DNA from: a virus
Lineage: Duplodnaviria > Heunggongvirae > Uroviricota > Caudoviricetes
Length of the DNA: 64,000 nt
Virus record (IMG/VR): IMGVR_UViG_3300035517_000267
Coordinates: 67,521 to 131,520 of that record
Direction: 5' to 3' (one strand)
Shown: positions 1 to 64,000 of the stretch, one piece after another
Position numbering within the stretch: position 1 is the stretch's first letter
Layout: each line of letters begins with the position of its first letter
Position numbers and translations under genes: made by a program
Notes under the pieces: generated by a model
What the model was told of the DNA's origin: nothing
The model's input: the letters and a program-made list of their open reading frames with translations, nothing else
The model's database searches: none

Positions 1-288
1 GTTAAATACTCCAACATTAATATTTTCATCTGATAAGCACGAGATTAGGGTTCCGTATAGCCAGCTATTAAATGATGTCCACTCAGCCATTTCATTATTT
101 CCGAGCTTAATATTAAATTCTTCCTCTGTAAAAAAATGATAATCTACTCCGTCTATCTCGCCCTCCCTAGGAGGACGAGTAGTACAGCTAATTATTTTAT
201 GATATGCGGGATTCGAGGCTAGTAGCGCTTTAAGGCATGAATCTTTACCGCTACCAGCTTCGCCCATGAGCGCAATAATTTTATACAT
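1..288 (-). CDS. guanylate kinase-like nucleotide kinase; partial, continues past the window start
   Basis: Translation from the ATG at 286-288 gives MYKIIALMGEAGSGKD (P-loop) followed by TTRPPREGEIDGVDYHF, the guanylate kinase signature. Confidence 0.6.
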   Translation of the reverse strand, partial: MYKIIALMGEAGSGKDSCLKALLASNPAYHKIISCTTRPPREGEIDGVDYHFFTEEEFNIKLGNNEMAEWTSFNSWLYGTLISCLSDENINVGVFN

Positions 289-289
289 T

Positions 290-577
290 TTATTCCTCCT
301 CCGTGAAAGCCCAGGTTTCTCCATAATCTGAGAAACGATAAATGTTAATATCTGGACCAGGAGATCCCCAAACGAAGAAAAAACAATTTTCATTTGCGCC
401 TAATTTAAGTTTTTCTTTGCTAATTTCGACTACTTTATCGAGCTTTTTAACTCCATTACCATAGTTGAGGTATCTTTGACCAAACATAAAGCCAAAGATA
501 GACCTCGTTGCATTAGAGTAATATTTCTCAAGTATTTGTTGTTTAGTCATCTTCACTTTCTCCTTTTGCCCTTTCAC
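290..577 (-). CDS. hypothetical protein
   Basis: ORF of 95 aa; its stop overlaps the start of the downstream kinase gene. Confidence 0.4.
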   Translation of the reverse strand: MKGQKEKVKMTKQQILEKYYSNATRSIFGFMFGQRYLNYGNGVKKLDKVVEISKEKLKLGANENCFFFVWGSPGPDINIYRFSDYGETWAFTEEE

Positions 578-2543
578 CTCTTAATACAAGGCTTCCATCT
601 TCTTTAATTTCATCTATCTTATAAAGTTGATGTTTTACAAGTGAATTTGCGTACTTCTTCGGCACAAATTGATCGCCACGTCTATATCCTTGAATAACTA
701 GCAAAGATCCACGGTTAAACCAACTGCGTTCTTCTATCGACTTGGTTCCATCTGCATTTATTTTACTAATTTGCTTGTCGAACAAACTAAAATGCTCTTT
801 GTTAAATCTAATAGTGACTACTCCATCTGTTGTTAATAAATAGATTGTACTTTTAGCTTTATCTTTTGCAAGACAAGTTCCGCAAATTCTGCTAAGCTTA
901 TAAAGAGGAATTCTTGCGTCACCTTTCTTCAATGTATAAGAAACAACAGGTGTCTCAGGAAGTTCTCCAAAATCGACTATTTGATATTGTTCCTTATTAA
1001 TGTGCGCAAGCTCATGCTCATGGTAGTAGAAACACAAGCTTTCCATCTCCCATGAAGAGAGGTTTCCACCCGCATATTTTTCCCAGGCTTCCATAAATAT
1101 CTCTGTGTTAAGAGCGTCAAGCAATTCATCTTTATTTTCTTTAATCCAATCTCTAAACACATCCATATAAGATTGATATGCTTTATCCCACACTTTAGCA
1201 TTTAAGATATTTGAATCAAAAGAATGATAATCTATTTCATTCAAGAAATCAATTGCTCTATCATCAAGTGTATAAGTGTCTGCGGATGTTTTACAAACCG
1301 ATTTTAAATACCTATTAAATTCATAAATTCTTTTTGTAAGAATATAAGGTTCTTCATCGGGGATTAAATTATATTTAATTAAAGTAGGAATATTTTGAAG
1401 TGTAAGTCTACTTTTTTTATCACAAGTCAACCACAAATATTCTACCATTGCACCTTGTCTATTAGATTCTATATTGTCAAAAGCTCCACCCTTTAAGAGA
1501 GCAACTATGGCTTGCTTGTTAGGATTTACTTTTTCAAGAAATTCTTTAATTGAATTATAAGGACGATTTGCGAATATTCTTTCAATCAATTCCTCTCCTA
1601 CATTTGTTATGCCCCTTAAACCAAAATAAATTTGATTGTTTTCTTCATCAGGAGAAAAAGTATAGCTTGATTGATTTATGTCGGGAGGAACTATTTTAAC
1701 ACCACTACTAATCATTTTACCAAGAGCTTGTGCAAGCTTTGCATAATCATTTGAACCACCGCTATCAGTAATCAAACAGGCACAATTCCAATAAATGATC
1801 GGAAAGTGGTAGCAAAGATTCATCTCCTGTAACGCAATGAGTGAGTAAGCTAGACAATGCGACCTATTAAAGCTATATCCGCGTTGTACCTTGAGTAATA
1901 CATCCCATACATAATGTGCTAGTTTTTCTGAGCAGCCCTTTTTGCGTACATTTTCAAAGAATTCTTTCTCACATTCCTCAAACAAGCTGCCTTGCTTCTT
2001 TGCTATTCCCTTGCGGCACTTATCAGCAAACGTCAAGGAGTTTCCACCAAGTCGAGGTTCTTGGACAAGCAACATCAAGCCTTCTTGGGATTCTACGATA
2101 CCATCTGTAGCTGCATCACTGCTTGCGAGCCATTTCATTTCATCAGATGTAAGACCATAAAGAGCCATTTCTTTATACCATTCACTAATATCACTTCTAT
2201 ATCTAGCCCATGTTTGAAGTGGCTGTTCTCCGCCCTTTTCCGGAGCCATTAGCCGGATAACCGAATTAAGAACAGTTAGGTCATTGATATTTTGAGGATG
2301 AATTGCAGAGATGCCTTGTATACCACTTTGTTGTTCCATTTGAAATAGCGAATGGATTTGGTGGGTATTAACCATTTCCCACATTTTTGGAGCAGTTCTT
2401 TCAATATTATAAATACCGATAACCTTTTCATATGTTTCTTTAAGAGTAGGTTCTGCGGAAACCTTACCATATTGTACTAACAGATCAAGGCAATTGTGAA
2501 TTTTATCCAAGCACTCTACAGACAACAGGTCTATCTTAATCAA
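543..2543 (-). CDS. dnaE: DNA polymerase III alpha (DnaE-type), 3' exon (C-terminal part)
   Basis: GYSFNRSHCLAYSLIALQ and PPDINQSSYTFSPDEENNQIYFGLRGITNVGEELIERI match the DnaE palm/fingers and HhH motifs. The ORF-track start is a TTG; the real exon begins near 2543 after the intron. Confidence 0.8.
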   Translation of the reverse strand: MIKIDLLSVECLDKIHNCLDLLVQYGKVSAEPTLKETYEKVIGIYNIERTAPKMWEMVNTHQIHSLFQMEQQSGIQGISAIHPQNINDLTVLNSVIRLMAPEKGGEQPLQTWARYRSDISEWYKEMALYGLTSDEMKWLASSDAATDGIVESQEGLMLLVQEPRLGGNSLTFADKCRKGIAKKQGSLFEECEKEFFENVRKKGCSEKLAHYVWDVLLKVQRGYSFNRSHCLAYSLIALQEMNLCYHFPIIYWNCACLITDSGGSNDYAKLAQALGKMISSGVKIVPPDINQSSYTFSPDEENNQIYFGLRGITNVGEELIERIFANRPYNSIKEFLEKVNPNKQAIVALLKGGAFDNIESNRQGAMVEYLWLTCDKKSRLTLQNIPTLIKYNLIPDEEPYILTKRIYEFNRYLKSVCKTSADTYTLDDRAIDFLNEIDYHSFDSNILNAKVWDKAYQSYMDVFRDWIKENKDELLDALNTEIFMEAWEKYAGGNLSSWEMESLCFYYHEHELAHINKEQYQIVDFGELPETPVVSYTLKKGDARIPLYKLSRICGTCLAKDKAKSTIYLLTTDGVVTIRFNKEHFSLFDKQISKINADGTKSIEERSWFNRGSLLVIQGYRRGDQFVPKKYANSLVKHQLYKIDEIKEDGSLVLRGERAKGESEDD

Positions 2544-3840
2544 CGTGTTATCCTATGTTTCCATAGGTACTGACTATCTCTTACTCCGTGAGAAAAGAAT
2601 TTTATATCCTTTCTCACGGAGAATACCATTTCGGTTTTCAGATGCTTCGTTTCCTAAAACATCGCTGCGTACTAATAGCAGCCCTACTCCCAGTCTCACC
2701 CGGGATAGTCGATACGCACAAAAGTTAAAGTGTTACATTCTTCCATGTTTTATAGTTAATTATATCTCTAATCGTGGTAGTAGACACGGAGGGGTATAGA
2801 GTATATAATTCTTTATTTGTCATTCCTTGTTCATGTTTTTTCCGAATATATCTTACATCATCTTCTGTAAGTTTAGCTTTAGGATTTCTAGAACCAGAAG
2901 CCTTTAAAGAGCTATGCTTCTTTTTGTTTTCTTCTGTAAAGACTTCTGGCATTACAAGCTTATAACTACGACCATTATATACATTCCAAAAACTCATTTC
3001 ATTGGTATATCTATTCTTATAGTCCTTATAGACATCTTTCCAATATTCTCCATTGGCGTAGCGCTTCCTTAAATCTATAACCTCTTCATATGTTAATACA
3101 TTACCTTTATTACAAAACTGATTAGAAAATTCAGTATTATAAGGATAACATTCTACCGAGGGAGTTAGATTTGTATAAGTTTGATGGTTGTAGCACTTCC
3201 TAAAAGCTTCATAACTTATCTTATCGCTAAATTCTTCATATAAAAGATAAATTGGAATGTTTCTATGGTCTTTAATATATTGCGCTTCTTCTTGCGTCAA
3301 ACAAGCATTTGCATTATCACTTCCATATTTAGCTTTATCACCCATAGTATACATCCCACCCTTAGCTACATTATAGCCATTAGGGACTAAACTATTTTTT
3401 TCTTGAATTAACTTTATTTCCAGCTCAGAAGCTTCTTCAACGCTAATTCCTTCATAAAGAACTTCAAAGGTAAAATTCTCTTTACCATACTTTTGAATTG
3501 CGTTCGTAATAGCTTGACGTCTCTTTGGATCTCCTATTTTAGAACACTCATTCTGCCAACGCCTCTTGTAATTGTTGGTTATTCCAATATAAATTTTCCC
3601 ATTTATATTATTGGTTATTTGATATACATACATACTTCATTACTCCTTTACAGTTCATATTAGATGTACCCCTACATTAAATATGAAAGTCGGAATAAAC
3701 ACTTTAAACTTTTTTGGTCCGGGATTACCATGAGATAAAAATCTTTTAGGCTTCCCCGGTGCTATATAGGTATTATTTACTTACGAGTTGCCTCAGCCTA
3801 TATAACATTGCTAGTAAGCAATTAGGTATTTAGTAGCCTG
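2544..3840 (-). mobile_element. group I intron interrupting dnaE, carrying a GIY-YIG homing endonuclease gene
   Basis: The DnaE reading frame is broken: exon 1 ends ...DCSQQLV and exon 2 resumes ...IKIDLLSV, aligning to DnaE LLKFDFLGL. The intervening about 1.3 kb holds a free-standing GIY-YIG ORF, and the 3' intron segment (2548-2730) contains GACUA-type core sequence shared with the dnaB intron. Confidence 0.7.
2725..3633 (-). CDS. GIY-YIG homing endonuclease (I-TevI-like, with a C-terminal NUMOD/IENR-type DNA-binding region)
   Basis: MYVYQITNNINGKIYIGITNNYKRRWQNE and NGYNVAKGG form the GIY-YIG motifs. The C-terminal region is related to the second intron endonuclease (MPEVFTE... KTWK). 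Confidence 0.85.
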   Translation of the reverse strand: MYVYQITNNINGKIYIGITNNYKRRWQNECSKIGDPKRRQAITNAIQKYGKENFTFEVLYEGISVEEASELEIKLIQEKNSLVPNGYNVAKGGMYTMGDKAKYGSDNANACLTQEEAQYIKDHRNIPIYLLYEEFSDKISYEAFRKCYNHQTYTNLTPSVECYPYNTEFSNQFCNKGNVLTYEEVIDLRKRYANGEYWKDVYKDYKNRYTNEMSFWNVYNGRSYKLVMPEVFTEENKKKHSSLKASGSRNPKAKLTEDDVRYIRKKHEQGMTNKELYTLYPSVSTTTIRDIINYKTWKNVTL

Positions 3841-5675
3841 ACTAATTGTTGACTACAATCTTCGCTATCATGCAGATCAAACTGTGTTACAATGTCTCCA
3901 TTAGGCACTTTCATTAAGGCGGTTGATTTTGTAAAAGGTTCATCTACAAAAATAACTCCACCAGCGTGCTCTCCGACGCGACATACCAAGCCTTCTATCT
4001 TCTGTGCGACTTCCCAAACTTCAGGATAGTCATTAGTCATGGCATTAACAAAAGTGGGAATTGGTTTAAATCCTTTTTCTTCGTCTCCATAGAAACATTC
4101 TTTAAGTGTGCGGGTTTGCCCTCTATCAGCAGGAATAAGAGACGCAAGATAAAGACCTACATCACTATCTATGCCAAGTCCTCTCGCAGCCGTTTGGATT
4201 GCTGACTTACTTTTTTCAGTTCCAAAAGTAACTACATTAGCCACTCTATCTTGTCCATAAAAATCACGAAGATGTTGGAGCACTTGAGCACGCCTTCCTC
4301 CCTCTATATCGCTATCTATGTCGAGCACAGAAACACGCTCGGGATTCAAAAATCTCCATGAATAGCATTTTGTCTCTTCCCATAATGGATTTATCTGAAT
4401 AATATCGAGCACATATAGCAAGGCAAACCCAACTCCTGAACCACGACCAGGTCCAACTAGAGTTCCTGCATTCCAGCATTCTTCAATCGTCTTTTGAAGA
4501 TTTAAAAAATAAGCACTCCAATGTGTTTTATTTACTTCTGAACTTTTCCAAGTAATTTCAAGATTGCTATTAAGTTCGTCATAAGTTTCTTGATTTTGCA
4601 GTCGAGAGTCTTTCTTTAATTTATCTACAACTGCCCTTGCGAGAATACTATCTCCATCAAAGCTCGATTGAGCGAACGTCCGCAAATAAGGAATTTTTTC
4701 ATACCATTCTTCTTCAATTGTTTTTGTCTCAGGAATTTTCCAGATAAGAGAAGGAATTTTTAGAGGCTTCAAAAGGCTATAATCTTCGCAAGCATCTTTA
4801 ATTTTTCTTATATTCTCATAAGCTGTATTTAGCTGTATCTCTGTAAAATAATCAAAATAAAGCTCTATTTCAGTTGTATCCATTATATAAGTTGTAGCAT
4901 AAAAAGAATCAACTTCTCTTTCACCATCCTGAGAATTAAGAAAAGCTTTGTGAATCGGAGCATCTTCTCTTCGTGTATAGTGAGTATCTGTAGTTATGAT
5001 ATAAGGAATGTTGAGCGTAGAAGAAAGATTAAGAAGGAACTTATTAACTTCTATTTGTTCATCATTTCTGGAAGGCTGCATTTCAAAATAGAAATTACCT
5101 TCTCCAAACAAATGTACCATACTAGTACACCAGTTAATAATTTGTTCATAAACTGTTTCATCATCTGTTATAAGATATTCCAAGATATGTTGCGGAAGCC
5201 AGCCTCCTAGACACGCACTACTTCCTATTACGTTTCCTCTATCTTGTCCTATAATCTCTATAAGATCTTGGTAATAAGTGGGAACCCTCGTCATTCCTCT
5301 TGAAGAATAACTGCGTTCCCATGCTCTTGTTGAAAGTTCTCTTATCTGCTCATGTCCTCTAGCATTTTTTGCTAAAAGAATAAAGTGCCAATACTTATCT
5401 TGTCCAGCAATATAAGTTTCAGGAGATAACCCATCTCGGCAAAGATAAATTTCATTGCCTCTAATAACCTTAAAGTCTGGATGATCTTTCTTTACTTTGC
5501 TATAATACTTTTCAATTTTGACGGCATTACTTATAGTTTCATGCTCGGTAAACGCAATAACTTCATGCCCAAGCTCAATAGCTCGATCTATAGAAGATTC
5601 TATGGTTGAAATGGCGTCGCGTAAGCGCAAATTACTATAATCCGTGTGCCCATGCAATGAACCGGGATAACCCAA
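3822..5675 (-). CDS. dnaE: DNA polymerase III alpha (DnaE-type), 5' exon (PHP domain and N-terminal palm)
   Basis: LHGHTDYS... FTEHE is the PHP domain; NFYFEMQ and GFALLYVLDIIQINPL are DnaE-like. The frame closes at 3822 inside the intron. Confidence 0.8.
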   Translation of the reverse strand: MGYPGSLHGHTDYSNLRLRDAISTIESSIDRAIELGHEVIAFTEHETISNAVKIEKYYSKVKKDHPDFKVIRGNEIYLCRDGLSPETYIAGQDKYWHFILLAKNARGHEQIRELSTRAWERSYSSRGMTRVPTYYQDLIEIIGQDRGNVIGSSACLGGWLPQHILEYLITDDETVYEQIINWCTSMVHLFGEGNFYFEMQPSRNDEQIEVNKFLLNLSSTLNIPYIITTDTHYTRREDAPIHKAFLNSQDGEREVDSFYATTYIMDTTEIELYFDYFTEIQLNTAYENIRKIKDACEDYSLLKPLKIPSLIWKIPETKTIEEEWYEKIPYLRTFAQSSFDGDSILARAVVDKLKKDSRLQNQETYDELNSNLEITWKSSEVNKTHWSAYFLNLQKTIEECWNAGTLVGPGRGSGVGFALLYVLDIIQINPLWEETKCYSWRFLNPERVSVLDIDSDIEGGRRAQVLQHLRDFYGQDRVANVVTFGTEKSKSAIQTAARGLGIDSDVGLYLASLIPADRGQTRTLKECFYGDEEKGFKPIPTFVNAMTNDYPEVWEVAQKIEGLVCRVGEHAGGVIFVDEPFTKSTALMKVPNGDIVTQFDLHDSEDCSQQLVRLLNT

Positions 5676-5677
5676 GA

Positions 5678-6049
5678 TTACTTACCTCCTTTATATATCT
5701 TTTTATACCACTCTCTATCATCAATAGATAAGATAAGTTCCTTACCACAAAAAGGACAATTCATAAAAGAGATAGTATGAAGGTCACGCTTTTTATTCTT
5801 TATATCTTCTTCTTTAAATCTGATGACCGACTTACAATTGGCGCATTTTGTTTCATACCCAGCTGCTATTGATTTTGTTGCCATAAAGTCTTCACAAGTC
5901 AAGGCGGCTGTATCTGGATGGCGCTCTTTTTGGTTTACATCAAGAGAGCCATAAATCTTACAATTACAAGCATCATAGCCACAAAAATAAGAAGTAAAGA
6001 AATTGATACAATTAGAACATTTTTTCATTATTTTCCCTCTTTTGTACAT
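5678..6049 (-). CDS. Cys-rich zinc-ribbon protein, paralog family
   Basis: Several CxxC pairs and a C-terminal DDREWYKKIY motif shared with the two downstream small ORFs. Confidence 0.5.
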   Translation of the reverse strand: MYKRGKIMKKCSNCINFFTSYFCGYDACNCKIYGSLDVNQKERHPDTAALTCEDFMATKSIAAGYETKCANCKSVIRFKEEDIKNKKRDLHTISFMNCPFCGKELILSIDDREWYKKIYKGGK

Positions 6050-6236
6050 CTATAATGGCTTCGCTTCCACAACAAGGACAATGAATATAGAATGTTGTAG
6101 AAAAAAACGTGCGAGCGATTACATCTTGAGGCTCATATTCAAGTAATGAGTTACTCCAATAACATCTTATTTGCTTCTTCTTTACACAATTTTCTATAAC
6201 TTTAACCATTAATTTTCTCATACCACTCTCTATCAT
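6012..6236 (-). CDS. Cys-rich zinc-ribbon protein, paralog
   Basis: Contains HCPCCGSEAIIDV, a CxxC zinc-ribbon motif of the same kind as in the two neighbouring Cys-rich ORFs. Confidence 0.4.
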   Translation of the reverse strand: MIESGMRKLMVKVIENCVKKKQIRCYWSNSLLEYEPQDVIARTFFSTTFYIHCPCCGSEAIIDVQKRENNEKMF

Positions 6237-6426
6237 CTTTAGCCAAGACTACTACTTCTCCGCAACAAGGACAATTATCTTTAAGAAGCTTGTAAGCATG
6301 CCACCCATCAATTTCATCTATGCGTCGAGTTGACAAGATATCTTCGCCTCCAAAGCCAAGAATTGAACCACAACTTTCGCAAGTTGTTTTGTATTTAGGT
6401 ACGTTGTTTTTAATTATTGTAACCAT
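6202..6426 (-). CDS. Cys-rich zinc-ribbon protein, paralog
   Basis: CESCGS ... CPCCGEVVVLAKDDREWYEKING shares the DDREWY motif; AAAGGAGATAG ribosome-binding site upstream. Confidence 0.5.
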   Translation of the reverse strand: MVTIIKNNVPKYKTTCESCGSILGFGGEDILSTRRIDEIDGWHAYKLLKDNCPCCGEVVVLAKDDREWYEKING

Positions 6427-6439
6427 AAACTATCTCCTT

Positions 6440-6476
6440 TCTAATAATATTATACCATATTTTTCTCTATATAGCA
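6440..6476 (-). promoter_or_regulatory. conserved phage promoter (minus strand): extended -10 TATGGTATAAT
   Basis: One of at least 15 copies of the motif. Plus strand reads ...tatatattata(c/t)cata(t)ttttat...aaaaagtaaaaag; minus strand reads TTTACT-17 nt-TGnTATAAT-ATATATAGAAA. Confidence 0.6.
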
Positions 6477-6479
6477 AGC

Positions 6480-7676
6480 TTACTTGAGAACCAGGGTAAG
6501 CTTTTTAGTGGCACGAGTTACAGCTGTATAGAGCCATCGACGATGTTCTTCTTTGTCGTAAGGAAAAGATTCTTCGATAACTAAGACCTTATCCCATTGG
6601 GATCCCTGTGCTCGATGAGTAGTGATAGCATAACCATAATTAAACTCTATAGGAAGGGGCGGATTTTTGCTGCCCTTTCCCGCGTAGGTAATCATATATT
6701 CTTCTTGCGGAGTAAAAGTTTTTGTTCCAGTACAAAGAGCTTTATAATCAATAGGAACATTATAAATCATATCACCAGAGCTTGTTATTAAATCAGTTAC
6801 AAGAACTTCTGCTTTAAATCTTTTATGCAATTTTTTATTTACATATATTCTATTTTCCAGCCGCATAGTATCAATAGTGCAAATAGAACCATTAACCAGA
6901 GGGTCTTGTTTTTCTTGAGAGACTAAATCCCAATTATTTTTTAAACAAATGATTTTCTCTCCAATTACTGGATTATTTGCGGGATAGCCCTTTTCCGCAC
7001 GAACAAAATTATTTATTGCGATACGAGTTTTATTAGTAGCAGTAAGTATTTCGTCTGCCCAGTTATACATTCCAGTTACCAAATCTTGAGAACGTACAAT
7101 TTGAGTGTCATTGCCACGGAAAGGGGTAATTACTTTTCCTTCTCTAATATTCATGCTTGTAACAATAATATCGCTTTCTTTTGCTTGCCGCATTACTTCA
7201 TCAAGAAAAATGTGCGGATTGTCGAGTATGTGGTTGTCATCTTTCTTGTTTATTGGTGGTAATTGAGCAGGATCTCCGAGCGCGATAACATGAACACCAT
7301 GGCTTAAAAGTAAATTCCACATCTGTTTAGGTAGCATTGATACTTCATCCACGATTACTAGTGCAGGACAGTCGTCTAAATATTCTTTAGGATAAAAGCT
7401 ATAAGTTCCATCTTTATTTTGTTTAGCTTTATAAAGTATTTTATGAGCCGTTTTAGCGTTGGGATTCCCTTTTTCTCTTAATACCTCGGCTGCTTTGCCT
7501 GTATAAGCAAGGTAGATTACATCTTCTGGATCAAGCCCTAAAGCTGCAATAATAAAGGTTACTAGAGTCGACTTTCCACTTCCTGCGTAGCCACTAATCA
7601 CGGTATAGAGTTCTCCACGCTTATATCGTTCGACTGCAATTTTAAGCCCTTCGGCTTGCTTGTCTGTAAGAACCAT
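6480..7676 (-). CDS. SF1 DNA helicase, Dda/RecD-like
   Basis: GYAGSGKST (Walker A), VIVDEVSML, GDPAQLPPI and YAITTHRAQGSQWDKVLV motifs. Confidence 0.8.
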   Translation of the reverse strand: MVLTDKQAEGLKIAVERYKRGELYTVISGYAGSGKSTLVTFIIAALGLDPEDVIYLAYTGKAAEVLREKGNPNAKTAHKILYKAKQNKDGTYSFYPKEYLDDCPALVIVDEVSMLPKQMWNLLLSHGVHVIALGDPAQLPPINKKDDNHILDNPHIFLDEVMRQAKESDIIVTSMNIREGKVITPFRGNDTQIVRSQDLVTGMYNWADEILTATNKTRIAINNFVRAEKGYPANNPVIGEKIICLKNNWDLVSQEKQDPLVNGSICTIDTMRLENRIYVNKKLHKRFKAEVLVTDLITSSGDMIYNVPIDYKALCTGTKTFTPQEEYMITYAGKGSKNPPLPIEFNYGYAITTHRAQGSQWDKVLVIEESFPYDKEEHRRWLYTAVTRATKKLTLVLK

Positions 7677-7693
7677 AGTTTCCTCACTTCTTA

Positions 7694-7984
7694 TTAAAGA
7701 GTTTTACAATCATATTTACAAGTGGCACAATCGCCCTTGCATACAAAATAATTCAACAAGTCATCGGCAATAAAGGCTGCGGATTCTACACGAGAACAAT
7801 TGGTCTCCGCCATTATATTCTGTATATCCTTTTCAAAGAGTACTTCTTCATAATCTAGGGGTTCTACAGTATTATCATTATTTAAAAGAATCTTATAGCA
7901 ATAATTAATAAAGCGTTCACCTTTTTGGTTAATGTATTGATGTTTGAAACTGTTTATTATGCGCTTAACATACCGCTTTAACAT
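7694..7984 (-). CDS. hypothetical protein
   Basis: ORF only. Confidence 0.35.
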   Translation of the reverse strand: MLKRYVKRIINSFKHQYINQKGERFINYCYKILLNNDNTVEPLDYEEVLFEKDIQNIMAETNCSRVESAAFIADDLLNYFVCKGDCATCKYDCKTL

Positions 7985-8159
7985 TTTCTATCTCCTTGTC
8001 TATCATATCTCGCATTATCTTTAACCCATTTTCATCTAAAGTAGGAAATTTAACTGGGAGTGTTAATGTATCCCCTATTTTTTCAACTATATGCTGATGA
8101 GTTTCTTGAAGCTCGTCTACGCTAATAAGATTTTTCATATCATAAAGTAATATATTCAT
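7965..8159 (-). CDS. hypothetical protein
   Basis: ORF with an AGGAGGAATAAAAAG ribosome-binding site and the conserved promoter upstream. Confidence 0.4.
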   Translation of the reverse strand: MNILLYDMKNLISVDELQETHQHIVEKIGDTLTLPVKFPTLDENGLKIMRDMIDKEIENVKAVC

Positions 8160-8164
8160 CTTTT

Positions 8165-8200
8165 TATTCCTCCTATTATTATTATACCATATTAAGAAAT
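8165..8200 (-). promoter_or_regulatory. conserved promoter copy
   Basis: Minus strand TATGGTATAAT followed by AGGAGGAATAAAAAGATG. Confidence 0.55.
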
Positions 8201-8330
8201 TTAAATCAATTAATTACTTTAACCTAAAAATTTCTAAAAGTGATTTTAGTTTTGAGGAACGATAAAGGCAGTCATAATCGCTCCGACTGCATATAAAAAA
8301 AATAAGGGGAGCATTTAAGCTCCCCTAGAA

Positions 8331-9038
8331 TCAAGTGGTAAAGTAGTTATAAGCAATTATTGCATTTGTCTGCGCGTAAGCATGAGTATAAGAGGCGCCT
8401 CTCTCATAACATTTAGAAAAGGCTAACGCTGCGGCAGACGCATCTTGTAAGTTTAAGAAGGCATCATAATTGAACCCTCTGTAATAATTTGACCCATAAG
8501 TATCCATTTCATATTCAATTGTGTCTCTAAGAAAATTACACTGAGTCTCAAGATCCGTTCCCCAGACAGAAGAATATCCTTTAGACCATTGGCAGATTCC
8601 ATAATATCCATTTCCGTATAGCCAATACTGAATATTAAGAGTTCCGCCGCCAACTTCTCGCATCATATTGCCTAGTAGTCCTGCACAAACATAATCATTA
8701 TAGCCAAGGTCTTTAAAGTAATTCCAAATGTAAGCTGCATTAGGATACTCGGTTTCCTTTTGGCTTGCCGCAGCTTCTTCTTGATATGATTTCTTGGCAT
8801 AATATGCTTTCCACCATTCTTCTTGTGCGGTTTTGATTATGTCGCAATCTTCTTCATAGCCCAATCCTCTAGCTCCTTCTGCCATTTGATGGGCTGCATC
8901 CATTCTAGCTTCTTGCTCAGCTATAAGATCGGTTGAGGGCGCTGCCGCAAATCCCCAGCTTGCGATCATAGATGCTACTAAAGCAATACAAATAATTTGT
9001 TTTTTCATGTTGTCCTCCTTAAAATAGAGGTTACGCAA
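8331..9038 (-). CDS. secreted protein with signal peptide; possibly a lysozyme-like domain
   Basis: N-terminal MKKQIICIALVASMIASWGFAAAP signal peptide; a GICQWS-containing domain. No firm family assignment. Confidence 0.4.
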   Translation of the reverse strand: MRNLYFKEDNMKKQIICIALVASMIASWGFAAAPSTDLIAEQEARMDAAHQMAEGARGLGYEEDCDIIKTAQEEWWKAYYAKKSYQEEAAASQKETEYPNAAYIWNYFKDLGYNDYVCAGLLGNMMREVGGGTLNIQYWLYGNGYYGICQWSKGYSSVWGTDLETQCNFLRDTIEYEMDTYGSNYYRGFNYDAFLNLQDASAAALAFSKCYERGASYTHAYAQTNAIIAYNYFTT

Positions 9039-10586
9039 TCAAAAATAATACTTTTGTCTACCTAAAATTTCAAAATCGGTAATTAAAATCTGCGGAGTGA
9101 CCTTAGTAAAATATCTATTTACCGTAGGTCTACCAATAGCAGTTATATTTACGCAACCTAATTCGTTAGAAGTTAATTCTTCTAACTCCTTCTCATTTGA
9201 TTTAAACTTAATCAGTGTTATTCCATTTGATAGTGTTATTTTTAAAGTTGGATTTTTATCTCTAGACATTAATGTTACCATATCTTTTGTCACTGATAAG
9301 TTTTCTACTACAACAAGCGGTTCATCGACATTTGTTGCCCAAAGATTTTTTGAATCTCCTAATTCTAATATTGCTTGTTGATTAACAGATGAACCCGAAT
9401 AAATAAAATCAACCTTATAACAAGGAGAAAATTCTATATCTTTAAGTTGCTCTTCCGACCATTCTACAAATTGATTAAAATTGTGGTCGGAGATGGCTAA
9501 TCCAAAAGCATTTCCATGTCCGCTCGCATATTCAATTAAGCCAGAACTTTCGCAAAAAGCTCGGAAATCTATAAGCTTTGACTTCTCATAACCTCTTGCG
9601 GAACCCGCCCAAATTAATTCTCCATTTGTTGTAGTTGGAGAAAGAATTGCAACAGGTCTTTTGTACTTAGACATTAATTCATTAGCAATTAGTCCTCGCA
9701 CTCCAGCATCTACAGATACATCATGCAATTGAATCAAAAGCAACTTCCGAGAAAGAAGATTGTCTTGCTCTATTATAGACTCTATTTCTGCGGCGCTGGC
9801 ATCTCGAATTTTTGTCTGGCGATTTTTTACGTTAGTGCAAGTCCGCAAAGCTTGTTCAACTCTAGTTTCTTCTTCGCCTTTATGACCGCGTTTCGTTGAA
9901 GGAATTAATTCATTTGCTTTCCATTCAAGCATACTTTCAAAAACCAATCTCTTTTCTTCTTGTGTTCCTACTCTAGTAATTGCATTAATTAAAGGAACTA
10001 TATAAAAAGAGACTCCTAGGGGAGTTAAATCCCCAGTGCCAAGTTGATACTCATTTTTTTGAGCCATACCTTTTATGAATGGATTGCGGAGACTCGTGCG
10101 ACGTAGCCCTTCTTGGATAAGATAATGTGTTTCGATATATCTTGCATCCATCATGTCGCCTTGAAGTCCAATCCCTACTATGTCAAGATAATCATCCGCA
10201 TAAGCAGTCCCGCAAATCCTGTCAAAATATTGACATAACTTATAAACTATTCCTACGCCAGAAAGAGATTTTGTTGGATAGTCACAAAGCTGATTATTGA
10301 CAACACAAGCATATTCGCTTTCTCGCTCCGCAATGTGATGGTCTAATACCACTACATCAATACCTTTTTCGCTTAACTCTTGGTGAATGGCATAATCATT
10401 GCTCGAAGAATCGGGCGCTATAACCAATGTTGTTCCCTCTGGAATTAAACTTATATTAATTCCATGTACTTTACCATCATGAAAATCATAACTAAATTTA
10501 TTCATCGCTGAGGGAAACTGCCTACCAAGGTAGTTGAGCAAAAGTGAGCTTGACGAATATCCATCACAATCCGAGTCCACTTGCAC
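9039..10586 (-). CDS. DHH/DHHA1 phosphoesterase, RecJ-like ssDNA exonuclease
   Basis: VQVDSDCDG (motif I), DVVVLDHH (motif III) and the GHGNAFG DHHA1 motif. The frame stays open upstream to about 10776 (…LKNIEQAAQIIIKHIIDDNAKIF) with an AGGGGGG ribosome-binding site but no canonical start codon, so the N-terminus is probably longer than the ORF track shows. Confidence 0.75.
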   Translation of the reverse strand: MQVDSDCDGYSSSSLLLNYLGRQFPSAMNKFSYDFHDGKVHGINISLIPEGTTLVIAPDSSSNDYAIHQELSEKGIDVVVLDHHIAERESEYACVVNNQLCDYPTKSLSGVGIVYKLCQYFDRICGTAYADDYLDIVGIGLQGDMMDARYIETHYLIQEGLRRTSLRNPFIKGMAQKNEYQLGTGDLTPLGVSFYIVPLINAITRVGTQEEKRLVFESMLEWKANELIPSTKRGHKGEEETRVEQALRTCTNVKNRQTKIRDASAAEIESIIEQDNLLSRKLLLIQLHDVSVDAGVRGLIANELMSKYKRPVAILSPTTTNGELIWAGSARGYEKSKLIDFRAFCESSGLIEYASGHGNAFGLAISDHNFNQFVEWSEEQLKDIEFSPCYKVDFIYSGSSVNQQAILELGDSKNLWATNVDEPLVVVENLSVTKDMVTLMSRDKNPTLKITLSNGITLIKFKSNEKELEELTSNELGCVNITAIGRPTVNRYFTKVTPQILITDFEILGRQKYYF

Positions 10587-10918
10587 AAATATCTTTGCAT
10601 TGTCGTCGATAATATGCTTAATTATAATTTGAGCCGCTTGTTCTATATTTTTAAGTTTCAGGGGTGATAAATTATCCTCTTTTGTTACGTTTAGATAATG
10701 AGGAATATCTTCATAAGCAATTCCTCGGTTTGTAAGAACTTGCTCTAATGCAGAGTAATTTTCATTAATTGAATTTATTAATTCGTATTCTATTATAATT
10801 ACCCCCCTCGTTTAAAACTTATAAAAGCTTGCAGAGGGGACTTCCATAAGGTGAGACATGATAATTTCATTTAATCTCCAGTCGGCGCTCTCATAGATCG
10901 CTCCATATACTATACCTC

Positions 10919-12031
10919 TCATTCCTTTGGTACAATCCTTTCTTTTAATAACTTTTCAAATATTTGCGGACCTGCGTCTATAGGGCTTGCTTTATGAGGG
11001 AGAATCATCTCCTTATCAAATATTGCAGATATTTTAATACTTTGACCATATTTATCATTAATGTGAATAAGTTTACTTTTTAGTCTCTGAAACTCTTTGT
11101 CTCCTATGCACTCAAAATCACGGTCAAATGCAACCACAACTTCTTGTACTCCAATAGATTTTAATAGTTCTATATGATAAGTTGAAATACTACTACCGCA
11201 ACAAGCTACTGAAATATCGTTATCTTGTCCATAATAACTAATATACTGCAAGCACGCTTTTTCTGATTCAAAAATAATTGCCACTCCCGCACGCCTAATA
11301 TTTTCTTTACTATTATTCAAATTATATAAATTAAGACTTAAAGGATGATTATACATTTGTCCTTCTACTATTAAAGGGCGATATTTTCCAAATTTATCTG
11401 CTTCTTCTTGTGCTAAAGTTCTTCCTCTTATTCCAATAAGATTACCTTCCATATCAAAATGAGGAATAGTTATTTGCTCTTTGCCTGGGTAATAACCGAT
11501 TAGATTCTTCTTAATTACCTCATTTGATATACCTTCATCTTCCCAATTAAGTATCCTTGGATAAAGAAATCTAGTAAGAATAACCGGGTCATAACTAGGC
11601 AATTTAGCAAATGAAAAAGAATCTTTGGACTTTTTCTTATATCTACTAAATATTTCCCAACCTATTAAATGCTCTTCTTCTTTTACTTGCTCAACGCCTT
11701 CAAATCCAAAGTATTGTGCAATAAAATTCATGGCGTCATAAAGTTGCCATTCCATATTTTTTTGATTATGTACTACTTTAATACATAATTCAAATATATC
11801 AAATGAAGGTGAACTTGTACATCCAGTAAAACAATAAAAGAGTTGTGAGCCTTCATAATAATAAAGTTTGCGGGAGCCAACCCCTGGAAGATTATGACAT
11901 ATTGTCTGGGAGATTATACCTTGTGAAAAGTATTCAGGCTCCCCGCCCCACATTTCTAATAGGTCGTATATGTTTTCTATTGATAGTTGAGCTTTTAGTT
12001 CATCTTTATTATAAAATTTATTCAATCCCAA
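10919..12031 (-). CDS. dnaG: DNA primase, DnaG-like (zinc finger plus TOPRIM)
   Basis: CHN...CFTGC zinc-binding region and a TOPRIM motif AIIFESEKA...VVVAFDRD. Confidence 0.75.
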   Translation of the reverse strand: MGLNKFYNKDELKAQLSIENIYDLLEMWGGEPEYFSQGIISQTICHNLPGVGSRKLYYYEGSQLFYCFTGCTSSPSFDIFELCIKVVHNQKNMEWQLYDAMNFIAQYFGFEGVEQVKEEEHLIGWEIFSRYKKKSKDSFSFAKLPSYDPVILTRFLYPRILNWEDEGISNEVIKKNLIGYYPGKEQITIPHFDMEGNLIGIRGRTLAQEEADKFGKYRPLIVEGQMYNHPLSLNLYNLNNSKENIRRAGVAIIFESEKACLQYISYYGQDNDISVACCGSSISTYHIELLKSIGVQEVVVAFDRDFECIGDKEFQRLKSKLIHINDKYGQSIKISAIFDKEMILPHKASPIDAGPQIFEKLLKERIVPKE

Positions 12032-12720
12032 GGAGCATCACCATCATCTACAATTACGCGTGTATCCTCTATAGGTACCATTTCTAGTCGCCAGTTAGTA
12101 CAAAATTGCGGTTCTATTCTACAAGTTCCCAAATTTGCGGAACAAAAAAGATAAACTCCCTTATATGCCCCACGACGATTCTTATATATAGATAGTTTGA
12201 TTTTAGGCACTTTAAGATTGGGATTTGCGGCAAGAATTGGAGCGAGTTTTTCAAGGTCTTGAGGAGTAACTTCCAAGAGTATCATCCCCGTGTCAACTCT
12301 GTCTGCGATGCTTTTCGCTCCTCTCAAGAGATTTTGGTCTGGAGTTTCGCTATCTTTATAGTCGGTATTAAGCTGTGTACCCGTCAAAATAAAAACTCCA
12401 TATTGATTAGCTATATCTTTTAACCTAGCAGACAACATAAAAAGTATATTATCTTCTCGAAGCTTGACTCCGCCAGAACGCTTGGATATTTCTTCGAGTA
12501 TCTTGAGTGATGTGTGTATATAATCGAACATATTCCTCCTATGTTTCCATAGGTACTGACTATCTCTTACTTGACAAAATGCCAAGGATACCTTTTCGAG
12601 CCACGTACCAATAGTAGCCCTACTCCGCCGATCCGCGGATAGTCGATACAGGTTAAATTTGGACTTGTTTCCAAGTTTTTCCTCGACAAATATCTCCAAT
12701 TGTAGATTTGCAAATACCAT
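12022..12720 (-). CDS. dnaB: replicative DNA helicase DnaB-like, 3' exon
   Basis: MFDYIHTSLKILEEISKRSGG... ILTGTQLN matches the DnaB IDYLQL...ALSQLNR region. The true exon begins near 12530; the upstream in-frame part of the ORF is intron sequence. Confidence 0.7.
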   Translation of the reverse strand: MVFANLQLEIFVEEKLGNKSKFNLYRLSADRRSRATIGTWLEKVSLAFCQVRDSQYLWKHRRNMFDYIHTSLKILEEISKRSGGVKLREDNILFMLSARLKDIANQYGVFILTGTQLNTDYKDSETPDQNLLRGAKSIADRVDTGMILLEVTPQDLEKLAPILAANPNLKVPKIKLSIYKNRRGAYKGVYLFCSANLGTCRIEPQFCTNWRLEMVPIEDTRVIVDDGDAPWD

Positions 12721-13526
12721 ATTTGTCGATTAATTGTTGGTATGTGAATCCATTTTTTCTATCTATTTTAATTGCACGAACAATTTCTTCATTTAATTTG
12801 GTATGTCTATTTTTCTCAGTAAATACTTCTGGCATAATTGTTTTATATCTAGAGCCAGTCCAAATATTTAGAAAAGAATTATAGTGCATTTTTCCTTCAT
12901 ATAATTCTTTGTAAATCTTACTTGGACTTTCATGCCTAGCATAAGCTTTTCTAAGAAAAATAACCTCATCTTCCGATAATGAAGCGTGAGCTTTCATAAG
13001 CTTTTCTTTTTGTTCCTCTTTCATTGGTTTAGAAGCATTTAATCCACCAGACTCAATATTATATCCATTTGGAATCTAAGTTTTTAAATTAGCAATATAA
13101 TATATTTCTAGTCCATTTAATTCTTCTATTGTTTCGGCTTCTGCTAAAATTTCATATTTAAAATTTTCATAGCCATATTTTCGGAAAGCTCTATGAAGCG
13201 GAGAATTATACTCAGGGTCTTTTTCATTAAAAGCCGTACTTTTATGAGCATTATATCTTTGTCTTGGGTTAATTGTTTGACCCACATATTTTTTCCCATT
13301 AATTAAATTAGTATAACAATAAATGATTCCCATAAAGTAATCATCCTTTCTTTAAAATTATTTCCATTAATATATGAAAATAATCAAAGGTGTTTTGATT
13401 ACTTTTGTCCAAAATTTTTTCCCACGGGATTACCATGCCATTTGGTTTAGGTTTCCCCGTTAGCTAGAATCAAAACTATTCTAACCCCAGTGGTAACTGG
13501 AAAGGTATTACACAGCCCTCGGTTTT
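12541..13526 (-). mobile_element. group I intron in dnaB, carrying a GIY-YIG homing endonuclease
   Basis: DnaB N-terminal and C-terminal halves are separated by about 1 kb. The 3' intron segment at 12538-12660 shares near-identical core blocks with the dnaE intron: cctatgtttccataggtactgactatctcttact, agccctactcc and ggatagtcgatac. Confidence 0.7.
12653..13333 (-). CDS. GIY-YIG homing endonuclease, intron-encoded, with one in-frame TAG
   Basis: The 13076-13333 ORF (GIIYCYTNLINGKKYVGQT) and the 12653-13024 ORF (IPNGYNIESGG... KTWKQV) are in one frame joined by a TAG at 13076-13078. Together they give the complete GIY-YIG plus NUMOD-like architecture seen in the first endonuclease. Confidence 0.65.
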
Positions 13527-14567
13527 TCACTGAGCAATGTAGCGAACATCATGCTCTCTGATGTTCTTCTTTATAATATTTTCTACGTCTTGGAGAGAAA
13601 AGTCGGGCAACGTCTCAACCCAAAGGGGGCTACGAGACAAGATTTCCGCAGCTTTTTTAATTCTTTCTTCTTCTCCTTCAAGATATTGACCATTTAAGAT
13701 ATGTTCTTCATTTACATTTGATAAAAATGCAAGCATCATTGTTTGAATCTCAGTTAAATCTTGTTCAACAGCAATAAAAAGAGTAGGCTGTGCGCTTCCA
13801 TTTCTTATCCAACCAAACTGGTCATGATAAATCTCATTACACGCAAAATTGCAAGCATCGGCAATCATTGAACGTGTTTTGCCAACTCCAGTTGCCGCTG
13901 ACCTAAGATACATTTTGCCAAGTCTTGCTCCGCGAGTTACTGTGTTAATGAGGGGTCCATACATCGGAATACCAATCTCAGGATTCTTCTTTAAATCTTC
14001 AATAAGTCCCAAAATACCATCTCCCGCCTGGTAGCCATCACCTAAGTCATCATTAACATATTTTGTTTTTATTTCATCTATTCTATTATCAATATCTTGG
14101 GCAATAGATGTAATAGAAGTTTTATCAAGCCAATCTTCTTGCTCTTGTTTTTTGTTTGTATTGATAATATTTTCTGGGTCATAAAGATAACTTACATCAA
14201 GCCCATAGTTTGCATAAGCTCTTAGCAAGCTAAATTTTTTCATGCGCATATAATAATAATTAAAGGTTTCTTTCTTAGAAACTTGAGAAGCTTCTGCAAG
14301 ATATTCAACGCCTTTATTCTTATTAAAAATCGCTTCATATTTAGGTCTATTGGCGAGATAATCTATAATAGACTCTATGTTTACCTTACTCCCAGTAAGA
14401 TGTATATTGTAAATTGCTCCAAAAGTTATTTTATGAAAATTTTCAGTAAAATCATCTTCATGTATAACATATTTATCTGTATCATCAAGTATAGAAGAAT
14501 CGTTAAAAACACATCCAATAACCTGCGTTATGGCGGCAAGGTCTATATAACTATTAGGATTAACCAC
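13527..14567 (-). CDS. dnaB: replicative DNA helicase DnaB-like, 5' exon
   Basis: DnaB N-terminal domain followed by Walker A GVGKT. Confidence 0.7.
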   Translation of the reverse strand: MVNPNSYIDLAAITQVIGCVFNDSSILDDTDKYVIHEDDFTENFHKITFGAIYNIHLTGSKVNIESIIDYLANRPKYEAIFNKNKGVEYLAEASQVSKKETFNYYYMRMKKFSLLRAYANYGLDVSYLYDPENIINTNKKQEQEDWLDKTSITSIAQDIDNRIDEIKTKYVNDDLGDGYQAGDGILGLIEDLKKNPEIGIPMYGPLINTVTRGARLGKMYLRSAATGVGKTRSMIADACNFACNEIYHDQFGWIRNGSAQPTLFIAVEQDLTEIQTMMLAFLSNVNEEHILNGQYLEGEEERIKKAAEILSRSPLWVETLPDFSLQDVENIIKKNIREHDVRYIAQ

Positions 14568-15084
14568 TTACATCTTCCTCCTTGTCCAAAAAATCAAAAA
14601 GATTTTTAAAACGCCTTACTGGTTTTCTTCCACTTGCTTTAATGTGTATTTCTCGTGCGGGAAGCACATAATCTTGAAGCTCAATATTTTCATTTTTCTG
14701 CTGTGCTTCCCATATACCATGCCAGTAGGCATATGCTTCCTCGTACACATATGGCGTTATACCAATTCCACCATTCGACTTCTCAAGGTCATTTCCGCAC
14801 ACATCATAAAAATATTTTAGAGTTTTTAAAATTCCTGAATAAGTATATTTTTTATCTTTCACATAGGTATTTATCTGTCTATCAATTTTTTCTGAGATAC
14901 AATTAATTCTAAATAAGTCCTTAATATAATTTTCTAGTTCTTTCTTATCTTTATCCTCTTGGGTTTCTAGAGATTCCGCACAAGAAGCATGAGCATAACG
15001 ATTACTTCTTGGCTTTACATAGGGTTCTTCGTCAGGATTAAACATCTCATTACAATAAAGACATTTAACGAGCCTTTTTGCCAC
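14560..15084 (-). CDS. hypothetical zinc-ribbon protein
   Basis: N-terminal CLYCNEMF...HASCAES zinc ribbon. Confidence 0.4.
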   Translation of the reverse strand: MAKRLVKCLYCNEMFNPDEEPYVKPRSNRYAHASCAESLETQEDKDKKELENYIKDLFRINCISEKIDRQINTYVKDKKYTYSGILKTLKYFYDVCGNDLEKSNGGIGITPYVYEEAYAYWHGIWEAQQKNENIELQDYVLPAREIHIKASGRKPVRRFKNLFDFLDKEEDVSG

Positions 15085-15108
15085 TACTTCTCACTCCTTC
15101 CCTAAAGT

Positions 15109-15143
15109 TTATATAAATATTATATCACATTTTAATAAAAAAA
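15109..15143 (-). promoter_or_regulatory. conserved promoter copy
   Basis: Plus strand tatataaatattatatcacattttaataaaaaaag, next to a terminator hairpin. Confidence 0.55.
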
Positions 15144-15172
15144 GCAAGAGAGGGAGATTTCTCTCCCTCTCA
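15144..15172 (-). terminator. rho-independent terminator
   Basis: agagagggagatttctctccctct hairpin. Confidence 0.55.
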
Positions 15173-15178
15173 TCTTCT

Positions 15179-15736
15179 TTAACCCTTTATAAGTTCTTCC
15201 AAGTCTGTAGCAATCAAGTCCATAAGCTCAGCTTGCTCGGGGGTACAATCGCTAACTTTTCGCCCCTTACCAAGATAACGCTCAATAATTGAGGTAATCT
15301 TAGCTGCGTTAGACTGATTTGCACTCATAAGATCTCCAATAAGATTCTGAATCTTTTCAGCAAGAGCCTGATAATCATATTCTTTTGGAGCTGCAAACTC
15401 AGCTCTTTCTGTAGTAATATACTTTCCATTTGTTGCTTTTGCTTCTGCATCAATTGCGGCATTAAGAGCATTAACAAGTGCATTATAAGAAAAATCTATT
15501 TCAGGAGCGATATATTTAAATCTACAGCCACAACGAACACTATTATCCTCAGACCTAAGTGTAAGAACAGGCTTATAGGTTCCATCAGGCATAGCTTTTG
15601 GATGAGCATAGGCTATTATATCACTCATATTTTCTATTATCGAAAGCGCAGAACTCTGCATAGAAGAACCAATCTGTTGATATTCAGTGCCATTCTGAGG
15701 TTTAATTGTTTTTTCTTTATCGTGACTTATAAACAC
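15179..15736 (-). CDS. probable 3' exon of an AAA_24/Sak4-like recombination ATPase
   Basis: RecA-fold continuation (DIIAYAHPK...) downstream of the P-loop ORF at 16927-17292, separated by a LAGLIDADG-containing insert. Confidence 0.4.
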   Translation of the reverse strand: MFISHDKEKTIKPQNGTEYQQIGSSMQSSALSIIENMSDIIAYAHPKAMPDGTYKPVLTLRSEDNSVRCGCRFKYIAPEIDFSYNALVNALNAAIDAEAKATNGKYITTERAEFAAPKEYDYQALAEKIQNLIGDLMSANQSNAAKITSIIERYLGKGRKVSDCTPEQAELMDLIATDLEELIKG

Positions 15737-16926
15737 AACAGCATATCCCAGCTGAGTTAAAGTCCTAAAAGTTTCCTCGAATTCCTTTTTATATTTTGCC
15801 CCAATAATGTTATCCTAAAGGCTTTTTATCCTCTAGTTCTTACGCTTACTTATTCGCGTAAGTTCAGCATAGCTTTTATCCCCAACACTTGGGGATTGTA
15901 GTCTCGTGGAGAACTATATCAATTAAAGTTTTTTATATCTATAATCTTTTGATATTTTTCTTTCTTTCTTGCCAGGAATAAAGAGTTATCGGTATATAAA
16001 TGCTTAAAGATTTCTTTAGAAGCATTTGTCGAATATTGTAAGATATATAATGTAGAAGTATTACGTTGAAAAGAGTGAACATTTACTTTTGGAATATCAT
16101 ATTCCTCATAAAAAAAGTCTACAATCCATTCAAGAATTTCTTTAGTTGCAGATGTAATCTGCCAACTCAAAGTATTATAATTATTAGAAAGAAGAGTTAT
16201 ACTCCCATCGCCATCAAAAAAACCTCTAATATAATCAATCCAATATTTTCTATCTAAGCTTAATGGTGGCTTTAGCTTAAAGGTTTTTTGTGGAATCACG
16301 CCATACTTGGCTAAATCTTTTTTATGTTGTTCGCTTGACCATTGAATTTTGCTAACTTGATAACCAGCTTGAGTAATATAATCTTTAACTTCGGACTTCA
16401 AACCAATTTCTTGACGAATCTTTTCAAGAATCTCTCTATCTACTGTACTCAAACTAAGTTTAACTACATTCCTATCTTTCTCAATGCTACCATCGGCAGC
16501 CAAAAAACCAACAAGCCAAGCCATATTATGATTTTCTTCGCTAAAATAATTCTGCTTTTCTAGCAGATTTCTGCCTTTATTCGCAGCTACAATAGCTTCA
16601 TGTCGATTTCTTAATTTATAACCATTCTTTTCTAAGACTTCTTTGAGTTGAGGCAAAGTTATTTTTGCAGCAGCCATTACTGCCGCTTGCCCTCTCCCAT
16701 TTTCAATATACTCCTTTAGAACAATTTTCTCTTGCTCTTCCGTAAATGAGTTTTTTGTATTCACACTGAACACACTCCTTAAAACTAAAACTTTAATTGT
16801 TTAATTTCTCTATGCGTTGCGCGTGTTAAAGCTTTTAGACTTTAACTTCCGCTCTGGTTAGCATTTCAGCTTTCCAGGTTTTTACTACAATTTTGATATG
16901 AATTACTTCATAAAAGACCAAGCATT
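15737..16926 (-). mobile_element. putative group I intron with a LAGLIDADG homing endonuclease inside the Sak4-like ATPase gene
   Basis: A Walker A/B N-terminal half and a C-terminal half are separated by 1.2 kb holding a double-motif LAGLIDADG ORF. The flanks contain GC-rich hairpins and an AGACUA element. Confidence 0.45.
15919..16773 (-). CDS. LAGLIDADG homing endonuclease (double-motif)
   Basis: LVGFLAADGS and IRGFFDGDGS motifs. Confidence 0.8.
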   Translation of the reverse strand: MFSVNTKNSFTEEQEKIVLKEYIENGRGQAAVMAAAKITLPQLKEVLEKNGYKLRNRHEAIVAANKGRNLLEKQNYFSEENHNMAWLVGFLAADGSIEKDRNVVKLSLSTVDREILEKIRQEIGLKSEVKDYITQAGYQVSKIQWSSEQHKKDLAKYGVIPQKTFKLKPPLSLDRKYWIDYIRGFFDGDGSITLLSNNYNTLSWQITSATKEILEWIVDFFYEEYDIPKVNVHSFQRNTSTLYILQYSTNASKEIFKHLYTDNSLFLARKKEKYQKIIDIKNFN

Positions 16927-17292
16927 TTAGCCATTATTCGACCATCCGCCGTCTCCAATGTTTTCTATCCCCAGCTGATTACAAACATATTTCTGACACA
17001 TATCAGCGGCTAGGTCTGCGGTATCAATTATAATGCTTTTATAAACTTCCTTAACCTCAGATTTCTTAAGCTCTCTAAGAACTTGCTTCATATCTCCCCA
17101 AGATGTGATATCTTGTACCATGACCCCAGGTAGTGCGTTGTAACCACGCTCGAATGCTAGTATCAAATGACCAGGCATCTGAGAACCAAAAGTCGTCTTA
17201 CCAATCTTTGCAGGTCCAAATAAAAAAGTAATATAGCCAGATAGATCGCGACTTACACTATGAGGCTGAATATTTAAAAGGTTGATAGCCAT
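16927..17292 (-). CDS. AAA_24/Sak4-like ATPase, 5' exon (Walker A and Walker B)
   Basis: GPAKIGKTT and SIIIDTAD motifs; the 121-aa ORF stops right after Walker B, which reads as truncated. Confidence 0.5.
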   Translation of the reverse strand: MAINLLNIQPHSVSRDLSGYITFLFGPAKIGKTTFGSQMPGHLILAFERGYNALPGVMVQDITSWGDMKQVLRELKKSEVKEVYKSIIIDTADLAADMCQKYVCNQLGIENIGDGGWSNNG

Positions 17293-17347
17293 TATTTTTA
17301 TTTCCTTTCCTAAAGCTAAAGGGGGAGGTTTTTCCTCCCCTTATAAA

Positions 17348-18277
17348 TTAAAACTTGTACTCGCCCTCAGTAGGCTTTGCGAAAGCCGACGGAGTAGAAT
17401 TCTTACTAGCACGATAAGTATCGCTACGCTGCTTGATTTCCGCAAGATGGATCTCTCGTGCGGCGATCATCTCAGACAGCTCAGAAGCAAGAAGTGTGCT
17501 TTCATCATCCCAAAGATAAGGCTCAGGCTGCGCCCAAGTAATAACAAATGCCTTCTGAGTATTAGTAACCTCGCGCACACTAATCTCACCCCAAGCGCTT
17601 GCTTCCTCTATCTTCTTCTTTACAACCCTAGAGATTTCCTGCCCCTTCACCTTAGTAAAGACGGGCTGCTTCTGCGTAGCCTCAAGTCCCTCAAAATAAT
17701 CAATTGCTGCCGGATTGGTAACAGTAAACTCGACAGGAAGAAGCATCTTGGGATAACCAAAAATACAGCCCTTGACTATGCCTGTATCCGGCTGATCCTC
17801 AGTCTCCTTACGAGAAAAATTAGTAATAACCATATCTGCTTCAAAAGTAGATCGACTATCAGGCTCACTAAATGTATCAATAGGATGAATAAATCCACCC
17901 TCATTGCGCTTTGTGCTTACAAGCGGTTCACCCTCAACACGATAATTGTACCACTCGTTAAGAGCAATTGCAGAATCTACTCTAAGCTTCGCAGCATTCT
18001 CCTTACCAGCGCCCATAACTGTCTTGGTGGTACCGTCAAGTATGCTCTGAAGAATTGCATAGTTACCATTTACACGAGGTGCATCATTCGGATTCTTCTG
18101 AGGATAATACTCTGCAACATAGGTATAATGAACAGTAACTATATTGGTATCATCTGTTGCAATACTAATATCACCAGAGATATAAGGAATATTCTTGGCA
18201 CTTACCTTGCTCTTAAGATTATGCTCATAGAGATAACCCTCAAGATGAACTGTGTTTATAAAATTCTTCTTACTCAT
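17348..18277 (-). CDS. possible single-stranded DNA-binding protein (T7 gp2.5-like); GC-rich gene
   Basis: Sits next to the Sak4-like ATPase; acidic C-terminal tail ending in an aromatic residue (...EGEYKF). The assignment is tentative. Confidence 0.3.
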   Translation of the reverse strand: MSKKNFINTVHLEGYLYEHNLKSKVSAKNIPYISGDISIATDDTNIVTVHYTYVAEYYPQKNPNDAPRVNGNYAILQSILDGTTKTVMGAGKENAAKLRVDSAIALNEWYNYRVEGEPLVSTKRNEGGFIHPIDTFSEPDSRSTFEADMVITNFSRKETEDQPDTGIVKGCIFGYPKMLLPVEFTVTNPAAIDYFEGLEATQKQPVFTKVKGQEISRVVKKKIEEASAWGEISVREVTNTQKAFVITWAQPEPYLWDDESTLLASELSEMIAAREIHLAEIKQRSDTYRASKNSTPSAFAKPTEGEYKF

Positions 18278-18629
18278 TCGTAATATTCTCCTTAATAATA
18301 AAATTCATACCTTTTTCTGTAATCAAGTAATTTACAGGGTTAGTTCCATTCTTTTCAACAAATCCTTCTGTAACAAGCTTTCGCATTGCACCAGAAATCT
18401 TTCTAGATGATTCTCCCATTTCATCTGCTATATCTTTTGCTTTTATAGATTTAAAACCATAATTCTGCAAAAACTCAAGAATCGCAGCGCCAGTTTCTGT
18501 GATAATAGGAGCTTCCGCCTTATCTTCATACGAGGCAAGTTCATTATAAATTTTCATTACGCCACTAGGAATATCATTTTCTCCAACTATAGTATCAAAA
18601 TAATCCAGAAATTCTTTGTATTTATTCAC
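18270..18629 (-). CDS. hypothetical protein
   Basis: ORF with the conserved promoter upstream. Confidence 0.4.
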   Translation of the reverse strand: MNKYKEFLDYFDTIVGENDIPSGVMKIYNELASYEDKAEAPIITETGAAILEFLQNYGFKSIKAKDIADEMGESSRKISGAMRKLVTEGFVEKNGTNPVNYLITEKGMNFIIKENITNE

Positions 18630-18650
18630 TTTTTTATTGCCCCTCCTTAA

Positions 18651-18685
18651 TTTCTATATATATTATATCATTTTAATTAATTTTT
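18651..18685 (-). promoter_or_regulatory. conserved promoter copy
   Basis: Plus strand ttctatatatattatatcattttaattaattttt. Confidence 0.55.
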
Positions 18686-19474
18686 GTCAATGAATATAAA
18701 TTCCTTAGAATAAGGTAAAGATTGAGCAAATGAAATGAAATCTTTTGACCATTCTGTTAACTTGTGTTTTTGACGCTGATGTACCATAGAAAGAAGATTC
18801 TCATAATTCATAGTAATTGTACGAGTTTGAAGCCAGCTCATAGGCAACCATCTCACAAGCTCTTTCCAATACTTTTTCGCTTCAATAGGATTTTCGTCTT
18901 TAAGAAGTAAATATTTTTGACGAAGTTGTTCCAAGTCATTAATAAAATTGTCAACTCTAATCCCTACATTTATATCATCTATTAAAGGAAGTTCATTGTT
19001 ATAATTAGTAGTTTCAAAACAATCAATTGTAATAGGCTTAGAAGTAAGCTTGTGCATAGTTGAAGTACTATTAGCCACGGTGCCTATTTTATAGGTACTT
19101 GCTTCTTTCCACCAGTAAATTGGTGCTGTGATGTCAACAGTCACGAATATTTGTCTCAAAAACTTACGATGTTCACTACCAGCATTTATGAGATTTTGCG
19201 CTAACTTCATATCCTTTGGACCGATCGCCGCAAACTCCCAAATATCTTTATCATGGTGAAGAAGAATATTTTTCTCAATAGCCGCATAATCTTCATTGGT
19301 CATAGGAACATCTTCTCCATGATACGCAATCCACATTTCAGAAACAATATCAGGAATAGAATTGTATAAGCACATCCCAAAATTGCTATCGCTTAGATGC
19401 CAACTATTTTTAGGATTGCGCATACCCCGAAGAGCGTGTTCAAAATTATAGACTCTAATATTCTCAAATTTCAT
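18677..19474 (-). CDS. hypothetical protein
   Basis: 265-aa ORF, no recognisable motif. Confidence 0.4.
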   Translation of the reverse strand: MKFENIRVYNFEHALRGMRNPKNSWHLSDSNFGMCLYNSIPDIVSEMWIAYHGEDVPMTNEDYAAIEKNILLHHDKDIWEFAAIGPKDMKLAQNLINAGSEHRKFLRQIFVTVDITAPIYWWKEASTYKIGTVANSTSTMHKLTSKPITIDCFETTNYNNELPLIDDINVGIRVDNFINDLEQLRQKYLLLKDENPIEAKKYWKELVRWLPMSWLQTRTITMNYENLLSMVHQRQKHKLTEWSKDFISFAQSLPYSKEFIFIDKN

Positions 19475-19477
19475 TTA

Positions 19478-19753
19478 TTATTCTCCATCACTCAAAGTAT
19501 AGCCAATAAGTTTATCATGAAAAGCAGCAACAAATGCTTCAAGATCATCAACCACAATAAACCTTTCGGGGTCACAATTACCTACCGCATAGTCCCAATA
19601 AGAAACAAAGTCTATCCCCATAATTCCATATACCATTGATTTTTGTTTCATGCCGGCAGGGTTTCCGCACACAAATATAGCATCTTTTTCCTTGGCAAAT
19701 TCCATTAACTTACGAGTTTTCCCGCTACTGCGTGTTCCGATTATTCGCTCCAT
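19478..19753 (-). CDS. small P-loop protein
   Basis: GTRSSGKTR Walker A-like motif. Confidence 0.35.
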   Translation of the reverse strand: MERIIGTRSSGKTRKLMEFAKEKDAIFVCGNPAGMKQKSMVYGIMGIDFVSYWDYAVGNCDPERFIVVDDLEAFVAAFHDKLIGYTLSDGE

Positions 19754-19754
19754 T

Positions 19755-20681
19755 TCACGCGCCTCCCGATGTTTTATTCATACCGCTTTGTTTTGTATCA
19801 TACAAATCTATATAATAAATTTCACGCTCATTAAGTTTATCTCTGGAAATTTCTTCCAAAACCTCAAAAGTAAAATTATTTAATCCATCTTTTTTCATAG
19901 CTTGGTAAAGTTTATTCGTAGCAGGAGCAGAAGATAAACCAGCCTTGATGTGTTGCCTAAACCTCTCTCGTATATCGACCGACTGACCAATATAAGATTG
20001 TCCACTAATTAAATCTGTTATTTTATATATACCAATTATCTTTCCACTTGTTTTAAACAAATGAGACATTAAGGTATCATAAGCAGTTTTATAATATACA
20101 TCCCAAATTAGTTTATCTATAGCTTCTTTATGGCATAGTCTTTTTTGCAAATCTCTTAATAAAGTTATATCATTAATATCTTCATCGCATATAGGCAATT
20201 TATAATAACTTTCATTAGCTTTTATTTCTTCTTCTCTTTTCTTTGCCTGAATATAAGCCAATTGCTTAGCTTTTAAATCTTCAACTTTTGCTTCTTCTTC
20301 TACAACTTTATTAAGACAATCTTGCAATCTTTCTTTATATTTTTTATTAAGTGACTGATATTCTTCATCAAGCGCGGCGACCGACGCCTCATAGGCTTCT
20401 TGAGCTTGCTTTATAGCGCCCTCCCGCATATCTTCTGCGGCTTTAGATAAAGAATTTAATATATTAGCTTGTGCCTCTACAGAATCTTTTACTTCATCAA
20501 GCTTTTGTTTGTCCTAATCTATTTCGGTTAAGAGCTGACTATGTTGTTGCTCTAAAAAATCATTTTCTTCTGCTATCTCTACATTAACTTTAATTATTTC
20601 TTGCTTAGTTTGTCTAAGCTTAATTACATAATATAAGAGAAAAACACTAATAAAAATTAAAAAAATAGTTACAAATATCAT
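19755..20681 (-). CDS. membrane-anchored coiled-coil protein with a C-terminal GIY-YIG nuclease domain; one in-frame TAG at about 20514
   Basis: C-terminal IIGIYKITDLISGQSYIGQS... GGA is a GIY-YIG domain. An upstream ATG at about 20681 opens a transmembrane helix in the same frame, interrupted only by the TAG. Confidence 0.45.
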
Positions 20682-20690
20682 AAGTTTAAA

Positions 20691-20716
20691 AAAGGGGCTA
20701 GAAAAACTAGCCCCAT
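20691..20716 (-). terminator. rho-independent terminator
   Basis: ggggctagaaaaactagcccc hairpin. Confidence 0.55.
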
Positions 20717-20720
20717 GTTA

Positions 20721-20996
20721 TTACTCTTCTGCCTTCTCAGCGGGAGCATCCGGGTCAACCGTCATGCCCAGCTCAGTCAGACGAAGGAACTTAATCTTCT
20801 GATGCGAGCCATCTGCCAGCTCGATCTCCTTCTCCTCGCGATAACCCCAATCCTTCTTGACAAAGGAAGTAAAGCTACCATTAACCTTGCGGGTATCAAA
20901 ACCCAGCTCCTCAGCGACGCTAATCGCGGTAATATCCTCTCCGTTATGCTTACGGATGTACTCAAAAATTGTCTTAGTATCGGGCTTCATTGCCAT
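20721..20996 (-). CDS. hypothetical protein in a GC-rich patch
   Basis: 91-aa ORF; a strong hairpin terminator lies downstream at 20691-20716. Confidence 0.4.
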   Translation of the reverse strand: MAMKPDTKTIFEYIRKHNGEDITAISVAEELGFDTRKVNGSFTSFVKKDWGYREEKEIELADGSHQKIKFLRLTELGMTVDPDAPAEKAEE

Positions 20997-21450
20997 TGTT
21001 AATTTTCTCCTTTAAATAATTGTTGTTGTATTATTTCATCTATTTCTAAAAACAGATTCATCCCATCTTTTAAAGCTAGAATTTGATTAGTTAACTAAAT
21101 TATTCTATTTTCGGCTTGAGATTTTTCCTCTTTTGTACTGGTTTCGCTTTGATGAATCAATTCGCATTTATACATTTCCTATGCGTATTTCTTCATTTGC
21201 TTTCTGGTCATTTCAAAAAACAACCTTTCCTTATTGATTACAAGTATATTATAGCAAAAAATTTTTTTAAAGTCAATCAATCTTCTCTTATAATCATTTG
21301 CGCAATTTGTTCTCTTGGAATATAGAAATCACAAGTTTCTGTTTTGCTTTTTATGGTAAGCCAGTTTCCGCCCGCCATCAAATTAATATCATAATCGTCA
21401 TAAGAATAAGTTCCACGCGAACCATCTATATAATCTACTTTAGCGTACAT

Positions 21451-23400
21451 TTAACCAAACTCCTTTATAAAACCTTCCTCTGTAATTATAGGCACATTAA
21501 GTTTTTTCGCGGTTGCATTTTTACTAGTGGTTGAATTAATATCGTTATTTATAAGATAGTTTGTTTTACTAGTTACGCTGTTTGTAACTTTTCCGCCACG
21601 TTCTTCAATCCAAGCTTTGAAGTCATCTCTTTTCTTAAATTGCTGTAACTTACCGGTTATGCAAATTGTCAACCCATCGCACGAATGCTGAACACTATTA
21701 AGCGTGACTTCCGCGATATTAAGCAAAGGATAAATCTTGTCCGCTTCTGTATAATCATAATTCCATATTGCATCTGTTTTTGCGCCTGCGAATCCATCAT
21801 ATTCAGAAAAATTAAATTTATTATCTACTTTTTCCCGAAAATCTTCATAAGAGTTAATGTGTTTGCAAAGTTCTTTAGCTACAGTTCTTCCTATCAGAGG
21901 TATTCCTAAACTAGAAATAAAAGATTCAAGAGTTGTATTTTTTGCGGCTTCAATAGAATTAAGAATATTAGTTACAGATTTTACTCCAAAACCAGGCTTT
22001 AAAATCCATTCATCTTTATGATTAACAAGAGTAAAGATGTCTGAAATATTTTCAATCCAATCCCAGCTAATTAGCTTTTCAAGGGTGGCTTTTGATAATC
22101 CTTTGATTTTAAGTCCTTTAATCCCGGCAAAATGATCAAGAATATTTATAAGTTTTCCATCACAAGTAGGATTACTGCAAACAAGATTGGCAGTCCCAGA
22201 ATCAAAAATTTCTATTTCGGTAGCTTCACCGCAAATAGGACAAACAGATGGAATGGAAAGTTGAAGTTCTGCGGACTCTTGCTTATCTGCGCTACTAATC
22301 TGTGGTATAATCGCATTAGCCTTATATACTTGCAGCTTTTCTCCTACATAAGGATGTTCTCCAAGAAGGTCAATCATCGTATTAATATTAAACATATTCG
22401 CCCTATTAACCATGCTCCCATCCATCTCTATTTCTTTAAAGATTGCTACGGGAGTAAGCTGCCCAGTTCTACCCATTGACCATTCTATATCTTGAAGCTC
22501 GGTTTCATAAGTCTCATCATAAAACTTGAACGCATAGGCGGCGTTGGCATGATGTGCTGTTGAGCCAAGACTTGTACCATAATCAATATCGTCAAATCGT
22601 CCAACAAGACCATCAATGGGATAACCCAATTTCTTGGCTTCATTCTGAAGAAATTCTTTAGCATCATCACACAGAGAAGAAGCCCAAGGAACGATAGTAA
22701 AACCAAGCTTTAAAAGATCTTGAAGTTTGTCAATAAAACTATTTCCTTCTAACCCCTCAACTACATTCCAAGCCACAAAGGTTAAATTACGCTTGGCACA
22801 TTCTTCAGATTCAAGAAGCCTAATACTGCCTGAGGCAAAATTTCTGGGGTTTTTGTACTCGATAGAGAAAGGTTCAAAGTCTTGATATCGGCAAATTACT
22901 TCTCCATCAATTACCAATCTCTCTTGATAGCTAATTTTTTTAGGAATAGATTTAATAATTCTTGCATTATGAAGAATGGCTTCGCCAATTTCACCATTCC
23001 CGCGCGTCTCCGCAGACACTAATACTCCATTTTCATAGGTAAGACAGCAAGTTAAACCATCCATCTTGAGCATTAAATCTACAGCTTTATTTCCAAAATA
23101 TCTTACAAACTCATTCCAATCTTTTGTCTTGTCGAGTGATAACATATCATGGTTATGTTTTACTTTTTCAAGTTTTGTAACTACTTCATATGTAATTTTT
23201 TGAGTAGGAGAATCTTCCATTGTGATTCCAGACTCTTGCTCCAAGTTTTTTAATTCAAAATAAGCCCTATCCCATTCTTCATCCGTTACTATCGGAGTTC
23301 CTTTATCATATTCTTTAGTCCAATTATTAAGATCGCGAATCAAAGTCTGTATTTTCTCACGCTGCTGGTCGCGCAGCCAGTCTTTCATTTCATTACTCAT
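21451..23400 (-). CDS. ligA: NAD-dependent DNA ligase
   Basis: KMDGLT adenylation motif (KxDG), a Cys4 zinc finger (CPICGE...CSNPTC), HhH repeats and a C-terminal BRCT-like region. Confidence 0.85.
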   Translation of the reverse strand: MSNEMKDWLRDQQREKIQTLIRDLNNWTKEYDKGTPIVTDEEWDRAYFELKNLEQESGITMEDSPTQKITYEVVTKLEKVKHNHDMLSLDKTKDWNEFVRYFGNKAVDLMLKMDGLTCCLTYENGVLVSAETRGNGEIGEAILHNARIIKSIPKKISYQERLVIDGEVICRYQDFEPFSIEYKNPRNFASGSIRLLESEECAKRNLTFVAWNVVEGLEGNSFIDKLQDLLKLGFTIVPWASSLCDDAKEFLQNEAKKLGYPIDGLVGRFDDIDYGTSLGSTAHHANAAYAFKFYDETYETELQDIEWSMGRTGQLTPVAIFKEIEMDGSMVNRANMFNINTMIDLLGEHPYVGEKLQVYKANAIIPQISSADKQESAELQLSIPSVCPICGEATEIEIFDSGTANLVCSNPTCDGKLINILDHFAGIKGLKIKGLSKATLEKLISWDWIENISDIFTLVNHKDEWILKPGFGVKSVTNILNSIEAAKNTTLESFISSLGIPLIGRTVAKELCKHINSYEDFREKVDNKFNFSEYDGFAGAKTDAIWNYDYTEADKIYPLLNIAEVTLNSVQHSCDGLTICITGKLQQFKKRDDFKAWIEERGGKVTNSVTSKTNYLINNDINSTTSKNATAKKLNVPIITEEGFIKEFG

Positions 23401-23420
23401 ATCTTTACCCTCTCTATTTT

Positions 23421-23463
23421 TACTTATATATATTATATAATATTTTTATTAAAAAGTAAAAAG
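23421..23463 (-). promoter_or_regulatory. conserved promoter copy
   Basis: Plus strand tacttatatatattatataatatttttattaaaaagtaaaaag. Confidence 0.6.
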
Positions 23464-23492
23464 AGGGTGGAAAACCCCACCCTCTAGTTTTT
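23464..23492 (-). terminator. rho-independent terminator
   Basis: agggtggaaaaccccaccct hairpin with a T-run on the minus strand. Confidence 0.6.
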
Positions 23493-25867
23493 TATATTTT
23501 TGTTATAGTTATTATTTCTGAATTATTTTTTAACATTATATTACCAAGAGAGACTCTGCTAAGTAAAGGAATATTCTTACAACTTACAACAATGGAAGAT
23601 TTATTTCCTGAAATAAGAATATTGTCCTCATCATTTACTATTGTGGCGCCCGCTATTTCTTCTTTATGGCAAGTTAATCCCTTTCCGCCTCTAGCTTGGA
23701 CAGTAAACTCTTCCAGCTTTATTTTCTTCCCAAGACAATTCTTAGAAACAAGAGTAAGATAGTCTGCGGGATTGGCGATAGGTAGAGCCGCTATAACTTG
23801 GTCATCTTTTGCGAGATTAATACCTTTTACTCCTTGAGCCGTGCGTGAAGACGTCGGCACACCGGCTGCTGCAAATCTTATACTCATTCCATTTTTGGTT
23901 ATAAGCATTATTTCTTCTTGGTCGATAAAAGTTATATCTGCCAGGCTATCTCCATCTTTTAGTGTAATTGCAATAACACCTTTATTCCGTTTAGTTTTGT
24001 CATATTCACTCAAAGGAACTTTCTTTACTATACCATTTTTAGTAGCAAAGAATATAAATTTCTTAGTTGTATCTCTAGTCAAAGTGGTAAAAGCGATAGG
24101 AACTTCATTATTTTCAAATTCAATTAAACTGCCAAGAATTGTATTGGTGCCTTCAGGAATATTATCAACAAGAATCTTATACATTTTGCCCTTGGAAGTA
24201 AATATCATAAGATAATCTTGAGTATTAGTAGAAGTAGAAAACTTAGCTATTTCACCATTTGTTTTTACTCCTATAGTATTGCGTCTCTGCGGTTTAAAAT
24301 TCTTCTTTGCAATACGCTTTACCTGATTCTTACTATTGATAATAACGACGCAATCTTCTGGTTCAGCCACGATAATTTCTTTCTCGGCTTTAGGTAGTTC
24401 AATGTTTAAAAGCTTTGTGCGTCGCTCGTCACCATAGGTATCCCGCAATTTCTTAACTTTATTAATAAGTTCATTATTTCTTGTCTCTTGATTTGTCAAA
24501 ATGTTAATACAATAAGCAATGAACTCTTTCTTTTCTTTAAGCTCGTTAATAAGTTCTTCTTTATCAATCTTGGTTAATTTACCAAGCTTCATATCAAGAA
24601 TTGCAGTAGCTTGAATATCATCAATAGAAAGAAAGTCAATCAACTTTTCTTTTGCCTCTGCTTTACTTGCGGAAGCCTTGATTAATGAGATTACTCCATC
24701 AATCTTGTCTACTGCAGCAATCAAACCTTCAAGAATATGAGCACGAGCTTCTGCTTTTGCTTTATCATACTCCGTTGCTTTAATAAGTACATTCTCTTGA
24801 TGCTGAACATAAGCTTTAATTAAATCAACCATAGAACAAAGCTTCGGAGTACCATTTACAATATAGTTCATATTGTAGGATAAAGTAGTTTGAAGGTCAG
24901 TTAAAGTAAACAGCTTATTAAGAGCTTTAGAAACAGAAACTCCATCTTTTACGTGGAAGACAAGCTTATTTTGTCCCACGTTAGATTCATCATCAAAATC
25001 ATCAATAACTTCCTCTAGCGTTTCAATATTTTTCTCAATCTGCTCTTTAATCTTATTTCTATAGGTACGGTAAGGGATGGTTGTAAAGATTATCTTTTGT
25101 CCATCAACTTCATAATCACCTTGAATTTTAAGAGACACAGAAGACTTACCTGTTTCAAATGCTTTAGCAATGTCTTTAGAGTTGAGAACCTTGTTGCCTA
25201 GAGGAAAATCAGGACCCTTAATATATTCCATAATCTCGCTTGTTGTGAGAGAACCTTTCTCGATGAAAGCAATAATCGCGTTGCAAACCTCTGTTAGGTT
25301 ATGTGGTGCGCTATTATGAGCCATGCTAACTCCAATTGCCTGTCTACCATTGCAGATTGCATTGGGAAAGAGAGAAGGTAGAACAACAGGTTCCATAAAT
25401 TCTCCGTTGTATGTCTCTTTAAAAGGAACGACATCTTTCTTAAAATCGTTCATCATTAAGTCTGTATAAATACTAGGCTTGGCTTCAGTGTATCTTGAGC
25501 TCGCTTTCATGTCATTATTTTCTTGAGTGCCAAGAGAGCCTTGCCCATGAATAAGAGGATATCGCATAAGATACTCTTGAGACATCTTACAAAGAACTCC
25601 ATAACAAGAAGCGTCGCCATGAAAATAAGAGGTAATTAGCGTTGAACCGACAATACCTTGGCACTTTCTAGTCTTGCTTTTGCTATCCATTTTAAGATAA
25701 TCTTCCATCGTCCAAAGAATTTTGCGCTGAGCGCTTAAAAGACCATCTTCAGCGGCAGGAATTGCGCGGTCAGTCAAGACCTCCTCGGCATAGACCAAGA
25801 AATTTTCCTTTGCTTCATCAAGAATATCAACTTCTGTAATCATATTTTCATTCGCCATTATTCTCAC
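23492..25867 (-). CDS. type IIA topoisomerase subunit A (GyrA/ParC-like)
   Basis: AIPAAEDGLLSAQRKILW and SSRYTEAKP (active-site Tyr region). Confidence 0.8.
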   Translation of the reverse strand: MRIMANENMITEVDILDEAKENFLVYAEEVLTDRAIPAAEDGLLSAQRKILWTMEDYLKMDSKSKTRKCQGIVGSTLITSYFHGDASCYGVLCKMSQEYLMRYPLIHGQGSLGTQENNDMKASSRYTEAKPSIYTDLMMNDFKKDVVPFKETYNGEFMEPVVLPSLFPNAICNGRQAIGVSMAHNSAPHNLTEVCNAIIAFIEKGSLTTSEIMEYIKGPDFPLGNKVLNSKDIAKAFETGKSSVSLKIQGDYEVDGQKIIFTTIPYRTYRNKIKEQIEKNIETLEEVIDDFDDESNVGQNKLVFHVKDGVSVSKALNKLFTLTDLQTTLSYNMNYIVNGTPKLCSMVDLIKAYVQHQENVLIKATEYDKAKAEARAHILEGLIAAVDKIDGVISLIKASASKAEAKEKLIDFLSIDDIQATAILDMKLGKLTKIDKEELINELKEKKEFIAYCINILTNQETRNNELINKVKKLRDTYGDERRTKLLNIELPKAEKEIIVAEPEDCVVIINSKNQVKRIAKKNFKPQRRNTIGVKTNGEIAKFSTSTNTQDYLMIFTSKGKMYKILVDNIPEGTNTILGSLIEFENNEVPIAFTTLTRDTTKKFIFFATKNGIVKKVPLSEYDKTKRNKGVIAITLKDGDSLADITFIDQEEIMLITKNGMSIRFAAAGVPTSSRTAQGVKGINLAKDDQVIAALPIANPADYLTLVSKNCLGKKIKLEEFTVQARGGKGLTCHKEEIAGATIVNDEDNILISGNKSSIVVSCKNIPLLSRVSLGNIMLKNNSEIITITKI

Positions 25868-25872
25868 CTCTA

Positions 25873-27774
25873 TTAGTCAAAATTAAAGCCAAGTCTTGTA
25901 GCATTATCATAGATATATTGCTTACGAGGCTCTACGTTACTTCCCATAAGTGTTTCAAGAAGCTCCTCAGTTTTCTTAGCATCACTCACGGTAATACGCT
26001 TATATCGTTCATTCTCAAAGCACACTTTCTGCAAGTCTGCAGGGTCTAATTCTCCAAGCCCTTTTGCGCGTAAGAGGTCGAATGAATTCGTCTTATGTTC
26101 TTGCTTCCATGCTTCCAATTCTTCGTCTGAATAGCAATAATACTCTTTATTCTTACAACGAATGATATAAAGAGGGGTTACAGCTCGATAAAGTTTACCA
26201 GCTTCCACGAGAGGACGCATATAAGTAAAGAAAAATGTAGTAAGCAAAAGCTCAATACTCATTCCATCAGAATCTTGGTCGCTAGTAATTACAATCTTGT
26301 TAAAGTTCATTTTATTCACGTCAAAATCTTTTCCAAAACCTGCTCCAATAACGCGAATAATATCACTCATTTCTTGATTAGCCAAGATTTTATCTACACT
26401 GGTCTTGAGAGGAGAGATTGTTTTCCCTTTCAACATATAAATACAGTCTGTTTTTGGATTACGGGCTTCCACTGCTGAAGATCCTGCACTCAAGCCTTCT
26501 ACAAGCAATAGGTTACGTTGATTGGCAGACTTATTCGTACAATCAATAAACTTATCGCTAAGTTGCATTTTAGCTTTAAGACCAGATTCTTTCTTGCCCT
26601 TAATACCTCTTGCGGAATCCCTAGCACGACGCGCCGCCTCTCTAGCTTTACGCGCGTTAAGCGCCTTGTCCGCAATCTTCTTTACATCTTTAGGGTGAAT
26701 AGAAAAGTATTCTTTAAGAGCAGAAGTAGAGAGTTTTTGAACATATGTTCTGCCTTCTGAGGAACTAAGTTCCTCTTTATTTTGCCCTTTAAATACAGGG
26801 TCAATCATCTTAAAGTTAATAATTAAGATTTGTCCTTCTTCGATATCAGACCCGGCAAGATTGACATCCTTCTCTTTGAGCCATCCTTGTTCTCTCATAA
26901 AATTATTAAAAGTAGAGGTTAAAGCGGTTTTGAAGCCAGTTAAATGAGTTCCTTTTTCTTGAGGAATATTGTTTGTATAAAGTCTTACAATGCTTCCATA
27001 ATCAGAAGTATAAGCCATTGCAACTTCAACTTGAAAAAATCCATCTCGCTCTGTAAAATAAATTGGCTCGCAAATAAGTTGCTTTCCTTTTGATAGATAG
27101 TTAATATAATCATAAAGTCCTTGCTCAGAATAGTAAGTTTTTTCAATACCTTTTATCTCGTCAATAAAATTAAACCTAAGTCCTGTGCATAAAAAGCTAA
27201 ATTCTTGAAGCATTTCTTGGAGCTTTTCACTATCAAAAATCACAGTTTCAAAAATCGTATCGTCGGGATAAAAAAGAACTTCAACACCCATGTCGGCACT
27301 TTTCTCTTCCTTGGACGATACAAACTGACCTTTTGAAAATTCTACAGTCTCTTTGATTCCTTCTCTTGATGTAGAAACAATCATCTTTTTAGAAAGGGCA
27401 TTAACGGCTTTACCACCAGTGCCATGCTCACCACCACTGGTATTGTAACCAGTTTGACCAGTTGCATTATCAAATTTGCCACCAGTATTTGCGATACCAT
27501 AACAAGCTTGAAGCAAACTACAACCGCTTTCATGTTTGCCATGGGGAATACCTCTACCATTATCCTTAATAAGAATTCCACCATCTTTTTGAAGTTTTAC
27601 AAGAATTTCTGAACCTGCTCCGTTGAGATATTCATCAATACTATTAGAAATTATTTCTTTAGCACAATGGTGTAATCCCTTAAGATCTTTAGAACCAATA
27701 TACATACCAGGATATTGCCTAATATGTTCAAAATAATCAAGCGTTTTAATACTTGAAGCATTATAATCAGTCAT
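25873..27774 (-). CDS. type IIA topoisomerase subunit B (GyrB/ParE-like)
   Basis: GHKL ATPase motifs (HHCAKEIISNSIDE, KDNGRGIP) and a TOPRIM motif LLVEGLSAGSSA. Confidence 0.8.
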   Translation of the reverse strand: MTDYNASSIKTLDYFEHIRQYPGMYIGSKDLKGLHHCAKEIISNSIDEYLNGAGSEILVKLQKDGGILIKDNGRGIPHGKHESGCSLLQACYGIANTGGKFDNATGQTGYNTSGGEHGTGGKAVNALSKKMIVSTSREGIKETVEFSKGQFVSSKEEKSADMGVEVLFYPDDTIFETVIFDSEKLQEMLQEFSFLCTGLRFNFIDEIKGIEKTYYSEQGLYDYINYLSKGKQLICEPIYFTERDGFFQVEVAMAYTSDYGSIVRLYTNNIPQEKGTHLTGFKTALTSTFNNFMREQGWLKEKDVNLAGSDIEEGQILIINFKMIDPVFKGQNKEELSSSEGRTYVQKLSTSALKEYFSIHPKDVKKIADKALNARKAREAARRARDSARGIKGKKESGLKAKMQLSDKFIDCTNKSANQRNLLLVEGLSAGSSAVEARNPKTDCIYMLKGKTISPLKTSVDKILANQEMSDIIRVIGAGFGKDFDVNKMNFNKIVITSDQDSDGMSIELLLTTFFFTYMRPLVEAGKLYRAVTPLYIIRCKNKEYYCYSDEELEAWKQEHKTNSFDLLRAKGLGELDPADLQKVCFENERYKRITVSDAKKTEELLETLMGSNVEPRKQYIYDNATRLGFNFD

Positions 27775-27799
27775 TAATTTTCTGCCTTTCTCTTTTTTA

Positions 27800-27836
27800 T
27801 TTCTATGTATATTATATCATATTTTAAAAACAAATG
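27800..27836 (-). promoter_or_regulatory. conserved promoter copy
   Basis: Plus strand tttctatgtatattatatcatattttaaaaac. Confidence 0.55.
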
Positions 27837-27877
27837 CAATCAAAAAACAAAAAAGAGATTAATGATTACTCGAACCA

Positions 27878-28384
27878 TTAATCTCCCTGTATGATTTCTT
27901 CAGGCTTAATTTGACCCGTTGCTAATTTATCCGCTAACTCATTCCAAATATTTCCATTATGACCTTTAACATAATATAATTCAATATGCTTATTATTAAA
28001 GCTAGTTAAAATATCATATTTCTGAATTAAGTCTAAATTCTCAAGCGGCGCCCCTCCCGCACGAGTCCATCCATTGCGTTTCCACCCCTTAATCCACTTG
28101 GTAAAGCTATTAACACAATACATAGAATCACTATAAACAAGAGGATAAGGAAATGAATTGGAAGGACTTCCATAATTTTCCAGCGCCCAGAGTATTGCAC
28201 TCATTTCCATTCTATTATTAGTTGTACCTTCTGCGCGCTCCGCATATGCAGCTATTAACTTATACTCTTCTGGCTTTTGCTGTAAATTGCCCTCGCATAC
28301 TACAACTCCAAAACCGCCAACCGCATTTTTAGAACCATTTTTTAAAGTAGAACCATCTGTATATATAATAATTATTTTTTTCAC
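27878..28384 (-). CDS. rnhA: ribonuclease HI
   Basis: IYTDGS, NNRMEMSA and YVKGHNGNIWNELADKLA RNase H motifs. Confidence 0.8.
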   Translation of the reverse strand: MKKIIIIYTDGSTLKNGSKNAVGGFGVVVCEGNLQQKPEEYKLIAAYAERAEGTTNNRMEMSAILWALENYGSPSNSFPYPLVYSDSMYCVNSFTKWIKGWKRNGWTRAGGAPLENLDLIQKYDILTSFNNKHIELYYVKGHNGNIWNELADKLATGQIKPEEIIQGD

Positions 28385-28466
28385 CTTCTTTTTTTATTTA
28401 TTATAACATATTATAGATAAAAAGAAAAAGGGATTAATAGTAAAAACTACTAATCCCTTGTAATTA

Positions 28467-28781
28467 TTAAATACCTTCATCAAGATTTATGTTATCATTC
28501 TCTAGCTATTTCATTGCCATGTCATAAGTAATTCCACCTTGCGAATGATCGCTTTTTGCCATATTAAGATAAAACGAGCAAATAGTACCATAGGCACTCC
28601 AAGGTAGTCCTACTAAAGAAGTAATCCATGCTAAAGTACCAATATAACCTCGATAAACGCAGAAAAAAGCAAGTAATATTCCAGATAAAGTAACTATCCA
28701 AAGTAAAAGCCTTATATCTCGAATAATTTTCTTAGAATAATCAAGGCTTTCTATCTAATCTTTTACTTTTGCTTTTTTCAT
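28467..28781 (-). CDS. holin-like two-TM protein with in-frame TAG codons
   Basis: The ATG overlaps the amidase TGA stop (ATGA). Sequence MKKAKVKD[TAG]IESL... with two hydrophobic helices, then a second TAG 12 codons before TAA. It does not appear in the ORF track because the TAG at codon 9 splits it. Confidence 0.45.
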
Positions 28782-29533
28782 TTGCAAAACTTATCTTTAA
28801 AGCGCTGAAGAACAGTCATCATTTCTCCCCTTGTTAAAAACTTTTTGGGAGAAAGACGCCCATTCTCGTCTCCTTGTACTAAACCATTCTGCTGCGCCCA
28901 TTCCATCGCAGAAAGTTCCCAGGTGGAATCTTTTTTAGCTTGTTGTGCAAGATAAGTTTCAAGCATTTGATTAAAAGTTTCTTGCGTCATTTCTTCGTCA
29001 CCCTCTCCATTTAAACGCTTATTAACTTCCGCGGCAATTTGCCCATGGCGATTATAAAGCCAATCTCCAGGACAAGCTTTTTGCGCAAACCATCTATGAA
29101 CAGTCATGTTCTGTTTATCAACTTGTCCAATTAAACTCTTATCTCCTTGCCAAAGTAATTTTTTAATTCCATTACGTTGACAAATATCTACCAATAAATT
29201 AATCAAGCTGGCATAAGCCTCGTCTGATACTGGCCAAGGATCAGCTGCTATGCTATTAGCAACTTCAATGGTAATAGCCCTATTATCGTTGCTAGAACTA
29301 CTAGTACACCAACTTCTATTGGCTTCATCTACATATAAGGCTATTCTGCCATCGCTACCTATCCCATAATTGCTGCTTGCTTTATTTGAACTGTTGGCGA
29401 AAATAGCTCCACAACTTTCAACGGTTAGATTTCCTGCCATACAATGAATAGAAATTGTGTCAATTGTATGAGTACGCTTGCCGCTATTATTCGGAGATAA
29501 TTTGGTATAAGATACCAAAGAACTATTGCTCAA
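28778..29533 (-). CDS. endolysin: N-acetylmuramoyl-L-alanine amidase (Amidase_2/PGRP) with a C-terminal SLH-like cell-wall-binding domain
   Basis: N-terminal ISIHCMAG...GIGSDGRI amidase_2 pattern; C-terminal WELSAMEWAQQNGLVQGDENGRLSPKKFLTRGEMMTVL is SLH-like. Confidence 0.7.
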   Translation of the reverse strand: MSNSSLVSYTKLSPNNSGKRTHTIDTISIHCMAGNLTVESCGAIFANSSNKASSNYGIGSDGRIALYVDEANRSWCTSSSSNDNRAITIEVANSIAADPWPVSDEAYASLINLLVDICQRNGIKKLLWQGDKSLIGQVDKQNMTVHRWFAQKACPGDWLYNRHGQIAAEVNKRLNGEGDEEMTQETFNQMLETYLAQQAKKDSTWELSAMEWAQQNGLVQGDENGRLSPKKFLTRGEMMTVLQRFKDKFCK

Positions 29534-29539
29534 TTTTCC

Positions 29540-30799
29540 TCACCCTCTCATTAGTTCGGCACGCTCGGCAATCCTAGATCTATGACATTGCTTAAGCGTT
29601 ACTTCACCATAATAGCTTTGACCTCTAAATACTTTAGAAGCCTTAATTAATCCATTATTATTGTTTTTATAAACATCTAGATCAACTTGAGTGCGGTCAT
29701 CGCCTTCTATGATACAAATACAATTCTCTCCAATTCGTTGAAGAATAAGTTGCATTGTATCAATTGTAGTATTCTGAGCTTCCGTTACATAAACGCCAGC
29801 TCTAACATTTATATCCATTCCTCTACAATCAGAGACGGGAATCAGTTCAATTTTTCCTTCGTTAATTAATCTTTCAATAGCTTCAATTCCACCAAACTTT
29901 CCTACGAGGAAATTGCCAATTTGTGAATCAAGCAGTTTCGTATTTTTATCACCCGGATAAAATCCGAGCTTAACTGAGTCTCTAGTTGCTACAGGGTTGC
30001 AAAAAATTATAATTTTATCAATACGATTTTTCTCAAGTTGTTGAACGAGATAAGCCATGGCTATATATGACTTTCCACTTCCAGCTTTTCCACGAATAAT
30101 TGTGAATTGGTTATTAGATAAGCTATCAAACAAAAGCTTCTGATAAGGGTCATTCTTATAAGGCTTAACCTTCCCAAACCAGTTTGAATTAAAGTCCTCA
30201 TAATCAAGGTAATCATGACTACTACCTGACCATTTCCGCAAATCCAATATTTCACCATCAATACTTCGCAATATTAAATACTCACCTATCAAGAGGTTAA
30301 AGTGATTATAATTTATATCTTGGTAAAATTTGGTAAGAACCTCATCATTTGCATATATCTCTTTATAACCTGTATATTCATCATTATTTTGTGCGGCTTC
30401 TTCTATCATCCCATCTCCGAAAAACAGCTATGCAATATTCGCTAAAGAAAAATCATTAGTAACAAATATTACTTTATCAGGATGAATAAAATTATTCGCA
30501 TAAATGGCATCGCTTAATATCCTTGTATCATCTGTTATCGTGAGAAACTTTTCTCGAATGGTATTTTCCATATTTTCAGTATGAATTATTAAATCATACA
30601 ATTCTATATTTTCTCTAAGCCATTTAAGAATTTGTCTGGCTAAATATTTAGTATCAGAATCTTTTGTAGAAGAAACCTTTATTCTTTCCAATTCATTAAG
30701 CGTAATAGAAGAAATCATTATTTTTTCTTCTGGCATTTGTTCTCCCAAGGCTAAAAGAGCACTTGTGTCATAGAAACGAATGTCATGTTCCATAGTCAT
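29540..30799 (-). CDS. phoH: PIN-PhoH fusion ATPase (YlaK-like) with an in-frame TAG at the domain junction
   Basis: The PIN ORF (30428-30799) ends at TAG 30428-30430 and the PhoH ORF (GKAGSGKS) follows in the same frame six codons later. PIN-PhoH is a known single-polypeptide architecture. Confidence 0.7.
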
Positions 30800-31065
30800 C
30801 TTCCTCGTCCTCTATTATTCTAGTGTTAAAACCTATTACTCGCGTTTCCTCGGTCGAAGATTCTTCGGATAGTTCCTAAATTTCAACTCCATATCGCATT
30901 ATAGTAACGCTCATACGAGTTTTAATAAGTTCAACAAATGTACTAAAGATTTCAACAACACCTTCAATAAAAGTTAATCCGAAAGTGCCTATTAAAAATC
31001 CAAGAAGTAAATAATACAATAAAAATCACCTTCTCTAACTATTATTGAAAATGATTAACTAATAA

Positions 31066-31527
31066 TTAACTATTGTTGTCCTTTTCTCTAAATCTTTTAA
31101 CAGATTCAATGGCTTTTGTATGTCCATCAAGATAATTGCGGAGGCTCGCCTTCTCGCTCTTTATAGCAGACCTAAGGCTTCTAATATGAGACTCTGCTCT
31201 ATCTATATTCTGTTTAAATGCTCCAGTAGGATCAACTTCTGCGGGAATTTTAGCACCATATCCAAGAACTTCATCGTAATATCTTATTTTATTTTCATAT
31301 TTCTCTCTTGCCTTTTTAAGTTCATCCTCAAGAATACTAATTCTTGCTCTAGAAAGCGCTATGGTAAAACCAACTTTCTCAGAAAAGAAATTAGAATCTT
31401 CATCATGAATACAAGACATTCCAGAATAAACAAGACCATTATGTTTAATATAGACAATTACACAACCAACTTTTTCACTTACATCAACTTCAAAAGGTGT
31501 ATTATAAATAGATTTAATCAAATTCAT
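31066..31527 (-). CDS. hypothetical protein
   Basis: 153-aa ORF, no recognisable motif. Confidence 0.4.
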   Translation of the reverse strand: MNLIKSIYNTPFEVDVSEKVGCVIVYIKHNGLVYSGMSCIHDEDSNFFSEKVGFTIALSRARISILEDELKKAREKYENKIRYYDEVLGYGAKIPAEVDPTGAFKQNIDRAESHIRSLRSAIKSEKASLRNYLDGHTKAIESVKRFREKDNNS

Positions 31528-31626
31528 ATTTTTATTCTCCCTTATTTCTTATAATTTAATTATACTTAAAAATTTTTATTATGTCAATATTAGAAATGCC
31601 CTAGGCTTTTGACCTAGGGCTTCTAT

Positions 31627-32556
31627 TCAACTTCCCAAATCGGGAGTAACCATGAGATTTGTACCATCGCTAACAATGGTAGGAAGTACCCCATCCCACT
31701 TATCAAGCCACTGCTGTGCGATCCAAGTATCAGGCATATTTTCAAGAGCCTGCTGAGTAATTTCAAGAGCTTCCGCTTCGCCCTTAGCTTTTTCAATTGC
31801 AGCCTCTGCCTCGATTGAGGCAACTTCCTTCTCCTGCTCAGCCTGGATTATTGCAGTCTTCTTTTCCTGCTCTGCACGAAGAGCATCCTGTTCTGCGACC
31901 ATCTTAGCTTCAACGCTTGCCTCAAATGCGTCAGAAAAATCAATATCCTGAACTATAACAGATGTAAAGTTAATGTGATACAGATCTTCCAGAGTCTCAA
32001 CCTCATCTGCTACTTCTGCAGACAGACTAGAGCGATTTTCAAGAAGCGTCATGGCGCTATATCTTGCAAATACAATCTTTGCCTTTTCCTGAACGACATT
32101 GGAAAGCTTAGTTTCAAGAATCTCATAAGAACCATATTCTTTAGCAATATCAAGAACATAGTCAGGGTTAATAGCGTACTGGTATTCGATTGCGGCAGTC
32201 ACAGGCTGAGCGTCCATAGTATAAGATGCGAAACTCTCAGAATTAATATGAACTCTCAGGTCATAAGTAGTTACTGTATCGGAAATGGGATTAACAACAT
32301 TAAGACCAGAAGTTATCTCTTTATTAATGTTACCAAAAGTTCTAACAACTCCAATTTCAGTAGAATCAATAATCTGTATTCCACTTGCTATAAAAACAAT
32401 TACAGTTATAAGAATAATGGCGATAATAGCTATCAGCCTAACTGTTCTTACGCCTTTGGTGTTTAAAGCTTCTTTCTCAAGGTATCTAATAACGGAGCCA
32501 AAACCAATAATAATTCCAATAAGAAATATTGCCATGATAACCAAAAATATAATCAT
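31627..32556 (-). CDS. SPFH/band-7 (prohibitin/HflK-like) membrane protein
   Basis: N-terminal transmembrane helix, then an SPFH domain and a C-terminal coiled coil. Confidence 0.65.
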   Translation of the reverse strand: MIIFLVIMAIFLIGIIIGFGSVIRYLEKEALNTKGVRTVRLIAIIAIILITVIVFIASGIQIIDSTEIGVVRTFGNINKEITSGLNVVNPISDTVTTYDLRVHINSESFASYTMDAQPVTAAIEYQYAINPDYVLDIAKEYGSYEILETKLSNVVQEKAKIVFARYSAMTLLENRSSLSAEVADEVETLEDLYHINFTSVIVQDIDFSDAFEASVEAKMVAEQDALRAEQEKKTAIIQAEQEKEVASIEAEAAIEKAKGEAEALEITQQALENMPDTWIAQQWLDKWDGVLPTIVSDGTNLMVTPDLGS

Positions 32557-33116
32557 TTAATATACTCCTTTATATCTTCTATAATTTTTTCTATATGAAC
32601 AGGATAGCAATTATGACTATCCGTTTCAACGTGATAAGATAGAATATTCTGTTTAATTAGTTCGTATTTATCTTTTGTGTGCGAATGCCCGCATATATTT
32701 ATAACCTTAGCTTTTAGTGGTTTAAGTTCATCATAATTAGAAGTAATGGTAGGGAAATGAGAAAGATAAAGATGATACTTTTTATAGACTAGCATAGTAG
32801 ACCACCCAAGAATTTCTTCTACATTATTACAGCTTTCATACATGGCTAGTCGTTGCGAGGTATCATGGTTTCCGCAAATTATATGGAGTTTTCCATTCAT
32901 AGATTCAATTAGTTCTTTATTTGCGGCAAGTGCCTCTTCATTCCCTCCACCAAGACACAAATCTCCTAATACATACACATCATCTTCTGGAAGAACTAGA
33001 GAATTATGTCTTGTAATAATTGCTTCATTCATTTGTTGTATATTATCAAAACCTCGGGATTCCCAGATAAAAGGGCGATCGTGACTAAAATGCCAATCAG
33101 AGGTGAGCCATACCAT
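32553..33116 (-). CDS. calcineurin-like metallophosphoesterase (end-healing phosphatase candidate)
   Basis: SDWHFSH, LGDLC, GNHD and CGHSH metal-binding motifs. Confidence 0.7.
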   Translation of the reverse strand: MVWLTSDWHFSHDRPFIWESRGFDNIQQMNEAIITRHNSLVLPEDDVYVLGDLCLGGGNEEALAANKELIESMNGKLHIICGNHDTSQRLAMYESCNNVEEILGWSTMLVYKKYHLYLSHFPTITSNYDELKPLKAKVINICGHSHTKDKYELIKQNILSYHVETDSHNCYPVHIEKIIEDIKEYIK

Positions 33117-33118
33117 GC

Positions 33119-33604
33119 TTATTCACTTCCTTTTACTTCAATAATTTTATTATATTTATATTTTTCATATTTAGATGCAGGACAAAAATTTTGTTTCATT
33201 TTATACATTATTTTATCGGGTACTTTTTCTCGTCCTTTTCTTTTAGCATTACGCTCAAAACAAATGTTAAAGGGAGTTAAGAAATTAACTGCATATATCT
33301 CAACATCTTTAAGATTCAATTTATCAAGAACTTTATTGCGACTGTATTCATTAATATGAGTAGCATCAATATAAGTATTCTCATTGGTAATAATAGATTT
33401 ATTAATCTGACGAATGAACTCTTTAAAAACAGCATCTTCTTTAGAAAAATATTCTTCATCTTCATTTACCATGCTGAATCGAACAGCATCGCGAGAAACA
33501 CAATAGCCATTTTGTTTAGCTACCCAGCTGCTTTTACCCGATGCCGGAATCCCGCACAAAAGCCAAATCTTTTTCTGCTTCATCTTTATATACTCCGTCC
33601 GCAA
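33119..33604 (-). CDS. P-loop polynucleotide kinase-like protein
   Basis: LLCGIPASGKSSW Walker A; size and motifs resemble the kinase domains of bacterial Pnkp and T4 Pnk. Confidence 0.55.
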   Translation of the reverse strand: MRTEYIKMKQKKIWLLCGIPASGKSSWVAKQNGYCVSRDAVRFSMVNEDEEYFSKEDAVFKEFIRQINKSIITNENTYIDATHINEYSRNKVLDKLNLKDVEIYAVNFLTPFNICFERNAKRKGREKVPDKIMYKMKQNFCPASKYEKYKYNKIIEVKGSE

Positions 33605-33815
33605 AATCTTTCTGAAATTCTTCTACTTCTTCAGGTGTTATACATTCAATATGGTTAATTACTTGTTTGCAAGATGGACAGTAAAGTCTTTTTCGATGAA
33701 ACTTTTCGTGCAGGTGTCCAGGACTTCGCAGCACAGGGATTCCTTGATTACCACAATAAATACAATAAAAATTATGTTTTATATAATAATTATTTTTGCT
33801 GTGACGTCGTCTCAC
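33534..33815 (-). CDS. hypothetical zinc-finger protein
   Basis: Cys/His-rich; overlaps the 3' end of the upstream gene in another frame. Confidence 0.3.
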   Translation of the reverse strand: MRRRHSKNNYYIKHNFYCIYCGNQGIPVLRSPGHLHEKFHRKRLYCPSCKQVINHIECITPEEVEEFQKDFADGVYKDEAEKDLAFVRDSGIG

Positions 33816-33896
33816 TGTTCTTCTTCCTTTATTAACTTCTTCTCTTGACGGAAAAATTTTTATGAATTAAAATATTAATATAAATTAAATTTCTTC

Positions 33897-34214
33897 CTAA
33901 ACTCCTATATATTCAACAATAAACCAATTCATTATGTCCCAAAGACGATAACCATTCCAGTGGCACCATCCGTTGGTGCTATCAAGCTGTTCAAAATATC
34001 TTCCAGTTTTACGATCTTCAAAACGTAGCCACACATAATATTCCATTCCAGAGCCATCTTCATAATAAGCAGCTTGTGGACAATTTACTTGATGAATATA
34101 AAAACGCCCTTTCCACAAATTATCATTCTCAATGTTTTTATTAATTTTCTTAACATAAGAATTTATTTTGCGCTGATGTTTTTTTCTATTCCTTGAATAA
34201 ACCCAATTATCCAT
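33897..34214 (-). CDS. hypothetical protein
   Basis: 105-aa ORF, no recognisable motif. Confidence 0.4.
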   Translation of the reverse strand: MDNWVYSRNRKKHQRKINSYVKKINKNIENDNLWKGRFYIHQVNCPQAAYYEDGSGMEYYVWLRFEDRKTGRYFEQLDSTNGWCHWNGYRLWDIMNWFIVEYIGV

Positions 34215-34240
34215 GACTCATATCTCCTTTTCTTTATCTT

Positions 34241-34281
34241 TTATATATACATTATATCATATTTTAAGAAAAAAGTAAAAA
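34241..34281 (-). promoter_or_regulatory. conserved promoter copy
   Basis: Plus strand tatatatacattatatcatattttaagaaaaaagtaaaaag. Confidence 0.6.
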
Positions 34282-34300
34282 GGGTGGTAAAAACCACCCT
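34282..34300 (-). terminator. rho-independent terminator
   Basis: gggtggtaaaaaccaccc hairpin with a T-run. Confidence 0.6.
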
Positions 34301-34302
34301 TC

Positions 34303-35193
34303 TTATTCTTCAACATACCTTATATAGCAATCATAGCCTAAATTTGCAAGGTCTTCGGCAACTTTTTGCGCGTTCTCTTTTACTGAGAAAAATCCAACTT
34401 GAACCCTATAGCCCTTCTTCTCGTCATCATATGTAATGAAAGCAGATTCATACGAAAATCCATTAATACCAGATTTAAGACTTTTAATAACTGCAAGATA
34501 GCGCTGAGCATTTTCTTTTTTAGAAAAAAATCCAAGTTGACAGCGATAACCAATTTTTAGCTTTTTTGTCCAAACGGCACAAACAGTATCTACAGATCTT
34601 TCCCATCCGGCATCTGTTATTCTAATACTATCAACATAGGCTGCGACACTTCCGCCGCCATCCATGTTAAGAGCATATTGACAATCAGGAAACTGCTCCA
34701 AAATAACAGTTTGCACAGTTGAGAAAGAAGCTCCGTTACCTTCAATAGTAATGTTAAAAAGAGTATCAGCAGTCCAACCCCAAATATTACGATGTGCGGC
34801 GCCGCTTATTTCACTAGCAGTTTTAATAATGCACTTATTTCCATCTGCTATAAGAGTGGGATAAGAAGAAATATAATGTTTCCAAGCATGATCTGTTGCA
34901 GACCCATAAGCTATTTCTCCATCTGTTGTAATACCCCAACCATCTATATTAGTTGCATCGGAGCTATAGACAACTCCATTAGAAATAACATTAAAAATAC
35001 TATCTCCACTAGATGTGTTGAAGAAGCCTAAGTTTGTAAGAACATTAGGCTTAGTCTCATAAGTGTCCAGCATTTTATTAGGCGCAAGCTTCGGCTGAGT
35101 ACATATATCAAATGAGATATTAGTAATTTCCTTTTTGGGTATTTTAATTACCTGTATTTTCATTCCATTCTGAGTAAAAGATTCATAATTCAT
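34303..35193 (-). CDS. phosphodiester-glycosidase (NAGPA)-like domain protein with two C-terminal SPOR peptidoglycan-binding repeats
   Basis: ALNMDGGGS motif; two repeats of (C/R)QLGFFSKKENAQR... / RVQVGFFSVKENAQK... typical of SPOR domains. Confidence 0.55.
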   Translation of the reverse strand: MNYESFTQNGMKIQVIKIPKKEITNISFDICTQPKLAPNKMLDTYETKPNVLTNLGFFNTSSGDSIFNVISNGVVYSSDATNIDGWGITTDGEIAYGSATDHAWKHYISSYPTLIADGNKCIIKTASEISGAAHRNIWGWTADTLFNITIEGNGASFSTVQTVILEQFPDCQYALNMDGGGSVAAYVDSIRITDAGWERSVDTVCAVWTKKLKIGYRCQLGFFSKKENAQRYLAVIKSLKSGINGFSYESAFITYDDEKKGYRVQVGFFSVKENAQKVAEDLANLGYDCYIRYVEE

Positions 35194-36266
35194 GTGTTAA
35201 ATTCTCCTTCTTTCAAATGTAAAGTTTTTATAAAAGATGCTGTAGTCATTTTTTCAAAGTAGTCGTCTGCATGATCAAAAACATATAGCAAATAATGTGC
35301 TACTTCAGGAGGATAATAAGAGAGAACCTTAATTGCATAATCTTTTTTATTAAGGCAATAAGAACCCATTTCTACCTCTGCCCGCATACAAGCTCTTACA
35401 AGACGAGAGAGCCTATCTTTTATCATATCTATTTTTTCTTGATATTCAGGAGCATAAGTCAAGAATTCGTCCTCTTCACCTTGCCGCACTATTTCAACAA
35501 GAGTAGACAATGAAACAGCTCCGTTGGCTCTTGAATAATGCGCCTTTACATACGCAACAGATTTTACTTTTATACGATTGGTGCCATCGGACACCACAAA
35601 TCCTTCTTTTGTCCAAGGGAAAGTTGAAGCTTTATCTACAATTTCTTTAAGATTAGCAAAGCTGTAACTAGCTGGAGCTTCTATAGGAAGAGGATAATTG
35701 ACATACATTCCATTTTCCTTATTTCGTGCAGCTAAATAATAAATTTTTGTTTCGTCATAAGGAATCACTACACGATTATAGGGTGACACAAGCTCAAACA
35801 TATAGGTATATTTACAATCCAGCATTTGATAAAATTCATTCTTAGAAAAACCAAGGGCTTCCATAAAAAGGTCATAAAAAGTTTTATCAAAATTTCCTAC
35901 TTCTGCTTTTCTTGCATCAATAGTGCCATTGGTTGATATATGCCAACCGTCATGGTACCATACTTTTATCAAGCTTCCATCTATCTTCTCGGTAATCTCT
36001 ACATTATTCCAATTAACAGCTGCGGCATAAGGTTCTCCATAGTTGAAAAATTTATCAAAAGGACGACAAACTATATCCCAAGTGGGTTCATAAAATATAA
36101 TTCCTCGTGCTTCTCTAACGAGCGAATAGGCAAAATCAGAATCAGGCTGAGAATATTTAAAGAGTATATAATTATTATATCTACTAATTTTTAGATTATA
36201 AGGTGCATGAGTAAGCTCTTCTTCCCAATTTTCATGCGAAAGAATATAATTTTTCAATTCACTCAT
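35190..36266 (-). CDS. RNA ligase (Rnl-family nucleotidyltransferase)
   Basis: KxDG motif ITEKIDGSLIKVWY; the N-terminal region resembles T4 Rnl-type ligases. Confidence 0.6.
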   Translation of the reverse strand: MSELKNYILSHENWEEELTHAPYNLKISRYNNYILFKYSQPDSDFAYSLVREARGIIFYEPTWDIVCRPFDKFFNYGEPYAAAVNWNNVEITEKIDGSLIKVWYHDGWHISTNGTIDARKAEVGNFDKTFYDLFMEALGFSKNEFYQMLDCKYTYMFELVSPYNRVVIPYDETKIYYLAARNKENGMYVNYPLPIEAPASYSFANLKEIVDKASTFPWTKEGFVVSDGTNRIKVKSVAYVKAHYSRANGAVSLSTLVEIVRQGEEDEFLTYAPEYQEKIDMIKDRLSRLVRACMRAEVEMGSYCLNKKDYAIKVLSYYPPEVAHYLLYVFDHADDYFEKMTTASFIKTLHLKEGEFNT

Positions 36267-36723
36267 TTCTCTTTATACCTCCTAGTACACAAAAATATTC
36301 ACTACAAGTCTGGAATTCTTGGCGCATACAGCCACCATTATAACATTTACAATCAACCTTACAGGTTTTTTCTATTCTTTCTGGATTGCGGACGGTCGTC
36401 ATAGTGCGCATATTACCTTGTTCAACAACCTTCTGAATCATTTTAGGAAGATTTATGGGGCTTGTTTCAAAGCTGCAAGTAGACACGTTTCCGCACATAT
36501 TACAAGTTCCCATCATGGAAAAACATTCTGCGCAAATCAGCTTATTAGATTCCTCTAAAATGGGACTAGACATTACATTGCCGCAAATCTCACAGGTAAA
36601 CATTTCTTTTTGATAATGAGAGCAATAATCTCTATAAGGGTCAACTTTATTATTAAAATAATGACAAACTTTCCGATAAATATCAAGAAATCCACAGCTC
36701 TTACATTTGTTAATCATATTCAC
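36259..36723 (-). CDS. Cys-rich hypothetical protein
   Basis: Multiple CxxC pairs. Confidence 0.4.
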   Translation of the reverse strand: MNMINKCKSCGFLDIYRKVCHYFNNKVDPYRDYCSHYQKEMFTCEICGNVMSSPILEESNKLICAECFSMMGTCNMCGNVSTCSFETSPINLPKMIQKVVEQGNMRTMTTVRNPERIEKTCKVDCKCYNGGCMRQEFQTCSEYFCVLGGIKRNE

Positions 36724-36779
36724 TCTCCTTTTATTTATTATACCATAAAATATGATAAAAAGAAAATAGAAGAAAGCTT

Positions 36780-37130
36780 TTAGCCTTCTTCTATCTTGCT
36801 TACGAGATACAAATCAGTTTCTTCATAGTAGTCTAAAATTTCATAATATTTTCCAAGCTCTTCCGGAGAAGTATCTTCATCTAGTTTTACCAAATACAGC
36901 TCATAAATATGGTTATAACTTTTGAAATAACAAAAAGTTGTAATTAACCAACAAATGGAACTAGTAATTGTAAGTATCATAGAACCACCAAAACAACACA
37001 ATATAATTTGCGCAATCTCAAGCATAGTTATAATTGTATAAAGCATTTTGCTAAGGGGAGATGGTTGATGTATCATCCATGAAAGAGTTTTTATTATAGT
37101 CATTGTTATTCCTCTCTTACTATTAACCAA
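36780..37130 (-). CDS. membrane protein
   Basis: Two hydrophobic helices. Confidence 0.4.
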   Translation of the reverse strand: MVNSKRGITMTIIKTLSWMIHQPSPLSKMLYTIITMLEIAQIILCCFGGSMILTITSSICWLITTFCYFKSYNHIYELYLVKLDEDTSPEELGKYYEILDYYEETDLYLVSKIEEG

Positions 37131-37303
37131 TCTGAATGACTAGGCATTTCCCATATTGTAATATCATTCTCTATTATACCATTTGTAAAGCAAACAGCTT
37201 TAGGATGCTCGTATAGATAATCAACTATAAGACAATCAAAAGGTTCTATTTCCGCAATAAAATATTCTTCTCCGAACTTGTTACGATGATATAGTTTTTT
37301 CAT
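37106..37303 (-). CDS. hypothetical protein
   Basis: 65-aa ORF, no recognisable motif. Confidence 0.3.
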   Translation of the reverse strand: MKKLYHRNKFGEEYFIAEIEPFDCLIVDYLYEHPKAVCFTNGIIENDITIWEMPSHSDWLIVREE

Positions 37304-37619
37304 TAACTACCTTCATTTCTTCTACATATCTATCAGGTATAGGGTGTGCGGTAACTAGACTTTTCTTTTTGCCTCGCCATATATAAATATTTCCTCTATA
37401 TATTCTAATAGAGCAGTCATTTGTTTGATCTCTTTTATTTCTTAGATAAGAAGAAAATTTAGGGTAGCTTTGAAAATCTTTTATAGTTTTACCAGAAGCA
37501 AGAGCTTGTTTAGCCATTTTTTTTGCTTCTGCATAATTGTGTACTTCAGTATCACGCTCTATAATTCTTTGTTTACTATGTTTTGTAACCCTACTCAATT
37601 CAATTCTCTCCTTTCTCAT
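37281..37619 (-). CDS. hypothetical protein
   Basis: 112-aa ORF, no recognisable motif. Confidence 0.35.
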   Translation of the reverse strand: MRKERIELSRVTKHSKQRIIERDTEVHNYAEAKKMAKQALASGKTIKDFQSYPKFSSYLRNKRDQTNDCSIRIYRGNIYIWRGKKKSLVTAHPIPDRYVEEMKVVNEKTISS

Positions 37620-38196
37620 TAAAAAGTTCCGGCATTATGCGAGGTATATACGTCCTTGCTCTCATTTGATTGTTATATTTTTCCAAACAAGAAGCATATT
37701 TATCTGTTGTTTCTGAAATCATAGTAAGGTAAAAATGTGCATCTTTGACTTTACGACGTTTTATTCTAATATCCTTTAATTTCTTTATAAGTCTTAGTCC
37801 TGCTAGTCCAGTGATATTACCAAACTCAATTCTATGAAGCAAATCTTGTTGTGCTCCATCAAGCTGGCTACAAGTAACTTCATAAACTTTAAGAAGCTCT
37901 TTTATTTTTGGTAGCTCTGCACCTAGAACATTTCCAGCATCATAAATTTTATTAAAAATTTCTTCTGCTTGTTCATAAGTTTCAATTCCATAAGTCAACT
38001 CTGAATCTTCATATGCTTCAATTGTAACTGAAGCATTTTGATTTTTAAGCCACGCCCCATAGCTATTTTTGATGCTTTTCTCGGCGGCTTCAAGAGTTGC
38101 AAAATTTTCTGCTTCGTAAAGTTTCTCTACCCATCTAAGTCCATTTTTGCTTCGTAGATAAACCTTTTCTTTCTCATTGTATATCACATATCTCAA
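37600..38196 (-). CDS. hypothetical protein
   Basis: 198-aa ORF, no recognisable motif. Confidence 0.4.
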   Translation of the reverse strand: MRYVIYNEKEKVYLRSKNGLRWVEKLYEAENFATLEAAEKSIKNSYGAWLKNQNASVTIEAYEDSELTYGIETYEQAEEIFNKIYDAGNVLGAELPKIKELLKVYEVTCSQLDGAQQDLLHRIEFGNITGLAGLRLIKKLKDIRIKRRKVKDAHFYLTMISETTDKYASCLEKYNNQMRARTYIPRIMPELFNEKGEN

Positions 38197-38217
38197 ACTA
38201 GCACAACCCTTCTTTTT

Positions 38218-38262
38218 ATTTTCTATATATATTATACCATATTTTTATAAAAAATAAAAAAG
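38218..38262 (-). promoter_or_regulatory. conserved promoter copy
   Basis: Plus strand tttctatatatattataccatatttttataaaaaataaaaaag. Confidence 0.6.
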
Positions 38263-38296
38263 AAAGGAAGCTAGAATGTTAGCTTCCCTTTATTTT

Positions 38297-38389
38297 TGGC
38301 GGAGAAGAAGAGATTTGAACTCCTGCGCCGATATTTCACGACCTATCGGTTTAGCAAACCGACCCCTTCAACCACTTGGGTACTTCTCC
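38297..38389 (-). tRNA. tRNA-Ser (anticodon GCU), type II with long variable arm
   Basis: Minus-strand sequence GGAGAAGTACCCAAGTGGTTGAAGGGGTCGGTTTGCTAAACCGA...AGGAGTTCAAATCTCTTCTTCTCCGCCA. Acceptor, D arm, anticodon loop TTGCTAA, long variable arm, T loop and an encoded CCA are all in place. Confidence 0.8.
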
Positions 38390-38504
38390 AAAGGTATATG
38401 AAAACTAAGAGATAGAAAAACGAACGATATTAAATCGCCTAGAGTAAAAGACTTCTCTTAGGTAAATAGTCTTTTGTTCTATTATGGAAAAGGTAGTGCT
38501 TCAA

Positions 38505-38600
38505 ACATCCCCAGGCAAGAGATTTGAACTTTTACGCTAAACGCGTCTATCAATCAGCTTATAACCGTTCTGATACCGGAAGAGTCCCTAATTTCTATGG
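38505..38600 (-). ncRNA. tRNA-like remnant sharing the T-arm and acceptor 3' half with tRNA-Ser; no complete cloverleaf
   Basis: AAAAGTTCAAATCTCTTGCCTGGGG matches the tRNA-Ser T arm, but no complementary 5' acceptor strand or canonical anticodon arm was found. Confidence 0.25.
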
Positions 38601-38677
38601 CGCTCCCCTCTCACGAGCGCATATAGCTAGATAACAACTGCTATTCCATCGAGTTTTTATGAGTTTTCTTTCTCAAT

Positions 38678-38720
38678 TTCTATATATATTATATCATAAT
38701 TTTATAAAAAAGTAAAAAAG
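38678..38720 (-). promoter_or_regulatory. conserved promoter copy
   Basis: Plus strand tttctatatatattatatcataattttataaaaaagtaaaaaag. Confidence 0.6.
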
Positions 38721-38721
38721 A

Positions 38722-39258
38722 TTATTCTTCCTCGATAAAGTATATTATATAACACTCACAATCAGGATGATAGGGAGGGAGTCGAGAGAGGTCAAAATCC
38801 TTAATAGGTATTTTCACGCCTAATGGGGTCTCATCTCCGCAAACTTCGCAAGCTGGTTCTGCATCATTAGCAATTTCTACATATTTTGCTTTATCTTTTA
38901 AAATGTAATACATTAAATGATTAAGAACTGTGTTGTTTTCAGTTATAAGTATTCTTGTTATAACAAAGAGATAATACATTTTATCTTGTCTATATCTATT
39001 ATATGAAACAACCCTTTCTTCTAATGTCTTACCATCTTCGTGATAAACAAGAGAATCAAGGGGCGGTTTAGGAGTCGTCTTTAAATTATACTCTTTTTTT
39101 ACTTTTTGAATAGTTGAAGAATATGTTTTTTCAAGAGAAAGATATATCTGTTCAATAATCTCTTTATAAACTTCTTTTTTGTCAGAAAGAATTAACTTAG
39201 CAATTTCTTCAAGATAGTGGTCTCGCTCTTTGCGGACTTCGGTAACTATTTTTTTCAT
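38722..39258 (-). CDS. hypothetical protein with a C-terminal zinc ribbon
   Basis: C-terminal CEVCGDE...HPDCEC. Confidence 0.4.
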   Translation of the reverse strand: MKKIVTEVRKERDHYLEEIAKLILSDKKEVYKEIIEQIYLSLEKTYSSTIQKVKKEYNLKTTPKPPLDSLVYHEDGKTLEERVVSYNRYRQDKMYYLFVITRILITENNTVLNHLMYYILKDKAKYVEIANDAEPACEVCGDETPLGVKIPIKDFDLSRLPPYHPDCECYIIYFIEEE

Positions 39259-39417
39259 ATCTTACCTCCTAGGGTATGGCGGCGGGGGACGGTACTGACC
39301 CGTCTTCCAAGCTTTTAGAGAGCCTTGCATTACCTTTATGCTACCCCGCATTTTCTAATTCTATTATACAGGAAAAATTTCATAAAGTCAAAAAAAAGAG
39401 AGGGTTTATTCCCTCTC

Positions 39418-39858
39418 TTAGAAAATAGCTTCTTCAAAGCCGTCTCGTTCAGTTCTATAAGGCTTGATGGTATTACAAAGTATATTCAAACAAATTTGCA
39501 TCAATACTTTAATTTTTTGTGAAGTTTCATCTATTGCCAAAGCTTCTAAAAGAGTATCACAAACGCTACAACTTCCATAACTAATCCACGTCATAAGATA
39601 ATCTTCGTGCGTAGGCTGGTAAGTCTCAAAAGGAAGAAGATAAAGCAACGTACCTTGATAATCTCCATTATCTATCTCAGTAATTCCGTCTATATAGATA
39701 TTATAAGCTTCCCAGCTTTCATCATTATAAACTCGTTCAAAAGCAATTTCAACTAGATCTTTGTAAGTTATATAGTCATTCTCCAACAAATGTTGAGACA
39801 AGGCATATTCCAATTTATCTTTGTTCCTGTCCCATTTCTCCTTGATAATATTTAGCAT
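39418..39858 (-). CDS. hypothetical protein
   Basis: 146-aa ORF, no recognisable motif. Confidence 0.4.
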   Translation of the reverse strand: MLNIIKEKWDRNKDKLEYALSQHLLENDYITYKDLVEIAFERVYNDESWEAYNIYIDGITEIDNGDYQGTLLYLLPFETYQPTHEDYLMTWISYGSCSVCDTLLEALAIDETSQKIKVLMQICLNILCNTIKPYRTERDGFEEAIF

Positions 39859-40079
39859 AATTCTTCTCCCCTATGTTCGTGCATCAATATATTTATATAT
39901 TTTCGTTCATCAGCGGTGCAACAATCAAGATAAAAACCATATTTTTTACAAAGCGCAGCCTGAGCTTTCAAATTATCATCACATTCAGGATGCCTCGCTA
40001 ATTCTATAGCAACCATATCAAGTAGCGCAAAGTAAGGCGGCATAATTTTACTCCTTAACAAAATCCATAATATTATCAA
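39852..40079 (-). CDS. hypothetical protein
   Basis: 75-aa ORF, no recognisable motif. Confidence 0.3.
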   Translation of the reverse strand: MIILWILLRSKIMPPYFALLDMVAIELARHPECDDNLKAQAALCKKYGFYLDCCTADERKYINILMHEHRGEELC

Positions 40080-40257
40080 TCGTAATAAAAGAAAGTGCGG
40101 AAGTTATGCTTAGTAGCGCAAACAACCACGATGAGCAAAACTTATAGGCACCATTTCCGCAAATTCTCCCTTTTGCGCAAGAGTATTTATTACTGTTCGG
40201 TAGTTTGTACATTATTATCAGTGGTTTCATCCTCATTTGTTTCGACCCACTTCCCAT
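40048..40257 (-). CDS. hypothetical small membrane protein
   Basis: 69-aa ORF with one hydrophobic stretch (FALLSITSALSFITI). Confidence 0.3.
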   Translation of the reverse strand: MGSGSKQMRMKPLIIMYKLPNSNKYSCAKGRICGNGAYKFCSSWLFALLSITSALSFITIDNIMDFVKE

Positions 40258-40284
40258 CTTTGTAGATTTTAACGTCCATGTTTT

Positions 40285-40953
40285 TCAACTCCCTTCACTC
40301 AAACAGTCTAGTATAACTGGTATATTCTGATAATAGCCAATATTTTGTCCATGTAAATCGCCCAACTCTACCTTGTCACAAAATTCTATAAAATGATTAA
40401 AGTATTTCATTCCAAATACATCCACTATTGCTTGTCCCCATGAAAGATCGCTCAAATATCCTCTTATTGCATGAAAATCGGCTATTTCATCTGATTTGGG
40501 GTCTTGAATAGGTGCAGCAAGATAGTTTTCTATAGTACAAGGAAAAGATTTATAATGTGGAATATCTATTGCAAAAGTTTTAACTTTTGGCTGAATTTCT
40601 AGGTAATCAAACTCTGGCTCTTCAATGTAGGTTGTTGGAAGATAAGTATCAAGCGGAAAAAACCAAGTATCGAGAAAAAGGTCACTGAGATTTTCTTCCC
40701 AAGCTTTTTGATAGGTTCCTATTTCGGCAGAAGTATTATTATTTACGCTACAAAATTTAATAACAAAGTTTGCAGAAAGGTTATAACACTCTTTATAGGC
40801 TCCAAAAGCCAAGAGATTAAACTCTTCATCGGGGGGTAGCTGTTTCTTAATTATTTTATTGATTTTTTCTTCCGAAGCTATAAGTTCACGTTTTTCTTTT
40901 TCACTTAGGTTGTAGCTTGCTACAATTTGTTCTATCACATTAGAATAAGTCAT
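40285..40953 (-). CDS. hypothetical protein
   Basis: 222-aa ORF with the conserved promoter and terminator upstream. Confidence 0.4.
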   Translation of the reverse strand: MTYSNVIEQIVASYNLSEKEKRELIASEEKINKIIKKQLPPDEEFNLLAFGAYKECYNLSANFVIKFCSVNNNTSAEIGTYQKAWEENLSDLFLDTWFFPLDTYLPTTYIEEPEFDYLEIQPKVKTFAIDIPHYKSFPCTIENYLAAPIQDPKSDEIADFHAIRGYLSDLSWGQAIVDVFGMKYFNHFIEFCDKVELGDLHGQNIGYYQNIPVILDCLSEGS

Positions 40954-40973
40954 ATGATAAACCTCTTTTTTAT

Positions 40974-41015
40974 TTTCTATATATATTATAATATATTTTT
41001 ATAAAAAAGTAAAAA
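40974..41015 (-). promoter_or_regulatory. conserved promoter copy
   Basis: Plus strand ttttctatatatattataatatatttttataaaaaagtaaaaaag. Confidence 0.6.
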
Positions 41016-41039
41016 AGCTCTCTGTTGCCAGAGAGCTTA
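41014..41039 (-). terminator. rho-independent terminator
   Basis: agctctctgttgccagagagct hairpin. Confidence 0.55.
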
Positions 41040-41351
41040 CCTAAAAGTTCCTTTTTTGAGAAAGATTATTATTTTATGCAAATATTGTCTAACAAACTTA
41101 AAAAAATTTATTTCTGTATACTGCTTGCAATAAGGACACATTATATCAAAATAAGAATCTAACGTATCATCAAGAGTATAATTAAATTCTTTACCACATT
41201 TTCTACATTTGGTATGCCATTTAACTGTACGATTTATATATCTGCCTACTTCTGCTTTGTTATTAGGAATGGGCGTGCTACATTTAGGACAGCGAACAGT
41301 AGTCTCAGAATGGGGAACCAGTTCACCGCACCAATAACAAATATCATTCAT
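41037..41351 (-). CDS. zinc-ribbon protein
   Basis: CYWCGE...CPKCS...CRKCGK...CPYCKQ. Confidence 0.4.
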   Translation of the reverse strand: MNDICYWCGELVPHSETTVRCPKCSTPIPNNKAEVGRYINRTVKWHTKCRKCGKEFNYTLDDTLDSYFDIMCPYCKQYTEINFFKFVRQYLHKIIIFLKKGTFR

Positions 41352-41650
41352 TGGTTTACCTCAATACAAATATAATTTCTAAGAGGAACAGTTATCTGAT
41401 ATTGATCAGCAATAGTCTCAATATCTTGTTCTACTCCATTGAGAATAGGAACACTAAGTTTTTCCACACTATAGTAATGATTGTGGTCAAGAAATATAAT
41501 TGTATAACCAAGTAGCCACTCAGGGTGCGGGCTTCGCCTATCCGAGCAATGCAAGTAGCTTCTTGCAAGAGGATCAGTCTGGATTTCAGCTGCTTGCTGT
41601 TCAGAAATAAGGTATCCACGCACGATTCGTGGTTCTATATGAAGTGCCAT
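41348..41650 (-). CDS. hypothetical protein
   Basis: 100-aa ORF, no recognisable motif. Confidence 0.35.
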   Translation of the reverse strand: MALHIEPRIVRGYLISEQQAAEIQTDPLARSYLHCSDRRSPHPEWLLGYTIIFLDHNHYYSVEKLSVPILNGVEQDIETIADQYQITVPLRNYICIEVNQ

Positions 41651-41721
41651 TAATCGTTTCGACTCCTTTTTCTAATTTACAAATATATTATACTATAATT
41701 ATCCATTATTTGCAAAAAAAA

Positions 41722-41752
41722 GAAGTGGGGCAGAACCTAGGCTCTAACCCCA
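41722..41752 (-). terminator. rho-independent terminator after the fibre gene
   Basis: gtggggcagaacctaggctctaaccccac hairpin followed by a T9 run on the minus strand. Confidence 0.6.
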
Positions 41753-41769
41753 CTAAGAAAGGAGATAAA

Positions 41770-42936
41770 TTATGTAATACTGCTAATAGTCCCCCATGAC
41801 ACAGGAACCGCAGTCGAATCAATACCCAATAGATGATATTGAGAACTATATATAAAGTAAGCTATATCGCCAGCGTTGATTATTCCAGCAGTAATTGCTT
41901 TACCCTAATAATAAATAGATTTTGCGCCTTTATTATTAACATTTAATGTTGCACTTGCAGGAACATCATATGTAAATTTGACAGCTACAACGCCTCCAGT
42001 GGCTAAAGAATAGCTTGAAAGACTTGCGACTTTTGCCGCAGTAGCAGCAGCAGTAGAACAAGTAGCATAACCTTGACCTAAAGAAGCATTAGAGTATGTA
42101 CTATTAACATCACCTGTTACCCACCAGCCAGTATAACTAGTTCCACTTATTGTTAAACTAGAAAAGTAAGTTAACGTAATCAAATAGTTGACAGGATAAT
42201 GAGTAGTTAATCTTGTAGTACCATTGCGATAACAATTAATAGCACCAGTGGTACTTCCATCTGCTAAAGTTAATTCCAAAGTAACATTAGTGCTACTGGG
42301 ACTAGTATAAGGAAGCCAATAGTTAATTGTTAAGCCATCATAAAGAGCTTTTACACTAGAAAGAACTCCAGTCCAAGCTGCTGTAGAAGCTGTTTGTGTA
42401 CCTATAACGTAACGATTTTCTTGTACATCAATGGAAACATTAGAAGAGCCATCAAATGAAGCAGAACCTGAAAATCCATTATCTAAACTTATTGTGCGGG
42501 CGGTGGCAAGTTTATCAATACCACTCCATGTGCCATCACTTTTTAGATAATTGGAAGTTTGATTCTTGGTGGGTGCAGGCACTAAACCTCTGGTTCCCGC
42601 AGAAGAAGAGGTCGCTCCAGTGAAAGTTTCTACATTATTCTGAACTACCGTCCAGTCAGAAGCTTTGTATGAGGATGAATAATCTGAAATACAAATTATC
42701 ATATCTCCATTTTCCACTGTACCTACACTTGATATAGTAAAGGCGGCTGAGGCTTTGTAAGTCCAGCCTATTTTATAATTGGTTAAACCAGTAATTCCGG
42801 CAGCACTAGAAACTGTTCCCTTAAAGATTAAACTAGATGCAAGAGTCGTCTCAACTGCAGTAAGGCGATCTCTTGCATCCTGATCTTTAATGTCGTAAGT
42901 GGTACTGCCGAGTTTAATCTTAGAAATGTCAGCCAC
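41770..42936 (-). CDS. fibre protein paralog (conserved N-terminal anchor, Ser/Thr-rich shaft); one in-frame TAG at 41905-41907 extends it to the TAA at about 41770
   Basis: N-terminal MADISKIKLGSTTYDIKD matches the next gene's MADLLSKIKIGTTTYDIKD. After the TAG the frame continues for 44 codons (GKAITAGIINAGDIAYFIY...) to a TAA followed by a rho-independent terminator. Confidence 0.55.
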
Positions 42937-42961
42937 TTACTTACACCTTCTTAAAACTTAA

Positions 42962-44224
42962 TTACGAAACAGAAACGCTCTTGGACGAAGTGGTAAGAGT
43001 CGGGGTAATCGTTGCCTTAGTACCGGTAAGAGTGCTGGAAGCGGAAGTTGCTTTATCATACTTACCAGAGACAGAGACGGAACCAGAAGTACCGGAGAAA
43101 GTTGCAGAAACAGTGTCACTGTCGCCAGTGAAAGTAGCTGCAAAACGATCGCCAGTAAACTCAGGAGCACTAGCAGTGGCAGATTTAATGCCAGTTGCTG
43201 CAGTAATCGCAGTACCAAGAGTCGGCAGAGTGCCAGCAGAGAAGGTACCATCGGTGAAAGAACCAGCCTTGAAACCAGTAGAGGTTAATGCGTTAGCAGT
43301 AGAAGCAGTGCCAATAACTAAGGTTTCATCACTAACCGTAGCAGTTACACCAGAAGTTGCAAAAGCACTCTTGGCTTCAGTCACAGACGGAGCCGTCCAA
43401 GAAGCTGCTGTGTAGCTGGGAAGTGTACCAACAGAAGTCACATTAGGAACGGAAGTGGTATTCACACTAACACTAATCGTAGGAGCGCTAACACTACCAG
43501 AAATAGCAACGCCATCAGTCGTGCTAGTAGTCTTGGCAATAGAGACCGTGCCAGTCGGAGTTACAGTACCACTAATAGTACCAGCCGGAGTGAAACTACC
43601 GGTAGAAGTTATGCTAGTTGCGGTATTGGCAATAGACGTTGTAACAGAACCTGCCGGAGTATAATCAACGCCAGTAATACCAGTAACGTAATCACTTAAA
43701 GTACCAGAAGCAGTATCCTTATAAGCAAGGGCTTTGAGACCAAGAGCAGTCTTAAGAGCGTCCGCAGAAATATTCTCACTCAGAGCAAGACCGGCAACTG
43801 TGCGGGTAGTGGGAACATAGCCATCAAGACCAAGGTTAGTGTCACCAATCTTCTCGAAAGAATAGGTGTAAGAACCTTCAGTACCGCTACGCAGGGTGAT
43901 GTACTCAGCGTAAACGTCATTGCCAGTGGCACCAGAAATAGCAACAAGATAAATTCTATACATCGTATCAGCAGAAGCCGTGGGAAGAGTAGTAACGACC
44001 TCATACTCAAACTGATTAATCTTGCCAACTGCAGAATCAACATAACTCTTGACTGCTGCAGTAGTAGCAACGCCAGTAGCAGAATCAGTAACAGTAGCAT
44101 CTGCAGCCTTGTAAGCAGCAGTACCAAGCTTACCAATTTCAGTTTCTAAGTTAGAACGAGCAGTTGCGTCCTTTATGTCATAAGTTGTAGTACCAATTTT
44201 AATTTTAGATAATAAATCAGCCAT
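42962..44224 (-). CDS. fibre protein (Ala/Thr/Ser/Gly-rich); GC-rich gene
   Basis: Same N-terminal 20-aa motif as the gene at 41770-42936. About 50% GC against a genome background near 33%. Confidence 0.55.
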   Translation of the reverse strand: MADLLSKIKIGTTTYDIKDATARSNLETEIGKLGTAAYKAADATVTDSATGVATTAAVKSYVDSAVGKINQFEYEVVTTLPTASADTMYRIYLVAISGATGNDVYAEYITLRSGTEGSYTYSFEKIGDTNLGLDGYVPTTRTVAGLALSENISADALKTALGLKALAYKDTASGTLSDYVTGITGVDYTPAGSVTTSIANTATSITSTGSFTPAGTISGTVTPTGTVSIAKTTSTTDGVAISGSVSAPTISVSVNTTSVPNVTSVGTLPSYTAASWTAPSVTEAKSAFATSGVTATVSDETLVIGTASTANALTSTGFKAGSFTDGTFSAGTLPTLGTAITAATGIKSATASAPEFTGDRFAATFTGDSDTVSATFSGTSGSVSVSGKYDKATSASSTLTGTKATITPTLTTSSKSVSVS

Positions 44225-44243
44225 GTTTTAATTCCTCCAAAAT

Positions 44244-44738
44244 TTAAGAAATAATTAATTCTTCATTTTCTGCATCAAGAGAAACTTCTACCTTTTTCTT
44301 TAAAGCAGAAGAGATGGCATATTGTGTCATAGTACCATCCTCATTATTGCCGGTAGTTGTATATAATTTCATTATACCTGCCACTTCAGCAGTTGCCGCA
44401 GGAACAGCAGAAATATAATTACTACCATTATAATGATAAATTTCTCCATCAATTGCATCAATGTAGAGTTTATTTGTAGAACCTTGAATTATATTCAAAT
44501 GTTCTGCTTCTTTATAAAAAGCTCCCTCATAAAAGTAAGCTCTTATAAGTAAATTATCAATGAAATCAAGATCGCCAAAGGTAGAAACGCCATCGCCGCA
44601 AACTGCACGAAGCCCATCTGCGGAGGTATCTACCAAACATACTTCTCCATTTGCTGGAATAAAAGTATCTGCAATTTTCGCATAATTGAAATCATTGTCG
44701 CGTCTTAATCGGAGGATGGCATTAATTTGTTGTCCCAT
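44244..44738 (-). CDS. tail-fibre-repeat-like protein
   Basis: GDGVSTFGDLDFIDN, a phage-tail-fibre-repeat-like motif. Confidence 0.4.
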   Translation of the reverse strand: MGQQINAILRLRRDNDFNYAKIADTFIPANGEVCLVDTSADGLRAVCGDGVSTFGDLDFIDNLLIRAYFYEGAFYKEAEHLNIIQGSTNKLYIDAIDGEIYHYNGSNYISAVPAATAEVAGIMKLYTTTGNNEDGTMTQYAISSALKKKVEVSLDAENEELIIS

Positions 44739-44753
44739 TTAAATTCCTCCTAG

Positions 44754-45119
44754 TTAGACTAGATCTGTGGCAGAGCCACCATATAAAACTAAAGTGTCAA
44801 CCCATTTAAGATTGTTATCCTCGCCCTTTTGCAGGATTTGACCCGGTTCCGCGTCAGTAAAACCAGATATTAAAATACTGCCATCATCTGCTTTAACCAA
44901 ATTCCCATTATCTGTTATTTTAAAGTTACCTTCAAAATAATCTAAGTCCTTCCAAGCAGTGGCGCCATCACCAACCTTAAATTGGTTTCCACCTTCATCA
45001 AAGCAAATTTGTCCGGCAAGAGGAATAAAACTATCTTCAAAAGAACCTCTTAAAGTATCTCTATCTTTAATAAGTTCCCATAATGTTTTTAATCCTTCTT
45101 GATTAAGAAATTTAGACAT
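44754..45119 (-). CDS. tail-fibre-repeat-like protein
   Basis: N-terminal LNQEGLKTLWELIK is paralogous to the gene at 45137-45946; contains GDGATAWKDLDYFEG. Confidence 0.4.
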   Translation of the reverse strand: MSKFLNQEGLKTLWELIKDRDTLRGSFEDSFIPLAGQICFDEGGNQFKVGDGATAWKDLDYFEGNFKITDNGNLVKADDGSILISGFTDAEPGQILQKGEDNNLKWVDTLVLYGGSATDLV

Positions 45120-45136
45120 TTATTTGTCCTCCTTTC

Positions 45137-45946
45137 TTATACACAAATTTCGTTGATTTCTTCCTCAGTTAAAGCCTCGGGAATCTCGCTCTTAATAGCT
45201 TCGATATCCTTCTTTACAGCGACTTCATGGTCAGGGTCATCTGCAACATAATCTTCCGCAGCCTTATCCTCTGCGTTATGATAAAACATACCCTTTTGAT
45301 ACACATTTAAGCGGCTGCCTATCCAGTTGCCATTAACCTCTTTATCTGCATAAATCTGTGCGACCATGCCATCTGCGCCGCCATCATTCACACCAACAAA
45401 AGATTCAGTACCATCGGTATGGACATACTTAGCGCCGCCGCCATCACCTTCATTGAAGATAAGACCTTCACCATTAGTACCCTTGACGCTTTGAGTGGTT
45501 TTCTTGGCAACTTCAGTATCAACATACTCTATAGTAGCATAGGCACTCAGGTCTATAATACCAGAGAGATTATCCCAGGAATCACCAGTCCAAACAACAT
45601 TATCTCCAGCCTTGATACCATTTTCATCATCTGCGGCGACCACATTATAGACATCGCCAACCGTTAAGTCATCAGTAGGCAGTTCCGCATAGGTATCAAC
45701 ACTGCCCTTAAAAGTGAAAACTTTAGTGATTTCCGCGGTTGCTTCATCAATTTGAGATTGAAGAGCTTCAATAGTATCCTTTAATTCTTCCTTGGATTCA
45801 TAATTACCAAGAATTTCAACAAGTTCGGTAGAAGTCTTATAGTCTTTAAGAGCGGTAGAAATGTCTTCGGAAGTAGCCGCATATTCTTTAATCTTAGCCC
45901 ATAAAAGCTTTAAGCCTTCTTGATCTAAAATCTTAGCCATTGTCAA
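45137..45946 (-). CDS. structural protein (fibre or decoration paralog)
   Basis: N-terminal LDQEGLKLLWAKIK is paralogous to the gene at 44754-45119. Confidence 0.4.
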   Translation of the reverse strand: MTMAKILDQEGLKLLWAKIKEYAATSEDISTALKDYKTSTELVEILGNYESKEELKDTIEALQSQIDEATAEITKVFTFKGSVDTYAELPTDDLTVGDVYNVVAADDENGIKAGDNVVWTGDSWDNLSGIIDLSAYATIEYVDTEVAKKTTQSVKGTNGEGLIFNEGDGGGAKYVHTDGTESFVGVNDGGADGMVAQIYADKEVNGNWIGSRLNVYQKGMFYHNAEDKAAEDYVADDPDHEVAVKKDIEAIKSEIPEALTEEEINEICV

Positions 45947-45979
45947 TTACTCCTTTTATATAAGAATTGAATTAACTTC

Positions 45980-46309
45980 CTATTCAGTCATAGGAATATC
46001 TTTATCAACCCACTCAAGAGTTCCAGTAGAACCCTTTGAAGGGATTTGACCAACGGAAGCAGTGTCGAAGCCATATAATTCAGCTTTAGACCCTGATAAA
46101 ACAAGGCTTTTACCATCAACAGAGAGAGTGGCTTCTCCACCGAAATACTGTAAATTATTCCACGCAGTTTTGCCATTGCCAATTTTGAGTTTACCTGTAT
46201 CTAATTCATAGCCAGGCTCAGCTTCGGCAAGAATAGGATTTACATTTTTCCAGTCTGCGGCATTACCACGCTTAAATTTAAAAGTAGTAGTATAAACAGT
46301 TGTAGCCAT
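45980..46309 (-). CDS. tail-fibre-repeat-like protein
   Basis: GNGKTAWNNLQYFGG motif. Confidence 0.4.
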   Translation of the reverse strand: MATTVYTTTFKFKRGNAADWKNVNPILAEAEPGYELDTGKLKIGNGKTAWNNLQYFGGEATLSVDGKSLVLSGSKAELYGFDTASVGQIPSKGSTGTLEWVDKDIPMTE

Positions 46310-46323
46310 AATTTTTCACTTCC

Positions 46324-46641
46324 TTAAACGGTGCCGCCGTCATAAATGGTATCAGTTCCGGAGCTAGAGGAAACATTACCGCCATCATATATAATATTTC
46401 CACCACTGGAAGTACCGCCACTGTCTGGCTGTAAAATCCACTGATGGAAGTTATTAAGCATATATGTATTACCAGTTTCTACCACTTTAGCGGTACTGCC
46501 TGCACTCTTGTTTACAGGGAGATCCGCAATATCAGATTCGTAGTCACATATATATACTCCAATATTATAAAATGACTGCTTACCTGTATTTCTTCCTATT
46601 GTAATCATTTGATATTCTCCTTCCCTAATAGATTCGTTCAT
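46324..46641 (-). CDS. small structural protein, paralogous to the gene at 56222-56407
   Basis: Shared motif YICDYESDIADLPVNKSAGSTAKVV against YVCDSDSDIMNLPTDIPMGSTAFVI. Confidence 0.4.
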   Translation of the reverse strand: MNESIREGEYQMITIGRNTGKQSFYNIGVYICDYESDIADLPVNKSAGSTAKVVETGNTYMLNNFHQWILQPDSGGTSSGGNIIYDGGNVSSSSGTDTIYDGGTV

Positions 46642-46686
46642 AAAGTATAAATTTTACTTTAATAAGATTTTCCTTTTTTTGTCCTG

Positions 46687-46986
46687 TTACTTACCTTTAT
46701 AATATTTATACCATTCTCTATATAGTTTTTCTTTATCGGGAAAAGGAACATTATATTGCCACATCCACTCGTGCCAATGGCGTACTTGACTTGCATAATA
46801 TTCTTCAAAAGATGTTCCTACCACTTGATAATCGCATATATCATACGTCATAAAATTTTTGCGGTAAGCGTTATGTTGTAGCTCGTTATCAAGCTTATTT
46901 CGTCTTAATTTGCGGTTTGCATATTTCTTGTAGGCTCGATCTTTGCGCATTCCCGCACGAGGGGTTTTTTTATAAGAGCGACTCAT
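46687..46986 (-). CDS. highly basic small protein
   Basis: Lys/Arg-rich N-terminus; terminator hairpin and an AAGGAGGTAAGATAATG ribosome-binding site upstream. Confidence 0.4.
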   Translation of the reverse strand: MSRSYKKTPRAGMRKDRAYKKYANRKLRRNKLDNELQHNAYRKNFMTYDICDYQVVGTSFEEYYASQVRHWHEWMWQYNVPFPDKEKLYREWYKYYKGK

Positions 46987-47088
46987 TATCTTACCTCCTT
47001 AATAAAAAAGGCGGAGCATAAGCCCCGCCCATAACGTAATAGCACAATAAAACACATATGAATCAAGCAACTGCGAGCTAAACTCGCT

Positions 47089-47269
47089 TGGTAGTCGGTA
47101 CGGGATTCGAACCCGTGACTTCAGCGTTGGAACTAAAAATAAGATTTGAACTTACATCTTTGACCACTCTTCGTCTGAATAAAATCTTATTTCAAATTCA
47201 AAAAGTCAATATTTTTCTTTAAACTATTTTAGCGAAAGGCTGATGACTTAACCTCTTGTCGAACCGACC
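47089..47269 (-). tRNA. tRNA-Glu (UUC) gene interrupted in the anticodon loop by a 106-nt tRNA-like insert (47128-47233)
   Basis: 5' half GGTCGGTTCGACAAGAGGTTAAGTCATCAGC-CTTTC, and 3' half AC-GCTGAAGTCACGGGTTCGAATCCCGTACCGACTACCA. Acceptor (7 bp), D arm, anticodon stem TCAGC/GCTGA, a 4-nt variable loop, canonical T loop TTCGAAT and CCA are all present. The predicted spliced loop CTTTCAC reads UUC. Confidence 0.55.
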
Positions 47270-47687
47270 ATATATAGCTTTTGTTTTAAAAGGAAGCTAT
47301 AAGAAACCTTTGTGATAAGAACCAGAGACTTATCACCCTCACATTTACCCCTGCGATTTTCCCTAGGACTGGGGGATCTTTCCTTTCAGCTTTTTACCCA
47401 GAACTCGAAAGAAAGATATAAATACAAACTGGCTATATTGTTTATAGACTACTAGAAGTCTTAAGATTTTTTGGCTAAATCTTATAACCGTCGCCTTAAG
47501 TAGGTCAAAGCTACAAAAAACCTGTTTTAAAGAGTTTTCTTTCTCCATTAGAGTGAATGACACTATAGATAATTCCCTACAATCTAGATATAATAATTTC
47601 TTTTAATCGAGAAAGAATTAATAAGAAAGAATAACTACAATATTGTAAGTACGTTCCCATTGTTTAAATCCTAGAACGCCAAGGATT

Positions 47688-47774
47688 TGGTGCGAGCGGC
47701 GGGACTCGAACCCGCACGTCCTTGTGGACACGAGATTTTAAGTCTCGGGTGTCTACCACTTCCACCACGCTCGC
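47688..47774 (-). tRNA. tRNA-Leu (UAA), type II
   Basis: GCGAGCGTGGTGGAAGTGGTAGACACCCGAGACTTAAAATCTCGTGTCCACAAGGACGTGCGGGTTCGAGTCCCGCCGCTCGCACCA; anticodon loop CTTAAAA; long variable arm; CCA encoded. Confidence 0.8.
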
Positions 47775-48387
47775 TTATATTTTATGAAAGACCCCTTCGG
47801 GTTGCTATCTGTTCAATCGTAGCTATATTCAGTCAATAGGGAGACAAGAGTGTGCCTAGAGGAGCTACCTCTAAACAGCTTGCCCCAGCTTAGAGCCAAG
47901 TCCCATGGGAGATTGGTTACTCCCAACTTTCACCCACCATTCACATCTTGTATCTGTTAAAACCATTAACATAAAAATTTGATGTAATCTTGGCAGACCA
48001 TTTGGGCTACTCGTACTGTGACCTTATCTTATACACCGATTTCTCGGCTTCAACTGCCAAGTTCCTTAGTGACATTCCAAGGTTTGCAAAAACTGTCACA
48101 TTTTTACCTAACTTGGATTCTTCTCCACAGGAGCGTCTATTGCGGAACCGATAAGACCATACTTTTAACTGCGATTGTGATAGTGCCTTTCTTCCTACAG
48201 AGCTAAAGTTCTTTAGCCTCAACCCAACCTCACGAATTGAGCCGATACAAGATTGCTAGGGTATCCTCTAGTACCTTGCTACTTACGGAAGAAGCCTCAG
48301 CACAATGGCGTTTGTCTACACTGAGTTCTTTCATAATATTTTGTCATTCTTATTTATGTATAGATGGAGAATAACAAAACCACCTTT

Positions 48388-48461
48388 GGCAGTCCCTACT
48401 CGTGACGATCGAGTACCCTCTGATTCAAAGTCAGATGTGCAGTCCGCTACACCAAGGGACT
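48388..48461 (-). tRNA. tRNA-Gln (UUG)
   Basis: AGTCCCTTGGTGTAGCGGACTGCACATCTGACTTTGAATCAGAGGGTACTCGATCGTCACGAGTAGGGACTGCCA. Perfect 7-bp acceptor, anticodon loop CTTTGAA, CCA encoded; the T loop ATCGTCA is non-canonical. Confidence 0.6.
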
Positions 48462-48519
48462 ATATTGTGAGCCAGTTTAATGTCATAGCTCAGGACGGGA
48501 GGTGATTATAATTATGACT

Positions 48520-48650
48520 CATATATATATTATACTCTTTTTTTATTATTTTTTCAAATTTTCTTTATTTCGTTCAAAAAGATTTTTTCTTTCTTTCTTT
48601 CCTTACCTTGTATATATATTATACTCTTTTTTTATTATTTTTTCAAATAA
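48520..48650 (-). repeat. two direct repeats of about 37 bp (tatatattatactctttttttattattttttcaaat) upstream of the late block; late-promoter candidates
   Basis: Copies at about 48527 and 48611. On the minus strand they read GAGTATAATATATATA, close to the -10 region of the conserved early promoter motif. Confidence 0.4.
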
Positions 48651-48917
48651 AAAATAGGCTGGTTTAAAGTCACAGCCTAGGACTTTTGCACATACATTTA
48701 AGGAATAATAATAGTACAAAAACTATTATACTTCTGAAAAAAACTCTAAAAATATTATATTCTTTTTTTTTTGTTACGGCAAATTATTCTTCTTCGCTAG
48801 TCTTTTCTTCGTTGAGAGCAGCAGTAAGCTCTTTAGCCCCGTCCGCAATATCTTGGAAGATTTTCTTTAAACTTTCTTGGCTCTTTTTACCCAAGATAGA
48901 TAACTTCTCTAAATCTG

Positions 48918-51053
48918 TCATTCAAAATCTTCTCCTTCCAATTCTTCAATTCCACCTTCTTCTTCCATAGATTCTTTATCAGTTATATATATCATAATAG
49001 GTTCATCTATGTCATAGAAAGTTAATGTATCATTTTCATAATCTATAGAATAATGTTCCTCTGAAAGTTGCTCCTTAAGAGGTAAGCCTATCTCATACCA
49101 TATATAAGGTAACTTTCCAATTAAAGGACTAGCTTTTAAGAACTCAAAATCACATTCACTTAACTTATTTCCTTGATAAATAAAAGAATTATTTTCCATT
49201 TTTTGGATACCAGTGTCTCCATTTTCATCTAAGAAATATTTTCCATCATCAAGCTCAAATATTACGCCTAATATTCCACCAACCATTTTATCAAGTGTAT
49301 AATAAACAGGAATAAGTTTAAGATTAACTGAATTGCTCATTTCACTTAAGCGATAAATAGAATCATCATATTCTTTTCTAGCAAATGACGTTGTAGTTAA
49401 TGCTCCAAAAATTTCAACAAGCTAAACCACAATATTAAAACGAGATTCTCCATTTATGGTTGTATACATTACATAATTACCATCGCCAATATTAGAATTA
49501 AACTCAATCTCATTTGTTTCTTCATTTTGAGTCATGTTTATATAGATTTCTTGGACTTCTGGTCTTGGACACTCCTAATAAGTAGCTATATACATACCAT
49601 TTTTTCTAGTAGAAAGTTTACAATATCCTTTATAAATATTCCATTCTGCGTGGACTTCATCATCTAAAAGCCAAGGTGCTACCCATATAGTATTACCTCT
49701 ATAAACATTACTAGGACACGTTGTAATAGAATTTTCTTCTTCGCCTTCTATTATTGAACCTTCTTCGCCAAAATCAAAAACTAATCCATTTTGACAGCCA
49801 TATCTGCCAGAAACACACAAAAATTCATTTTCATATTCAAATATTTTTGCTTTTGCTTCATTGTCATATTCATCTTCATTTTCTTCGTTTCTAATAGTTA
49901 ATGCAGCATTGTAAATCTTTAAGGGTCTACTCTGAGTAGCTTTTTCATTATCAGTAACTGCATATACTTCAAAATAAGCGCCTTCTGTATACAAAGCTGC
50001 TAAAACATACAAAAGAATAATTCCAATAGTAGAATTATCAGAATCTTTATAATCAAAAAGTTTGTCTATAGACTCAACTAATGAAACTTCTCCCATAACA
50101 AATGAAGTCAGTTGGTTAGGTTCATAAGTACCATTTAATCCACCAAAAATAGCATAAATGGCTTGATAAACTGTATTAACAATAAAATTTATTAAACCTT
50201 CATTTCCATTGTTAAGGTCATTAAAATCTAAACTATTAACGACAGTAACTACAGTATTAATAATACCATTCCAAGTGGTATTGCAAATAGGAAATAATTG
50301 GTTAATGAATTCCGCAAGAGAAGGAACATCTTTCAATTGTTTAATAGCAGCAATAAGATTATCAATCAGTTCTAATCCATCTTTTACTAAAGGAGCATAC
50401 CAAACTTCATCTGGGTCTTGTTCCGCAAGTTCTTCTAATATGTCCTTAACGGCATTACTTTCCCAAGCTTCTTCAATATCATCTATTAAAGTAACGATTT
50501 GAGAAACGTCAATTTCTGGAAAATATCTTAAACAAATGTCTGATATAACATCTGCGGGAACCCTGATATGTAGAGTATACTTAGGATACCTAATCTTAGC
50601 CTTAGCTCCTGCTATTATCATCTAGTTGAAGTAAGTAAAGAAGTCAGGGGAAAATACATCTTTCACCTAACTAACGAAACTGACTATTTCCTTATAAAGA
50701 TAAGAGTACGCTAAATCATCTATATCAGTATCACTTGCATCTTCTCCAGCTTCTTCTTCTACCTTCTTTTCAATATCGTTAATCATTTGCTTGTAATTAG
50801 CTATAGTTTTTAATACATCCTAAAATTTAATATTATTATCAAAATAACTATGATTTTCAATAGTAATACTAGGATTTGTTCCAACTCCAAGATCGTCAAC
50901 ATCATCCATTACAAACTTAAAGGTAGGCGTAGGATTAACATCATGCAAACTAAAAACAGCATCTTCTCCCGTATCAGTGGGTAGTTTAACCGAATCTATT
51001 TCATTATAAGTAATAGTGTTACCCAATGAGTTTTTTAAACTAATATTAACCAT
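48918..51053 (-). CDS. late structural protein of about 711 codons read through five in-frame TAG codons; function unknown
   Basis: ORFs 50820-51053, 49575-50621 and 48918-49340 share one frame and are separated only by TAG codons, near 50820, 50667, 50622, 49575 and 49422. There is one start with AAAGGAG 9 nt upstream of the ATG at 51053, and one terminal TGA at 48918. Confidence 0.65.
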
Positions 51054-51055
51054 TA

Positions 51056-52093
51056 TTATTCATCTCCTTTAAGTGTAATCGTAGAATCTTCTTGCTCAAG
51101 ATTGTCGGCAGAAGAAATGTTATAAGTAGTTCCATCAACATTTACATTTGATATATTGTATTCAAACTCACATACTATTTCACCATTTTCAAGAGTAAAA
51201 GGAAATCTACATCTAAAATAGGAAATATCCTGTAAAGTATTTGCAGTAGAATCGCTAAATCTAGTAAAATAATTGCTTTTATCTATATCACTTAATACTA
51301 CTGCGTTTTGTAAAGTGTCAATAACTTGCTTCCAAGCAGTTTCTTCGTCTTGGAGAGCAGAAAACTAAACGTCTTGTGGAACTTTAACTCCACAAAAATA
51401 AACACCATAATTTATAATTATATTATTTAAAAAATCTTTTTCTGCCAAAATTAGTTTTCCTAAATTGTTTAATAAATCTGGGATGACAGAATTTTCAGCC
51501 CTTGCCAATATTCCTAAATATTCGTTATAGGAAATATTGTCAGTTTGGTTAGCCATAACAGTTTCGTTATAACTGTCTATATTTAGCCTTGTATAAATGG
51601 TTATTTTATCATAACTAGGGGAAATAAAGGCGGCTCCCGCACGTCCCCAAGTATTAAACTATGAAGTACGAGAAACATAATCATCAGGAATTGGTGCTAC
51701 TACTATATCTCCTGTTGCATAAGTACCTTGTTTTATTGCTATTTGAGAAGAGAGAGAGGGAGTTATTATCTCTCCCTCTTCTACCACAAGCTACCTTTTT
51801 GATTCTTGTTTGCCCGAAGTCGCGGTAATTAAACCAGTATCACTAACTGTAATAACAGGTTCAGGGCAAAGAACATTAACAGTAGCTTGTTTAAAACCAA
51901 CTAAACCTTCGCTAGGAGTTAAAGTATAAGTGCCATTATCCGTATATGTTTCTTTTACAGAATCATTTAATAATTCTTCTGAATAATAAGGAGCGAAGGT
52001 TTGCTGAGAGCTATCGGTTGGGACTAAAACTTCTTTGATTCCCTCGAAAGAAACACCTTCACCCGATTTATTTAATAAATATACTTGTGGCAT
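51056..52093 (-). CDS. late protein(s) with three in-frame TAG codons and an apparent +1 frame change near 51720
   Basis: MPQVYLL... ends at a TAG (51791) and stays open for 35 codons. An overlapping +1 frame (…YATGDIVVAPIPDDYVSRTS[TAG]FNTWGRAG...) runs into MANQTDN... (51556), crosses another TAG at 51365, and ends at the TAA at about 51056. A frameshift, a sequencing indel, or two overlapping genes are all possible. Confidence 0.35.
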
Positions 52094-52165
52094 TTTAACC
52101 CAGCCTTTCAGGATTTAGTTTCTGTTTGCACCTTTATTTCATCTTCAAAGGAAATATCAACTATT

Positions 52166-52759
52166 TTAGTCATCAGTAAAATCTCCTTCTATATCTTCTT
52201 CAAAATTAATAGTAAAACTTAAATCATTAGCGGGAAATCTTAATTGCATAGCATGAGCCGTTGTAATAGAATTGGCAAGCTAGTTAGCATATATTAAAGT
52301 AGTTCCTTGATATAAAGCTATAGCATCTATAACGCCCCAGCCACCTTGATCCACAACGTCGTCTGTAGAATTATTTATATTGTCAGCAGAACCATCATCA
52401 ATCTCAGGGAAAAGAAGGTCATAGGCATTTATAACGGTTGCCTCTGAACCAGTATGTTTTAAAACTAAATAATTTCCAGATTCATAACTTGATTTAAGGT
52501 TCTTAGCTGTGGTTCCAGTGCCTTCAACGTCATCACTGTAAACTAAAATTTGTCTTTTTACATATTGTCTTGTATCAGAGACTTTATCTATCTTGTCTTG
52601 ATGTTCTTCGGGAAGGTGACTCTTGATAGAATCAACGCTTATTTTTATAAATTTATTTTCATCTTCGGCATCTTCATCCCAGTAACCTAATTCAATATAA
52701 AAAGTTCCGTTACTAAAAATTTTATCCCAAAGCGTCTCTTTACCTTTGGTAGTTATCAT
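52166..52759 (-). CDS. late protein with one in-frame TAG
   Basis: Strong ribosome-binding site AAGGAGGAAGAATAATTATG; TAG at 52280-52282; the frame continues for 37 codons to a TAA. Confidence 0.55.
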
Positions 52760-52761
52760 AA

Positions 52762-53208
52762 TTATTCTTCCTCCTTAGTTACTTCTTGCAATTTAATTTT
52801 AATGCCTTTTTTAGGAGAGCTAGAATAAGCATTTAGTTTTATTAAATGATTTTGTCCTAAAGAAACAGGGCTATTAAATTTAATAGCATACATTGCAACT
52901 CCATCTGCTTTATTAGTAGAATTTTCTCCATTTTCTAAGATATATCTACCATCATAAAACATTAAACCATCTACTGCTACATTCCCGGAACTTTTATTTT
53001 CGTTAAATAAAACCGAGCCAGTAGTTTTCCATTCAAGGTTAGATGTATCAAGTGAGCAAGATATTGACTTATTTCTCGTTGTTCCATTATCATCCAGGCT
53101 GGTAATTCTGTTCATACCGCTTTCTTCACCCTAGCCAAGAGCAATATACTAAGTACCATTGGAAAATAAAGAACTCATAATTAAGCCTAAAAAGGTTTTT
53201 GTGACCAT
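52762..53208 (-). CDS. late protein with two in-frame TAG codons near the N-terminus
   Basis: AAGGAGGA ribosome-binding site 7 nt upstream of the ATG at 53206-53208. Sequence MVTKTFLGLIMSSLFSNGT[TAG]YIALG[TAG]GEESGMNRITS...; terminal TAA. Confidence 0.55.
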
Positions 53209-53226
53209 GTTTAAATCCTCCTTGGA

Positions 53227-55480
53227 TTATCTTATTGCTGTAGCGCTTTCAGTAGCGCTATAATCATATATTTGTTTTATTTTTAAAGCATAGTCAGACT
53301 ATACCGGATCTATCCAATCAATGTCTAGCTTTAAAACTCCATCATTCGCATCATAGGAATATACTTGATAGATTTTTAAAGTATCATCTATTTGTACTGG
53401 ATCGATCCAATCAGACGGCTCAGTCTACTCTACTTCTACTTCAATATCATTAACAAATGTTAAAGAATTTTGGACATTTACTATGCTAGTTTGCGGATAT
53501 ATGCACACACAATTTGCATCATTAATAAAATTTATAGAAGAGCTTAAAGCCTCACTATAATCTTTTTGCTCTGCAATATATAAAAGACAATTATTTGAAA
53601 AGTTTAAAACTAAAGATGAATCCTATTTATAATCTTGTTGACTTACTGTATGTAACCTACAATTATTTATAAATTGTGTTTTTGAATCTAAGATTGAACT
53701 ACAATCTTTCCAACTAGCTATATATAAATTATAATTATTTAAGAAGTTTAAGTCTGATTTGAGATTTTCTTTTTGTTCTTGATTACTTATAAGCTATAAT
53801 CTGCGGACGCCGGTAGTATGTAGCGACATATCTTGTTTTGAAGATTGTTCATTCTCGTATATTAGCTTCGCCTAAGCGTTTGCCGCAAACTCCAAGCTAC
53901 TTTCTCCATTATATGTACAATCTACTGTTACAATAGAAAAATCTAAAATAGTAAGAAAATAAGAGTTCAAGAATTGTGTACAAGCTTTACTAGCCAAGTC
54001 CGCACAATTATCAGAAACCAAAGTAGCTCCCAATGAAAGAGTTGAATTTATCGAATTTATTAAATTATTCTAATTATCACTCTTATATACATCTGCTATT
54101 CTATAATTTTTTTGAACTTGAACATTATTTTCAAAACTATCTTTTAAATCTTCTTCTGCTATTAATTGCGCATTAGCTTTTTTAACAATCTAAGCTGTAT
54201 TTTGCAAACTTGCTTCATTTGTTTTAGGAGAAACTAATGCCAATCTTAATCCTAAACTGGTAAAACCTAAAGATTCTTTAAGGTTCGTTGTAGAGATCTC
54301 TCCTGGCATAACAAGAGTTGCATCAAAGTCTTTTTGAACCTTTAACTTTGGAGATTCCAAATTAGCATCAAGGTACCTAGGCTCTATATTAGTGCCACTA
54401 TAATCTTTTTTAATCTAAAAATTTGAGGTTGTATCAAAAAATTTTAAAAAGTCAACTTGACGTATGTCAAGTAGTTTCGCAGACCTTCGTGTATAGAAAT
54501 TATAGGTATCTTTAATGCTCGAAGGAAACGAATGTCTAGTACAATTTAAGGCAAGACTTTTTCTTTTTATTTTAAAAGTATAAGTGTCATTTGATTCTGG
54601 GACAAGGTTTTCTCTGTCTACATTAACCGCAAAATTTTTCCGATGTAATTTATAAGTGTAAGAGTCATTTGATTTTGGAACAAGATTTTCTCTAGATAAA
54701 TCAATAGCTTTATCAAATCTTTTCAAATAATAGGCATAACTATCTGTAAGAGAAAGACCTTTTCTAGTAATATCTTGTGCCCTTGTGCGCCTTCGACCTA
54801 GCAGCGTCCGCACATTTTTATCCTTTAGAAAAAGTCCTTTTCTTTCCAAATTTTTAGCTTTAGTTTTTCGTAAAATCTTAAAACTATCTTTAGTTTTAGA
54901 ATTACTGTTAAATAATTCCAAATTACTTGCATTGCCATCGCGTTTTATAACAAAAGAAAATTTAGCTTTATTTGAGCCTTCTTGATTAGCAAGATTTATT
55001 GCAGTAAAACTTCTTTTAAACTAAAAATTGTCTTGTATATCAGCATTAATATCTCCATCTATACAAACGGTTGCATTTAAGCTATAGATAGGAATAACCG
55101 TATTAGATGTATTAATACTGTTATTATATATTAATAAATCTTCTGCGCGAGTTGAATTCTAAGTCTAAGCAAATGAAAAAAACTCTTCATCGAATGTTTT
55201 TCCTGGGATAATATGAACTATATTATAAGTATTTTGCGGACGCACGCTTACTGATTGTGACACATCTTGGTCTATAGAGCATTTCGCCATACTCTATAGC
55301 CTTATGTCATTAATAGAAATAATATTAGTTTTTTCATCTGCTTTTGTCGGCAGCTAAGTTGTACAATGTAATCGTACATTCATACTAGCCGCAACTGAAT
55401 TATCTCCTATTAATTCTGGCTATTCGTTCTAGATAGTTACGAATGTAAGTCCAGCCGCATTATCAAACTAGGTTGTAGCT
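53227..55480 (-). CDS. large TAG-rich late protein (tail-fibre or tail-like, with DWIDPV and ENLVPxSNDxYTxK repeats); start not resolved
   Basis: ORF 54415-54921 ends in TAG and shares a frame with the TAA at 53227. The 1.3 kb between has no ORF of 60 codons or more in any frame under the standard code, and in-frame TAGs were confirmed at 53299 and 53425. Confidence 0.45.
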
Positions 55481-55558
55481 TTATAGTTTCCTTTTAATAC
55501 AATTGATTTTTCGTTTAGAGGAAGTAATTGATAATATAATAATAAATATTTTTGTTTA

Positions 55559-56215
55559 TTATCCATTTGAGACATCCCTACTTACGCAAGACCATTTGCC
55601 TTCTCCCAACGCTATTCCAACTATTTCATGAAAAGCATTTTGCGTAGTAGCGGCTAGATGACCCACTAGTCCAATTGTATTTTCTTCTAATCCTCCTATA
55701 GCAATAGTAATATAGCTAGATTGAGGTATTGTATAAGATATATAAAACATATCCCCCAGCGTTTTCGCAGGAGGAATTGTAAAGGCAGTTATATCAGTTA
55801 AAGTGCCTAATATATATACATTATTTGCTTTAATAATTCCATCAGATGGCAATGAAGTGTTTACAGTCATGCCAGGCGGAATTGTAGTGTCAGTATATTC
55901 TTTCGCTTGTTTTAAAACATTATTGATTGAGCCTTCTGTATCCTCAGAACCATTTAAAGTATTAATATTCTAAATTATATCTGCGGCGACCTCGGTATGT
56001 GAATCGATCCAGCTTGATACTTCTTTCAATGTATCAAGCGTTTCGGGCGCACCATCAACCACCGCCGCAATTTTTTCATTTACTAATGCTTCTATATCAT
56101 CTGTTGATATATGCTCGGATACAATTTCTTTTATTTGTTCAACAGCTTCTTCTCTTGGTAGGAAATCTTTCGCATCAATGTATTTTTTAGCAAGAGTATA
56201 AGTTGTAAAATCCAT
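55559..56215 (-). CDS. late protein read through one TAG (ORFs 55970-56215 and 55559-55870 fused)
   Basis: TAG at 55970-55972; 33 in-frame codons link to the MTVNTS... ORF; terminal TAA. Confidence 0.55.
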
Positions 56216-56221
56216 GAATTA

Positions 56222-56407
56222 TTACACCTCCACCCACTCTTTGTCACCATTTAGCATAAACAGTTTATGAGTAGAAATCACAAAAGCGGTACTTCCCATA
56301 GGAATATCTGTGGGTAGATTCATTATATCACTATCTGAGTCACAAACATATTCTAACGCATTATAGGTAGCACGCCCGCCGACAGAAGTTCGATTAAACA
56401 TTGACAT
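56222..56407 (-). CDS. small structural protein, paralog of the gene at 46324-46641
   Basis: Shared CDSDSDI..LP...GSTA motif. Confidence 0.4.
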   Translation of the reverse strand: MSMFNRTSVGGRATYNALEYVCDSDSDIMNLPTDIPMGSTAFVISTHKLFMLNGDKEWVEV

Positions 56408-56617
56408 TCTCCTTTCTAGCGAGTTTTCCTTATTAGTCTTAAAAATGGTTTTCTAAGGATTTTCCAAATTAGACCAAAAATAGAAAAAGGTGGTTTTTTC
56501 AAACCACCTTTACTCGTCTCAAAAGTCTCTCCCATTTGCGGATGAGGGCTGCATTTCGCACAGGGTCACGCTCTTTAAGAATGTGTATACGATTTTCAAT
56601 ACTCAGTTCAGTATGTT

Positions 56618-56842
56618 TCATATGCCCTCCGAAATAAACTTGTTTGCCAACTCTTCGTTAATCATAAGGAGCGGACCTTCTATGGAGTTTATCTTAGCCG
56701 AAATAAGATCCTCCGCATAATAATCTTCGAGAGTCCGCATAACATCTGTAAAAGAATTACCTTGTGTAATTATGCAATATTCTTTTTCTTCCCTATCCTC
56801 AGCAGAGTTCCAATATTCAATTTCACAAACAGCAGTCCACAT
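56618..56842 (-). CDS. hypothetical protein
   Basis: ORF with the conserved promoter upstream at about 56864-56905. Confidence 0.4.
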   Translation of the reverse strand: MWTAVCEIEYWNSAEDREEKEYCIITQGNSFTDVMRTLEDYYAEDLISAKINSIEGPLLMINEELANKFISEGI

Positions 56843-56863
56843 AGTCCATTCTCCTTTTCTTAA

Positions 56864-56905
56864 TTTCTATATATATTATATCATTATTTTATTAATATAT
56901 CAATA
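56864..56905 (-). promoter_or_regulatory. conserved promoter copy
   Basis: Plus strand tttctatatatattatatcattattttattaat. Confidence 0.55.
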
Positions 56906-57039
56906 ATCTTCCCATTCTCGATAAAAAGTTACACAAGCTTCCGCAAGCATCCCACAAATGAAGCTAAGAAAAGAATAATCAGCAAGAGAAGCAACAAGTA
57001 TCCACGCAAGGAATATGAGAAGTTCTATCAGTATTTCTT

Positions 57040-57315
57040 TCATTTGATACCAAGACGCTCCTTCAAATCATTTATTTTTGCGCGATCTTCCTCACTAAGG
57101 GAGTAATCAGGAGTAGAAGGGGTTTCTGTGAAAGCGGAAGTGCGCCCTATGGGGTTCTTGGGCATGGTTATAGAGATAGCAAATTGTATCTCTTCGCCGC
57201 CCTCCCGCGCATTTACATATATTTTCTTATCTTGTGTGCCTACATAGCAGTCTCCAAAAGCTTGGGTAATAGTATTAATTACGTTTTGTCTTGCGGTTTC
57301 GCCACGTTTTGCCAT
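57040..57315 (-). CDS. hypothetical protein
   Basis: 91-aa ORF, no recognisable motif. Confidence 0.4.
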   Translation of the reverse strand: MAKRGETARQNVINTITQAFGDCYVGTQDKKIYVNAREGGEEIQFAISITMPKNPIGRTSAFTETPSTPDYSLSEEDRAKINDLKERLGIK

Positions 57316-58577
57316 GTTTTTATTTTCCTTTCATTATAACAAGTGCTACAATAAGCCTTGCCTTGATACCAAATTATCTCATTGTCATAAAGTCTAGTAT
57401 GACACTTATCACAAGTTACGGCATAATCTTCCTCGTCTCCATATTCTGCGGAGCAAGATTTACAAAGGAAGCTATCTGGGAATTCTAAGCGCTCGCTCCC
57501 GCAAACTGGGCAATATGGTCGCTCTCCAATCTTAATAGAAAAGAGGTTGGAAAACAGCTCTCTCTCCTCCTCATAGCGCGGTTCCCGCAAAATACTCTTA
57601 GTATAATGGGTATGAACGTCACTATTTAAAGCAACAATTGGCGCATAAGTGCTAGAAGTTTGCAAATCACAATATCCGAGTAAATCAGATGTATCAATGA
57701 TGTCTCTAGTATCGAATGTGCGGGAACCGGCATTGAGTTGATTATAGACAAGCATTCCGCGGTTCCATTGTCCTTCTACGATTTTAAAACCGTAATCTTG
57801 CGGAGCGTCAAATTGAGTTGGAAGAAGTTTTTGAAGAGCTTGGTGAGTTAAATTAATAAGCTCTCGGTTTTCATAAGGATACCCCTTATCATAATATATG
57901 TTGTGGTGTAGATCCGTATGGACGAGCATCCGCCATTTTTTCGAGTTCCAGCAAGCTCCGCATTTTAATTCTTGGGCTTCAATATCATCTGCTAAGAATA
58001 CTACAAACGTGGTATTGTCTACCATATAGCTTAGAGTTCCATTTTTATAGTCTCCGGTTAAAGAGGAACAGGAAGTCCAATTTTCGTTATTTTCGGAAAT
58101 GGTTAAAAAATCTTGGGGATCGACGGAAAAATAAAGGTTTCCCGCAATCTTATCTTCCTGCATAAACCGAGAGGCAGTATCTTGAACCCAGCGAAGAGAT
58201 TCTTTATTCGAGAAAAATTTACGAAAAGATTTAGATAACTTTGAACCTATTGTTATGTTGCGGGAAGGATCGGGAAGTAAAACTCTATTATCAAAGAATC
58301 CTCTTTCATTTTCTAAGAGGAATATTTTAAAATCTTTATTTAAAGTGTTGTTTTCTTCAAGGGTATTTATAAAATCGTTGAATTTTTCTTTCTTTTTGGA
58401 AGAAGATAAATTTGCTTTTACATTTGATACAACTTTAAGAATAGTAGTATCTCCAAAAAGCTTGATAAATGGAAGCTTCGCAGCATACCATTGCTCAGTT
58501 AGTCTTTTTGCATTTAAATTAAAAGGGAAATTTTGCGAAGTTTTAAGGGTGTATTCAATGTCTTTCTGTATTGTCAT
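57279..58577 (-). CDS. hypothetical protein with a C-terminal multi-Cys zinc-binding region
   Basis: C-terminal CPVCGS...CKSC...CDKCH...CSTC. Confidence 0.45.
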   Translation of the reverse strand: MTIQKDIEYTLKTSQNFPFNLNAKRLTEQWYAAKLPFIKLFGDTTILKVVSNVKANLSSSKKKEKFNDFINTLEENNTLNKDFKIFLLENERGFFDNRVLLPDPSRNITIGSKLSKSFRKFFSNKESLRWVQDTASRFMQEDKIAGNLYFSVDPQDFLTISENNENWTSCSSLTGDYKNGTLSYMVDNTTFVVFLADDIEAQELKCGACWNSKKWRMLVHTDLHHNIYYDKGYPYENRELINLTHQALQKLLPTQFDAPQDYGFKIVEGQWNRGMLVYNQLNAGSRTFDTRDIIDTSDLLGYCDLQTSSTYAPIVALNSDVHTHYTKSILREPRYEEERELFSNLFSIKIGERPYCPVCGSERLEFPDSFLCKSCSAEYGDEEDYAVTCDKCHTRLYDNEIIWYQGKAYCSTCYNERKIKTWQNVAKPQDKT

Positions 58578-59391
58578 ATTGCTGTACCATATGATAGTAG
58601 TTTCCGCAAGTATGGCAACTGAATCCTGGAATTTTACAACGCTGCTTGCAGTTTAATCTTCCTTCGGCAAAATCTTTGTCGAACATCAAATGGTTGATAG
58701 GAGGTAAACCTTTTATTAAGAGATCAATTGTATTAGAGAAATCATTGTTTTTATATATGCGGAAAAGGGCTTCTTCTCTGTCAAGATTGGACTCTTTAAA
58801 GTCTATAATATCTATGAAATCTTCATATTGAGAAAGATTTACTGGAAGAATATAAAAAGATTCTGGAGACATTTCAGAAATCGCGCTATTAGAAGATATA
58901 GTGGGAGATACTCTAATTTTAGTGTTAGGATTTTTAAAAGAAAGGATTCTTGTTTGAAATCCCAAAGAGCCATCAATATAAATATCCGAAACTCCAATCT
59001 TTTCTAATTCTGTAAAAGTTTCCCAGTCGGCGATAGGATACTTTAAAAAAGCTTTATAACCCATTAAGAGAAGTGTTTTAACAAGAGAAAGATTTCCTTC
59101 AACTGTATAGTCTATAGAAGAAGGAATCAATTTTAATTGAGAAATAAGTTTATCTAGATCGTATTTTGCGGGAATTGTTATGACGAGTCGTTGATTCTCG
59201 CTTAATTTTTTTAATATCAAGCCGAGTTGATTGTAAGGGCATTTAATTTCATCGGCTTCCGCAAAATATTTAGATTTATAATTTGAACTAAATTTCATAG
59301 TTAAAAAAAGGAAGGGATTTTTCCCTTCCTTAGACATTGCGGCGATATGCGCTAAGCTTCTTAGACTTCCCGCCCTCATTGGAAGAAGCAA
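58555..59391 (-). CDS. hypothetical protein
   Basis: 278-aa ORF, no recognisable motif. Confidence 0.4.
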   Translation of the reverse strand: MLLPMRAGSLRSLAHIAAMSKEGKNPFLFLTMKFSSNYKSKYFAEADEIKCPYNQLGLILKKLSENQRLVITIPAKYDLDKLISQLKLIPSSIDYTVEGNLSLVKTLLLMGYKAFLKYPIADWETFTELEKIGVSDIYIDGSLGFQTRILSFKNPNTKIRVSPTISSNSAISEMSPESFYILPVNLSQYEDFIDIIDFKESNLDREEALFRIYKNNDFSNTIDLLIKGLPPINHLMFDKDFAEGRLNCKQRCKIPGFSCHTCGNYYHMVQQYDNTERH

Positions 59392-59770
59392 CAGTCATAG
59401 TTTCCTTAACAACTCTATTAACTTCCGGCGCCGCAAGCTGTGTCAGTCGCGCAACAACCATCGGAGAAGTAATATCCTTGTCATTCAGAACCTCAAGAAT
59501 ATCATTGATAGTCATATAGGTTGTATCAGAAAGGGCATCATAAATCTTCTCGCGAAGAATATCTCCCTCTTCCTTCTTCTTTGCGGAACGCTCCTTAGCT
59601 GCTGCGCTCTTATTCTCCAGAAGCTGTATCTCATGGGCAATAAAATCATGCAGATCGGCGTAAGTAACTTCGCTGGAACCAAGACTAATCATATCCTCCG
59701 CAGTATCAAGGATAGCATCAAGTGTAGAAAGCATTGCCTTCTTAATGGGCTTCTTATTAGTAGTAGTCAT
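59330..59770 (-). CDS. hypothetical protein
   Basis: ORF with the conserved promoter upstream. Confidence 0.4.
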   Translation of the reverse strand: MTTTNKKPIKKAMLSTLDAILDTAEDMISLGSSEVTYADLHDFIAHEIQLLENKSAAAKERSAKKKEEGDILREKIYDALSDTTYMTINDILEVLNDKDITSPMVVARLTQLAAPEVNRVVKETMTVASSNEGGKSKKLSAYRRNV

Positions 59771-59871
59771 GTGAAATCTTCCTTTCTTTATTGTTTCTAT
59801 AGATATTATACTATATTTTTTTGTTTTTGTAAAGAGGCGGAAAGTGGCTTTATATAGAGTTTTTTAGCTTG

Positions 59872-60072
59872 TTATCTCTCTTCCATATAGCGCCATTCCC
59901 GCAAAATTTCCTTGGAGAAAGAGAAGATATATTCGCCTTCCCAAGTTTCAAGTTTTATAGAGGAAGGAGTCTTATCTTCAAGTAAATAATCAACAGCTTT
60001 TTGATAGGAGGGAGCTTCAATTACGCCATAGAGAGTTTCTTCGGGGAACTTCATTTCATAATCAAAATACAT
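59872..60072 (-). CDS. hypothetical protein
   Basis: 66-aa ORF, no recognisable motif. Confidence 0.3.
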   Translation of the reverse strand: MYFDYEMKFPEETLYGVIEAPSYQKAVDYLLEDKTPSSIKLETWEGEYIFSFSKEILREWRYMEER

Positions 60073-60094
60073 TTGATAAGACTCCTTTCAGTTT

Positions 60095-60427
60095 TTAGAT
60101 GAACCAGTCAATAATAGCTTTGGGATTATTGTAGTATTTTTCGCAAAGCTCAAATTCTTTGATTATAGTATCTTTAAATTTGGTAAGGGTTTCAGAACTC
60201 CAAGAGGGATTATTGCGGAAAGCCACTAGAGTCGCAATGTTTGCCGCCAGAGAATAAGAAAGTGCGCTATCATCGCCATGCTCATAAGAATCAAAGGCAT
60301 CATAAATTTCTTCATCAATTGAGTCCATAAAATTATTGGAATTGAGGGCTTCTTCAAAGAGTTTAGAAAGCTCTTCTATGGTATAACCTTCGTTTATATA
60401 TTCTTTTATAAGGGTTTTAATATCCAT
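60095..60427 (-). CDS. hypothetical protein
   Basis: ORF with the conserved promoter upstream at 60452-60492. Confidence 0.4.
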   Translation of the reverse strand: MDIKTLIKEYINEGYTIEELSKLFEEALNSNNFMDSIDEEIYDAFDSYEHGDDSALSYSLAANIATLVAFRNNPSWSSETLTKFKDTIIKEFELCEKYYNNPKAIIDWFI

Positions 60428-60451
60428 ATCTCCTTTTCTCCTTTCCTTAAC

Positions 60452-60492
60452 TTTATTATATTATATCATAATTTTTTATAAAAATCAAAAGA
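60452..60492 (-). promoter_or_regulatory. conserved promoter copy
   Basis: Plus strand ctttattatattatatcataattttttataaaaatcaaaag. Confidence 0.55.
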
Positions 60493-60878
60493 GAAAAGTT
60501 TGGTGAAATCACTTAAAATATATATAAAATATATAAATGTGACTATGGAGCAGCTTCAATAAATAATCTCTAAATAGCTTTTTGATTTCTAAGTTGTGTA
60601 TCGTAATCGCCACCATGGTAGAGTTTTGTTTTCCTTTGGAGCGAAGCGTAAAAGGCTAAAACGAAACTCTTGTTGCCGATAGGCAACAAATACATAACAA
60701 ATTCAAATAATTTATTTTGTTCTATTTTCAGGTATTTATGAAGTAATTTTCTTAATTCAATAGAAATACCTTAAATTTTTAAGCTATATATAATATAGTG
60801 CAAAAAAATATGGTATTTTTCTACACATCATGATTGCTAACTTCGTTTAGCACAATAAAATAAAAAGGAGTAATAAAA

Positions 60879-61589
60879 ATGAGTGAATTAAAATTAGGAA
60901 AGATGACATGGAGAGAAATTTCTGTTTGGTTTGGATTACAATAGGATACCTTGAACAAAAATCCTAAATCAAAAGAAAAAAAATTAAATATCTTAAAAAA
61001 ATATGCAGATTATCATATAGAGGGAAAAACAGTATATATAGATAAAATATATATACCTGAGTACTCTAAAGCATATGACATTATAGATAGAGAATTTAGC
61101 CAAGAATGGAATCAAGAGACAAAAATAGATACCTGTTCTAGAGTTGGAAAAGCTATTTATGAGAAACATGCAGAACTCCAAGCTCAAGTTTCTGAATCTA
61201 CAGCTAAAGTATATACCAATAAAGTTAAAGTTGAACGCTATGGAAAAAATCACTTGCAAAATAGTCGTGGAACTTGCGGCTATAGCAAATATATTTGGAT
61301 GGAGAAGAATGGAAAAGAACCTTTATCAGATGAAAAGTTGAAGAAGTTAAGAGAATGTGCGGCTGCCGCATATAAAGATTCTTCTGAGCAGATAGCCGCA
61401 ATAGATGATGATTTCCGCAAAGGTAATTTAACCCAGGAAGAAAGAATAGAAGCTATTGGAAATATAGATACTAATGAAGCTTATAATAGATTTATAACTT
61501 TAGTAATTGAAGCTATTGGGTTTATGCCCATTAAGAAAACTTTATTGATAGACGAAGAAGGAACTGCTTGGGCAGTAGATATAATATAA
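60879..61589 (+). CDS. plus-strand hypothetical protein with an in-frame TAG at codon 22
   Basis: ATG at 60879 lies 8 nt after AAAAGGAG. Sequence MSELKLGKMTWREISVWFGLQ[TAG]DTLNKNP... continues in frame; the ORF track starts at a TTG just after the TAG. Confidence 0.5.
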
Positions 61590-61794
61590 TTTCCGCTAAT
61601 TTTTTACTTATTTAGAAAAATAAAACGAAAAAATAATTCTTTTTTCTAATTTCATTTCAAATTTATCTAGTTTATAAGAATATTATACCGAAAAAATTTT
61701 AAAAAGTCAAATTTTACTTTAGAATTATTATTTGTTATAATTATAATGGAGAAGAGAAATAGAAGATTGTTGGAACTTGTCCTTTCTTTTGTTA

Positions 61795-61925
61795 GACGGG
61801 AAAGACTGCTATGCAGTCTTTCCCTTAGAGACGAGTCGCAAAGGCGACTCGTCTCGTCGGAAGAAACCAGCGACGAAGTCGACTGGTTTCTTCCTCTATT
61901 ATTTTGATAGGACTAAAGGAGCTTG
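61795..61925. terminator. four consecutive perfect GC-rich hairpins (12-bp stems) between convergent genes
   Basis: gggaaagactgc/gcagtctttccc; gagacgagtcgc/gcgactcgtctc; ggaagaaaccag/ctggtttcttcc; aggactaaaggag/ctcctttagtct. Confidence 0.5.
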
Positions 61926-61954
61926 TCTCCTTTAGTCTTTATTTAGTATATATT

Positions 61955-62030
61955 ATTTAGATATACTAGCACTTTTTACCTAAACGATACTAGCACTTTT
62001 TACCTAAACGATACTAGCACTTTTTACCCT
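61955..62030. repeat. three tandem direct repeats of tactagcactttttacctaaacga (iteron-like); a fourth related copy lies at 62745-62780
   Basis: Exact 24-bp unit repeated 2.7 times downstream of the winged-helix gene; a variant tactagcattttttacctaag sits upstream of the same gene. Confidence 0.7.
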
Positions 62031-62039
62031 TTTAATAAT

Positions 62040-62651
62040 TTATACAGGACACTCTATAGAAAACTTGGTTAGCCTTTTGTAAGGGATTGGATGCCCCTTC
62101 TCGTTGATATACCAAACATCTTCCCAATCAACAAGATTTAAATTTTTTAAACAAATGAGAGCATTACTAATTTTAATATAATCTCTATTATGATTATCAT
62201 TTATTTTAATACCTAAATGTTCTCCAAGTTCTTTTAAAGAAAAGAGGTACTAATCTCCTTTATACTTCCATTTTTGACCCAGATATATATATGTTTTAAC
62301 AACTTGCTCTTGCAAAGAGTCATTAATAAACATTAAAGTATCAAGTGGTATCATAAAGAAAATCTCTTCTTGATTAGGTAAAATAAATTTATCTTTTTCT
62401 TCTACTACTAAGCCGGCTTGTATAAGATAAGATAAGTGCGCGCGGTAGGTCTTAGGACTTTTTACCCCAATCGCATCGCATATCTCTCTCTGGACTGGGA
62501 GATCTTCTTTTTTAATTATTGTGCGCTTTTCTTCGTCGGGATAAGAAAATTGTTGTAAGTAAGAATATAATTCCCCATCAATCTTTTTGTCGTTTAAGAA
62601 TGTGTCTACATTAAGTGTAGTGTTTGCGGGAAAGCGTTTTTCTATAGGCAA
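62040..62651 (-). CDS. winged-helix-like protein (candidate replication initiator or regulator) with one in-frame TAG and a 69-codon extension
   Basis: The ORF ends at TAG 62250, and the frame continues (YLFSLKELGEHLGIKINDNHNRDYIKISNALICLKNL...) to a TAA at about 62040. Flanked by iteron-like repeats. Confidence 0.45.
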
Positions 62652-63404
62652 TATTATCTGCCTCCTTTCATGTATATTTGAAAAATTTTATAGTAAAATT
62701 ATAAGCCTTTGCCCAAAGTGTCCAAAATGGCAATAAATTACTACAATACTAGCATTTTTTACCTAAGATTTTTACCTAGGGTAAGAGCGGAAAAGCTGTT
62801 ATGTCGCGCTATCTACTTAATACTAGAATTATAAATACCATGCCTTATGACACTACATACCGTGACCGCCGCCGTTTCTCCTTTTTACATTTGTTGTAAT
62901 TTTGATTTCTTTCAAAGTCGGATTTTGCTAAGCAACAATTGACCAGACTCATTGTGTATCTCGAATTTTTCTAGAAAGATGAATACTTGAAAGTTTTGAA
63001 AATATGTGAAGTAAATTTATTGGGAAAAATAGAATGTGATGTGGAAGCGAGTGTTTGATGCTAGAATTATCTAGAGGGAGGCATATGCGGGAGTTCGGAG
63101 TTAGCCGGCCCTTTGCGAAACGGCGTTAGATATTGGGAAAATTAGAAGTGAAGTGCGATGGTAAAAATTGGATGGAATATTTTGTGAGATGGTAGAGTGT
63201 GATTGTGATTCGGATCGCTAGCGAACCGCCCTAAATCTTCTTATTTCCATTTGTTGTAAAAAAAAAGAGACTTTGTTAAGCCTCTTTAAATTCTACTACC
63301 TCTATTGTAAATCCATTTTCTTCTGCTTTCTTGACAAGATAGGGGTTCGTCCCAAAGTAATTCCTTATCCACAATATAAGTTTCCATAATTTTTATTTCC
63401 TTTC

Positions 63405-63605
63405 TTAATAAATATTTTCATAAAAAGCGGTTTCCCCATTGCTATAGATTTCTGTTATCCCATAATAATATTCTTCACTGCTTGATAAGGTGGGCAATTG
63501 ACGGCGTTCTCTATCTTTAGCTACCATGTCAATAAATTCAGCTCTTGCTTCTGGGTTGGTGAAAACATAAAATTCACCATCAAATGTAACATAGTATACT
63601 TGCAT
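63405..63605 (-). CDS. hypothetical protein
   Basis: 66-aa ORF, no recognisable motif. Confidence 0.3.
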   Translation of the reverse strand: MQVYYVTFDGEFYVFTNPEARAEFIDMVAKDRERRQLPTLSSSEEYYYGITEIYSNGETAFYENIY

Positions 63606-64000
63606 CTTGTCATCTCCTTTTGTTACATTTAGTATATCATTAATGAATATATTTGTCTATTAGCAAAATAAACAAATTTCAGGAAATAGAATTGTGCGGA
63701 ATTGCCAATAGAATTGTTAGAAAAAATTGGAAGAGCTTGCTTTGTAGAATATTTCGGGCCGCTTGCGGTCCGCCCAAAATCCAGCCTTTACCATTTTTGG
63801 GCAAAAGGAAAGAGCTGGAAATTAATCCAGCTCCTCCCATATAACATTGTCTATCTGGTAAAGATTGCTAGGCAGTGGCTCGTCAGTATCTATCTTTTCC
63901 CAAAAAATGTATTTTGCTTCCTCTGGGCTGTCGGCTTCTATGTCGGCAGCCCCACTGAAATAAATTGTGTAAAGAATTTTAATCACTCTCCAATTCGTAG

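Follow-up and report, generated by a model that had tools for sequence, protein, structure and literature searches.

The window analysed here, a stretch of 64,000 nt, derives from an uncultivated gut phage. Two of its genes, dnaE and dnaB, are each interrupted by an insertion containing a GIY-YIG homing endonuclease gene. A preliminary description had reported that the halves of both genes are separated by about 1–1.3 kb and that an endonuclease of this family lies in each gap; the open reading frames are present as described, and the insertions are 1308 and 1004 nt in size, respectively. The features are as follows:

3852–5675, minus strand: dnaE exon 1, 608 codons, PHP and palm/NTPase domains, 3' end ...GAT TGT AGT (Pfam; junction alignment to L001)
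2544–3851, minus strand: dnaE predicted group I intron of 1308 nt, running from C 3851 to the terminal G 2544
2725–3633, minus strand: P6 loop of the dnaE intron, gene for a GIY-YIG homing endonuclease of 302 aa, PF01541 with E 9e-13
543–2543, minus strand: dnaE exon 2, 666 codons plus stop, finger and HhH domains, start TTG ATT AAG
13533–14567, minus strand: dnaB exon 1, 345 codons, 3' end ...TAC ATT GCT
12529–13532, minus strand: dnaB predicted group I intron of 1004 nt, running from C 13532 to the terminal G 12529
12653–13333, minus strand: P6 loop of the dnaB intron, gene for a GIY-YIG endonuclease, 226 codons, one in-frame TAG at 13076–13078, PF01541 with E 5e-8
12022–12528, minus strand: dnaB exon 2, 168 codons plus stop, start TTC GAT TAT
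39277–39350, minus strand: tRNA with anticodon CUA (amber suppressor), found by ARAGORN

The N-terminal part of DnaE matches the Pfam families PHP (E 7e-23) and DNA_pol3_alpha (E 1e-48), and its C-terminal part matches the finger and HHH_6 families; the N-terminal part of DnaB contains the DnaB domain and the beginning of DnaB_C. An independent contig, L002, is 99.2% identical to the window over positions 1–11676, intron included; the dnaE intron is therefore not an assembly artefact. No match was found when 14 kb was compared with GenBank phages by megablast, and the nearest isolated phages share less than 40% DnaE identity.

The splice junctions were fixed by alignment to uninterrupted DnaE and DnaB, as the preliminary description had proposed, and both spliced products are collinear with their homologues. 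Spliced DnaE (...HDSEDCS|LIKIDLLSVECL) aligns without gaps to the DnaE of L001 (...HDDEAVS LIKIDLLSVECL), which is uninterrupted, 1278 aa in length and 86% identical; at the protein level the junction is DCS|LIKIDLL. Spliced DnaB (...DVRYIA|FDYIHTSLKIL) likewise aligns without gaps to more than 100 uninterrupted homologues of 511–514 aa (...DVKYVxFDYIQTSLKIL), the nearest of which, P0001, has 513 aa, equal to the predicted spliced length. DNA-level alignments across the junctions to the intron-less alleles of L001 (dnaE) and L052 (dnaB) contain 0 gaps. In longer context, the predicted ligated junctions are GATAGCGAAGATTGTAGT|TTGATTAAGATAGACCTG for dnaE and GTTCGCTACATTGCT|TTCGATTATATACAC for dnaB. 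Position -1 of the exon is G in the intron-less alleles and U in both intron-bearing alleles, as required by the splice-site U·G pair. For dnaB, the junctions RYI|FDY and RYMNM-FDY, derived from the first U·G in P1, were rejected, since Y and FDY are separated by exactly two residues in the homologues; GCU|C ... AUG|UUC is the only junction that combines this spacing with a U·G and a terminal G.

Past the junctions, the exon 1 frames continue for 9 codons in dnaE and 2 codons in dnaB before a stop. The insertions had been recognized correctly, but the 5' limit of the dnaE insertion had been placed at 3840, 11 nt short of the true position 3851, because the frame 3822–5675 reads 9 codons into the intron; similarly, dnaB exon 2, given as 12022–12540, starts at 12528. 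The dnaE insertion site is 5 codons before the residue aligned with D618 of Taq Pol III alpha, and the dnaB site is within the ..FDY.. motif, which we take to be Walker-B-like.

Both endonucleases belong clearly to the GIY-YIG family. The one in the dnaE intron matches residues 5–93 of the I-TevI catalytic domain (1mk0, E 1e-4) and PHROG 7168 and 314, both 'homing endonuclease'; its gene has an AAGGAG ribosome-binding site at 3643–3648, and the P6 3' strand, at 2720–2726, overlaps its stop codon. The dnaB-intron endonuclease matches PHROG 7168 with E 4e-37 when its TAG is read as Q, and its last codons also overlap the P6 3' strand. The two proteins are 30–34% identical on both sides of the TAG. 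As the phage encodes an amber-suppressor tRNA and has genes rich in in-frame TAG (long frames at 48.9–55.6 kb hold 3–16 such codons), the TAG may be a sense codon, and tRNA(CUA) may be needed to read it; given the in-frame TAG, the gene could also be a pseudogene. A PHROG search with two large TAG-containing frames returned no family.

The endonuclease genes divide each ribozyme into a 5' and a 3' half. In the dnaE intron, the following RNA elements were located:

3833–3856, minus strand: P1, exon GUAGU and intron C (3856–3851) paired with guide GGCUAC (3838–3833), U·G at the splice site (read from the sequence)
3825–3830, minus strand: P3 5' strand AAUACC, partner GGUAUU at 2622–2627 (cognate-pair permutation test)
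3760–3821, minus strand: hairpins between P3 and J3/4, P3.1 at 3808–3821 and P3.2 at 3760–3807 (RNAfold; RNAalifold for P3.1, with compensatory changes)
3719–3759, minus strand: P4-P5-P5a, CCGGGG...UCCCGG
2641–2715, minus strand: first part of the 3' ribozyme half (2544–2715), P7 5' strand 2706–2715, P7.1 2688–2705, P7.2 2664–2682, extra hairpin 2641–2663
2567–2627, minus strand: second part of the 3' half, P3 3' strand 2622–2627, P8 2584–2621, J8/7 and P7 3' strand 2567–2583
2544–2566, minus strand: end of the 3' half, P9 with GAAA loop 2553–2566, tail and terminal G 2544–2552

The corresponding elements of the dnaB intron are:

13509–13541, minus strand: P1, exon UACAUUGCU and intron C (13541–13532) paired with GGGCUGUGUA (13518–13509), with U·G at the splice site and one U-U mismatch (read from the sequence)
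13424–13508, minus strand: 5' core, P3 5' strand 13502–13508, P3.1 13487–13500, P3.2 13462–13486, P4-P5 13424–13460
12588–12649, minus strand: first part of the 3' ribozyme half (12529–12652), P7 5' strand 12640–12649, P7.1 12624–12639, P7.2 12600–12618, P3 3' strand 12588–12594
12529–12586, minus strand: end of the 3' half, P8 12570–12586, J8/7 and P7 3' strand 12553–12569, P9 12539–12552, terminal G 12529

Both introns contain P1, P3, P4-P6, P7 with R/S-like elements, P7.1/P7.2, P8 and P9 with a GAAA loop. The 5' splice site follows the U of a U·G wobble in P1, the terminal omega G is at 2544 and 12529, and the P3-P8, P4-P6 and P7 helices are present; compensatory changes occur in P3, P7.1, P7.2 and P9 across the family. 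In the orthologous dnaE intron of L045, exon GAGU|C pairs with GGCUC; hence the guide covaries with the exon. The closing pair of P4-P5-P5a is C-G in the dnaE intron and A-U in the dnaB intron and most relatives. Compared to its relatives, the dnaE intron has two large insertions, the extra hairpin at 2641–2663 and the long P8.

P7.1 and P7.2, which mark subgroup IA2, are present between P7 and the P3 3' strand and covary. However, there is no P2 between P1 and P3 in either intron, and the P3 5' strand does not lie directly before J3/4. Instead, it directly follows P1: for this segment, 0 of 20000 permutations reached the observed complementarity between cognate strands in 13 family members, whereas 13654 of 20000 did so for the canonical position directly upstream of P4. 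A first version of the P3 test, which took the longest helix anywhere in 90 nt, had no discrimination, and position-anchored windows were used instead. RNAfold gave the same P3.1/P3.2 layout without P2 in 14 members. Hairpins at this place, between P3 and P4, are not without precedent, since P3.1 is already listed as an optional group I element (PMC3873408).

Over 19 sequences, pairing in P7.1, P7.2 and P9 amounts to 99%, with both partners varying in each of the 15 pairs. These helices have a covariation score of 0.61, compared to 0.18 in shuffles and 0.05–0.09 with the partners slid. With five ORF-less relatives and both window introns (ORFs deleted) as input, RNAalifold predicted P3.1, P4, P5, P7, P7.1, P7.2 and P9, with 41 pairs, 22 of them with compensatory changes. 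P7 is invariant in the family set and uninformative for covariation, because its 3' strand was part of the retrieval pattern. A covariance model built from the relatives alone, with the window sequences left out (R1), detected the dnaB intron with 119.3 bits (E 8e-24) at 12529–12652, ending exactly on 12529. Owing to the extra hairpin and the long P8, R1 matched the dnaE intron in pieces, with 34.1 bits at 2544–2629, ending on the terminal G, and 18.7 bits at 2664–2705. The next best match in the window reached 12.7 bits; only the two introns were detected.

Different from R1, the Rfam group I model RF00028 (Intron_gpI) gave no match on the window, even at E ≤ 10, and Rfam as a whole, searched on the window at its gathering threshold and on the two insertions at E ≤ 10, returned noise only (snoRNA and miRNA models). 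The silence is due to the ORFs of 0.7–0.9 kb, which split the core, and to the unusual 5' domain; the absence of P2 and the P3.1/P3.2 layout make the model score the family poorly. Among ORF-less relatives, the RF00028 threshold of 50 bits is exceeded by L025 (60 bits) and L041 (50.1 bits), whereas L045, L046 and L009 gave no match. A group II intron was rejected, as Rfam gave no group II match, either in the window at the gathering threshold or in the insertions at E ≤ 10. Neither insertion contains a reverse-transcriptase/maturase domain, and the GIY-YIG gene is the only long ORF in each.

The relatives were retrieved with a 16-nt J8/7-P7 pattern, which returned about 30 phage loci. In most of them a GNRA-capped hairpin of 5 bp comes after the pattern, and then a ...UAYG 3' end, a conserved column of the family alignment; about 25 other phage loci are members. 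Their host genes are dnaE (the window site and another site), gyrA, gyrB and nrdD. Introns in a DnaE-type pol III alpha had been called unusual, a view that does not hold for phages of this kind: the window dnaE site is also occupied in L045, L020 and L036, and another dnaE site in L033 and in GenBank Enterocloster phages. In L045, the insertion at the window site is an ORF-less version. The GenBank phage relatives are annotated as 'hypothetical protein'. A 19-mer had no match in bacterial genomes; a looser pattern found 7 gut Firmicutes MAG contigs.

The near-identical blocks of the 3' cores noted earlier are readily found. A block of 33 nt is identical at 2552–2584 and 12538–12570 (0 matches in 100 shuffles), GTATCGACTATCC occurs at both 2703–2715 and 12637–12649, and GGAGTAGGGCT is common to both introns, whose alignable cores are ~73–76% identical. 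The relatedness implied by the proposal that one lineage colonised both genes is confirmed, but the two introns do not look like the outcome of one recent jump between dnaE and dnaB: they are 73% identical to each other, compared to 75–77% to L025 and L031, and the dnaE introns of L045 and L020 are orthologues of the window dnaE intron in its 5' half. Judged from these comparisons, they look like two members of a widespread family.

Collinear spliced products, a complete core with U·G and terminal G, and covariation across the family support the assignment to group I. We put the probability that the two insertions are T4 td-like (IA2-type) mobile group I introns at about 0.88, and both are predicted from the sequence to splice. 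Three other explanations were weighed. The introns may be real but one or both decayed and non-splicing, which would make the interrupted gene a pseudogene. The extra hairpin at 2641–2663, the long P8 and the piecemeal R1 matches (34 and 19 bits) of the dnaE intron would fit decay, as would the TAG in the dnaB-intron endonuclease gene. However, the dnaE insertions are well-formed hairpins at peripheral positions, all core helices are intact in both introns, and the TAG is probably a sense codon. In addition, the four exons are all intact, with conservation extending over 1274 codons (dnaE) and 513 codons (dnaB), and no second dnaE or dnaB was seen in the ORF list of the window. We consider decay improbable.

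Slightly less probable still is a break by free-standing homing endonuclease genes, in which each half would be translated on its own and the halves would assemble with no splicing of the RNA; phage Aeh1 with its split nrdA is an example, and gene fracture through endonuclease invasion is documented (PMC2677866). The exon 1 frames do stop soon after the junctions (9 and 2 codons), dnaE exon 2 starts with TTG with AGGA 7 nt upstream, and GGAGGAAT and an in-frame ATG precede dnaB exon 2. The dnaB intron ends with ...GGAGGAAUAUG|UUC, a Shine-Dalgarno-like run 3 nt upstream of the in-frame AUG, and the C-terminal part of DnaB may be translated separately from unspliced RNA. However, this ATG is the conserved ...UAYG terminus of the family and not specific to dnaB, and both breaks lie inside conserved catalytic motifs. 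Free-standing genes would also leave unexplained the ribozyme structure of ~300–400 nt, conserved and covarying, that surrounds each endonuclease gene, the exon -1 U specific to intron-bearing alleles, and the ORF-less L045 insertion at the window dnaE site. The last explanation, fractured genes whose halves are joined by split inteins through trans protein splicing, is refuted by the sequence, although replication genes broken in this way, their halves flanking an endonuclease gene, have been described (PMC2677866) and DnaB homologues of this phage group carry inteins (P0069, P0076 and P0111). With 9 and 2 codons past the exon 1 junctions and 0 before exon 2, intein fragments of ~100 aa and ~35 aa would not fit, and an intein-like fold in so few residues is impossible. 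No half contains a Pfam intein domain, and the homologues carry their inteins after residue 230, in the P-loop, rather than at residue 345.

As mobile group I introns, the two elements would act as follows. After transcription, each intron RNA would fold into a ribozyme, in which P3-P8 and P4-P6 form the scaffold and P7 the guanosine pocket, with P7.1/P7.2, the two P3-P4 hairpins and the GAAA-capped P9 hairpin as peripheral elements. P1 would pair the last exon bases with the internal guide and set the U·G at the 5' splice site; free guanosine would attack after the U, and the freed exon 1 would then attack after the terminal G. The predicted ligations, GATTGTAGT|TTGATTAAG in dnaE and TACATTGCT|TTCGATTAT in dnaB, would restore DnaE of 1274 aa and DnaB of 513 aa. 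The I-TevI-like GIY-YIG gene in each P6 loop, with its own ribosome-binding site, would supply an endonuclease that cuts intron-less dnaE or dnaB alleles of co-infecting relatives, and repair would copy the intron in; the L001 (dnaE) and L052 (dnaB) alleles are candidate substrates. The boundaries, the RNA architecture with its covariation and the endonuclease family are established from the sequence, whereas we infer catalysis, homing and the read-through of TAG by the phage's own suppressor tRNA.

A broader picture is conceivable, and taken as a whole we regard it as rather doubtful. The introns would belong to a distinct td-like branch, largely invisible to Rfam, without P2 and with P3.1/P3.2, which would have spread through many genes of replication and nucleotide metabolism, namely dnaE (at least two sites), dnaB, gyrA, gyrB and nrdD, in gut-Firmicutes phages. 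The dnaB-intron endonuclease would be made only with an active amber-suppressor tRNA, coupling homing to late infection, and the identical 33-nt block in cores of ~73% identity would be a trace of gene conversion within one genome.

The window introns are a good example of a well-known type of mobile element, not a new type, and existing knowledge of group I introns is unchanged. Their practical consequence is that gene callers report two essential replication genes as fragments, while Rfam leaves the introns unflagged; with the exact junctions, correct DnaE and DnaB protein sequences can be given. They also add to the known instances of mobile introns that occupy the most conserved codons of replication genes, close to the active site. 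Within the family, one site is occupied by both ORF-less and ORF-bearing versions, and one endonuclease gene of this TAG-recoded phage contains a TAG; together these make up a small natural system that could serve the study of endonuclease gain and loss and of timed endonuclease expression.

Like the T4 td intron with I-TevI, and the other IA2 phage introns (nrdB, nrdD, Twort, SPO1, Bastillevirinae), the window introns have a group I core with P7.1/P7.2. The elements ...CGACUAUCC... and ...AAGAGAUAGUC... (R/S-like) and the CGAAA linker before the P3 3' strand are presumably td-like as well. As in td, the GIY-YIG ORF is in the P6 loop with its end overlapping core sequence, and the insertion is in a conserved, active-site-proximal part of a gene of DNA metabolism. 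Different from td, P2 is absent and the P3 5' strand directly follows P1, two covarying hairpins (P3.1/P3.2) lie between P3 and J3/4, and the host genes encode a DnaE-type polymerase and the DnaB helicase rather than td/nrd products. Endonuclease-bearing group I introns in core replication genes, inteins in homologues, and a suppressor tRNA with in-frame stops in a gene block are also found in crAss-like Delta/Zeta phages (Yutin et al. 2021, PMC7886860) and recoded phages (10.1101/2021.08.26.457843). However, the crAss-like phages have PolA or PolB, whereas the polymerase here is DnaE-type. In the preprint of Borges et al. (10.1101/2021.08.26.457843), an intron endonuclease gene in an early gene carries recoded stops, and delayed endonuclease production was proposed; that phage is TGA-recoded, whereas the codon here is TAG and is present in only one of the two intron endonuclease genes. 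Like the fractured genes of Dassa et al. (2009, PMC2677866), the window's replication genes are in two pieces with a homing endonuclease gene between them; different from those genes, they have no intein fragments, and a complete ribozyme surrounds each endonuclease gene.

The ORF map places every gene of this region of the window on the minus strand. The preliminary description had dnaE and dnaB each split into halves by a gap carrying a GIY-YIG gene, and the ORF map and Pfam confirmed this arrangement. The features are as follows (all on the minus strand):

3822-5675, minus: first dnaE ORF, 617 aa (ORF map); PHP and Pol III alpha NTPase/palm domains (Pfam)
543-2543, minus: second dnaE ORF, 666 aa (ORF map); Pol III finger and HhH domains (Pfam)
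3851..2544, minus: predicted dnaE intron, 1308 nt (by collinearity with L001, a related viral contig)
2725-3633, minus: GIY-YIG ORF in the dnaE gap, 302 aa (PF01541, E 9e-13)
13527-14567, minus: first dnaB ORF, 346 aa; DnaB N-terminal domain and first half of DnaB_C (Pfam)
ending at 12022, minus: downstream dnaB ORF (ORF map)
13532..12529, minus: predicted dnaB intron, 1004 nt (by homologue spacing and the U/G site rule)
13076-13333, and past one in-frame TAG in the same frame to 12653, minus: GIY-YIG ORF in the dnaB gap (E 5e-8)

The Pfam match of the NTPase/palm domain in the first dnaE ORF ends at profile position 251 of 260. Both endonuclease ORFs match PHROG 'homing endonuclease' families 7168 and 314, and the one in dnaE also matches the I-TevI catalytic domain (PDB 1mk0, E 1e-4). 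The two endonucleases share 30-34% identity in their catalytic and C-terminal parts (E 1e-21 and 5e-18); each ORF has a ribosome-binding site 9-10 nt upstream of its ATG.

In L001 (86% protein identity), dnaE is uninterrupted and encodes 1278 aa. Joining window position 3852 to 2543 gives ...VTQFDLHDSEDCS/LIKIDLLSVECLDKIH (slashes mark junctions), the L001 counterpart is ...VTQFDLHDDEAVS LIKIDLLSVECLDKIH, and the two genes align without gaps in protein and DNA. For dnaB, more than 100 homologues without interruption (511-514 aa) came up in the database; in every one of them, exactly two residues separate ...(K/R)Y from FDY, the closest one (P0001, 84% identical, 513 aa) reading KYVAFDY. Group I introns require a U before the 5' splice site. 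Only one site pair, ...TAC ATT GCT/CAG TGA... and ...AATATG/TTC GAT TAT..., combines the two-residue spacing with a U preceding the 5' site and a G preceding the 3' site, and the joined DnaB reads RYIA/FDYIHTS (513 aa). The introns are therefore placed at 3851..2544 and 13532..12529. Exon-junction mapping against uninterrupted DnaE and DnaB, which the preliminary description had proposed as a check, thus returned gap-free collinearity. Exon 1 ends in G in the intron-less alleles (dnaE of L001, dnaB of the locus L052) and in U in both intron-bearing alleles, a difference that arises by synonymous changes.

The dnaE junction falls between the residues aligned with 613 and 614 of Taq Pol III alpha (3e0d, 2hpi); the Asp of LIKID aligns with D618, which we take to be the third catalytic aspartate (E. 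coli D555). The dnaB junction lies immediately 5' of the conserved FDY motif, and both placements are typical for mobile introns and inteins. In three close DnaB homologues (P0069, P0076 and P0111, 873-883 aa), the P-loop (GVGK/T, after residue 230) is interrupted by a ∼360-aa intein that contains a LAGLIDADG domain; the same gene has therefore been struck at one conserved site by an intein and at another by an intron.

Rfam gave no group I intron match in the window at the gathering threshold, nor on the two insertions at E ≤ 10, so the RNA was read by eye and this reading was then tested on relatives. In both insertions P1 places a U·G pair at the splice site, GUAGU/C pairing with GGCUAC in dnaE and UACAUUGCU/C with GGGCUGUGUA in dnaB. 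The P4-P5 block is CCGGGGAAGCCUAAA...GGUAAUCCCGG in dnaE and ACGGGGAAACCUAAA...GGUAAUCCCGU in dnaB; P6 encloses the endonuclease ORF, which terminates within the P6 3' strand in each case. P7 has GUAUCGACUA as its 5' strand and its 3' strand inside AAGAGAUAGUCAGUAC, and these strands resemble the classical R and S elements. Both insertions then contain the P7.1 and P7.2 hairpins 3' of P7, a CGAAA linker, the P3 3' strand, P8, the P9 hairpin CUAUG-GAAA-CAUAG and a tail of 8-9 nt with a final G.

Relatives were retrieved from IMG/VR with the 16-mer AAGAGATAGTCAGTAC, which returned 45 stretches. In ∼30 of them the 16-mer precedes a 5-bp hairpin whose sequence varies, a GNRA loop and a ...UA(C/U)G end, and the majority of these ∼30 also have GACTA 71-82 nt upstream. 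Among 19 distinct 3' halves the helices are 99.1% paired, and P7.1, P7.2 and P9 show two-sided changes at 15/15 pairs. The covariation score is 0.61, versus 0.18 after shuffling (0/500 reach the observed value) and 0.05-0.09 with partners slid. P7 is invariant among the 19, which is uninformative either way, as the retrieval selected on P7 sequence.

The P3 3' strand pairs with the segment immediately 3' of P1. Each member matches its own 3' strand, with 5' segments as different as AUACC, CACAC, AAACU, GAAUCC, AUUACU, UACUAU and AACACC, and 0/20000 permutations over 13 members reach the cognate score. A canonical P3 just upstream of P4 was rejected, its score being reached by 13654/20000 permutations. 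Two hairpins between P3 and J3/4 keep the same fold in 14/14 members despite differing sequences. Because the P3 partner directly follows P1 and two hairpins precede J3/4, P2 is absent from the family and P3.1/P3.2-type elements are present instead; PMC3873408 counts P3.1 among the optional pairings of group I introns. RNAalifold, given five ORF-less relatives and both window introns with their ORFs cut out, independently predicts P3.1, P4, P5, P7, P7.1, P7.2 and P9, with compensatory changes at 22/41 pairs.

R1, a covariance model of the 3' half built from 15 relatives with the window sequences left out, matches the dnaB intron at 12529-12652 (119.3 bits, E 8e-24). It matches the dnaE intron in two pieces (34.1 and 18.7 bits), owing to an extra hairpin and a long P8 there. 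The predicted terminal G is the end point of the R1 alignments in both introns, and elsewhere in the window R1 finds nothing above 12.7 bits. The Rfam group I model passes its own threshold on the ORF-less relatives L025 (60 bits) and L041 (50.1 bits) and stays below it on three other ORF-less members, which fits a non-standard 5' domain.

Family members occupy the following sites in other phage loci:

dnaE, same site as in the window, no ORF: L045
dnaE, same site, with a homologous ORF: L020
dnaE, same site, in a more distant gene: L036
dnaE, GY/SF..H site: L033
gyrA: L031
gyrB: L048
nrdD: L006 and L013
dnaB, another site: L043 (by eye only)

GenBank Enterocloster phages have a dnaE broken into three pieces, each labelled a hypothetical protein, and the first gap holds an HNH endonuclease gene. 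In the isolated Enterocloster phage CB473P3 (L051, OP172757.1) the three-piece dnaE spans 2977-8439, and the first-gap HNH gene is I-HmuI-like. Its second gap (about 6402-6947, GY/FS..H site) has a partial R1 match of 28 bits and readable R/S-like group I elements; Rfam gave no match there. Introns in a DnaE-type polymerase had been considered unusual, a view that does not hold for this kind of phage, given the occupied dnaE genes of L045, L020, L036 and L033 and the probable Enterocloster case. A looser family pattern is present in seven gut Firmicutes MAG contigs. Phages with family members (L010, L006, L041) carry several introns each, including further canonical group I introns (Rfam 70.8-92 bits) at 443-673, 3973-4209 and 5396-5659 of L010, 6369-6595 of L006 and 627-899 of L041.

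The shared blocks named in the preliminary description are genuine: a 33-nt string, GTATCGACTATCC and GGAGTAGGGCT are common to both insertions. The 33-nt J8/7-P7-P9 block is 33/33 identical between 2552-2584 and 12538-12570 (minus strand) and occurs in no shuffle of the window; outside the shared blocks, alignable parts are about 73-76% identical. The proposal of one intron lineage in both genes thus stands as to relatedness but not as to special mutual closeness, since in the 3' half the window introns are 73% identical to each other versus 75-77% to L025 or L031. The dnaE intron 5' half is similar to the dnaE introns of other phages, L045 and L020. Taken together, these comparisons argue that both predicted introns belong to a family that is spreading. 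Gene conversion between introns within a single genome may have left the identical 33-nt block.

Could the halves be joined or expressed in another way? Split inteins are excluded, as only 9 (dnaE) and 2 (dnaB) codons extend past the junctions, Pfam finds no intein domain, and the inteins found in some DnaB homologues occupy the P-loop, 115 residues before the dnaB junction. Breakage by a free-standing endonuclease gene with separate translation of the halves is unlikely; it would not account for a ribozyme that is conserved and covaries, for the ORF-less version at the same dnaE site or for the U at exon position -1. At the dnaB intron 3' end (12529-12545, minus strand; GGAGGAAUAUG/UUC), a Shine-Dalgarno-like run stands 3 nt upstream of an AUG that shares the frame of exon 2, and the DnaB C-terminal part could in principle be translated from unspliced RNA; however, ...UAUG is the usual 3' end across the family. 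An assembly artefact is excluded by an independent contig 99.2% identical across 11.7 kb, dnaE intron included. Loss of splicing ability by decay is possible but unlikely; all helices and both exons are intact.

The dnaB-intron endonuclease ORF contains a single TAG, at codon 86, and no further lesion. RNA genes in the window include:

39277-39350, minus: tRNA with anticodon CUA (amber suppressor)
47772-48349, minus: full-length ROOL RNA (RF03087, 322 bits), between tRNA genes
47688-47774: tRNA-Leu, directly downstream of the ROOL RNA
48387-48461: tRNA-Gln, upstream of the ROOL RNA

With TAG read as sense, long minus-strand frames open at 48918-55581 (785 codons with 16 TAGs, 714 with 5 and 353 with 3); two of the recoded products have no PHROG match. 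Given the CUA tRNA and these TAG-rich frames, TAG is probably read as an amino acid in a block of this phage's genes, and the dnaB-intron endonuclease gene may be intact. A preprint (10.1101/2021.08.26.457843) proposes that such stop-codon recoding postpones the synthesis of an intron endonuclease whose gene lies within an early gene. In-frame TAGs also occur in the intron endonuclease ORFs of the related contigs L020, L030, L031, L036 and L015, at positions where the window dnaE-intron endonuclease has ordinary residues. The sequences suggest that endonuclease genes are commonly recoded among phages of this group.

It is textbook knowledge that phage DNA-metabolism genes can carry group I introns with GIY-YIG genes. 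Gut phages that are rich in introns and inteins and also recode stop codons have been described (PMC7886860). Searches of full texts yielded no account of a group I intron in phage dnaE or dnaB, yet public sequences clearly contain such introns. The main use of the finding is annotation; the absence of P2 and the TAG of one endonuclease gene are of modest interest. Among known systems, the T4 td intron presumably has its 3' half laid out like those of the window introns, ...CGACUAUCC-hairpin-GGAGUAGGG-hairpin-CGAAA-P3'-P8-GAGAUAUAGUC-P9.

Follow-up and report, generated by a model that had tools for sequence, protein, structure and literature searches.

The window, by which we mean the whole 64,000-nucleotide stretch of phage DNA that was analysed, almost certainly comes from a TAG-to-Gln recoded phage (genetic code 15) of a Bacillota-type lineage, and the GIY-YIG homing endonuclease encoded at 12653-13333 is almost certainly full length. 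We consider it very probable that the phage has reassigned TAG to glutamine, that it carries a CUA tRNA, and that the TAG at endonuclease codon 86 is one of its sense codons. Phage TAG reassignment accompanied by an own suppressor tRNA is an already known kind of code change. When the suppressor tRNA is present and charged, Gln would be inserted at codon 86 to give a 226-residue enzyme composed of a catalytic domain and a C-terminal DNA-binding part. If it behaves like I-TevI, the full enzyme would cut the intron-less helicase alleles of co-infecting relatives, leading to homing of the 1004-nt intron. Without the tRNA, or when host RF1 wins, translation would terminate after 85 residues, and this fragment would contain neither the conserved Asn nor any of the DNA-binding part.

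The reading frame and its TAG are the following.

12653..13333, minus strand: ORF of a GIY-YIG (I-TevI-type) homing endonuclease, 226 sense codons including one TAG; stop TAA at 12655..12653
13076..13078, minus strand: in-frame TAG, endonuclease codon 86, very probably read as Gln, within the GIY-YIG domain and 3 codons 5' of the conserved Asn of NGYN
Endonuclease sequence at codon 86 (peptide crossing the TAG): ...TQIPNGYNIESGGLNASKPMK

The preliminary description of this region had joined two listed open reading frames, 13076-13333 and 12653-13024, across the TAG at 13076-13078. Translation of the minus strand from 13333 to 12653 confirmed that they share one frame: it yields 227 codons, in which the TAG of codon 86 (13078..13076) is the only internal stop. 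The joining of the two frames is no chance juxtaposition; for an off-frame-like stretch, the probability of finding 226 codons free of TAA and TGA is about 1e-8 in this genome. The residues directly after the TAG, IPNGYNIESGG, had been taken for the conserved distal GIY-YIG motif; the GIY-YIG ORF at 2725-3633 (minus strand) of the window has the paralogous motif LVPNGYNVAKGG. The view that the enzyme is complete only with the TAG translated also holds. The TAG had further been placed at the junction of the catalytic and DNA-binding domains; in fact it lies inside the catalytic domain, six residues before its end.

The assignment to the I-TevI type holds. Residues 1-92, which include the TAG, match the Pfam GIY-YIG profile PF01541 at 34.4 bits (cut-off 22.6), and residues 1-223 match the NCBIfam model TIGR01453, 'group I intron endonuclease', as a single stretch at 73.7 bits (cut-off 56.05). 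The catalytic positions of I-TevI are Tyr6, Tyr17, Arg27, Glu75, and Asn90, and the roles of these residues are described in the I-TevI literature. Alignment to I-TevI-family endonucleases, suggested earlier as a check, was carried out with the I-TevI structures 1mk0 and 1ln0: Y5, Y16, R26, H30, E76, and N89 pair with I-TevI positions, and the codon-86 TAG falls on the residue preceding NGYN. Thus N89, the equivalent of I-TevI Asn90, is encoded 3' of the TAG. Y5, Y16, R26, H30, and E76 are invariant in an alignment of 43 sequences, and so are G90-Y91-N92 right after N89. At least 120 full-length homologues of 224-267 aa were found. A search of the window endonuclease for Pfam HTH domains gave no match at E<0.01, but its homologues have precomputed HTH_3, HTH_38, or HTH_7 matches and TIGR01453 reaches the C-terminus. 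The enzyme thus shares with the I-TevI/I-BmoI family (TIGR01453) an N-terminal GIY-YIG domain with aligned Tyr, Tyr, Arg, His, Glu, and Asn, a family match over its full length, and an ORF that is looped out of a peripheral helix, between P6 and P7, of a group I intron in a phage gene of DNA metabolism. It differs from I-TevI in its low identity to it (E=0.018, catalytic domain only) and in having no evident zinc-finger linker; unlike in I-TevI and I-BmoI, the host gene is a DnaB-like helicase and not td or thyA, and the ORF contains a reassigned stop codon.

The endonuclease ORF is embedded in the following elements.

12529..13532, minus strand: group I intron, 1004 nt, with the endonuclease ORF looped out between Q (P4') and R (P7)
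13450..13464, minus strand: intron core element P (GCTAACGGGGAAACC), which forms P4 with Q; consensus seen in RF00028 alignments
13421..13431, minus strand: intron core element Q (AATCCCGTGGG)
12637..12649, minus strand: intron core element R (GTATCGACTATCC), 5' strand of P7, beginning 4 nt past the endonuclease stop codon
12556..12568, minus strand: intron core element S (AAGAGATAGTCAG), 3' strand of P7
13533..14567, minus strand: 5' exon of a DnaB-like replicative helicase (Pfam DnaB and DnaB_C), ending ...VRYIA, last base T
12022..12528, minus strand: 3' exon of the DnaB-like helicase, starting FDYIHTSLKILEE..., stop TGA
Intron-less helicase allele of related contig L023, sequence at the predicted target site: ...AAATATGTGCTTTTCGATTAT...

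Judged by its sequence, the 1004-nt element is a group I intron that splits the helicase gene and is predicted to splice, in agreement with the earlier claim that the endonuclease is intron-encoded. In intron-less relatives (L023 and others) the helicase is contiguous and reads ...VKYVLFDYLQTSLKILEE... across the junction of the two halves, and the protein of the joined exons can be aligned without interruption to helicases from 137 phage records. The non-coding RNA on either side of the ORF contains the group I elements P, Q, R, and S, with P4 and P7 predicted and invariant. All 8 sequences compared have a U.G pair at the 5' splice site, next to covarying positions in columns 13-16 and 39-42, and the terminal G of the intron (column 402) is invariant as well. 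Compensatory changes appear in 29 of 67 pairs, in P1, P2, P5, P8, and P9-type hairpins; the P3 helix was not convincingly recovered. At the gathering score Rfam reports no Intron_gpI match in the window or in 13 ORF-bearing relatives, and a permissive Rfam scan of 12400-13650 returned chance matches only (snR85 and speF). The homologous intron of L069, which occupies the same site but lacks an ORF, does match the full RF00028 model at 25.4 bits (gathering score 50) with E=1.9e-4. Since no Rfam match reaches the gathering score, the intron call is based on the junction, the covariation, and the core elements, together with this sub-threshold match.

A candidate decoder of TAG is encoded elsewhere in the window.

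39277..39350, minus strand: amber-suppressor tRNA, anticodon CUA, with a U1.C72 mismatch, G73 discriminator, and encoded CCA
39363..39419, minus strand: terminator hairpin followed by a promoter-like site TTGACT-17-TATAAT (consensus match only), directly upstream of the suppressor tRNA

The tRNA is supported by ARAGORN, by its cloverleaf fold, and by the Rfam tRNA model at 41.4 bits, and its sequence is unrelated to the phage's own tRNA-Gln(UUG). U at position 1, a weak or absent 1-72 pair, and G73 are features of bacterial tRNA-Gln; all are present in the CUA tRNA. The CUA anticodon differs from Gln CUG at position 36 alone, as in the E. coli supE-type suppressor, in which tRNA-Gln CUG has become CUA. 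In contrast to that suppressor, the window tRNA is phage-encoded and its charging with Gln is a prediction.

Sense use of TAG is a property of the whole genome, one that the preliminary description had missed: besides the CUA tRNA, TAG appears as a sense codon elsewhere in the window. It is most frequent in one block.

48918..56215, minus strand: six tail-fibre-associated (late) ORFs, open only with TAG as sense; 28 in-frame TAGs, of which the 782-codon ORF 53227-55575 has 16

With TAG as sense, the ORFs of this block include ones of 782 codons (16 TAGs), 711 codons (5), and 345 codons (3); for the 782-codon ORF, the probability of encountering no TAA or TGA by chance is 3e-28. The CAA/CAG/TAG counts are 66/3/28 in the tail-fibre block vs. 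308/100/6 in all other genes. PHROGs assigned no function to the five most TAG-rich ORFs, and only their neighbours are tail-fibre-like. The identity of the residue comes from relatives' helicase genes, read from DNA, which contain 1-6 in-frame TAGs each: in seven TAG columns Gln makes up 93 of 134 aligned sense residues (69%, against a Gln background of 3.7%), and in five of the seven its share is 70-100%. In line with this, the invariant endonuclease Gln19 is written as TAG in L057 and L058, and an internal repeat occurs as both DWIDPVQ and DWIDPV(TAG). A PhoH2-like gene is another otherwise intact gene with an in-frame TAG, which its profile match spans. Where relatives have a sense codon in place of the codon-86 TAG, it specifies Lys rather than Gln, and Gln at this position is therefore inferred from the genome-wide pattern. 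A count of the TAG column in 120 database homologues (Q 65, K 40) was dropped as Gln evidence, because those proteins had been translated with TAG=Q; the sense-codon partners read from DNA in the relatives' helicases were used instead. In this AT-rich genome, the codes could not be told apart by their totals of stop-to-stop ORFs. A few window genes have TAG in the last 3-7 codons, and TAG may occasionally be used as a stop in window genes. The window and its relatives need translation table 15; table 11 fragments the endonuclease, the PhoH2-like gene, and the entire tail-fibre block.

Phages with code 15 are known from the crAss-like, Lak, Garnet/Topaz, and Phassvirus groups (PMC9523058, PMC10607447, Borges et al.), and Gln at TAG positions has been seen in the proteome of crAss-like phages only (PMC9523058). 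These phages share with the window an encoded suppressor tRNA(CUA), TAGs that align with Gln, and a concentration of in-frame TAG in structural or late genes, with scarcity in replication genes. They differ in that the window has no close nucleotide relative among deposited phages and carries genes of Bacillota-phage type, namely PolIII alpha, gyrase A/B, NAD ligase, YorH, and ROOL RNA. A nucleotide search of deposited phages returned short intron-core matches in Enterococcus phages only and no close genome; by helicase similarity, the lineage is related to SPbeta-like and Enterococcus 130-140 kb phages.

The codon-86 TAG could also be a nonsense mutation, the endonuclease then being a pseudogene in decay and the intron surviving only because it still splices. 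Phage group I introns often contain degenerate endonuclease ORFs, CAG to TAG is one transition, and ORF-less copies of the intron occupy the same helicase site in L062 and L069, all of which speak for decay. We nevertheless regard it as very improbable, since the genome decodes TAG and since the 141 codons downstream contain no frameshift, TAA, or TGA and keep every family-invariant residue encoded 3' of the TAG (21/21). Across 25 distinct endonuclease copies from related contigs, 45 in-frame TAGs were counted and not one internal TAA or TGA. The codon-86 TAG is common to the window, L002, L018, L021, and L006; dN/dS over codons 87-226 is 0.13 vs. L018 and 0.18 vs. L021, and by this sequence comparison the part downstream of the TAG is under purifying selection. 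Moreover, two strains with exons that are 2.6-4.6% apart have identical introns. According to the preliminary description, a stop conserved at this position in close relatives would imply a degenerate endonuclease. This reasoning turned out to be invalid: L018, L021, and L006 keep the TAG, carry further TAGs but no TAA or TGA, and are under purifying selection, so that a conserved codon-86 TAG points to a sense codon and not to decay.

It is equally hard to believe that TAG is a true stop separating an 85-residue N-terminal fragment from a 123-residue DNA-binding protein, e.g., a repressor, restarted at the ATG at 13024. This ATG, where the listed ORF 12653-13024 begins, does lie 17 codons downstream of the TAG, and the DNA-binding domain of I-TevI is a known autorepressor (cited in PMC3073962). 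However, the Met is not conserved, with Lys there in most relatives, no evident ribosome-binding site precedes the ATG at proper spacing, and translation would skip the invariant stretch NGYN...GG that separates the TAG from the ATG; the match of the single model TIGR01453 to residues 1-223 also argues against two proteins. Pyrrolysine or another non-Gln residue at TAG would agree with the 'Pyl' label that ARAGORN gives the CUA tRNA and with Lys as the commonest sense alternative at codon 86. That label follows from the anticodon alone, though, and the tRNA is an ordinary cloverleaf that fits the general tRNA model. The Gln share of the relatives' helicase TAG columns is likewise against it, and no pyl genes were noticed, incidentally, among the ORFs examined. 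We give a non-Gln residue hardly any probability. Decoding of TAG as Gln by the phage thus remains the preferred explanation.

As a supplement to this explanation, the TAG may act as a translational throttle or timer that ties endonuclease synthesis to the suppressor tRNA level, a possibility that we put forward tentatively. Most ribosomes would stop at codon 86, with about 420 nt still to go to the 3' catalytic core of the intron, so that the helicase pre-mRNA folds and splices first. A terminating ribosome at the end of the full ORF would cover R, as this P7 element begins 4 nt past the endonuclease stop. Of the 204 Gln-type codons in the 25 distinct copies, 45 are TAG and only 10 are CAG, whereas the helicase exons of the same loci have TAG 16, CAG 103, and CAA 285. 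This corresponds to an odds ratio of 6.9 (Fisher p=1.6e-11; paired Wilcoxon p=0.0012; 14 loci higher, 3 lower), statistics that overstate independence because the compared copies are phylogenetically related. Among xAG Gln codons, the share of TAG is 82% in the endonuclease family vs. 13% in the surrounding helicase exons, and the endonuclease TAG/CAG ratio resembles that of the window's late tail-fibre block. On the other hand, the window's own endonuclease has only 1 TAG among 8 Gln-type codons, and neither of the window's two further intron endonucleases (2725-3633 and 15919-16773) contains any. The relatives' helicase, an early-type gene, itself carries in-frame TAGs, and the near-consensus sigma-70-type promoter before the suppressor tRNA suggests possible early availability; both weaken a simple 'late-only' gating.

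I-TevI is delayed by a hairpin over its ribosome-binding site. More speculatively still, and rather doubtfully, the helicase-intron endonuclease of this TAG-recoded Bacillota-type lineage may have been selected for TAG over CAG, so that the suppressor gates its synthesis and ribosomes are kept off the P7 core; this would be a convergent, code-based substitute for the I-TevI hairpin, independent of the TGA case in Agate phages. For Agate phages, Borges et al. proposed the same logic as in the throttle idea for a group I intron endonuclease rich in TGA (bioRxiv 10.1101/2021.08.26.457843; Nat Microbiol 2022). There, too, the reassigned stop is preferred by an intron endonuclease that is inserted in an early gene, in a gut phage with an alternative code, and the window's family shows a like enrichment. 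The cases differ in the codon, TGA (Trp) in Agate and TAG (Gln) in the window, in the phage lineage, and in the window's own copy having a single TAG. The present family would thus be a second, independent intron homing endonuclease in an early gene preferentially written with a reassigned stop, TAG and not TGA. It strengthens the idea that a code change controls the timing or amount of selfish or dangerous proteins, and the regulatory use suggested for codon 86 makes a tractable test bed: if the throttle idea is true, a single TAG-to-CAA change in the intron would alter splicing or homing.

Indirect traces of mobility may be visible in the intron-less and ORF-less alleles of relatives and in a closely related strain. 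This strain, L002, is 98.7% identical to the window, with 58 mismatches in 4489 nt, and none of these falls in the intron or in the adjoining exon stretches of 42 and 14 nt (P=1.6e-7). At the sequence level, recent homing with co-conversion is expected to leave such a mismatch-free intron with mismatch-free exon flanks.

The minus-strand frame 13333..12653 translates into 227 codons with a single internal stop and closes with TAA:

13078..13076, minus strand: in-frame TAG, codon 86 of the endonuclease

Pfam GIY-YIG matches residues 1-92 of the translated protein, NCBIfam TIGR01453 ("group I intron endonuclease") runs unbroken over residues 1-223 with 73.7 bits (cut-off 56.05), and the I-TevI catalytic-domain structures 1mk0 and 1ln0 align with residues 4-94. 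The two same-frame ORFs are therefore halves of one protein joined by the TAG, as the preliminary description had proposed. The TAG was also thought to join the catalytic domain to the DNA-binding domain, but it turned out to be inside the catalytic domain, directly before the conserved NGYN, which corresponds to the Asn90 region of I-TevI. The motif 3' of the TAG, IPNGYNIESGG, has a paralogous counterpart, LVPNGYNVAKGG, in a second GIY-YIG ORF (2725-3633, minus strand).

The endonuclease ORF lies in an insert that splits a DnaB-like helicase gene in two and carries four group I core elements:

13533-14567: DnaB-like helicase, first piece (Pfam DnaB and DnaB_C, profile positions 9-133)
13464..13450, minus strand: core element P, first in order
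13431..13421, minus strand: core element Q, second
12649..12637, minus strand: core element R, third
12568..12556, minus strand: core element S, fourth
12022-12528: DnaB-like helicase, second piece (DnaB_C positions 154-246)

The helicase is uninterrupted in about thirty related viral contigs. In one of them, L023 (77% identity), it reads contiguously ...VKYVLFDYLQTSLKILEE..., the window counterpart being ...VRYIA / FDYIHTSLKILEE... Once spliced, the window helicase aligns as a single piece with replicative helicases from 137 deposited Bacillota phage records. The intron-less relatives and this one-piece alignment therefore set the intron limits at 13532..12529 (1004 nt), and the contiguous helicase of the relatives bears out the earlier view that the endonuclease is intron-encoded. 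RNAalifold, run on an alignment of eight ORF-deleted intron copies, predicted 67 pairs, with compensatory changes in 29; all of these copies share the U.G pair of P1, formed at the last exon base, and the terminal G. The P, Q, R and S elements are similar to the RF00028 consensus. Rfam did not call the ORF-bearing introns of the window and its relatives, and a homologue without the ORF that occupies this helicase site in contig L069 matches the full RF00028 model with 25.4 bits (E=1.9e-4; gathering score 50). Judged from sequence, the helicase insert is well supported as a group I intron, although it does not reach the curated Rfam threshold.

The window helicase is ~38-40% identical to helicases of SPbeta-like, Enterococcus and Geobacillus phages; a nucleotide search returned no close relative among deposited genomes. 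Introns recur in the helicase gene of relatives L039, L056, L057-L060 and L059, making it a hot spot, with insertions near residues 230-260, 344 and 420-434; L059 has three of them together. Copies of the window intron's family that lack an ORF are found in other genes (L064/L065, L066, L067, L068); two of them split a Toprim-type ...DRDPDG / ...DADVDG motif, and the host gene looks like gyrase B/topoisomerase. In L069 (~4520-4560, minus strand) two TAGs fall within the final eight codons of the helicase 5' exon, right ahead of the intron (GAACAT TAG ATT TAG TAT GTC TTC).

The window and strain L002 (IMGVR_UViG_3300035502_000509, 98.7% identical) have 58 differences over 4489 positions, the 5' exon diverging by 4.6% and the 3' exon by 2.6%. 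Zero differences occur across 13574..12515 (P=1.6e-7), a tract made up of the intron and the adjoining 42 and 14 nt of exon. Such an identical tract fits recent homing with co-conversion and gives a hint of activity. Mismatch density drops again farther from the intron.

A tRNA able to read TAG is encoded in the window:

39350..39277, minus strand: tRNA, anticodon CUA (ARAGORN)

It has a normal cloverleaf fold and reaches 41.4 bits with the Rfam tRNA model. Once TAG is taken as sense, long ORFs appear on the minus strand of 48918-56215, one of 782 codons (16 TAGs), one of 711 (5 TAGs) and one of 345 (3 TAGs), plus three smaller; the chance of 782 codons lacking TAA and TGA in a non-coding frame of the window is ~3e-28. 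Tail-fibre PHROGs match neighbours of these TAG-rich ORFs. Gln-type codons of the block are CAA 66, CAG 3 and TAG 28, vs. CAA 308, CAG 100 and TAG 6 in all other reliable window genes (odds ratio 28, p=1e-16). A PIN-PhoH2-like gene (29540-30799, minus strand) has an internal TAG at codon 124, spanned by the PhoH2 match (residues 80-412). A third GIY-YIG protein (19755-20681, minus strand), of the membrane/coiled-coil type, in which a hydrophobic helix at the N-terminus is combined with a long coiled coil, has a single in-frame TAG in the coiled coil at codon 56; together with the intron endonuclease it holds two of the three TAGs of the ~37-kb replication region. The enzyme is, as claimed, complete only if the TAG is translated. 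The preliminary reading holds in substance; what it lacked was this genome-wide recoding context. ORFs 33885-34214, 45956-46309 and 47345-47563 (minus strand) have a TAG in their last 3-7 codons and a TAA shortly after; these TAGs may be either a residual stop for some genes or C-terminal Gln codons.

Database homologues of the endonuclease show Q at the TAG column. As evidence for Gln this was rejected as circular: the DNA there is TAG, and the gene caller wrote Q. A large protein database translated these contigs (proteins P0003, P0013 and others) with TAG=Gln; residue counts at TAG columns are circular for that reason, and a check on DNA is needed. Independent evidence comes from relatives' helicase genes translated straight from DNA. 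At seven helicase columns with TAG in some relatives, the sense residue is Gln in 93 of 134 (background 3.7%), five of the seven being 70-100% Gln. The invariant Gln19 of the endonuclease GQT motif is TAG in L057/L058, and Gln25 and Gln200 of the window enzyme are TAG in closer relatives. An internal repeat of the 782-codon ORF reads DWIDPVQ in one copy vs. DWIDPV-TAG in the other. At endonuclease codon 86 itself, the relatives' sense alternative is Lys. The CUA tRNA has U1 opposite C72 and discriminator G73, which are traits of bacterial tRNA-Gln and supE-type suppressors. Gln is the best-supported reading of TAG.

The preliminary description regarded a stop conserved in close relatives as a sign of a degenerate endonuclease. 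The codon-86 TAG is indeed common to the window, L002, L018, L021 and L006/L007, but dN/dS over codons 87-226 is 0.13 vs. L018 and 0.18 vs. L021, and all 21 invariant family positions 3' of the TAG are kept. In 25 distinct copies taken from related contigs, with identities of 53-79%, there are 45 TAGs in frame but neither TAA nor TGA internally; the lone one counted, in L004, falls at the extreme end of the extracted stretch and is apparently the terminal stop. A conserved stop does not work as a mark of decay in a recoded genome: here it marks a sense codon, and the endonuclease is intact and under purifying selection.

The phage tRNA(CUA), presumably charged with Gln by host enzymes, would compete with RF1, allowing the 226-residue enzyme to be made. 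By analogy with I-TevI, this enzyme would cut intron-less helicase alleles and so spread the intron. In cells lacking the tRNA, an 85-residue fragment would result, devoid of the conserved Asn and the entire DNA-binding part. Phages that recode TAG to Gln and encode suppressor tRNAs are already known (PMC9523058, PMC10607447, Borges et al.), and an intron endonuclease with reassigned stops is already published for TGA: Borges et al. (bioRxiv 10.1101/2021.08.26.457843) described a TGA-rich intron endonuclease with the same enrichment in Agate phages, and proposed that in-frame stops delay its production till late infection. The window endonuclease differs in using TAG and belongs to a different, uncultured lineage.

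In addition to being decoded as sense, the TAG might act as a throttle on endonuclease translation, a tentative and rather doubtful idea. Endonuclease Gln codons in the 25 copies are TAG 45 and CAG 10, vs. TAG 16 and CAG 103 in helicase exons of the same loci (odds ratio 6.9, p=1.6e-11; paired Wilcoxon p=0.0012), although the copies are related and these statistics overstate independence. By these counts the endonuclease has a late-block profile despite its location in a replication gene. The P7 strand (R) starts 4 nt past the endonuclease stop codon. Any ribosome that reads the ORF to its end would therefore sit on P7, and a stop at codon 86 would hold most ribosomes ~420 nt away. In I-TevI, splicing is impaired by ribosomes entering the intron core, and a hairpin covering the RBS delays translation. 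However, the window's own copy has a single TAG, its other two intron endonucleases have none, relatives carry TAGs in the helicase itself, and the suppressor tRNA is preceded by a near-consensus TTGACT-17-TATAAT site. These points speak against a simple late gate. In the more distant copies, L003 (~2960-3000) and L005 (~2965-3000), a hairpin 5' of the endonuclease ATG has the Shine-Dalgarno sequence as its 3' arm (one instance is CTCCTTTCATA-ttaat-TATGAAAGGAG), resembling the hairpin that sequesters the RBS in I-TevI; in the window copy the hairpin is present and AAAGGA is left uncovered.

The TAG-rich tail-fibre block is closely followed by a full-length ROOL RNA (47772-48349, minus strand, 322 bits), directly flanked by tRNA-Gln(UUG) at 48387-48461 and tRNA-Leu(UAA) at 47688-47774. 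A very AT-rich tRNA-like sequence (47131-47233, minus strand), not called by ARAGORN, scores 40.5 bits with the Rfam tRNA model and has a 36-nt anticodon-loop insertion, so that either a degenerate tRNA or one with an intron may be present. Two further window genes are split by TAG-free endonuclease ORFs, PolIII-alpha (DnaE-like; 546-5675, minus strand) by the GIY-YIG ORF 2725-3633 and an AAA_24 (Sak4-type) ATPase (15182-17292, minus strand) by a LAGLIDADG ORF at 15919-16773:

3825-5675, minus strand: PolIII-alpha half, PHP + NTPase
546-2540, minus strand: PolIII-alpha half, finger + HHH
16930-17292, minus strand: AAA_24 ATPase half, profile 4-103
15182-15736, minus strand: AAA_24 ATPase half, profile 126-186

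The R core element, GTATCGACTATCC, recurs without any change at 2703-2715, after the stop of ORF 2725-3633, so the PolIII-alpha insert is a second intron of the helicase-intron family. The LAGLIDADG-bearing insert is probably a third intron.

Follow-up and report, generated by a model that had tools for sequence, protein, structure and literature searches.

Why is the Sak4-like recombination ATPase of this phage read as two open reading frames with an endonuclease gene between them? In the window (the whole 64,000-nucleotide stretch of phage DNA analysed), the first-pass annotation placed the Walker motifs of the ATPase in an ORF at 16927-17292 and its RecA-fold continuation in another at 15179-15736. 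It proposed that an intron with a double-motif LAGLIDADG gene splits the two. All three ORFs are present and, like every other feature of the locus, lie on the minus strand (Table 1). Our analysis points to a mobile group I intron within the Sak4-like gene.

Table 1. Exons, predicted intron and associated elements of the interrupted Sak4-like gene, in window coordinates.
Feature	Position	Strand	Remarks
Exon 1	16929..17292	(-)	121 codons plus first base (U) of the Trp codon
Group I intron, 1,127 nt	15802..16928	(-)	5' splice site after U16929; terminal (omega) G at 15802
Internal guide sequence, 5'-UGCUU/GGUC-3'	16916..16924	(-)	Pairs with both exons
Ribozyme core, 5' half	16806..16912	(-)	P2 to P7.1 5' strand
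P2	16912-16907 / 16902-16897	(-)	GUAA loop
P3 5' strand	16890-16884	(-)	
P4	16878-16874 / 16857-16853	(-)	
P5	16871-16869 / 16862-16860	(-)	3-bp stem
P6	16852-16850 / 16823-16821	(-)	
P6a	16846-16840 / 16831-16825	(-)	
P7 5' strand	16817-16811	(-)	Bulged C
P7.1 5' strand	16810-16806	(-)	
Shine-Dalgarno AAGGAG of intron ORF	16775..16780	(-)	10 nt before GTG 16764
LAGLIDADG homing endonuclease gene	15919..16764	(-)	Free-standing, double-motif, 281 aa; own Shine-Dalgarno
Ribozyme core, 3' half	15802..15913	(-)	P7.1 3' strand to omega G
P7.1 3' strand	15913-15909	(-)	
CACGAG joiner	15908-15903	(-)	
P3 3' strand	15902-15896	(-)	
P8	15895-15890 / 15884-15879	(-)	
P7 3' strand	15871-15866	(-)	
P9	15862-15856 / 15845-15839	(-)	
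P9.1	15836-15830 / 15821-15815	(-)	
Intron tail GAUAACAUUAUUG	15814-15802	(-)	Ends in omega G
Exon 2	15179..15801	(-)	GG finishes the Trp codon, then AKYKKEFEETF...ISHDK...; stop TAA 15181-15179
Intrinsic-terminator-like hairpin and T run	15137..15171	(-)	10 bp, 6 G-C; directly after the Sak4 gene

The two halves of the Sak4-like gene

The upstream ORF (121 aa) encodes Walker A (GPAKIGKTT) and Walker B (IIIDTAD), as first reported, and matches the Pfam AAA_24 profile at positions 4-103 of 195 (E 1.3e-21). The ORF at 15179-15736 is indeed its continuation. It matches AAA_24 colinearly at positions 126-186 (E 4e-4), and exon 2 begins 65 nt upstream of its first GTG (15736). Joined, the exons encode a predicted protein of 328 aa (...GDGGWSNNG-W-AKYKKEFEETF...), residues 3-317 of which match phrog_124, 'Sak4-like ssDNA annealing protein' (4.9e-46). 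An alignment of the concatenated exons, which the first-pass annotation had suggested, gives a single tblastn piece over 98-99% of the length with uninterrupted Sak4/YorG proteins of cultured phages, among them the Sak4-like proteins of Enterococcus phage EF1/VRE9 (38% identity, 3e-61), YorG of SPbeta and a protein of Lactobacillus phage Maenad. The joined exons are also colinear, in one piece each, with 21 uninterrupted metagenomic homologues from IMG/VR. The best of these is 79% identical without a frameshift and reads GDGGWTNNGWAKYKKEF across the junction. Judged from its sequence, with a full-length match and a RecA-like core that holds both Walker motifs, the joined product is a Sak4/AAA_24 (YorG-like) protein. 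The gene order YorF-Sak4-YorH-DnaB matches that of SPbeta. When the region was compared with cultured phages by megablast, only a 35-nt match came back, so the phage has no close cultured relative.

At the predicted junction, the peptide GDGGWSNNGWAKYKKEFEETF agrees with GDGGWTNNGWAKYKKEFEETF of an intron-less allele (L007), including the split Trp, and the L007 DNA is identical at 38 of 42 positions. The ligated RNA would read ...AAUGGCU/GGGCAAAA. An alternative junction, ...NN/AKY, was rejected: it loses a Gly conserved in a four-sequence alignment as well as the Trp that every one of the 20 intron-less alleles has, and P1/P10 pairings do not support it.

Predicted ribozyme and endonuclease

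The sequence between the exons is predicted to fold as a group I ribozyme. In P1, guide GGUC pairs with exon 1 GGCU and places U16929·G16919 at the 5' splice site. The UGCUU segment directly preceding this guide strand forms P10 with GGGCA of exon 2. Nine Sak4 introns from four sites each have such a contiguous guide, one half pairing with the adjoining exon 1 (U·G at the splice site) and the other with exon 2; all nine use the same P1 register and end in G. P7 has the form A(C-bulge)GCAUA / UAUGCU, and the pair across the bulge is A-U in 10 sequences and G-C in 8. This pattern agrees with a guanosine-binding P7, in which a G-C pair would lie beside a bulged nucleotide.

The GC-rich hairpins seen at first pass are real and correspond to P8, P9 and P9.1. 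The AGACUA segment reported with them is present, once, starting at 15904. It is formed by the CACGAG joiner and the P3 3' strand, and is not the classical R element of P7. We had also considered GAUAUAGUU and GAGACUA as classical S and R elements. Comparison across the family overturned this assignment, as GAUAUAGUU is the joiner after P7.2 and GAGACUA consists of CACGAG plus the P3 3' strand.

Support for the fold comes from an alignment of 18 related introns (A2), assembled as ORF-deleted constructs. In A2, 92.5% of cells are paired vs 31-43% with the partners slid, a control that is favourable by construction, as these sequences themselves helped to define the structure. Compensatory changes occur in 45 of 62 pairs, and the covariation score (0.662) exceeds that of shuffles (0.194), none of 500 attaining it. 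The covariation covers the long-range helices P3, P7 and P7.1, with double changes in 6 of 7 P3 pairs and compensation in all 4 variable pairs of P7.1 (GAGAA/UUCUC). The inner pairs of P9.1 are invariant by selection, since the relatives were recruited via the P9.1 motif. The minimum free energy fold of the ORF-deleted intron (z = -5.5) recovers P2, P4, P5, P6, P6a, P7, P8, P9 and P9.1.

Subgroup IA2, the phage type, is defined by an insertion of P7.1/P7.2 and the absence of P5abc. This definition is drawn in part from PMC3984707. In the window intron, additional P7.1/P7.2 elements separate P7 from the P3 3' strand, and P5 has no P5abc extension. The intron very probably belongs to group I, with a Twort-like (IA2) architecture and a P3/P7 pseudoknot.

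The Rfam group I model (RF00028, Intron_gpI) gave no match in the whole window at the gathering score, nor in 15000-17400 at E<=10. It likewise found nothing on five loci with ORF-less relatives, nor on one such relative alone at E<=10. The model is therefore blind to the ORF-less relatives as well, which indicates a gap in its sensitivity and makes the non-match uninformative on this element. The 3' core motif occurs in at least 120 IMG/VR stretches, and the ribozyme is a member of a large phage intron family undetected by the Rfam group I model.

The endonuclease ORF occupies the P7.2 position, between both P7.1 strands, where ORF-less relatives have a P7.2 hairpin. The first-pass reading of a double-motif LAGLIDADG gene is borne out by a Pfam LAGLIDADG_3 match in two stretches (E 2.5e-12) and by matches to the two-motif enzyme PDB 2dch and to phrog_4645 'endonuclease' (7e-45). 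The motifs LVGFLAADGS and IRGFFDGDGS (..GF.A.DG.. and D.IRG..DGDGS), together with their predicted catalytic acidic residues D91 and D186, are invariant among 8 homologues. By these criteria the product is predicted to be a single-chain, two-motif LAGLIDADG homing endonuclease. Its start needs correction. The mechanically called ORF (15919-16773) reaches GTG 16773; the start is more probably GTG 16764, given the Shine-Dalgarno sequence 10 nt upstream of it and the gene call in the identical contig L149 (2597-3442, 281 residues). Homologous introns have AGGAGG at the matching place. A search with the endonuclease against one genome per species returned no relative.

Proposed splicing and homing, and alternative readings

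Taken together, it is highly likely that a mobile group I intron is inserted within a Trp codon (U/GG) of the Sak4/YorG-like ATPase gene and is spliced out. The pathway that we propose follows the established group I mechanism; catalysis, splicing in vivo and the activity and target of the endonuclease are what we infer. The Sak4 exons and the intron would be transcribed as a single pre-mRNA. Ribosomes on exon 1 would halt at an in-frame UAA that spans the 5' splice site (U/AA, exon 1/intron), while the intron RNA folds to P1-P9.1. An external guanosine bound in P7 would attack after U16929, held in P1 by its U·G pair with the guide. The 3'-OH of exon 1 would then attack after the terminal G15802, with P10 positioning exon 2 on the neighbouring stretch of the guide, and the ligated mRNA would yield the intact 328-aa Sak4-like protein. 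The LAGLIDADG enzyme would be made from its own Shine-Dalgarno sequence and GTG within the P7.2 loop. In co-infecting relatives whose Sak4 allele lacks the intron, it would cleave a conserved sequence across the insertion point (candidate target, the L007 site GCGGATGGACTAACAATGGCT/GGGCAAAATACAAAAAGGAAT), and recombinational repair would copy the intron into the cut allele. Interrupted and uninterrupted alleles of the insertion site do occur, in different phages, and the neighbouring intron at the Walker B site shows a presence/absence polymorphism among relatives.

Other readings of the locus can be proposed. Phage genes split around free-standing endonucleases exist, and gene callers list three separate ORFs here. 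Sak4 could thus have been broken by an endonuclease cassette without splicing, the two polypeptides reassembling or the function being lost. We regard this as highly improbable. The sequences on either side of the ORF make up a group I core that is conserved and covaries, and its guide pairs with both exons; the exon boundaries exactly rebuild a conserved Trp codon. Moreover, if the downstream ORF were translated from its earliest in-frame start (GTG 15736), 22 conserved residues would be lost, and no obvious Shine-Dalgarno sequence was seen just upstream of this codon (bases read by eye). A former group I intron that has lost splicing, which would make this Sak4 copy a pseudogene, is suggested by a C·A mismatch in the outermost pair of P4. 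All other predicted pairs are standard in the window copy, however, and the endonuclease ORF is intact, its catalytic motifs being invariant. Both exons are also intact and conserved (79% identity to an intron-less homologue, no frameshift), and the same-site copies in four other phages retain the same features. Decay is therefore very unlikely.

LAGLIDADG domains are known from inteins and, in rare cases, from group II introns (PMC13190283), so that both kinds of element come into question. Both are ruled out by the sequence. Seven in-frame stops, which an intein would not contain, separate exon 1 from the ORF. The latter has a Shine-Dalgarno sequence and a start of its own, and exon 2 lies in a different frame. 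Against a group II intron, there is no reverse transcriptase, and an Rfam search gave no group II RNA match. Neither reading accommodates the P1-P10 group I anatomy of the RNA.

Relatives, known introns and significance

The group I intron at the residue 121/122 site is the only one in the Sak4 gene of the window phage. At least four further metagenomic phages (L158-L161) carry this intron at the same site, and sister introns are found at three other sites in Sak4, the four sites being Walker A, about residue 66, Walker B and residue 121/122. A single Sak4 gene holds up to two introns. These introns of metagenomic SPbeta-like phages (L004-L006, L074, L150-L161) share the ribozyme family (ORF-less core 74-77% identical) and the host gene. 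Their endonucleases are 68-73% identical to the window enzyme at the same site and 47-49% at the other sites. None of the contigs is annotated or described.

The first-pass annotation counted three replication or recombination genes with insertions. This count also seems correct: a GIY-YIG ORF interrupts DnaB, and another interrupts DNA polymerase III alpha. Three motifs of the Sak4-intron family have no exact match elsewhere in the window, and matches with 1-2 mismatches are no commoner than in shuffled sequence. As the exact motifs are confined to the Sak4 intron, the DnaB and DnaE insertions belong to other families.

The orf142 introns of Staphylococcus phage Twort are classed as IA2, and a crystal structure of the Twort ribozyme exists. 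In overall architecture these introns (AF132670, annotated as group I) are like the Sak4 intron. In both, P2 is capped by a GUAA loop (UUUAU..AGUAAU..AUAUC), GCAAC leads as a joiner into P7, UGAAC comes directly after P7', P9 is a short hairpin and the 3' end reads UAACAU(A/U)AUUG. Sequence similarity is distant (alignment z = 4.9), and P7 is GCAUA/UAUGC in the Sak4 intron vs GACUAU/AUAGUC in Twort. The host gene is structural in Twort, in contrast to the recombination ATPase here, and Twort I2 and I3 have no ORF, whereas the Sak4 intron has its LAGLIDADG gene at P7.2.

Group I introns are also found in recA, nrdE/F and DNA polymerase genes of Bacillus and their phages (PMC3984707, PMC11878797). 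Like the Sak4 intron, these are mobile, carry a homing endonuclease, interrupt a gene for DNA replication or recombination at a highly conserved motif and have an in-frame stop beside the 5' splice site. The host gene differs, being Sak4/AAA_24 here and RecA, Nrd or Pol there. Phage introns mostly carry GIY-YIG, HNH, PD-(D/E)xK or EDxHD enzymes (PMC3984707), and one LAGLIDADG is present among Bastillevirinae introns (PMC11878797). LAGLIDADG is thus a minority enzyme type among phage introns. A full-text search of the literature gave no report of a Sak4 intron, absence there being no proof of absence. The element is of a known kind of selfish DNA; no earlier description of Sak4 as an intron host seems to exist.

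The main practical value of the finding lies in annotation. Gene callers break Sak4 into two fragments and list the ORF between them as "hypothetical", and Rfam overlooks the ribozyme and many relatives. Consequently, SPbeta-like phage recombination modules in metagenomes will be scored wrongly, as if they had no intact Sak4. With a covariance model based on A2, the gap in Rfam detection would be closed.

It is possible, although rather doubtful, that Sak4 is a recurrent target of one intron-endonuclease lineage across four catalytic-motif sites. If so, re-targeting would have occurred repeatedly inside one gene, the introns could serve as a marker-exclusion weapon against the recombinase of competing SPbeta-like phages, and a whole family of at least 120 copies would be invisible to Rfam. 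The four-site distribution provides a compact natural system for LAGLIDADG target change. The locus follows the textbook pattern, in which mobile introns occupy those motifs of phage DNA-metabolism genes that are best conserved, and it adds Sak4 to the host genes.

Split Sak4-like gene and its junction

Three consecutive minus-strand ORFs, at exactly the positions given in the first-pass annotation, encode two parts of a Sak4-like AAA_24 ATPase and an intervening LAGLIDADG protein (see table). The AAA_24 pieces of the first and third ORFs are colinear, with ~22 profile positions missing between them, and the frame of the third ORF is open further upstream, to 15814. When 17292..16929 and 15801..15179 are joined, an in-frame sequence of 987 nt results. 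The first-pass annotation had proposed aligning the concatenated exons; by tblastn against cultured phages, one alignment piece spans 98-99% of the joined protein, both for the Sak4-like proteins from Enterococcus phages EF1/VRE9 (38% identity, 3e-61) and for SPbeta YorG and Lactobacillus phage Maenad. An IMG/VR scan with exon 2 recovered 21 loci, and in 21/21 the homologue is uninterrupted and aligns with the joined protein in one piece (54-79% identity). Gene order is syntenic with SPbeta yorF-yorG-yorH-yorI, the neighbours being YorF and Phage_SPbeta_YorH based on precomputed Pfam matches to an identical Logan contig.

Across the junction the joined product reads ...GDGGWSNNG-W-AKYKKEFEETF..., compared with GDGGWTNNGWAKYKKEFEETF in L007, the closest intron-less relative, whose DNA is identical to the window at 38/42 positions across the site. 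The insertion point lies inside a Trp codon (U|GG), and this Trp is kept in 20/20 intron-less alleles. The intron and exon ends have no bases in common, which leaves a single possible boundary: the insertion is 16928..15802, 1,127 nt.

An intein was ruled out by seven in-frame stops between exon 1 and the LAGLIDADG ORF; the ORF's own AAGGAG and the different frame of exon 2 also argue against one. Rfam gave no group I match for the insertion, at gathering score or at E<=10, and relatives were therefore compared instead. This failure fits a survey of Bastillevirinae, in which phage 'IA2' introns are heterogeneous and model matches are often disrupted by loops that carry homing endonucleases (PMC11878797).

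Features of the window
Feature	Position	Strand	Evidence
Sak4-like ORF, first part (121 aa)	17292..16927	-	GPAKIGKTT and IIIDTAD; Pfam AAA_24 positions 4-103 of 195, E 1.3e-21
LAGLIDADG ORF	16773..15919	-	Pfam LAGLIDADG_3, two stretches, E 2.5e-12
Sak4-like ORF, second part	15736..15179	-	Pfam AAA_24 positions 126-186, E 4e-4
DnaB-like helicase, split	12067-14567	-	
DnaB-like helicase, first part	14543..13536	-	SPbeta YorI residues 4-340
GIY-YIG ORF in DnaB insert	13076-13333		
123-aa ORF in DnaB insert	12653-13024		
DnaB-like helicase, second part	12528..12067	-	SPbeta YorI residues 342-497
DNA polymerase III alpha, split	543-5675	-	
Polymerase ORF	3822-5675	-	PHP and pol3_alpha profile 19-251/260
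GIY-YIG ORF between polymerase ORFs (302 aa)	2725-3633		
Polymerase ORF	543-2543	-	Finger domain and HHH_6
tRNA, CUA anticodon (amber suppressor, labelled tRNA-Pyl)	39277-39350	-	ARAGORN
Rfam tRNA match	47131-47233	-	36-nt insert in anticodon loop, 23% GC, high bias
tRNA-Leu(UAA)	47688-47774		
ROOL RNA, full-length	47772-48349	-	Rfam RF03087, 322 bits, E 2.5e-73
tRNA-Gln(UUG)	48387-48461		

Guide sequences and ribozyme fold

A guide sequence, 5'-UGCUU|GGUC-3' at 16924-16916 on the minus strand, pairs with both exons. GGUC forms P1 with exon 1 GGCU, placing U16929·G16919 at the splice site, and the adjacent UGCUU forms P10 with exon 2 GGGCA; the intron ends in G. This contiguous P10|P1 layout recurs in 9/9 Sak4 introns examined (five same-site copies and four at three other sites), each fitted to its own exons. 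Since exon sequences differ between sites, the match constitutes intron-host covariation, and these exon-matched guides are the strongest single argument that the elements are built to splice. All same-site copies looked up (L158-L161) have an in-frame stop, UAA or UGA, lying across the 5' splice site, an arrangement that a review of bacterial introns connects with stalled ribosomes and hence with intron folding (PMC3984707).

The fold, derived from the window intron and related sequences, runs P1, P2 (GUAA loop), P3, P4, P5, P6/P6a, a GCA joiner, the 5' strand of P7 with a bulged base, and P7.1, then P7.1', CACGAG, P3', P8, AAAAG(C/A), P7', P9, P9.1 and the tail GAUAACAUUAUUG. Between the P7.1 strands the family has P7.2 and the window copy the LAGLIDADG ORF. 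In a MAFFT alignment of 18 introns (ORFs removed from five), which contains constructs that we assembled and sequences from which the fold was partly derived, standard pairs fill 92.5% of cells, versus 31-43% with 3' partners slid 1-3 columns. Both sides change in 45/62 pairs, the inner P9.1 pairs being invariant through the recruitment of relatives via a P9.1 motif. The covariation score is 0.662 versus 0.194 in shuffles (reached by 0/500). The long-range helices are well supported: P3 has double changes in 6/7 pairs, P7.1 is compensatory in 4/4 variable pairs, and in P7 the pair that spans the bulged nucleotide is A-U in some sequences and G-C in others (10 vs 8). P8 has the lowest score (70%), an effect of MAFFT placing some copies one column off. 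Independently of this alignment, the window intron with its ORF deleted was folded by MFE, which recovered P2, P4, P5, P6, P6a, P7, P8, P9 and P9.1 (z = -5.5 vs shuffles).

A Twort ribozyme query was 97.9% identical to GenBank AF132670; there orf142 is annotated as a four-piece joined CDS that 'contains group 1 introns'. Like the window intron, Twort I2 has a P2 hairpin, a GCAAC joiner, P7' followed by UGAAC, a P9 hairpin and a UAACAUAAUUG end, although overall similarity is only modest (z = 4.9). With P7.1/P7.2 present and the P5 extension absent, the window intron has IA2 architecture.

If the gene were split with no splicing, the conserved and covarying core and the guides matched to the exons would have to be coincidences or relics, a reading that we consider very improbable. 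The same demand falls on a decayed intron, to which we give a similarly slight chance.

Endonuclease, related introns and insertion sites

The LAGLIDADG ORF matches phrog_4645 'endonuclease' (7e-45) and the two-motif enzyme 2dch (PDB). Its two motifs, ..GF.A.DG.. and D.IRG..DGDGS, do not vary when it is aligned with seven homologues that are 34-72% identical. Translation probably starts at GTG 16764, given AAGGAG 10 nt upstream, a 281-aa gene call on an identical contig and an equally spaced AGGAGG in homologous introns.

Searching a large protein collection gave 364 relatives at E<=1e-20, several 66-73% identical. Four that were looked up (68-73%; L158-L161, other metagenomic phages) occupy exactly the window's Sak4 site, as the only intron in L158 and L160 and with a second, Walker A intron carrying a different LAGLIDADG gene in L159 and L161. 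The closest IMG/VR endonuclease relatives (48% identity) lie elsewhere in Sak4 of related phages. L004, L005 and L006 are interrupted within Walker A (GAP|KVGKTT), and L004 again at Walker B (VVDTV|DIA); the non-coding flanks of their ORFs are plainly homologous to those of the window intron, and their cores, without the ORFs, are 74-77% identical to the window core. An ORF-less copy (L074) occupies a fourth site, KTWA|DFK, after the Trp near residue 66. Pairs of LAGLIDADG introns in one Sak4, at Walker A plus either Walker B or residue 121/122, occur in L004, L150, L151, L154, L159 and L161. Among close relatives the Walker B intron is present in L004, L150, L151 and L154 and absent from L005, L152, L153 and L155, which is consistent with mobility.

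The 17-base 3' flank motif GGATAAAAAGCC-N5-GATAA alone found at least 120 IMG/VR stretches (L028-L147). Many of these copies are compact elements of ~250-300 nt that have no ORF but share the conserved blocks. They occupy many phage genes, and the ORF's place varies (5' of P2 in some, P6/P7.2/P9 in others). Rfam detected 0/5 in five such loci. In the cultured C. difficile phage phiCD211 (L162, NC_029048.2 28598-29181), the tape-measure gene is split, and an 82-nt match to the window intron's 3' core (28781-28862) directly precedes a separately annotated Intron_gpI (28891-29156), a sign that two introns may lie side by side or nested here, one of them missed by Rfam.

Other window features and interpretation

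Three replication/recombination genes (DNA polymerase III alpha, DnaB and Sak4) are interrupted within 17 kb. The ~1 kb DnaB insert lacks the Sak4 intron family motifs, and its 123-aa ORF is possibly a frameshifted endonuclease. tRNA-Leu(UAA) abuts the ROOL RNA and tRNA-Gln(UUG) lies near its other side. The CUA tRNA, not listed by Rfam at gathering score, could be a sign that TAG is read through or recoded in some of the phage genome. ARAGORN makes no call at 47131-47233, so the Rfam tRNA match there is probably spurious.

Mobile group I introns are textbook in phage replication and recombination genes. A standard mobile group I intron is the best explanation here: its anatomy is shown here, and catalysis, splicing in vivo and cleavage specificity are inferred. 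Self-splicing would make the 328-aa Sak4-like ATPase whole again, and homing into intron-less alleles would be driven by the LAGLIDADG enzyme. The intron-split Sak4 predicted in the first-pass annotation is thus correct and well supported. Phage introns mostly carry GIY-YIG, HNH, PD-(D/E)xK or EDxHD enzymes (PMC3984707), which makes LAGLIDADG a less common passenger, already reported in phage introns (PMC11878797). Literature searches turned up no description of a Sak4 intron. The main value of the finding is in annotation, with the modest curiosity of one intron-endonuclease lineage at four sites of one gene.

Follow-up and report, generated by a model that had tools for sequence, protein, structure and literature searches.

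The motif repeated through this stretch of phage DNA very probably represents a set of about 21 extended -10 promoters, read by the housekeeping sigma-A (sigma-70 family) holoenzyme of the host, in which the conserved box that follows the -10 would be the start region of the transcript. The stretch analysed, which we call the window, is 64,000 nt long. The original prediction had taken the copies for extended -10 promoters of the sigma-A type, and their geometry, their placement, their enrichment and the conservation of promoters at the same gene junctions in relatives all agree with that reading. As judged from the sequence, the promoters would drive replication, accessory and tRNA genes, about half of them from directly behind a predicted terminator, and their assignment to an early/middle class would follow from gene content only.

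Promoter sets of this kind are ordinary; what is new is the phage, and the finding chiefly aids annotation. For a lineage that has no cultured representative it provides a map of promoters and terminators, and thereby of the likely transcription units, together with a ready-made consensus for what should be strong sigma-A promoters in low-GC hosts.

Gene content and affiliation of the phage

The window has a GC content of about 35%, and nearly every gene lies on the minus strand behind a strong ribosome-binding site of the AGGAGG type. Matches to PHROG families mark it as a phage replication and nucleotide-metabolism region: they include a split DNA polymerase, a Dda-like helicase, a RecJ-like exonuclease, primase, DnaB and Sak4, as well as an NAD-dependent ligase, two topoisomerase II subunits, RNase H, PhoH, RNA ligase, polynucleotide kinase and an amidase. 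A Pfam scan of ten small ORFs at 39-62 kb found nothing related to transcription.

Comparison of the window with 50,697 phage records by megablast gave no match. The IMG/VR and JGI metagenome contigs lacked an exact 38-mer, and the ligase protein has no identical entry on record. The DNA polymerase is only 37-39% identical to those of cultured phages, the nearest being large phages of Enterocloster, Enterococcus and Staphylococcus, and the uncultivated relatives found in IMG/VR, 110-195 kb in length, have ligases that are 39-74% identical. The motif probably comes from a large phage, as yet uncultivated, whose hosts are low-GC Gram-positive (Bacillota-type) bacteria.

Number, placement and consensus of the predicted promoters

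We name each promoter after the first base of its TATAAT on the minus strand, in window coordinates. The motif had been described as repeated about 15 times; all 15 listed positions do carry it, and six more sites of the same class (21253, 31564, 39368, 41692, 48534 and 48623), which had not been listed, bring the total to 21. Every site is on the minus strand, in the same direction as the genes, and falls within the 15% of the window that is intergenic; the sites are confined to its replication, nucleotide-metabolism, accessory and tRNA parts. At all 21 the -10 hexamer is an exact TATAAT and the spacer between the -35 and the -10 is exactly 17 nt. The -35 hexamers range from TTGACA, which matches at six of six positions, to TTTTCT, which matches at three, with TT invariant at positions 1-2. 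A position matrix finds about 20 minus-strand sites that score above 12 bits, as against a mean of 1.2 and a maximum of 5 in 50 shuffled sequences. Simple counts point the same way, with 19 minus-strand and 4 plus-strand occurrences of TGNTATAAT and, allowing up to two mismatches, 25 occurrences of TATAATATATATAG where 3.4 are expected.

The corrected consensus is TT(G/T)AYW-17 nt (ending TATGR)-TATAAT-ATATATAGAAA. Both the 17-nt spacing and the TATAAT of the earlier formula, TTTACT-17-TG(G/A)TATAAT, are retained in it, and the remaining elements of that formula prove less general. The -35 is TTTACT at only 4 of the 15 listed sites and TTTACA at one more (59810), the others having TTGACA, TTGATT, TTGCTA, TTGCAT or weaker T-rich hexamers, and the TG one base before the -10 is present at 12 of the 15 listed sites (13 of 21 overall). 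A T at -3 before the -10 (15/15) and a G at -2 (12/15) produce the sequence TATG at the end of a spacer composed of a T-tract followed by an A-tract. Taken literally, the pattern TTTACT-N16-18-TGRTATAAT has no match in the window, because the 17 nt are counted from the -35 to TATAAT, TGR included. TTTACT holds only for those promoters whose -35 is fused to the T-run of a terminator, a variant that arises because the T-run of the preceding terminator runs into the -35. Copies with a poor -35 (TTTTAT, TTTCTT, TTTTCT) may be weak promoters.

At the reported site, the minus strand carries the -35 TTTACT at 23460-23455 and TATAAT at 23437-23432, followed by ATATATAAG, a ribosome-binding site and an ATG at 23400; the predicted start is the A at 23425. 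When counted from the predicted start of each promoter, the A at position 7 after the -10, the leaders would be 13-30 nt long (mostly 25-30) and A-rich, ending at a strong Shine-Dalgarno sequence and start codon or about 5 nt before a suppressor tRNA. The predicted promoters and intrinsic terminators are as follows, with the -35, the spacer length (the end of the spacer in brackets where given), the -10 and the downstream sequence joined by hyphens.

6438-6477, minus strand: P6454, TTGCTA-17(..ATATGG)-TATAAT-ATTATTAGAAA; no adjacent hairpin; 16-nt leader
8170-8209, minus strand: P8186, TTGATT-17-TATAAT-AATAATAGGAG; nearest terminator, at 8326-8305, about 95 nt upstream and not adjacent
15108-15147, minus strand: P15124, TTGCTT-17(..ATGTGA)-TATAAT-ATTTATATAAA
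15148-15171, minus strand: predicted terminator, 10-bp stem, abutting the -35 of P15124; also scored on the plus strand (bidirectional)
18651-18690, minus strand: P18667, perfect TTGACA-17(..AAATGA)-TATAAT-ATATATAGAAA; would drive the winged-helix regulator-like gene 18270-18629
21237-21276, minus strand: P21253 (added), TTGACT-17(..TTTTGC)-TATAAT-ATACTTGTAAT
23421-23460, minus strand: P23437 (the reported copy), TTTACT-17-TATAAT-ATATATAAGTA; would drive the NAD-dependent DNA ligase gene
23462-23485, minus strand: predicted terminator AGAGGGTGGggttttCCACCCTCT, 10-bp stem with 6 GC, after a topoisomerase II subunit gene; its T-run merges into the -35 of P23437
27800-27839, minus strand: P27816, TTGCAT-17-TATAAT-ATACATAGAAA; would drive the topoisomerase II large subunit gene
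27852-27888, minus strand: predicted terminator, 16-bp stem, upstream of P27816
28389-28428, minus strand: P28405, weak -35, TTTTCT-17(..ATATGT)-TATAAT-AAATAAAAAAA; would drive the RNase H gene
28428-28459, minus strand: predicted terminator, 14-bp stem, abutting P28405
31548-31587, minus strand: P31564 (added), TTGACA-17-TATAAT-TAAATTATAAG
31598-31620, minus strand: predicted terminator, 10 nt upstream of the -35 of P31564
34240-34279, minus strand: P34256, TTTACT-17(..ATATGA)-TATAAT-GTATATATAAA
34276-34305, minus strand: predicted terminator, 13-bp stem with GGGTGG/CCACCC core, overlapping the -35 of P34256
36726-36765, minus strand: P36742, weak -35, TTTCTT-17(..TTATGG)-TATAAT-AAATAAAAGGA; 13-nt leader
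36763-36797, minus strand: predicted terminator, 16-bp stem, overlapping the -35 of P36742
38220-38259, minus strand: P38236, TTTTAT-17(..ATATGG)-TATAAT-ATATATAGAAA; top matrix score, 38 bits
38263-38290, minus strand: predicted terminator abutting P38236, directly after tRNA-Ser (38389-38297)
38677-38716, minus strand: P38693, TTTACT-17(..TTATGA)-TATAAT-ATATATAGAAA; would drive about 290 nt without an ORF, then tRNA-Ser
39352-39391, minus strand: P39368 (added), TTGACT-17-TATAAT-AGAATTAGAAA; about 5 nt ahead of the amber-suppressor tRNA
39396-39419, minus strand: predicted terminator abutting P39368
40974-41013, minus strand: P40990, TTTACT-17-TATAAT-ATATATAGAAA; without TG
41015-41038, minus strand: predicted terminator, 10-bp stem, abutting P40990
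41676-41715, minus strand: P41692 (added, weaker), TTGCAA-17-TATAAT-ATATTTGTAAA
48518-48557, minus strand: P48534, tandem copy 2, TTGAAA-17(..AAAGAG)-TATAAT-ATATATATGAG; about 60 nt upstream of tRNA-Gln
48607-48646, minus strand: P48623, tandem copy 1, TTGAAA-17-TATAAT-ATATATACAAG; 89 nt upstream of copy 2
56864-56903, minus strand: P56880, TTGATA-17(..TAATGA)-TATAAT-ATATATAGAAA; no adjacent hairpin
59794-59833, minus strand: P59810, TTTACA-17-TATAAT-ATCTATAGAAA; without TG
60449-60488, minus strand: P60465, TTGATT-17(..TTATGA)-TATAAT-ATAATAAAGTT; no adjacent hairpin

Predicted terminators ahead of the promoters

The motif had been said to lie usually behind a GC hairpin and T-run. A strong hairpin of this kind, with its T-run touching the -35, is present at 8 of the 15 listed sites, just over half, and at 11-12 of all 21. 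The 11-12 minus-strand hairpins have stems of 9-16 bp followed by a T-run and lie between a stop codon and the next -35, as the sequence definition of an intrinsic terminator demands, and we regard them as predicted intrinsic (Rho-independent) terminators. GC-rich stems with T-runs are enriched at 20-60 kb, with 23 at 20-40 kb against 8.9 in shuffled sequence and 21 at 40-60 kb against 10.8, and the strongest minus-strand terminators are those that abut a -35.

Promoters at the same junctions in relatives, and in unrelated bacteria

Conservation of the downstream sequence was assessed in 42 IMG/VR loci anchored on the ligase gene (L120-L161), a set that is unbiased as to the motif and has flanks of up to 10 kb. 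These contain 74 non-redundant TTKnnn-14-TGnTATAAT sites, after which the consensus reads A(78%) T(75%) w w w T(76%) A(88%) t A A. At the gene junctions where the window has them, promoters are also present in relatives with 33-74% protein identity, upstream of orthologues of the regulator-like, topoisomerase and ligase genes and of gene 14560-15084, where the flanking proteins are 28-56% identical. Of 21 distinct relative sequences, 16 have an extended -10 promoter ahead of the orthologue of the regulator-like gene 18270-18629 (protein identity 33-51%) and five are too divergent for the marker; such promoters are also frequent upstream of the topoisomerase and ligase orthologues. The junction of P15124 has a promoter in six of the seven relatives examined and only a hairpin and T-run in the seventh (L107). 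The ligase junction has a terminator and promoter in some relatives, a hairpin only in others and neither in still others, and the hairpin sequences differ between relatives at the same junction.

Two further sets of loci, selected for an exact 20-mer (L001-L119 and L162-L281), are biased towards conservation of the box. In these, TGATATAATATATATAGAAA is strikingly identical at the same junctions, which is not independent evidence because the loci were chosen for that sequence. They are informative about how widely the sequence occurs. The 20-mer, TGRTATAATATATATAGAAA, is found in at least 119 IMG/VR loci, of which 65 of those listed share proteins with the window, and in at least 120 loci of bacterial genomes or MAGs, of which 31 of those listed do so; among the matches listed, most have a correctly spaced TTGAyw hexamer. 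Its place in bona fide chromosomes (Mycoplasma sp. 654, Melainabacteria MEL.A1 and Anaerosphaera multitolerans) is 8-43 nt ahead of ORFs of 255-480 aa that look ordinary in translation. The presence of the 20-mer before ordinary genes in unrelated bacteria argues that it is no signature of this phage but a strong promoter in general use among low-GC bacteria and their phages. We also considered it as a marker of rRNA or other special host promoters and rejected this, as five bacterial loci have no rRNA or tRNA downstream.

The box downstream of the -10 and alternative explanations

The box spans the 11 positions that follow the -10 (+1 to +11), where the columns read A-T-A-T-A-T-A-G-A-A-A. The A at position 7 is present at all 15 listed sites (p = 2e-7 relative to intergenic composition) and at 19 of 21 overall, and the T at position 6 at 12 of 15 and 18 of 21. 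Position 7 after the -10 is the normal start of sigma-70-type promoters, and a T followed by an A fits the usual preference for a pyrimidine at -1 and a purine at +1. The exact sequence ATATATAG occurs at 5 of the 15 listed sites, and the others differ from it by 1-3 mismatches. We suggest that the box most likely comprises the discriminator or melting region, the start site and the first transcribed bases, with no separate operator, on account of its fixed register, its degenerate version in relatives and the occurrence of the 20-mer in unrelated bacteria. The earlier description of the box as unusually conserved does not survive these comparisons: it sits at the discriminator and start, the version found at the 74 sites of relatives is degenerate, and the 20-mer is widespread.

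A different role for ATATATAG(AAA), which we consider unlikely, would be that of an operator, at which a phage or host regulator binds across the start and shuts off or boosts all the promoters together, for instance at an early-to-late switch; the winged-helix protein encoded at 18270-18629 would be a candidate for the regulator. Conservation of the box does go beyond the known needs of sigma-A, with G at position 8 in 9/15 sites, where the background has 19% G, and 11-13/15 sites having A at positions 9-11, and we know of no basal sigma-A contacts that require such conservation from +1 to +11. These positions are also more conserved here than in most relatives, which mostly have T in place of the G at 8: the TAGAAA preferred in the window recurs in L130, L131 and L140, and most relatives have TATAAG or TATAAA, as if the sequence co-varied with a lineage-specific factor. 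Moreover, the regulator-like gene lies under the best-matching promoter, and its orthologues keep a promoter in the 16 relatives mentioned above. An operator should, however, be separable from the core promoter, whether by standing alone, by a variable register or by a dyad, and the box is not. All five occurrences of TATATAGAAA in the window are in the same register after TATAAT and none is away from a -10, and it is this fixed register that argues against a separable element. Among the 11 minus-strand copies of ATATATAG, six adjoin a TATAAT (five of them at listed promoters), and the remaining five have no context in common. Any alternating AT run has the dyad symmetry that the box has, the unrelated low-GC bacterial loci carry the identical 20-mer ahead of ordinary chromosomal genes, where a phage factor is absent, and the most conserved positions (T 6 and A 7) are those that, to our knowledge, the pyrimidine/purine start rule would favor. 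More generally, the uniform start region might be a regulatory device, either a switch worked by a phage factor or a start that senses ATP/GTP, and we hold this to be improbable. Were the switch version true, the factor would silence all non-structural units at once as translation passes to the TAG-recoded late genes; were the sensing version true, the levels of the initiating nucleotide (ATP/GTP) would tie early transcription of the phage to the energy or stringent state of the host; and under either the suppressor tRNA and ROOL RNA would be co-regulated, having the same promoter type.

The terminator-promoter modules could also owe their likeness to copying, as mobile or recombinogenic cassettes comparable to the PeSL elements of T4-type phages between which flanking genes are shuffled. 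Some pairs would suit such an origin: over 58 nt, P40990 and P38693 are 81% identical, P23437 and P34256 are 76% identical and have a GGGTGG/CCACCC stem in common, and the 48.5-kb pair is 76% identical with 38 nt fully identical; in addition, the presence of a module at a given junction varies among relatives, as at the ligase. Yet pairwise identity among the copies spans 38-81% and is mostly 43-70%, in DNA that is A/T-rich, a hairpin is lacking altogether at about half of the promoters, and an alignment of 11 terminator-promoter junctions (A1) has invariant columns only in the -35 and -10 regions, the hairpin stems being unrelated in sequence. No recombination junctions, and no gene insertions or deletions flanked by modules, were seen in relatives, within flanks of up to 10 kb. 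The non-homologous stems and modest pairwise identity indicate that the likeness of the copies reflects a shared functional consensus; a recently copied cassette is rejected on these grounds, and we regard the cassette explanation as a whole as very unlikely. It is extremely improbable, in our estimation, that the motif is read by a sigma factor or an RNA polymerase of the phage itself, with A/T-rich specificity. Some large phages (AR9, phiKZ) do, as far as we know, use A/T-rich promoters for their own polymerases, and our inspection covered 64 kb of the genome only. A canonical -35, a 17-nt spacer, TG and TATAAT are, however, the hallmark of a housekeeping sigma factor, no match to an RNA polymerase or sigma family was found among about 50 window proteins scanned, and the same sequence precedes chromosomal genes in bacteria.

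Model for initiation at the promoters

We propose that host sigma-A holoenzyme would recognize four elements, namely a -35 TT(G/T)AYW, a 17-nt spacer ending in a '-16' TATG, the TATAAT and an all-A/T discriminator (ATATAT). Transcription would then start at the invariant A, seven nt after the -10, and a start at this A would give an RNA that begins AGAAA. From there a short A-rich leader of 13-30 nt would reach a strong Shine-Dalgarno sequence, or else the tRNA itself. In about half of the cases the unit before would be closed by an intrinsic terminator whose T-run enters the -35, and through the repetition of terminators and promoters the non-structural part of the genome would be cut into many short, separately initiated units. 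The box, on this model, would stay close to what best serves easy melting and a purine start, and would form no protein-binding site of its own.

Comparison with known promoter systems

The closest documented parallel, by analogy, is provided by the early/middle promoters of staphylococcal Herelleviridae (phage K, vB_SauM-515A1), which have been mapped by RNA-seq as TTGACW-17-TRTGN-TATANT (PMC10383478). They are read by the unmodified host polymerase, number dozens per genome and alternate with hairpin-polyT terminators that bound many short units, and the late genes of these phages lack them and use a different motif (PMC10383478). The set described here has the same formula, many copies and interleaved terminators, in this case known from sequence alone. 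It differs in that the phage is not a member of the Herelleviridae, as judged by the low identity of its DNA polymerase to those of the best cultured phages (37-39%), in that the discriminator and start region (ATATATAGAAA) is more uniform, and in that the T-run of a terminator is often physically fused with the -35.

The sigma-A promoters of low-GC Gram-positive bacteria are reportedly distinguished by a '-16 region' TRTG or extended -10, in work attributed to Helmann in 1995 and to Voskuil and Chambliss in 1998. The promoters of the window resemble them in the TATG before TATAAT, the 17-nt A/T-rich spacer, the A/T-rich discriminator and the purine start about 7 nt on. Unlike host promoter sets, 21 near-consensus copies are packed into 64 kb and are far more uniform, a density that is phage-like. 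T4-type phages are said to carry PeSL (promoter-early stem-loop) cassettes, a description ascribed to Arbiol, Comeau and Krisch in 2010. The likeness lies in a host-type early promoter coupled to a stem-loop and repeated between small non-structural genes of a large phage. PeSL copies are near-identical, which would allow recombination, whereas here the stems are non-homologous, identity between the promoter parts is mostly 45-70%, and near-identical whole cassettes that include the stem-loop were not found.

tRNA and ROOL genes, and the tail-fibre blocks

The features that bear on the promoters of the 39-56 kb part of the window are the following.

39350-39277, minus strand: amber-suppressor tRNA, anticodon CTA
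41.9-46.9 kb and 48.9-56.2 kb: blocks of tail-fibre-like genes
47030-47009, minus strand: strong predicted terminator ending the tRNA/ROOL cluster
48349-47772, minus strand: ROOL RNA, full-length, 322 bits
48461-48387, minus strand: tRNA-Gln, directly downstream of the tandem promoters

The late block had been described as devoid of the motif and as containing a different repeat at 48520-48650. By the matrix, neither tail-fibre-like block has a copy, and to this extent the description is accurate; at the downstream end of the tail-fibre-like block there is a GC hairpin (about 41754-41724), with P41692 behind it. The repeat, on the other hand, turns out to be TTGAAA-17-TATAAT-ATATATA occurring twice, 89 nt apart, so that two tandem promoters of the same type stand at 48.5 kb, with a third, degenerate copy at 48747-48784. 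They are followed by tRNA-Gln, ROOL RNA, tRNA-Leu and one further tRNA. We considered the repeat as a late-promoter motif and rejected this, since both copies of TTGAAA-17-TATAAT precede tRNA-Gln and ROOL. No convincing late-promoter motif was shared among the few gaps between genes in the tail-fibre blocks. An Rfam scan of the non-coding stretch behind P38693 found known tRNAs only, and alignment of the amber-suppressor tRNA with the phage tRNA-Gln gave no informative similarity.

The tail-fibre block is TAG-recoded, and these promoters are missing from it. The same host-type promoters would drive the amber-suppressor tRNA and the tRNA/ROOL cluster. A preprint is reported to propose that in recoded phages the suppressor is expressed from promoters which the host recognises, ahead of the time when recoded late genes have to be translated (bioRxiv 10.1101/2021.08.26.457843). 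The presence of promoters at the suppressor tRNA and the tRNA/ROOL cluster, and their absence from the TAG-recoded tail-fibre block, agrees with this order of events. The TAG recoding, the suppressor tRNA and the ROOL RNA are side findings of greater interest than the promoters themselves.

TAG recoding and the suppressor tRNA

Between 48 and 56 kb, coding coverage of the minus strand rises from about 0.5 to 0.84-0.99 once TAG is read as sense, and on this reading the segment 48918-56215 (minus strand) is a block of TAG-recoded genes, within which there is no sigma-A-type promoter. The block contains the following frames.

Predicted products of the TAG-recoded block
48918-51053, minus strand: long frame with TAG as sense, 711 aa, 5 TAG
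51056-52093, minus strand: long frame with TAG as sense, 345 aa, 3 TAG
53227-55575, minus strand: long frame with TAG as sense, 782 aa, 16 in-frame TAG
55559-56215, minus strand: product with tail-fibre-like PHROG matches

The PhoH-like gene at 29540-30799 (minus strand) shows up as two ORFs in the same frame with one in-frame TAG between them (...SLANIA*LFFGDGMIEE...), and the coordinates of the PHROG profile run on across the gap, which argues that TAG read-through is probably used in the 'early' region too, beyond the tail-fibre block.

A tRNA with a CTA anticodon is encoded in a unit of its own.

Features of the amber-suppressor unit
39277-39350, minus strand: tRNA, anticodon CTA (amber suppressor), labelled 'Pyl' by ARAGORN; Rfam tRNA, 41 bits
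39352-39391, minus strand: sigma-A-type promoter of this tRNA, TTGACT-17-TATAAT-AGAATTAGAAA
39396-39419, minus strand: terminator belonging to the unit

The leader between promoter and tRNA is only about 5 nt long. Since the tRNA has its own terminator and a sigma-A-type promoter, the suppressor is probably made by the host polymerase, from a promoter class shared with genes that are not recoded. When the two were compared, the suppressor bore no resemblance to the phage tRNA-Gln(TTG).

Structured RNAs and leaders

A second group of RNA genes surrounds a full-length ROOL RNA, which lies between tRNA-Gln and tRNA-Leu.

Features of the ROOL cluster
48387-48461: tRNA-Gln
47772-48349, minus strand: full-length ROOL RNA (Rfam RF03087, 322 bits against a threshold of 99 bits)
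47688-47774: tRNA-Leu
47131-47233: further tRNA-like match of 103 nt, found by Rfam only and missed by ARAGORN

The predicted tandem promoters at 48534 and 48623 would drive this cluster, which ends at a predicted terminator (47030-47009).

The roughly 290 nt between the predicted promoter P38693 and tRNA-Ser (38390-38681, minus strand) are without an ORF and hold GC-rich helices together with a T-arm resembling that of a tRNA (GTTCAAATCTC). This stretch matches no Rfam family at E <= 0.1 and may represent a new non-coding RNA or a degenerate tRNA.

Among related loci, orthologues of the small gene 20721-20996 have a conserved leader of 65-75 nt behind their promoter (L120, L121, L122, L127, L131, L133, L140 and L152). 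This leader starts CATAAGCTAArAG...GCTTA, forming a short hairpin at the very 5' end, and may be a conserved 5'-UTR element. The leader behind P21253, the window's promoter for this gene, is shorter and different.

Split replication genes

Several replication genes in the window are in pieces, with endonuclease ORFs lying between the parts of two of them.

Split genes and intervening ORFs
3822-5675 and 543-2543: DNA polymerase
2725-3633: GIY-YIG/HNH homing endonuclease ORF, between the DNA polymerase halves
13527-14567 and 12022-12585: DnaB
16927-17292 and 15179-15661: Sak4-like
15919-16764: endonuclease ORF, between the Sak4-like parts

The gaps 13330-13530, 15655-15925 and 16760-16930 are structured in appearance; Rfam reports no group I intron in them at the gathering threshold.

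A candidate regulator and the 61700-62030 region

The only promoter with a perfect match to the full consensus (TTGACA-17-TGATATAAT-ATATATAGAAA) precedes a gene for a small winged-helix/MarR-like 'transcriptional regulator' (18270-18629, minus strand; PHROG 2440, E = 6e-8), and gene and promoter are conserved as a pair in most of the relatives that were compared. Should a phage factor act on promoters of this class, this regulator-like protein is the obvious candidate.

Near a sign change of GC skew at about 58-62 kb lies an intergenic, gene-poor region, 61700-62030.

Features of the intergenic region
61713-61741, plus strand: promoter, TTTACT-17-TATAAT with TGT
about 61790-61940: run of four GC-rich hairpins
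61963-62028: perfect 24-nt tandem repeat, 2.8 copies (ATACTAGCACTTTTTACCTAAACG)

This region could serve as a replication origin or a packaging site, or mark the edge of a divergently transcribed region.
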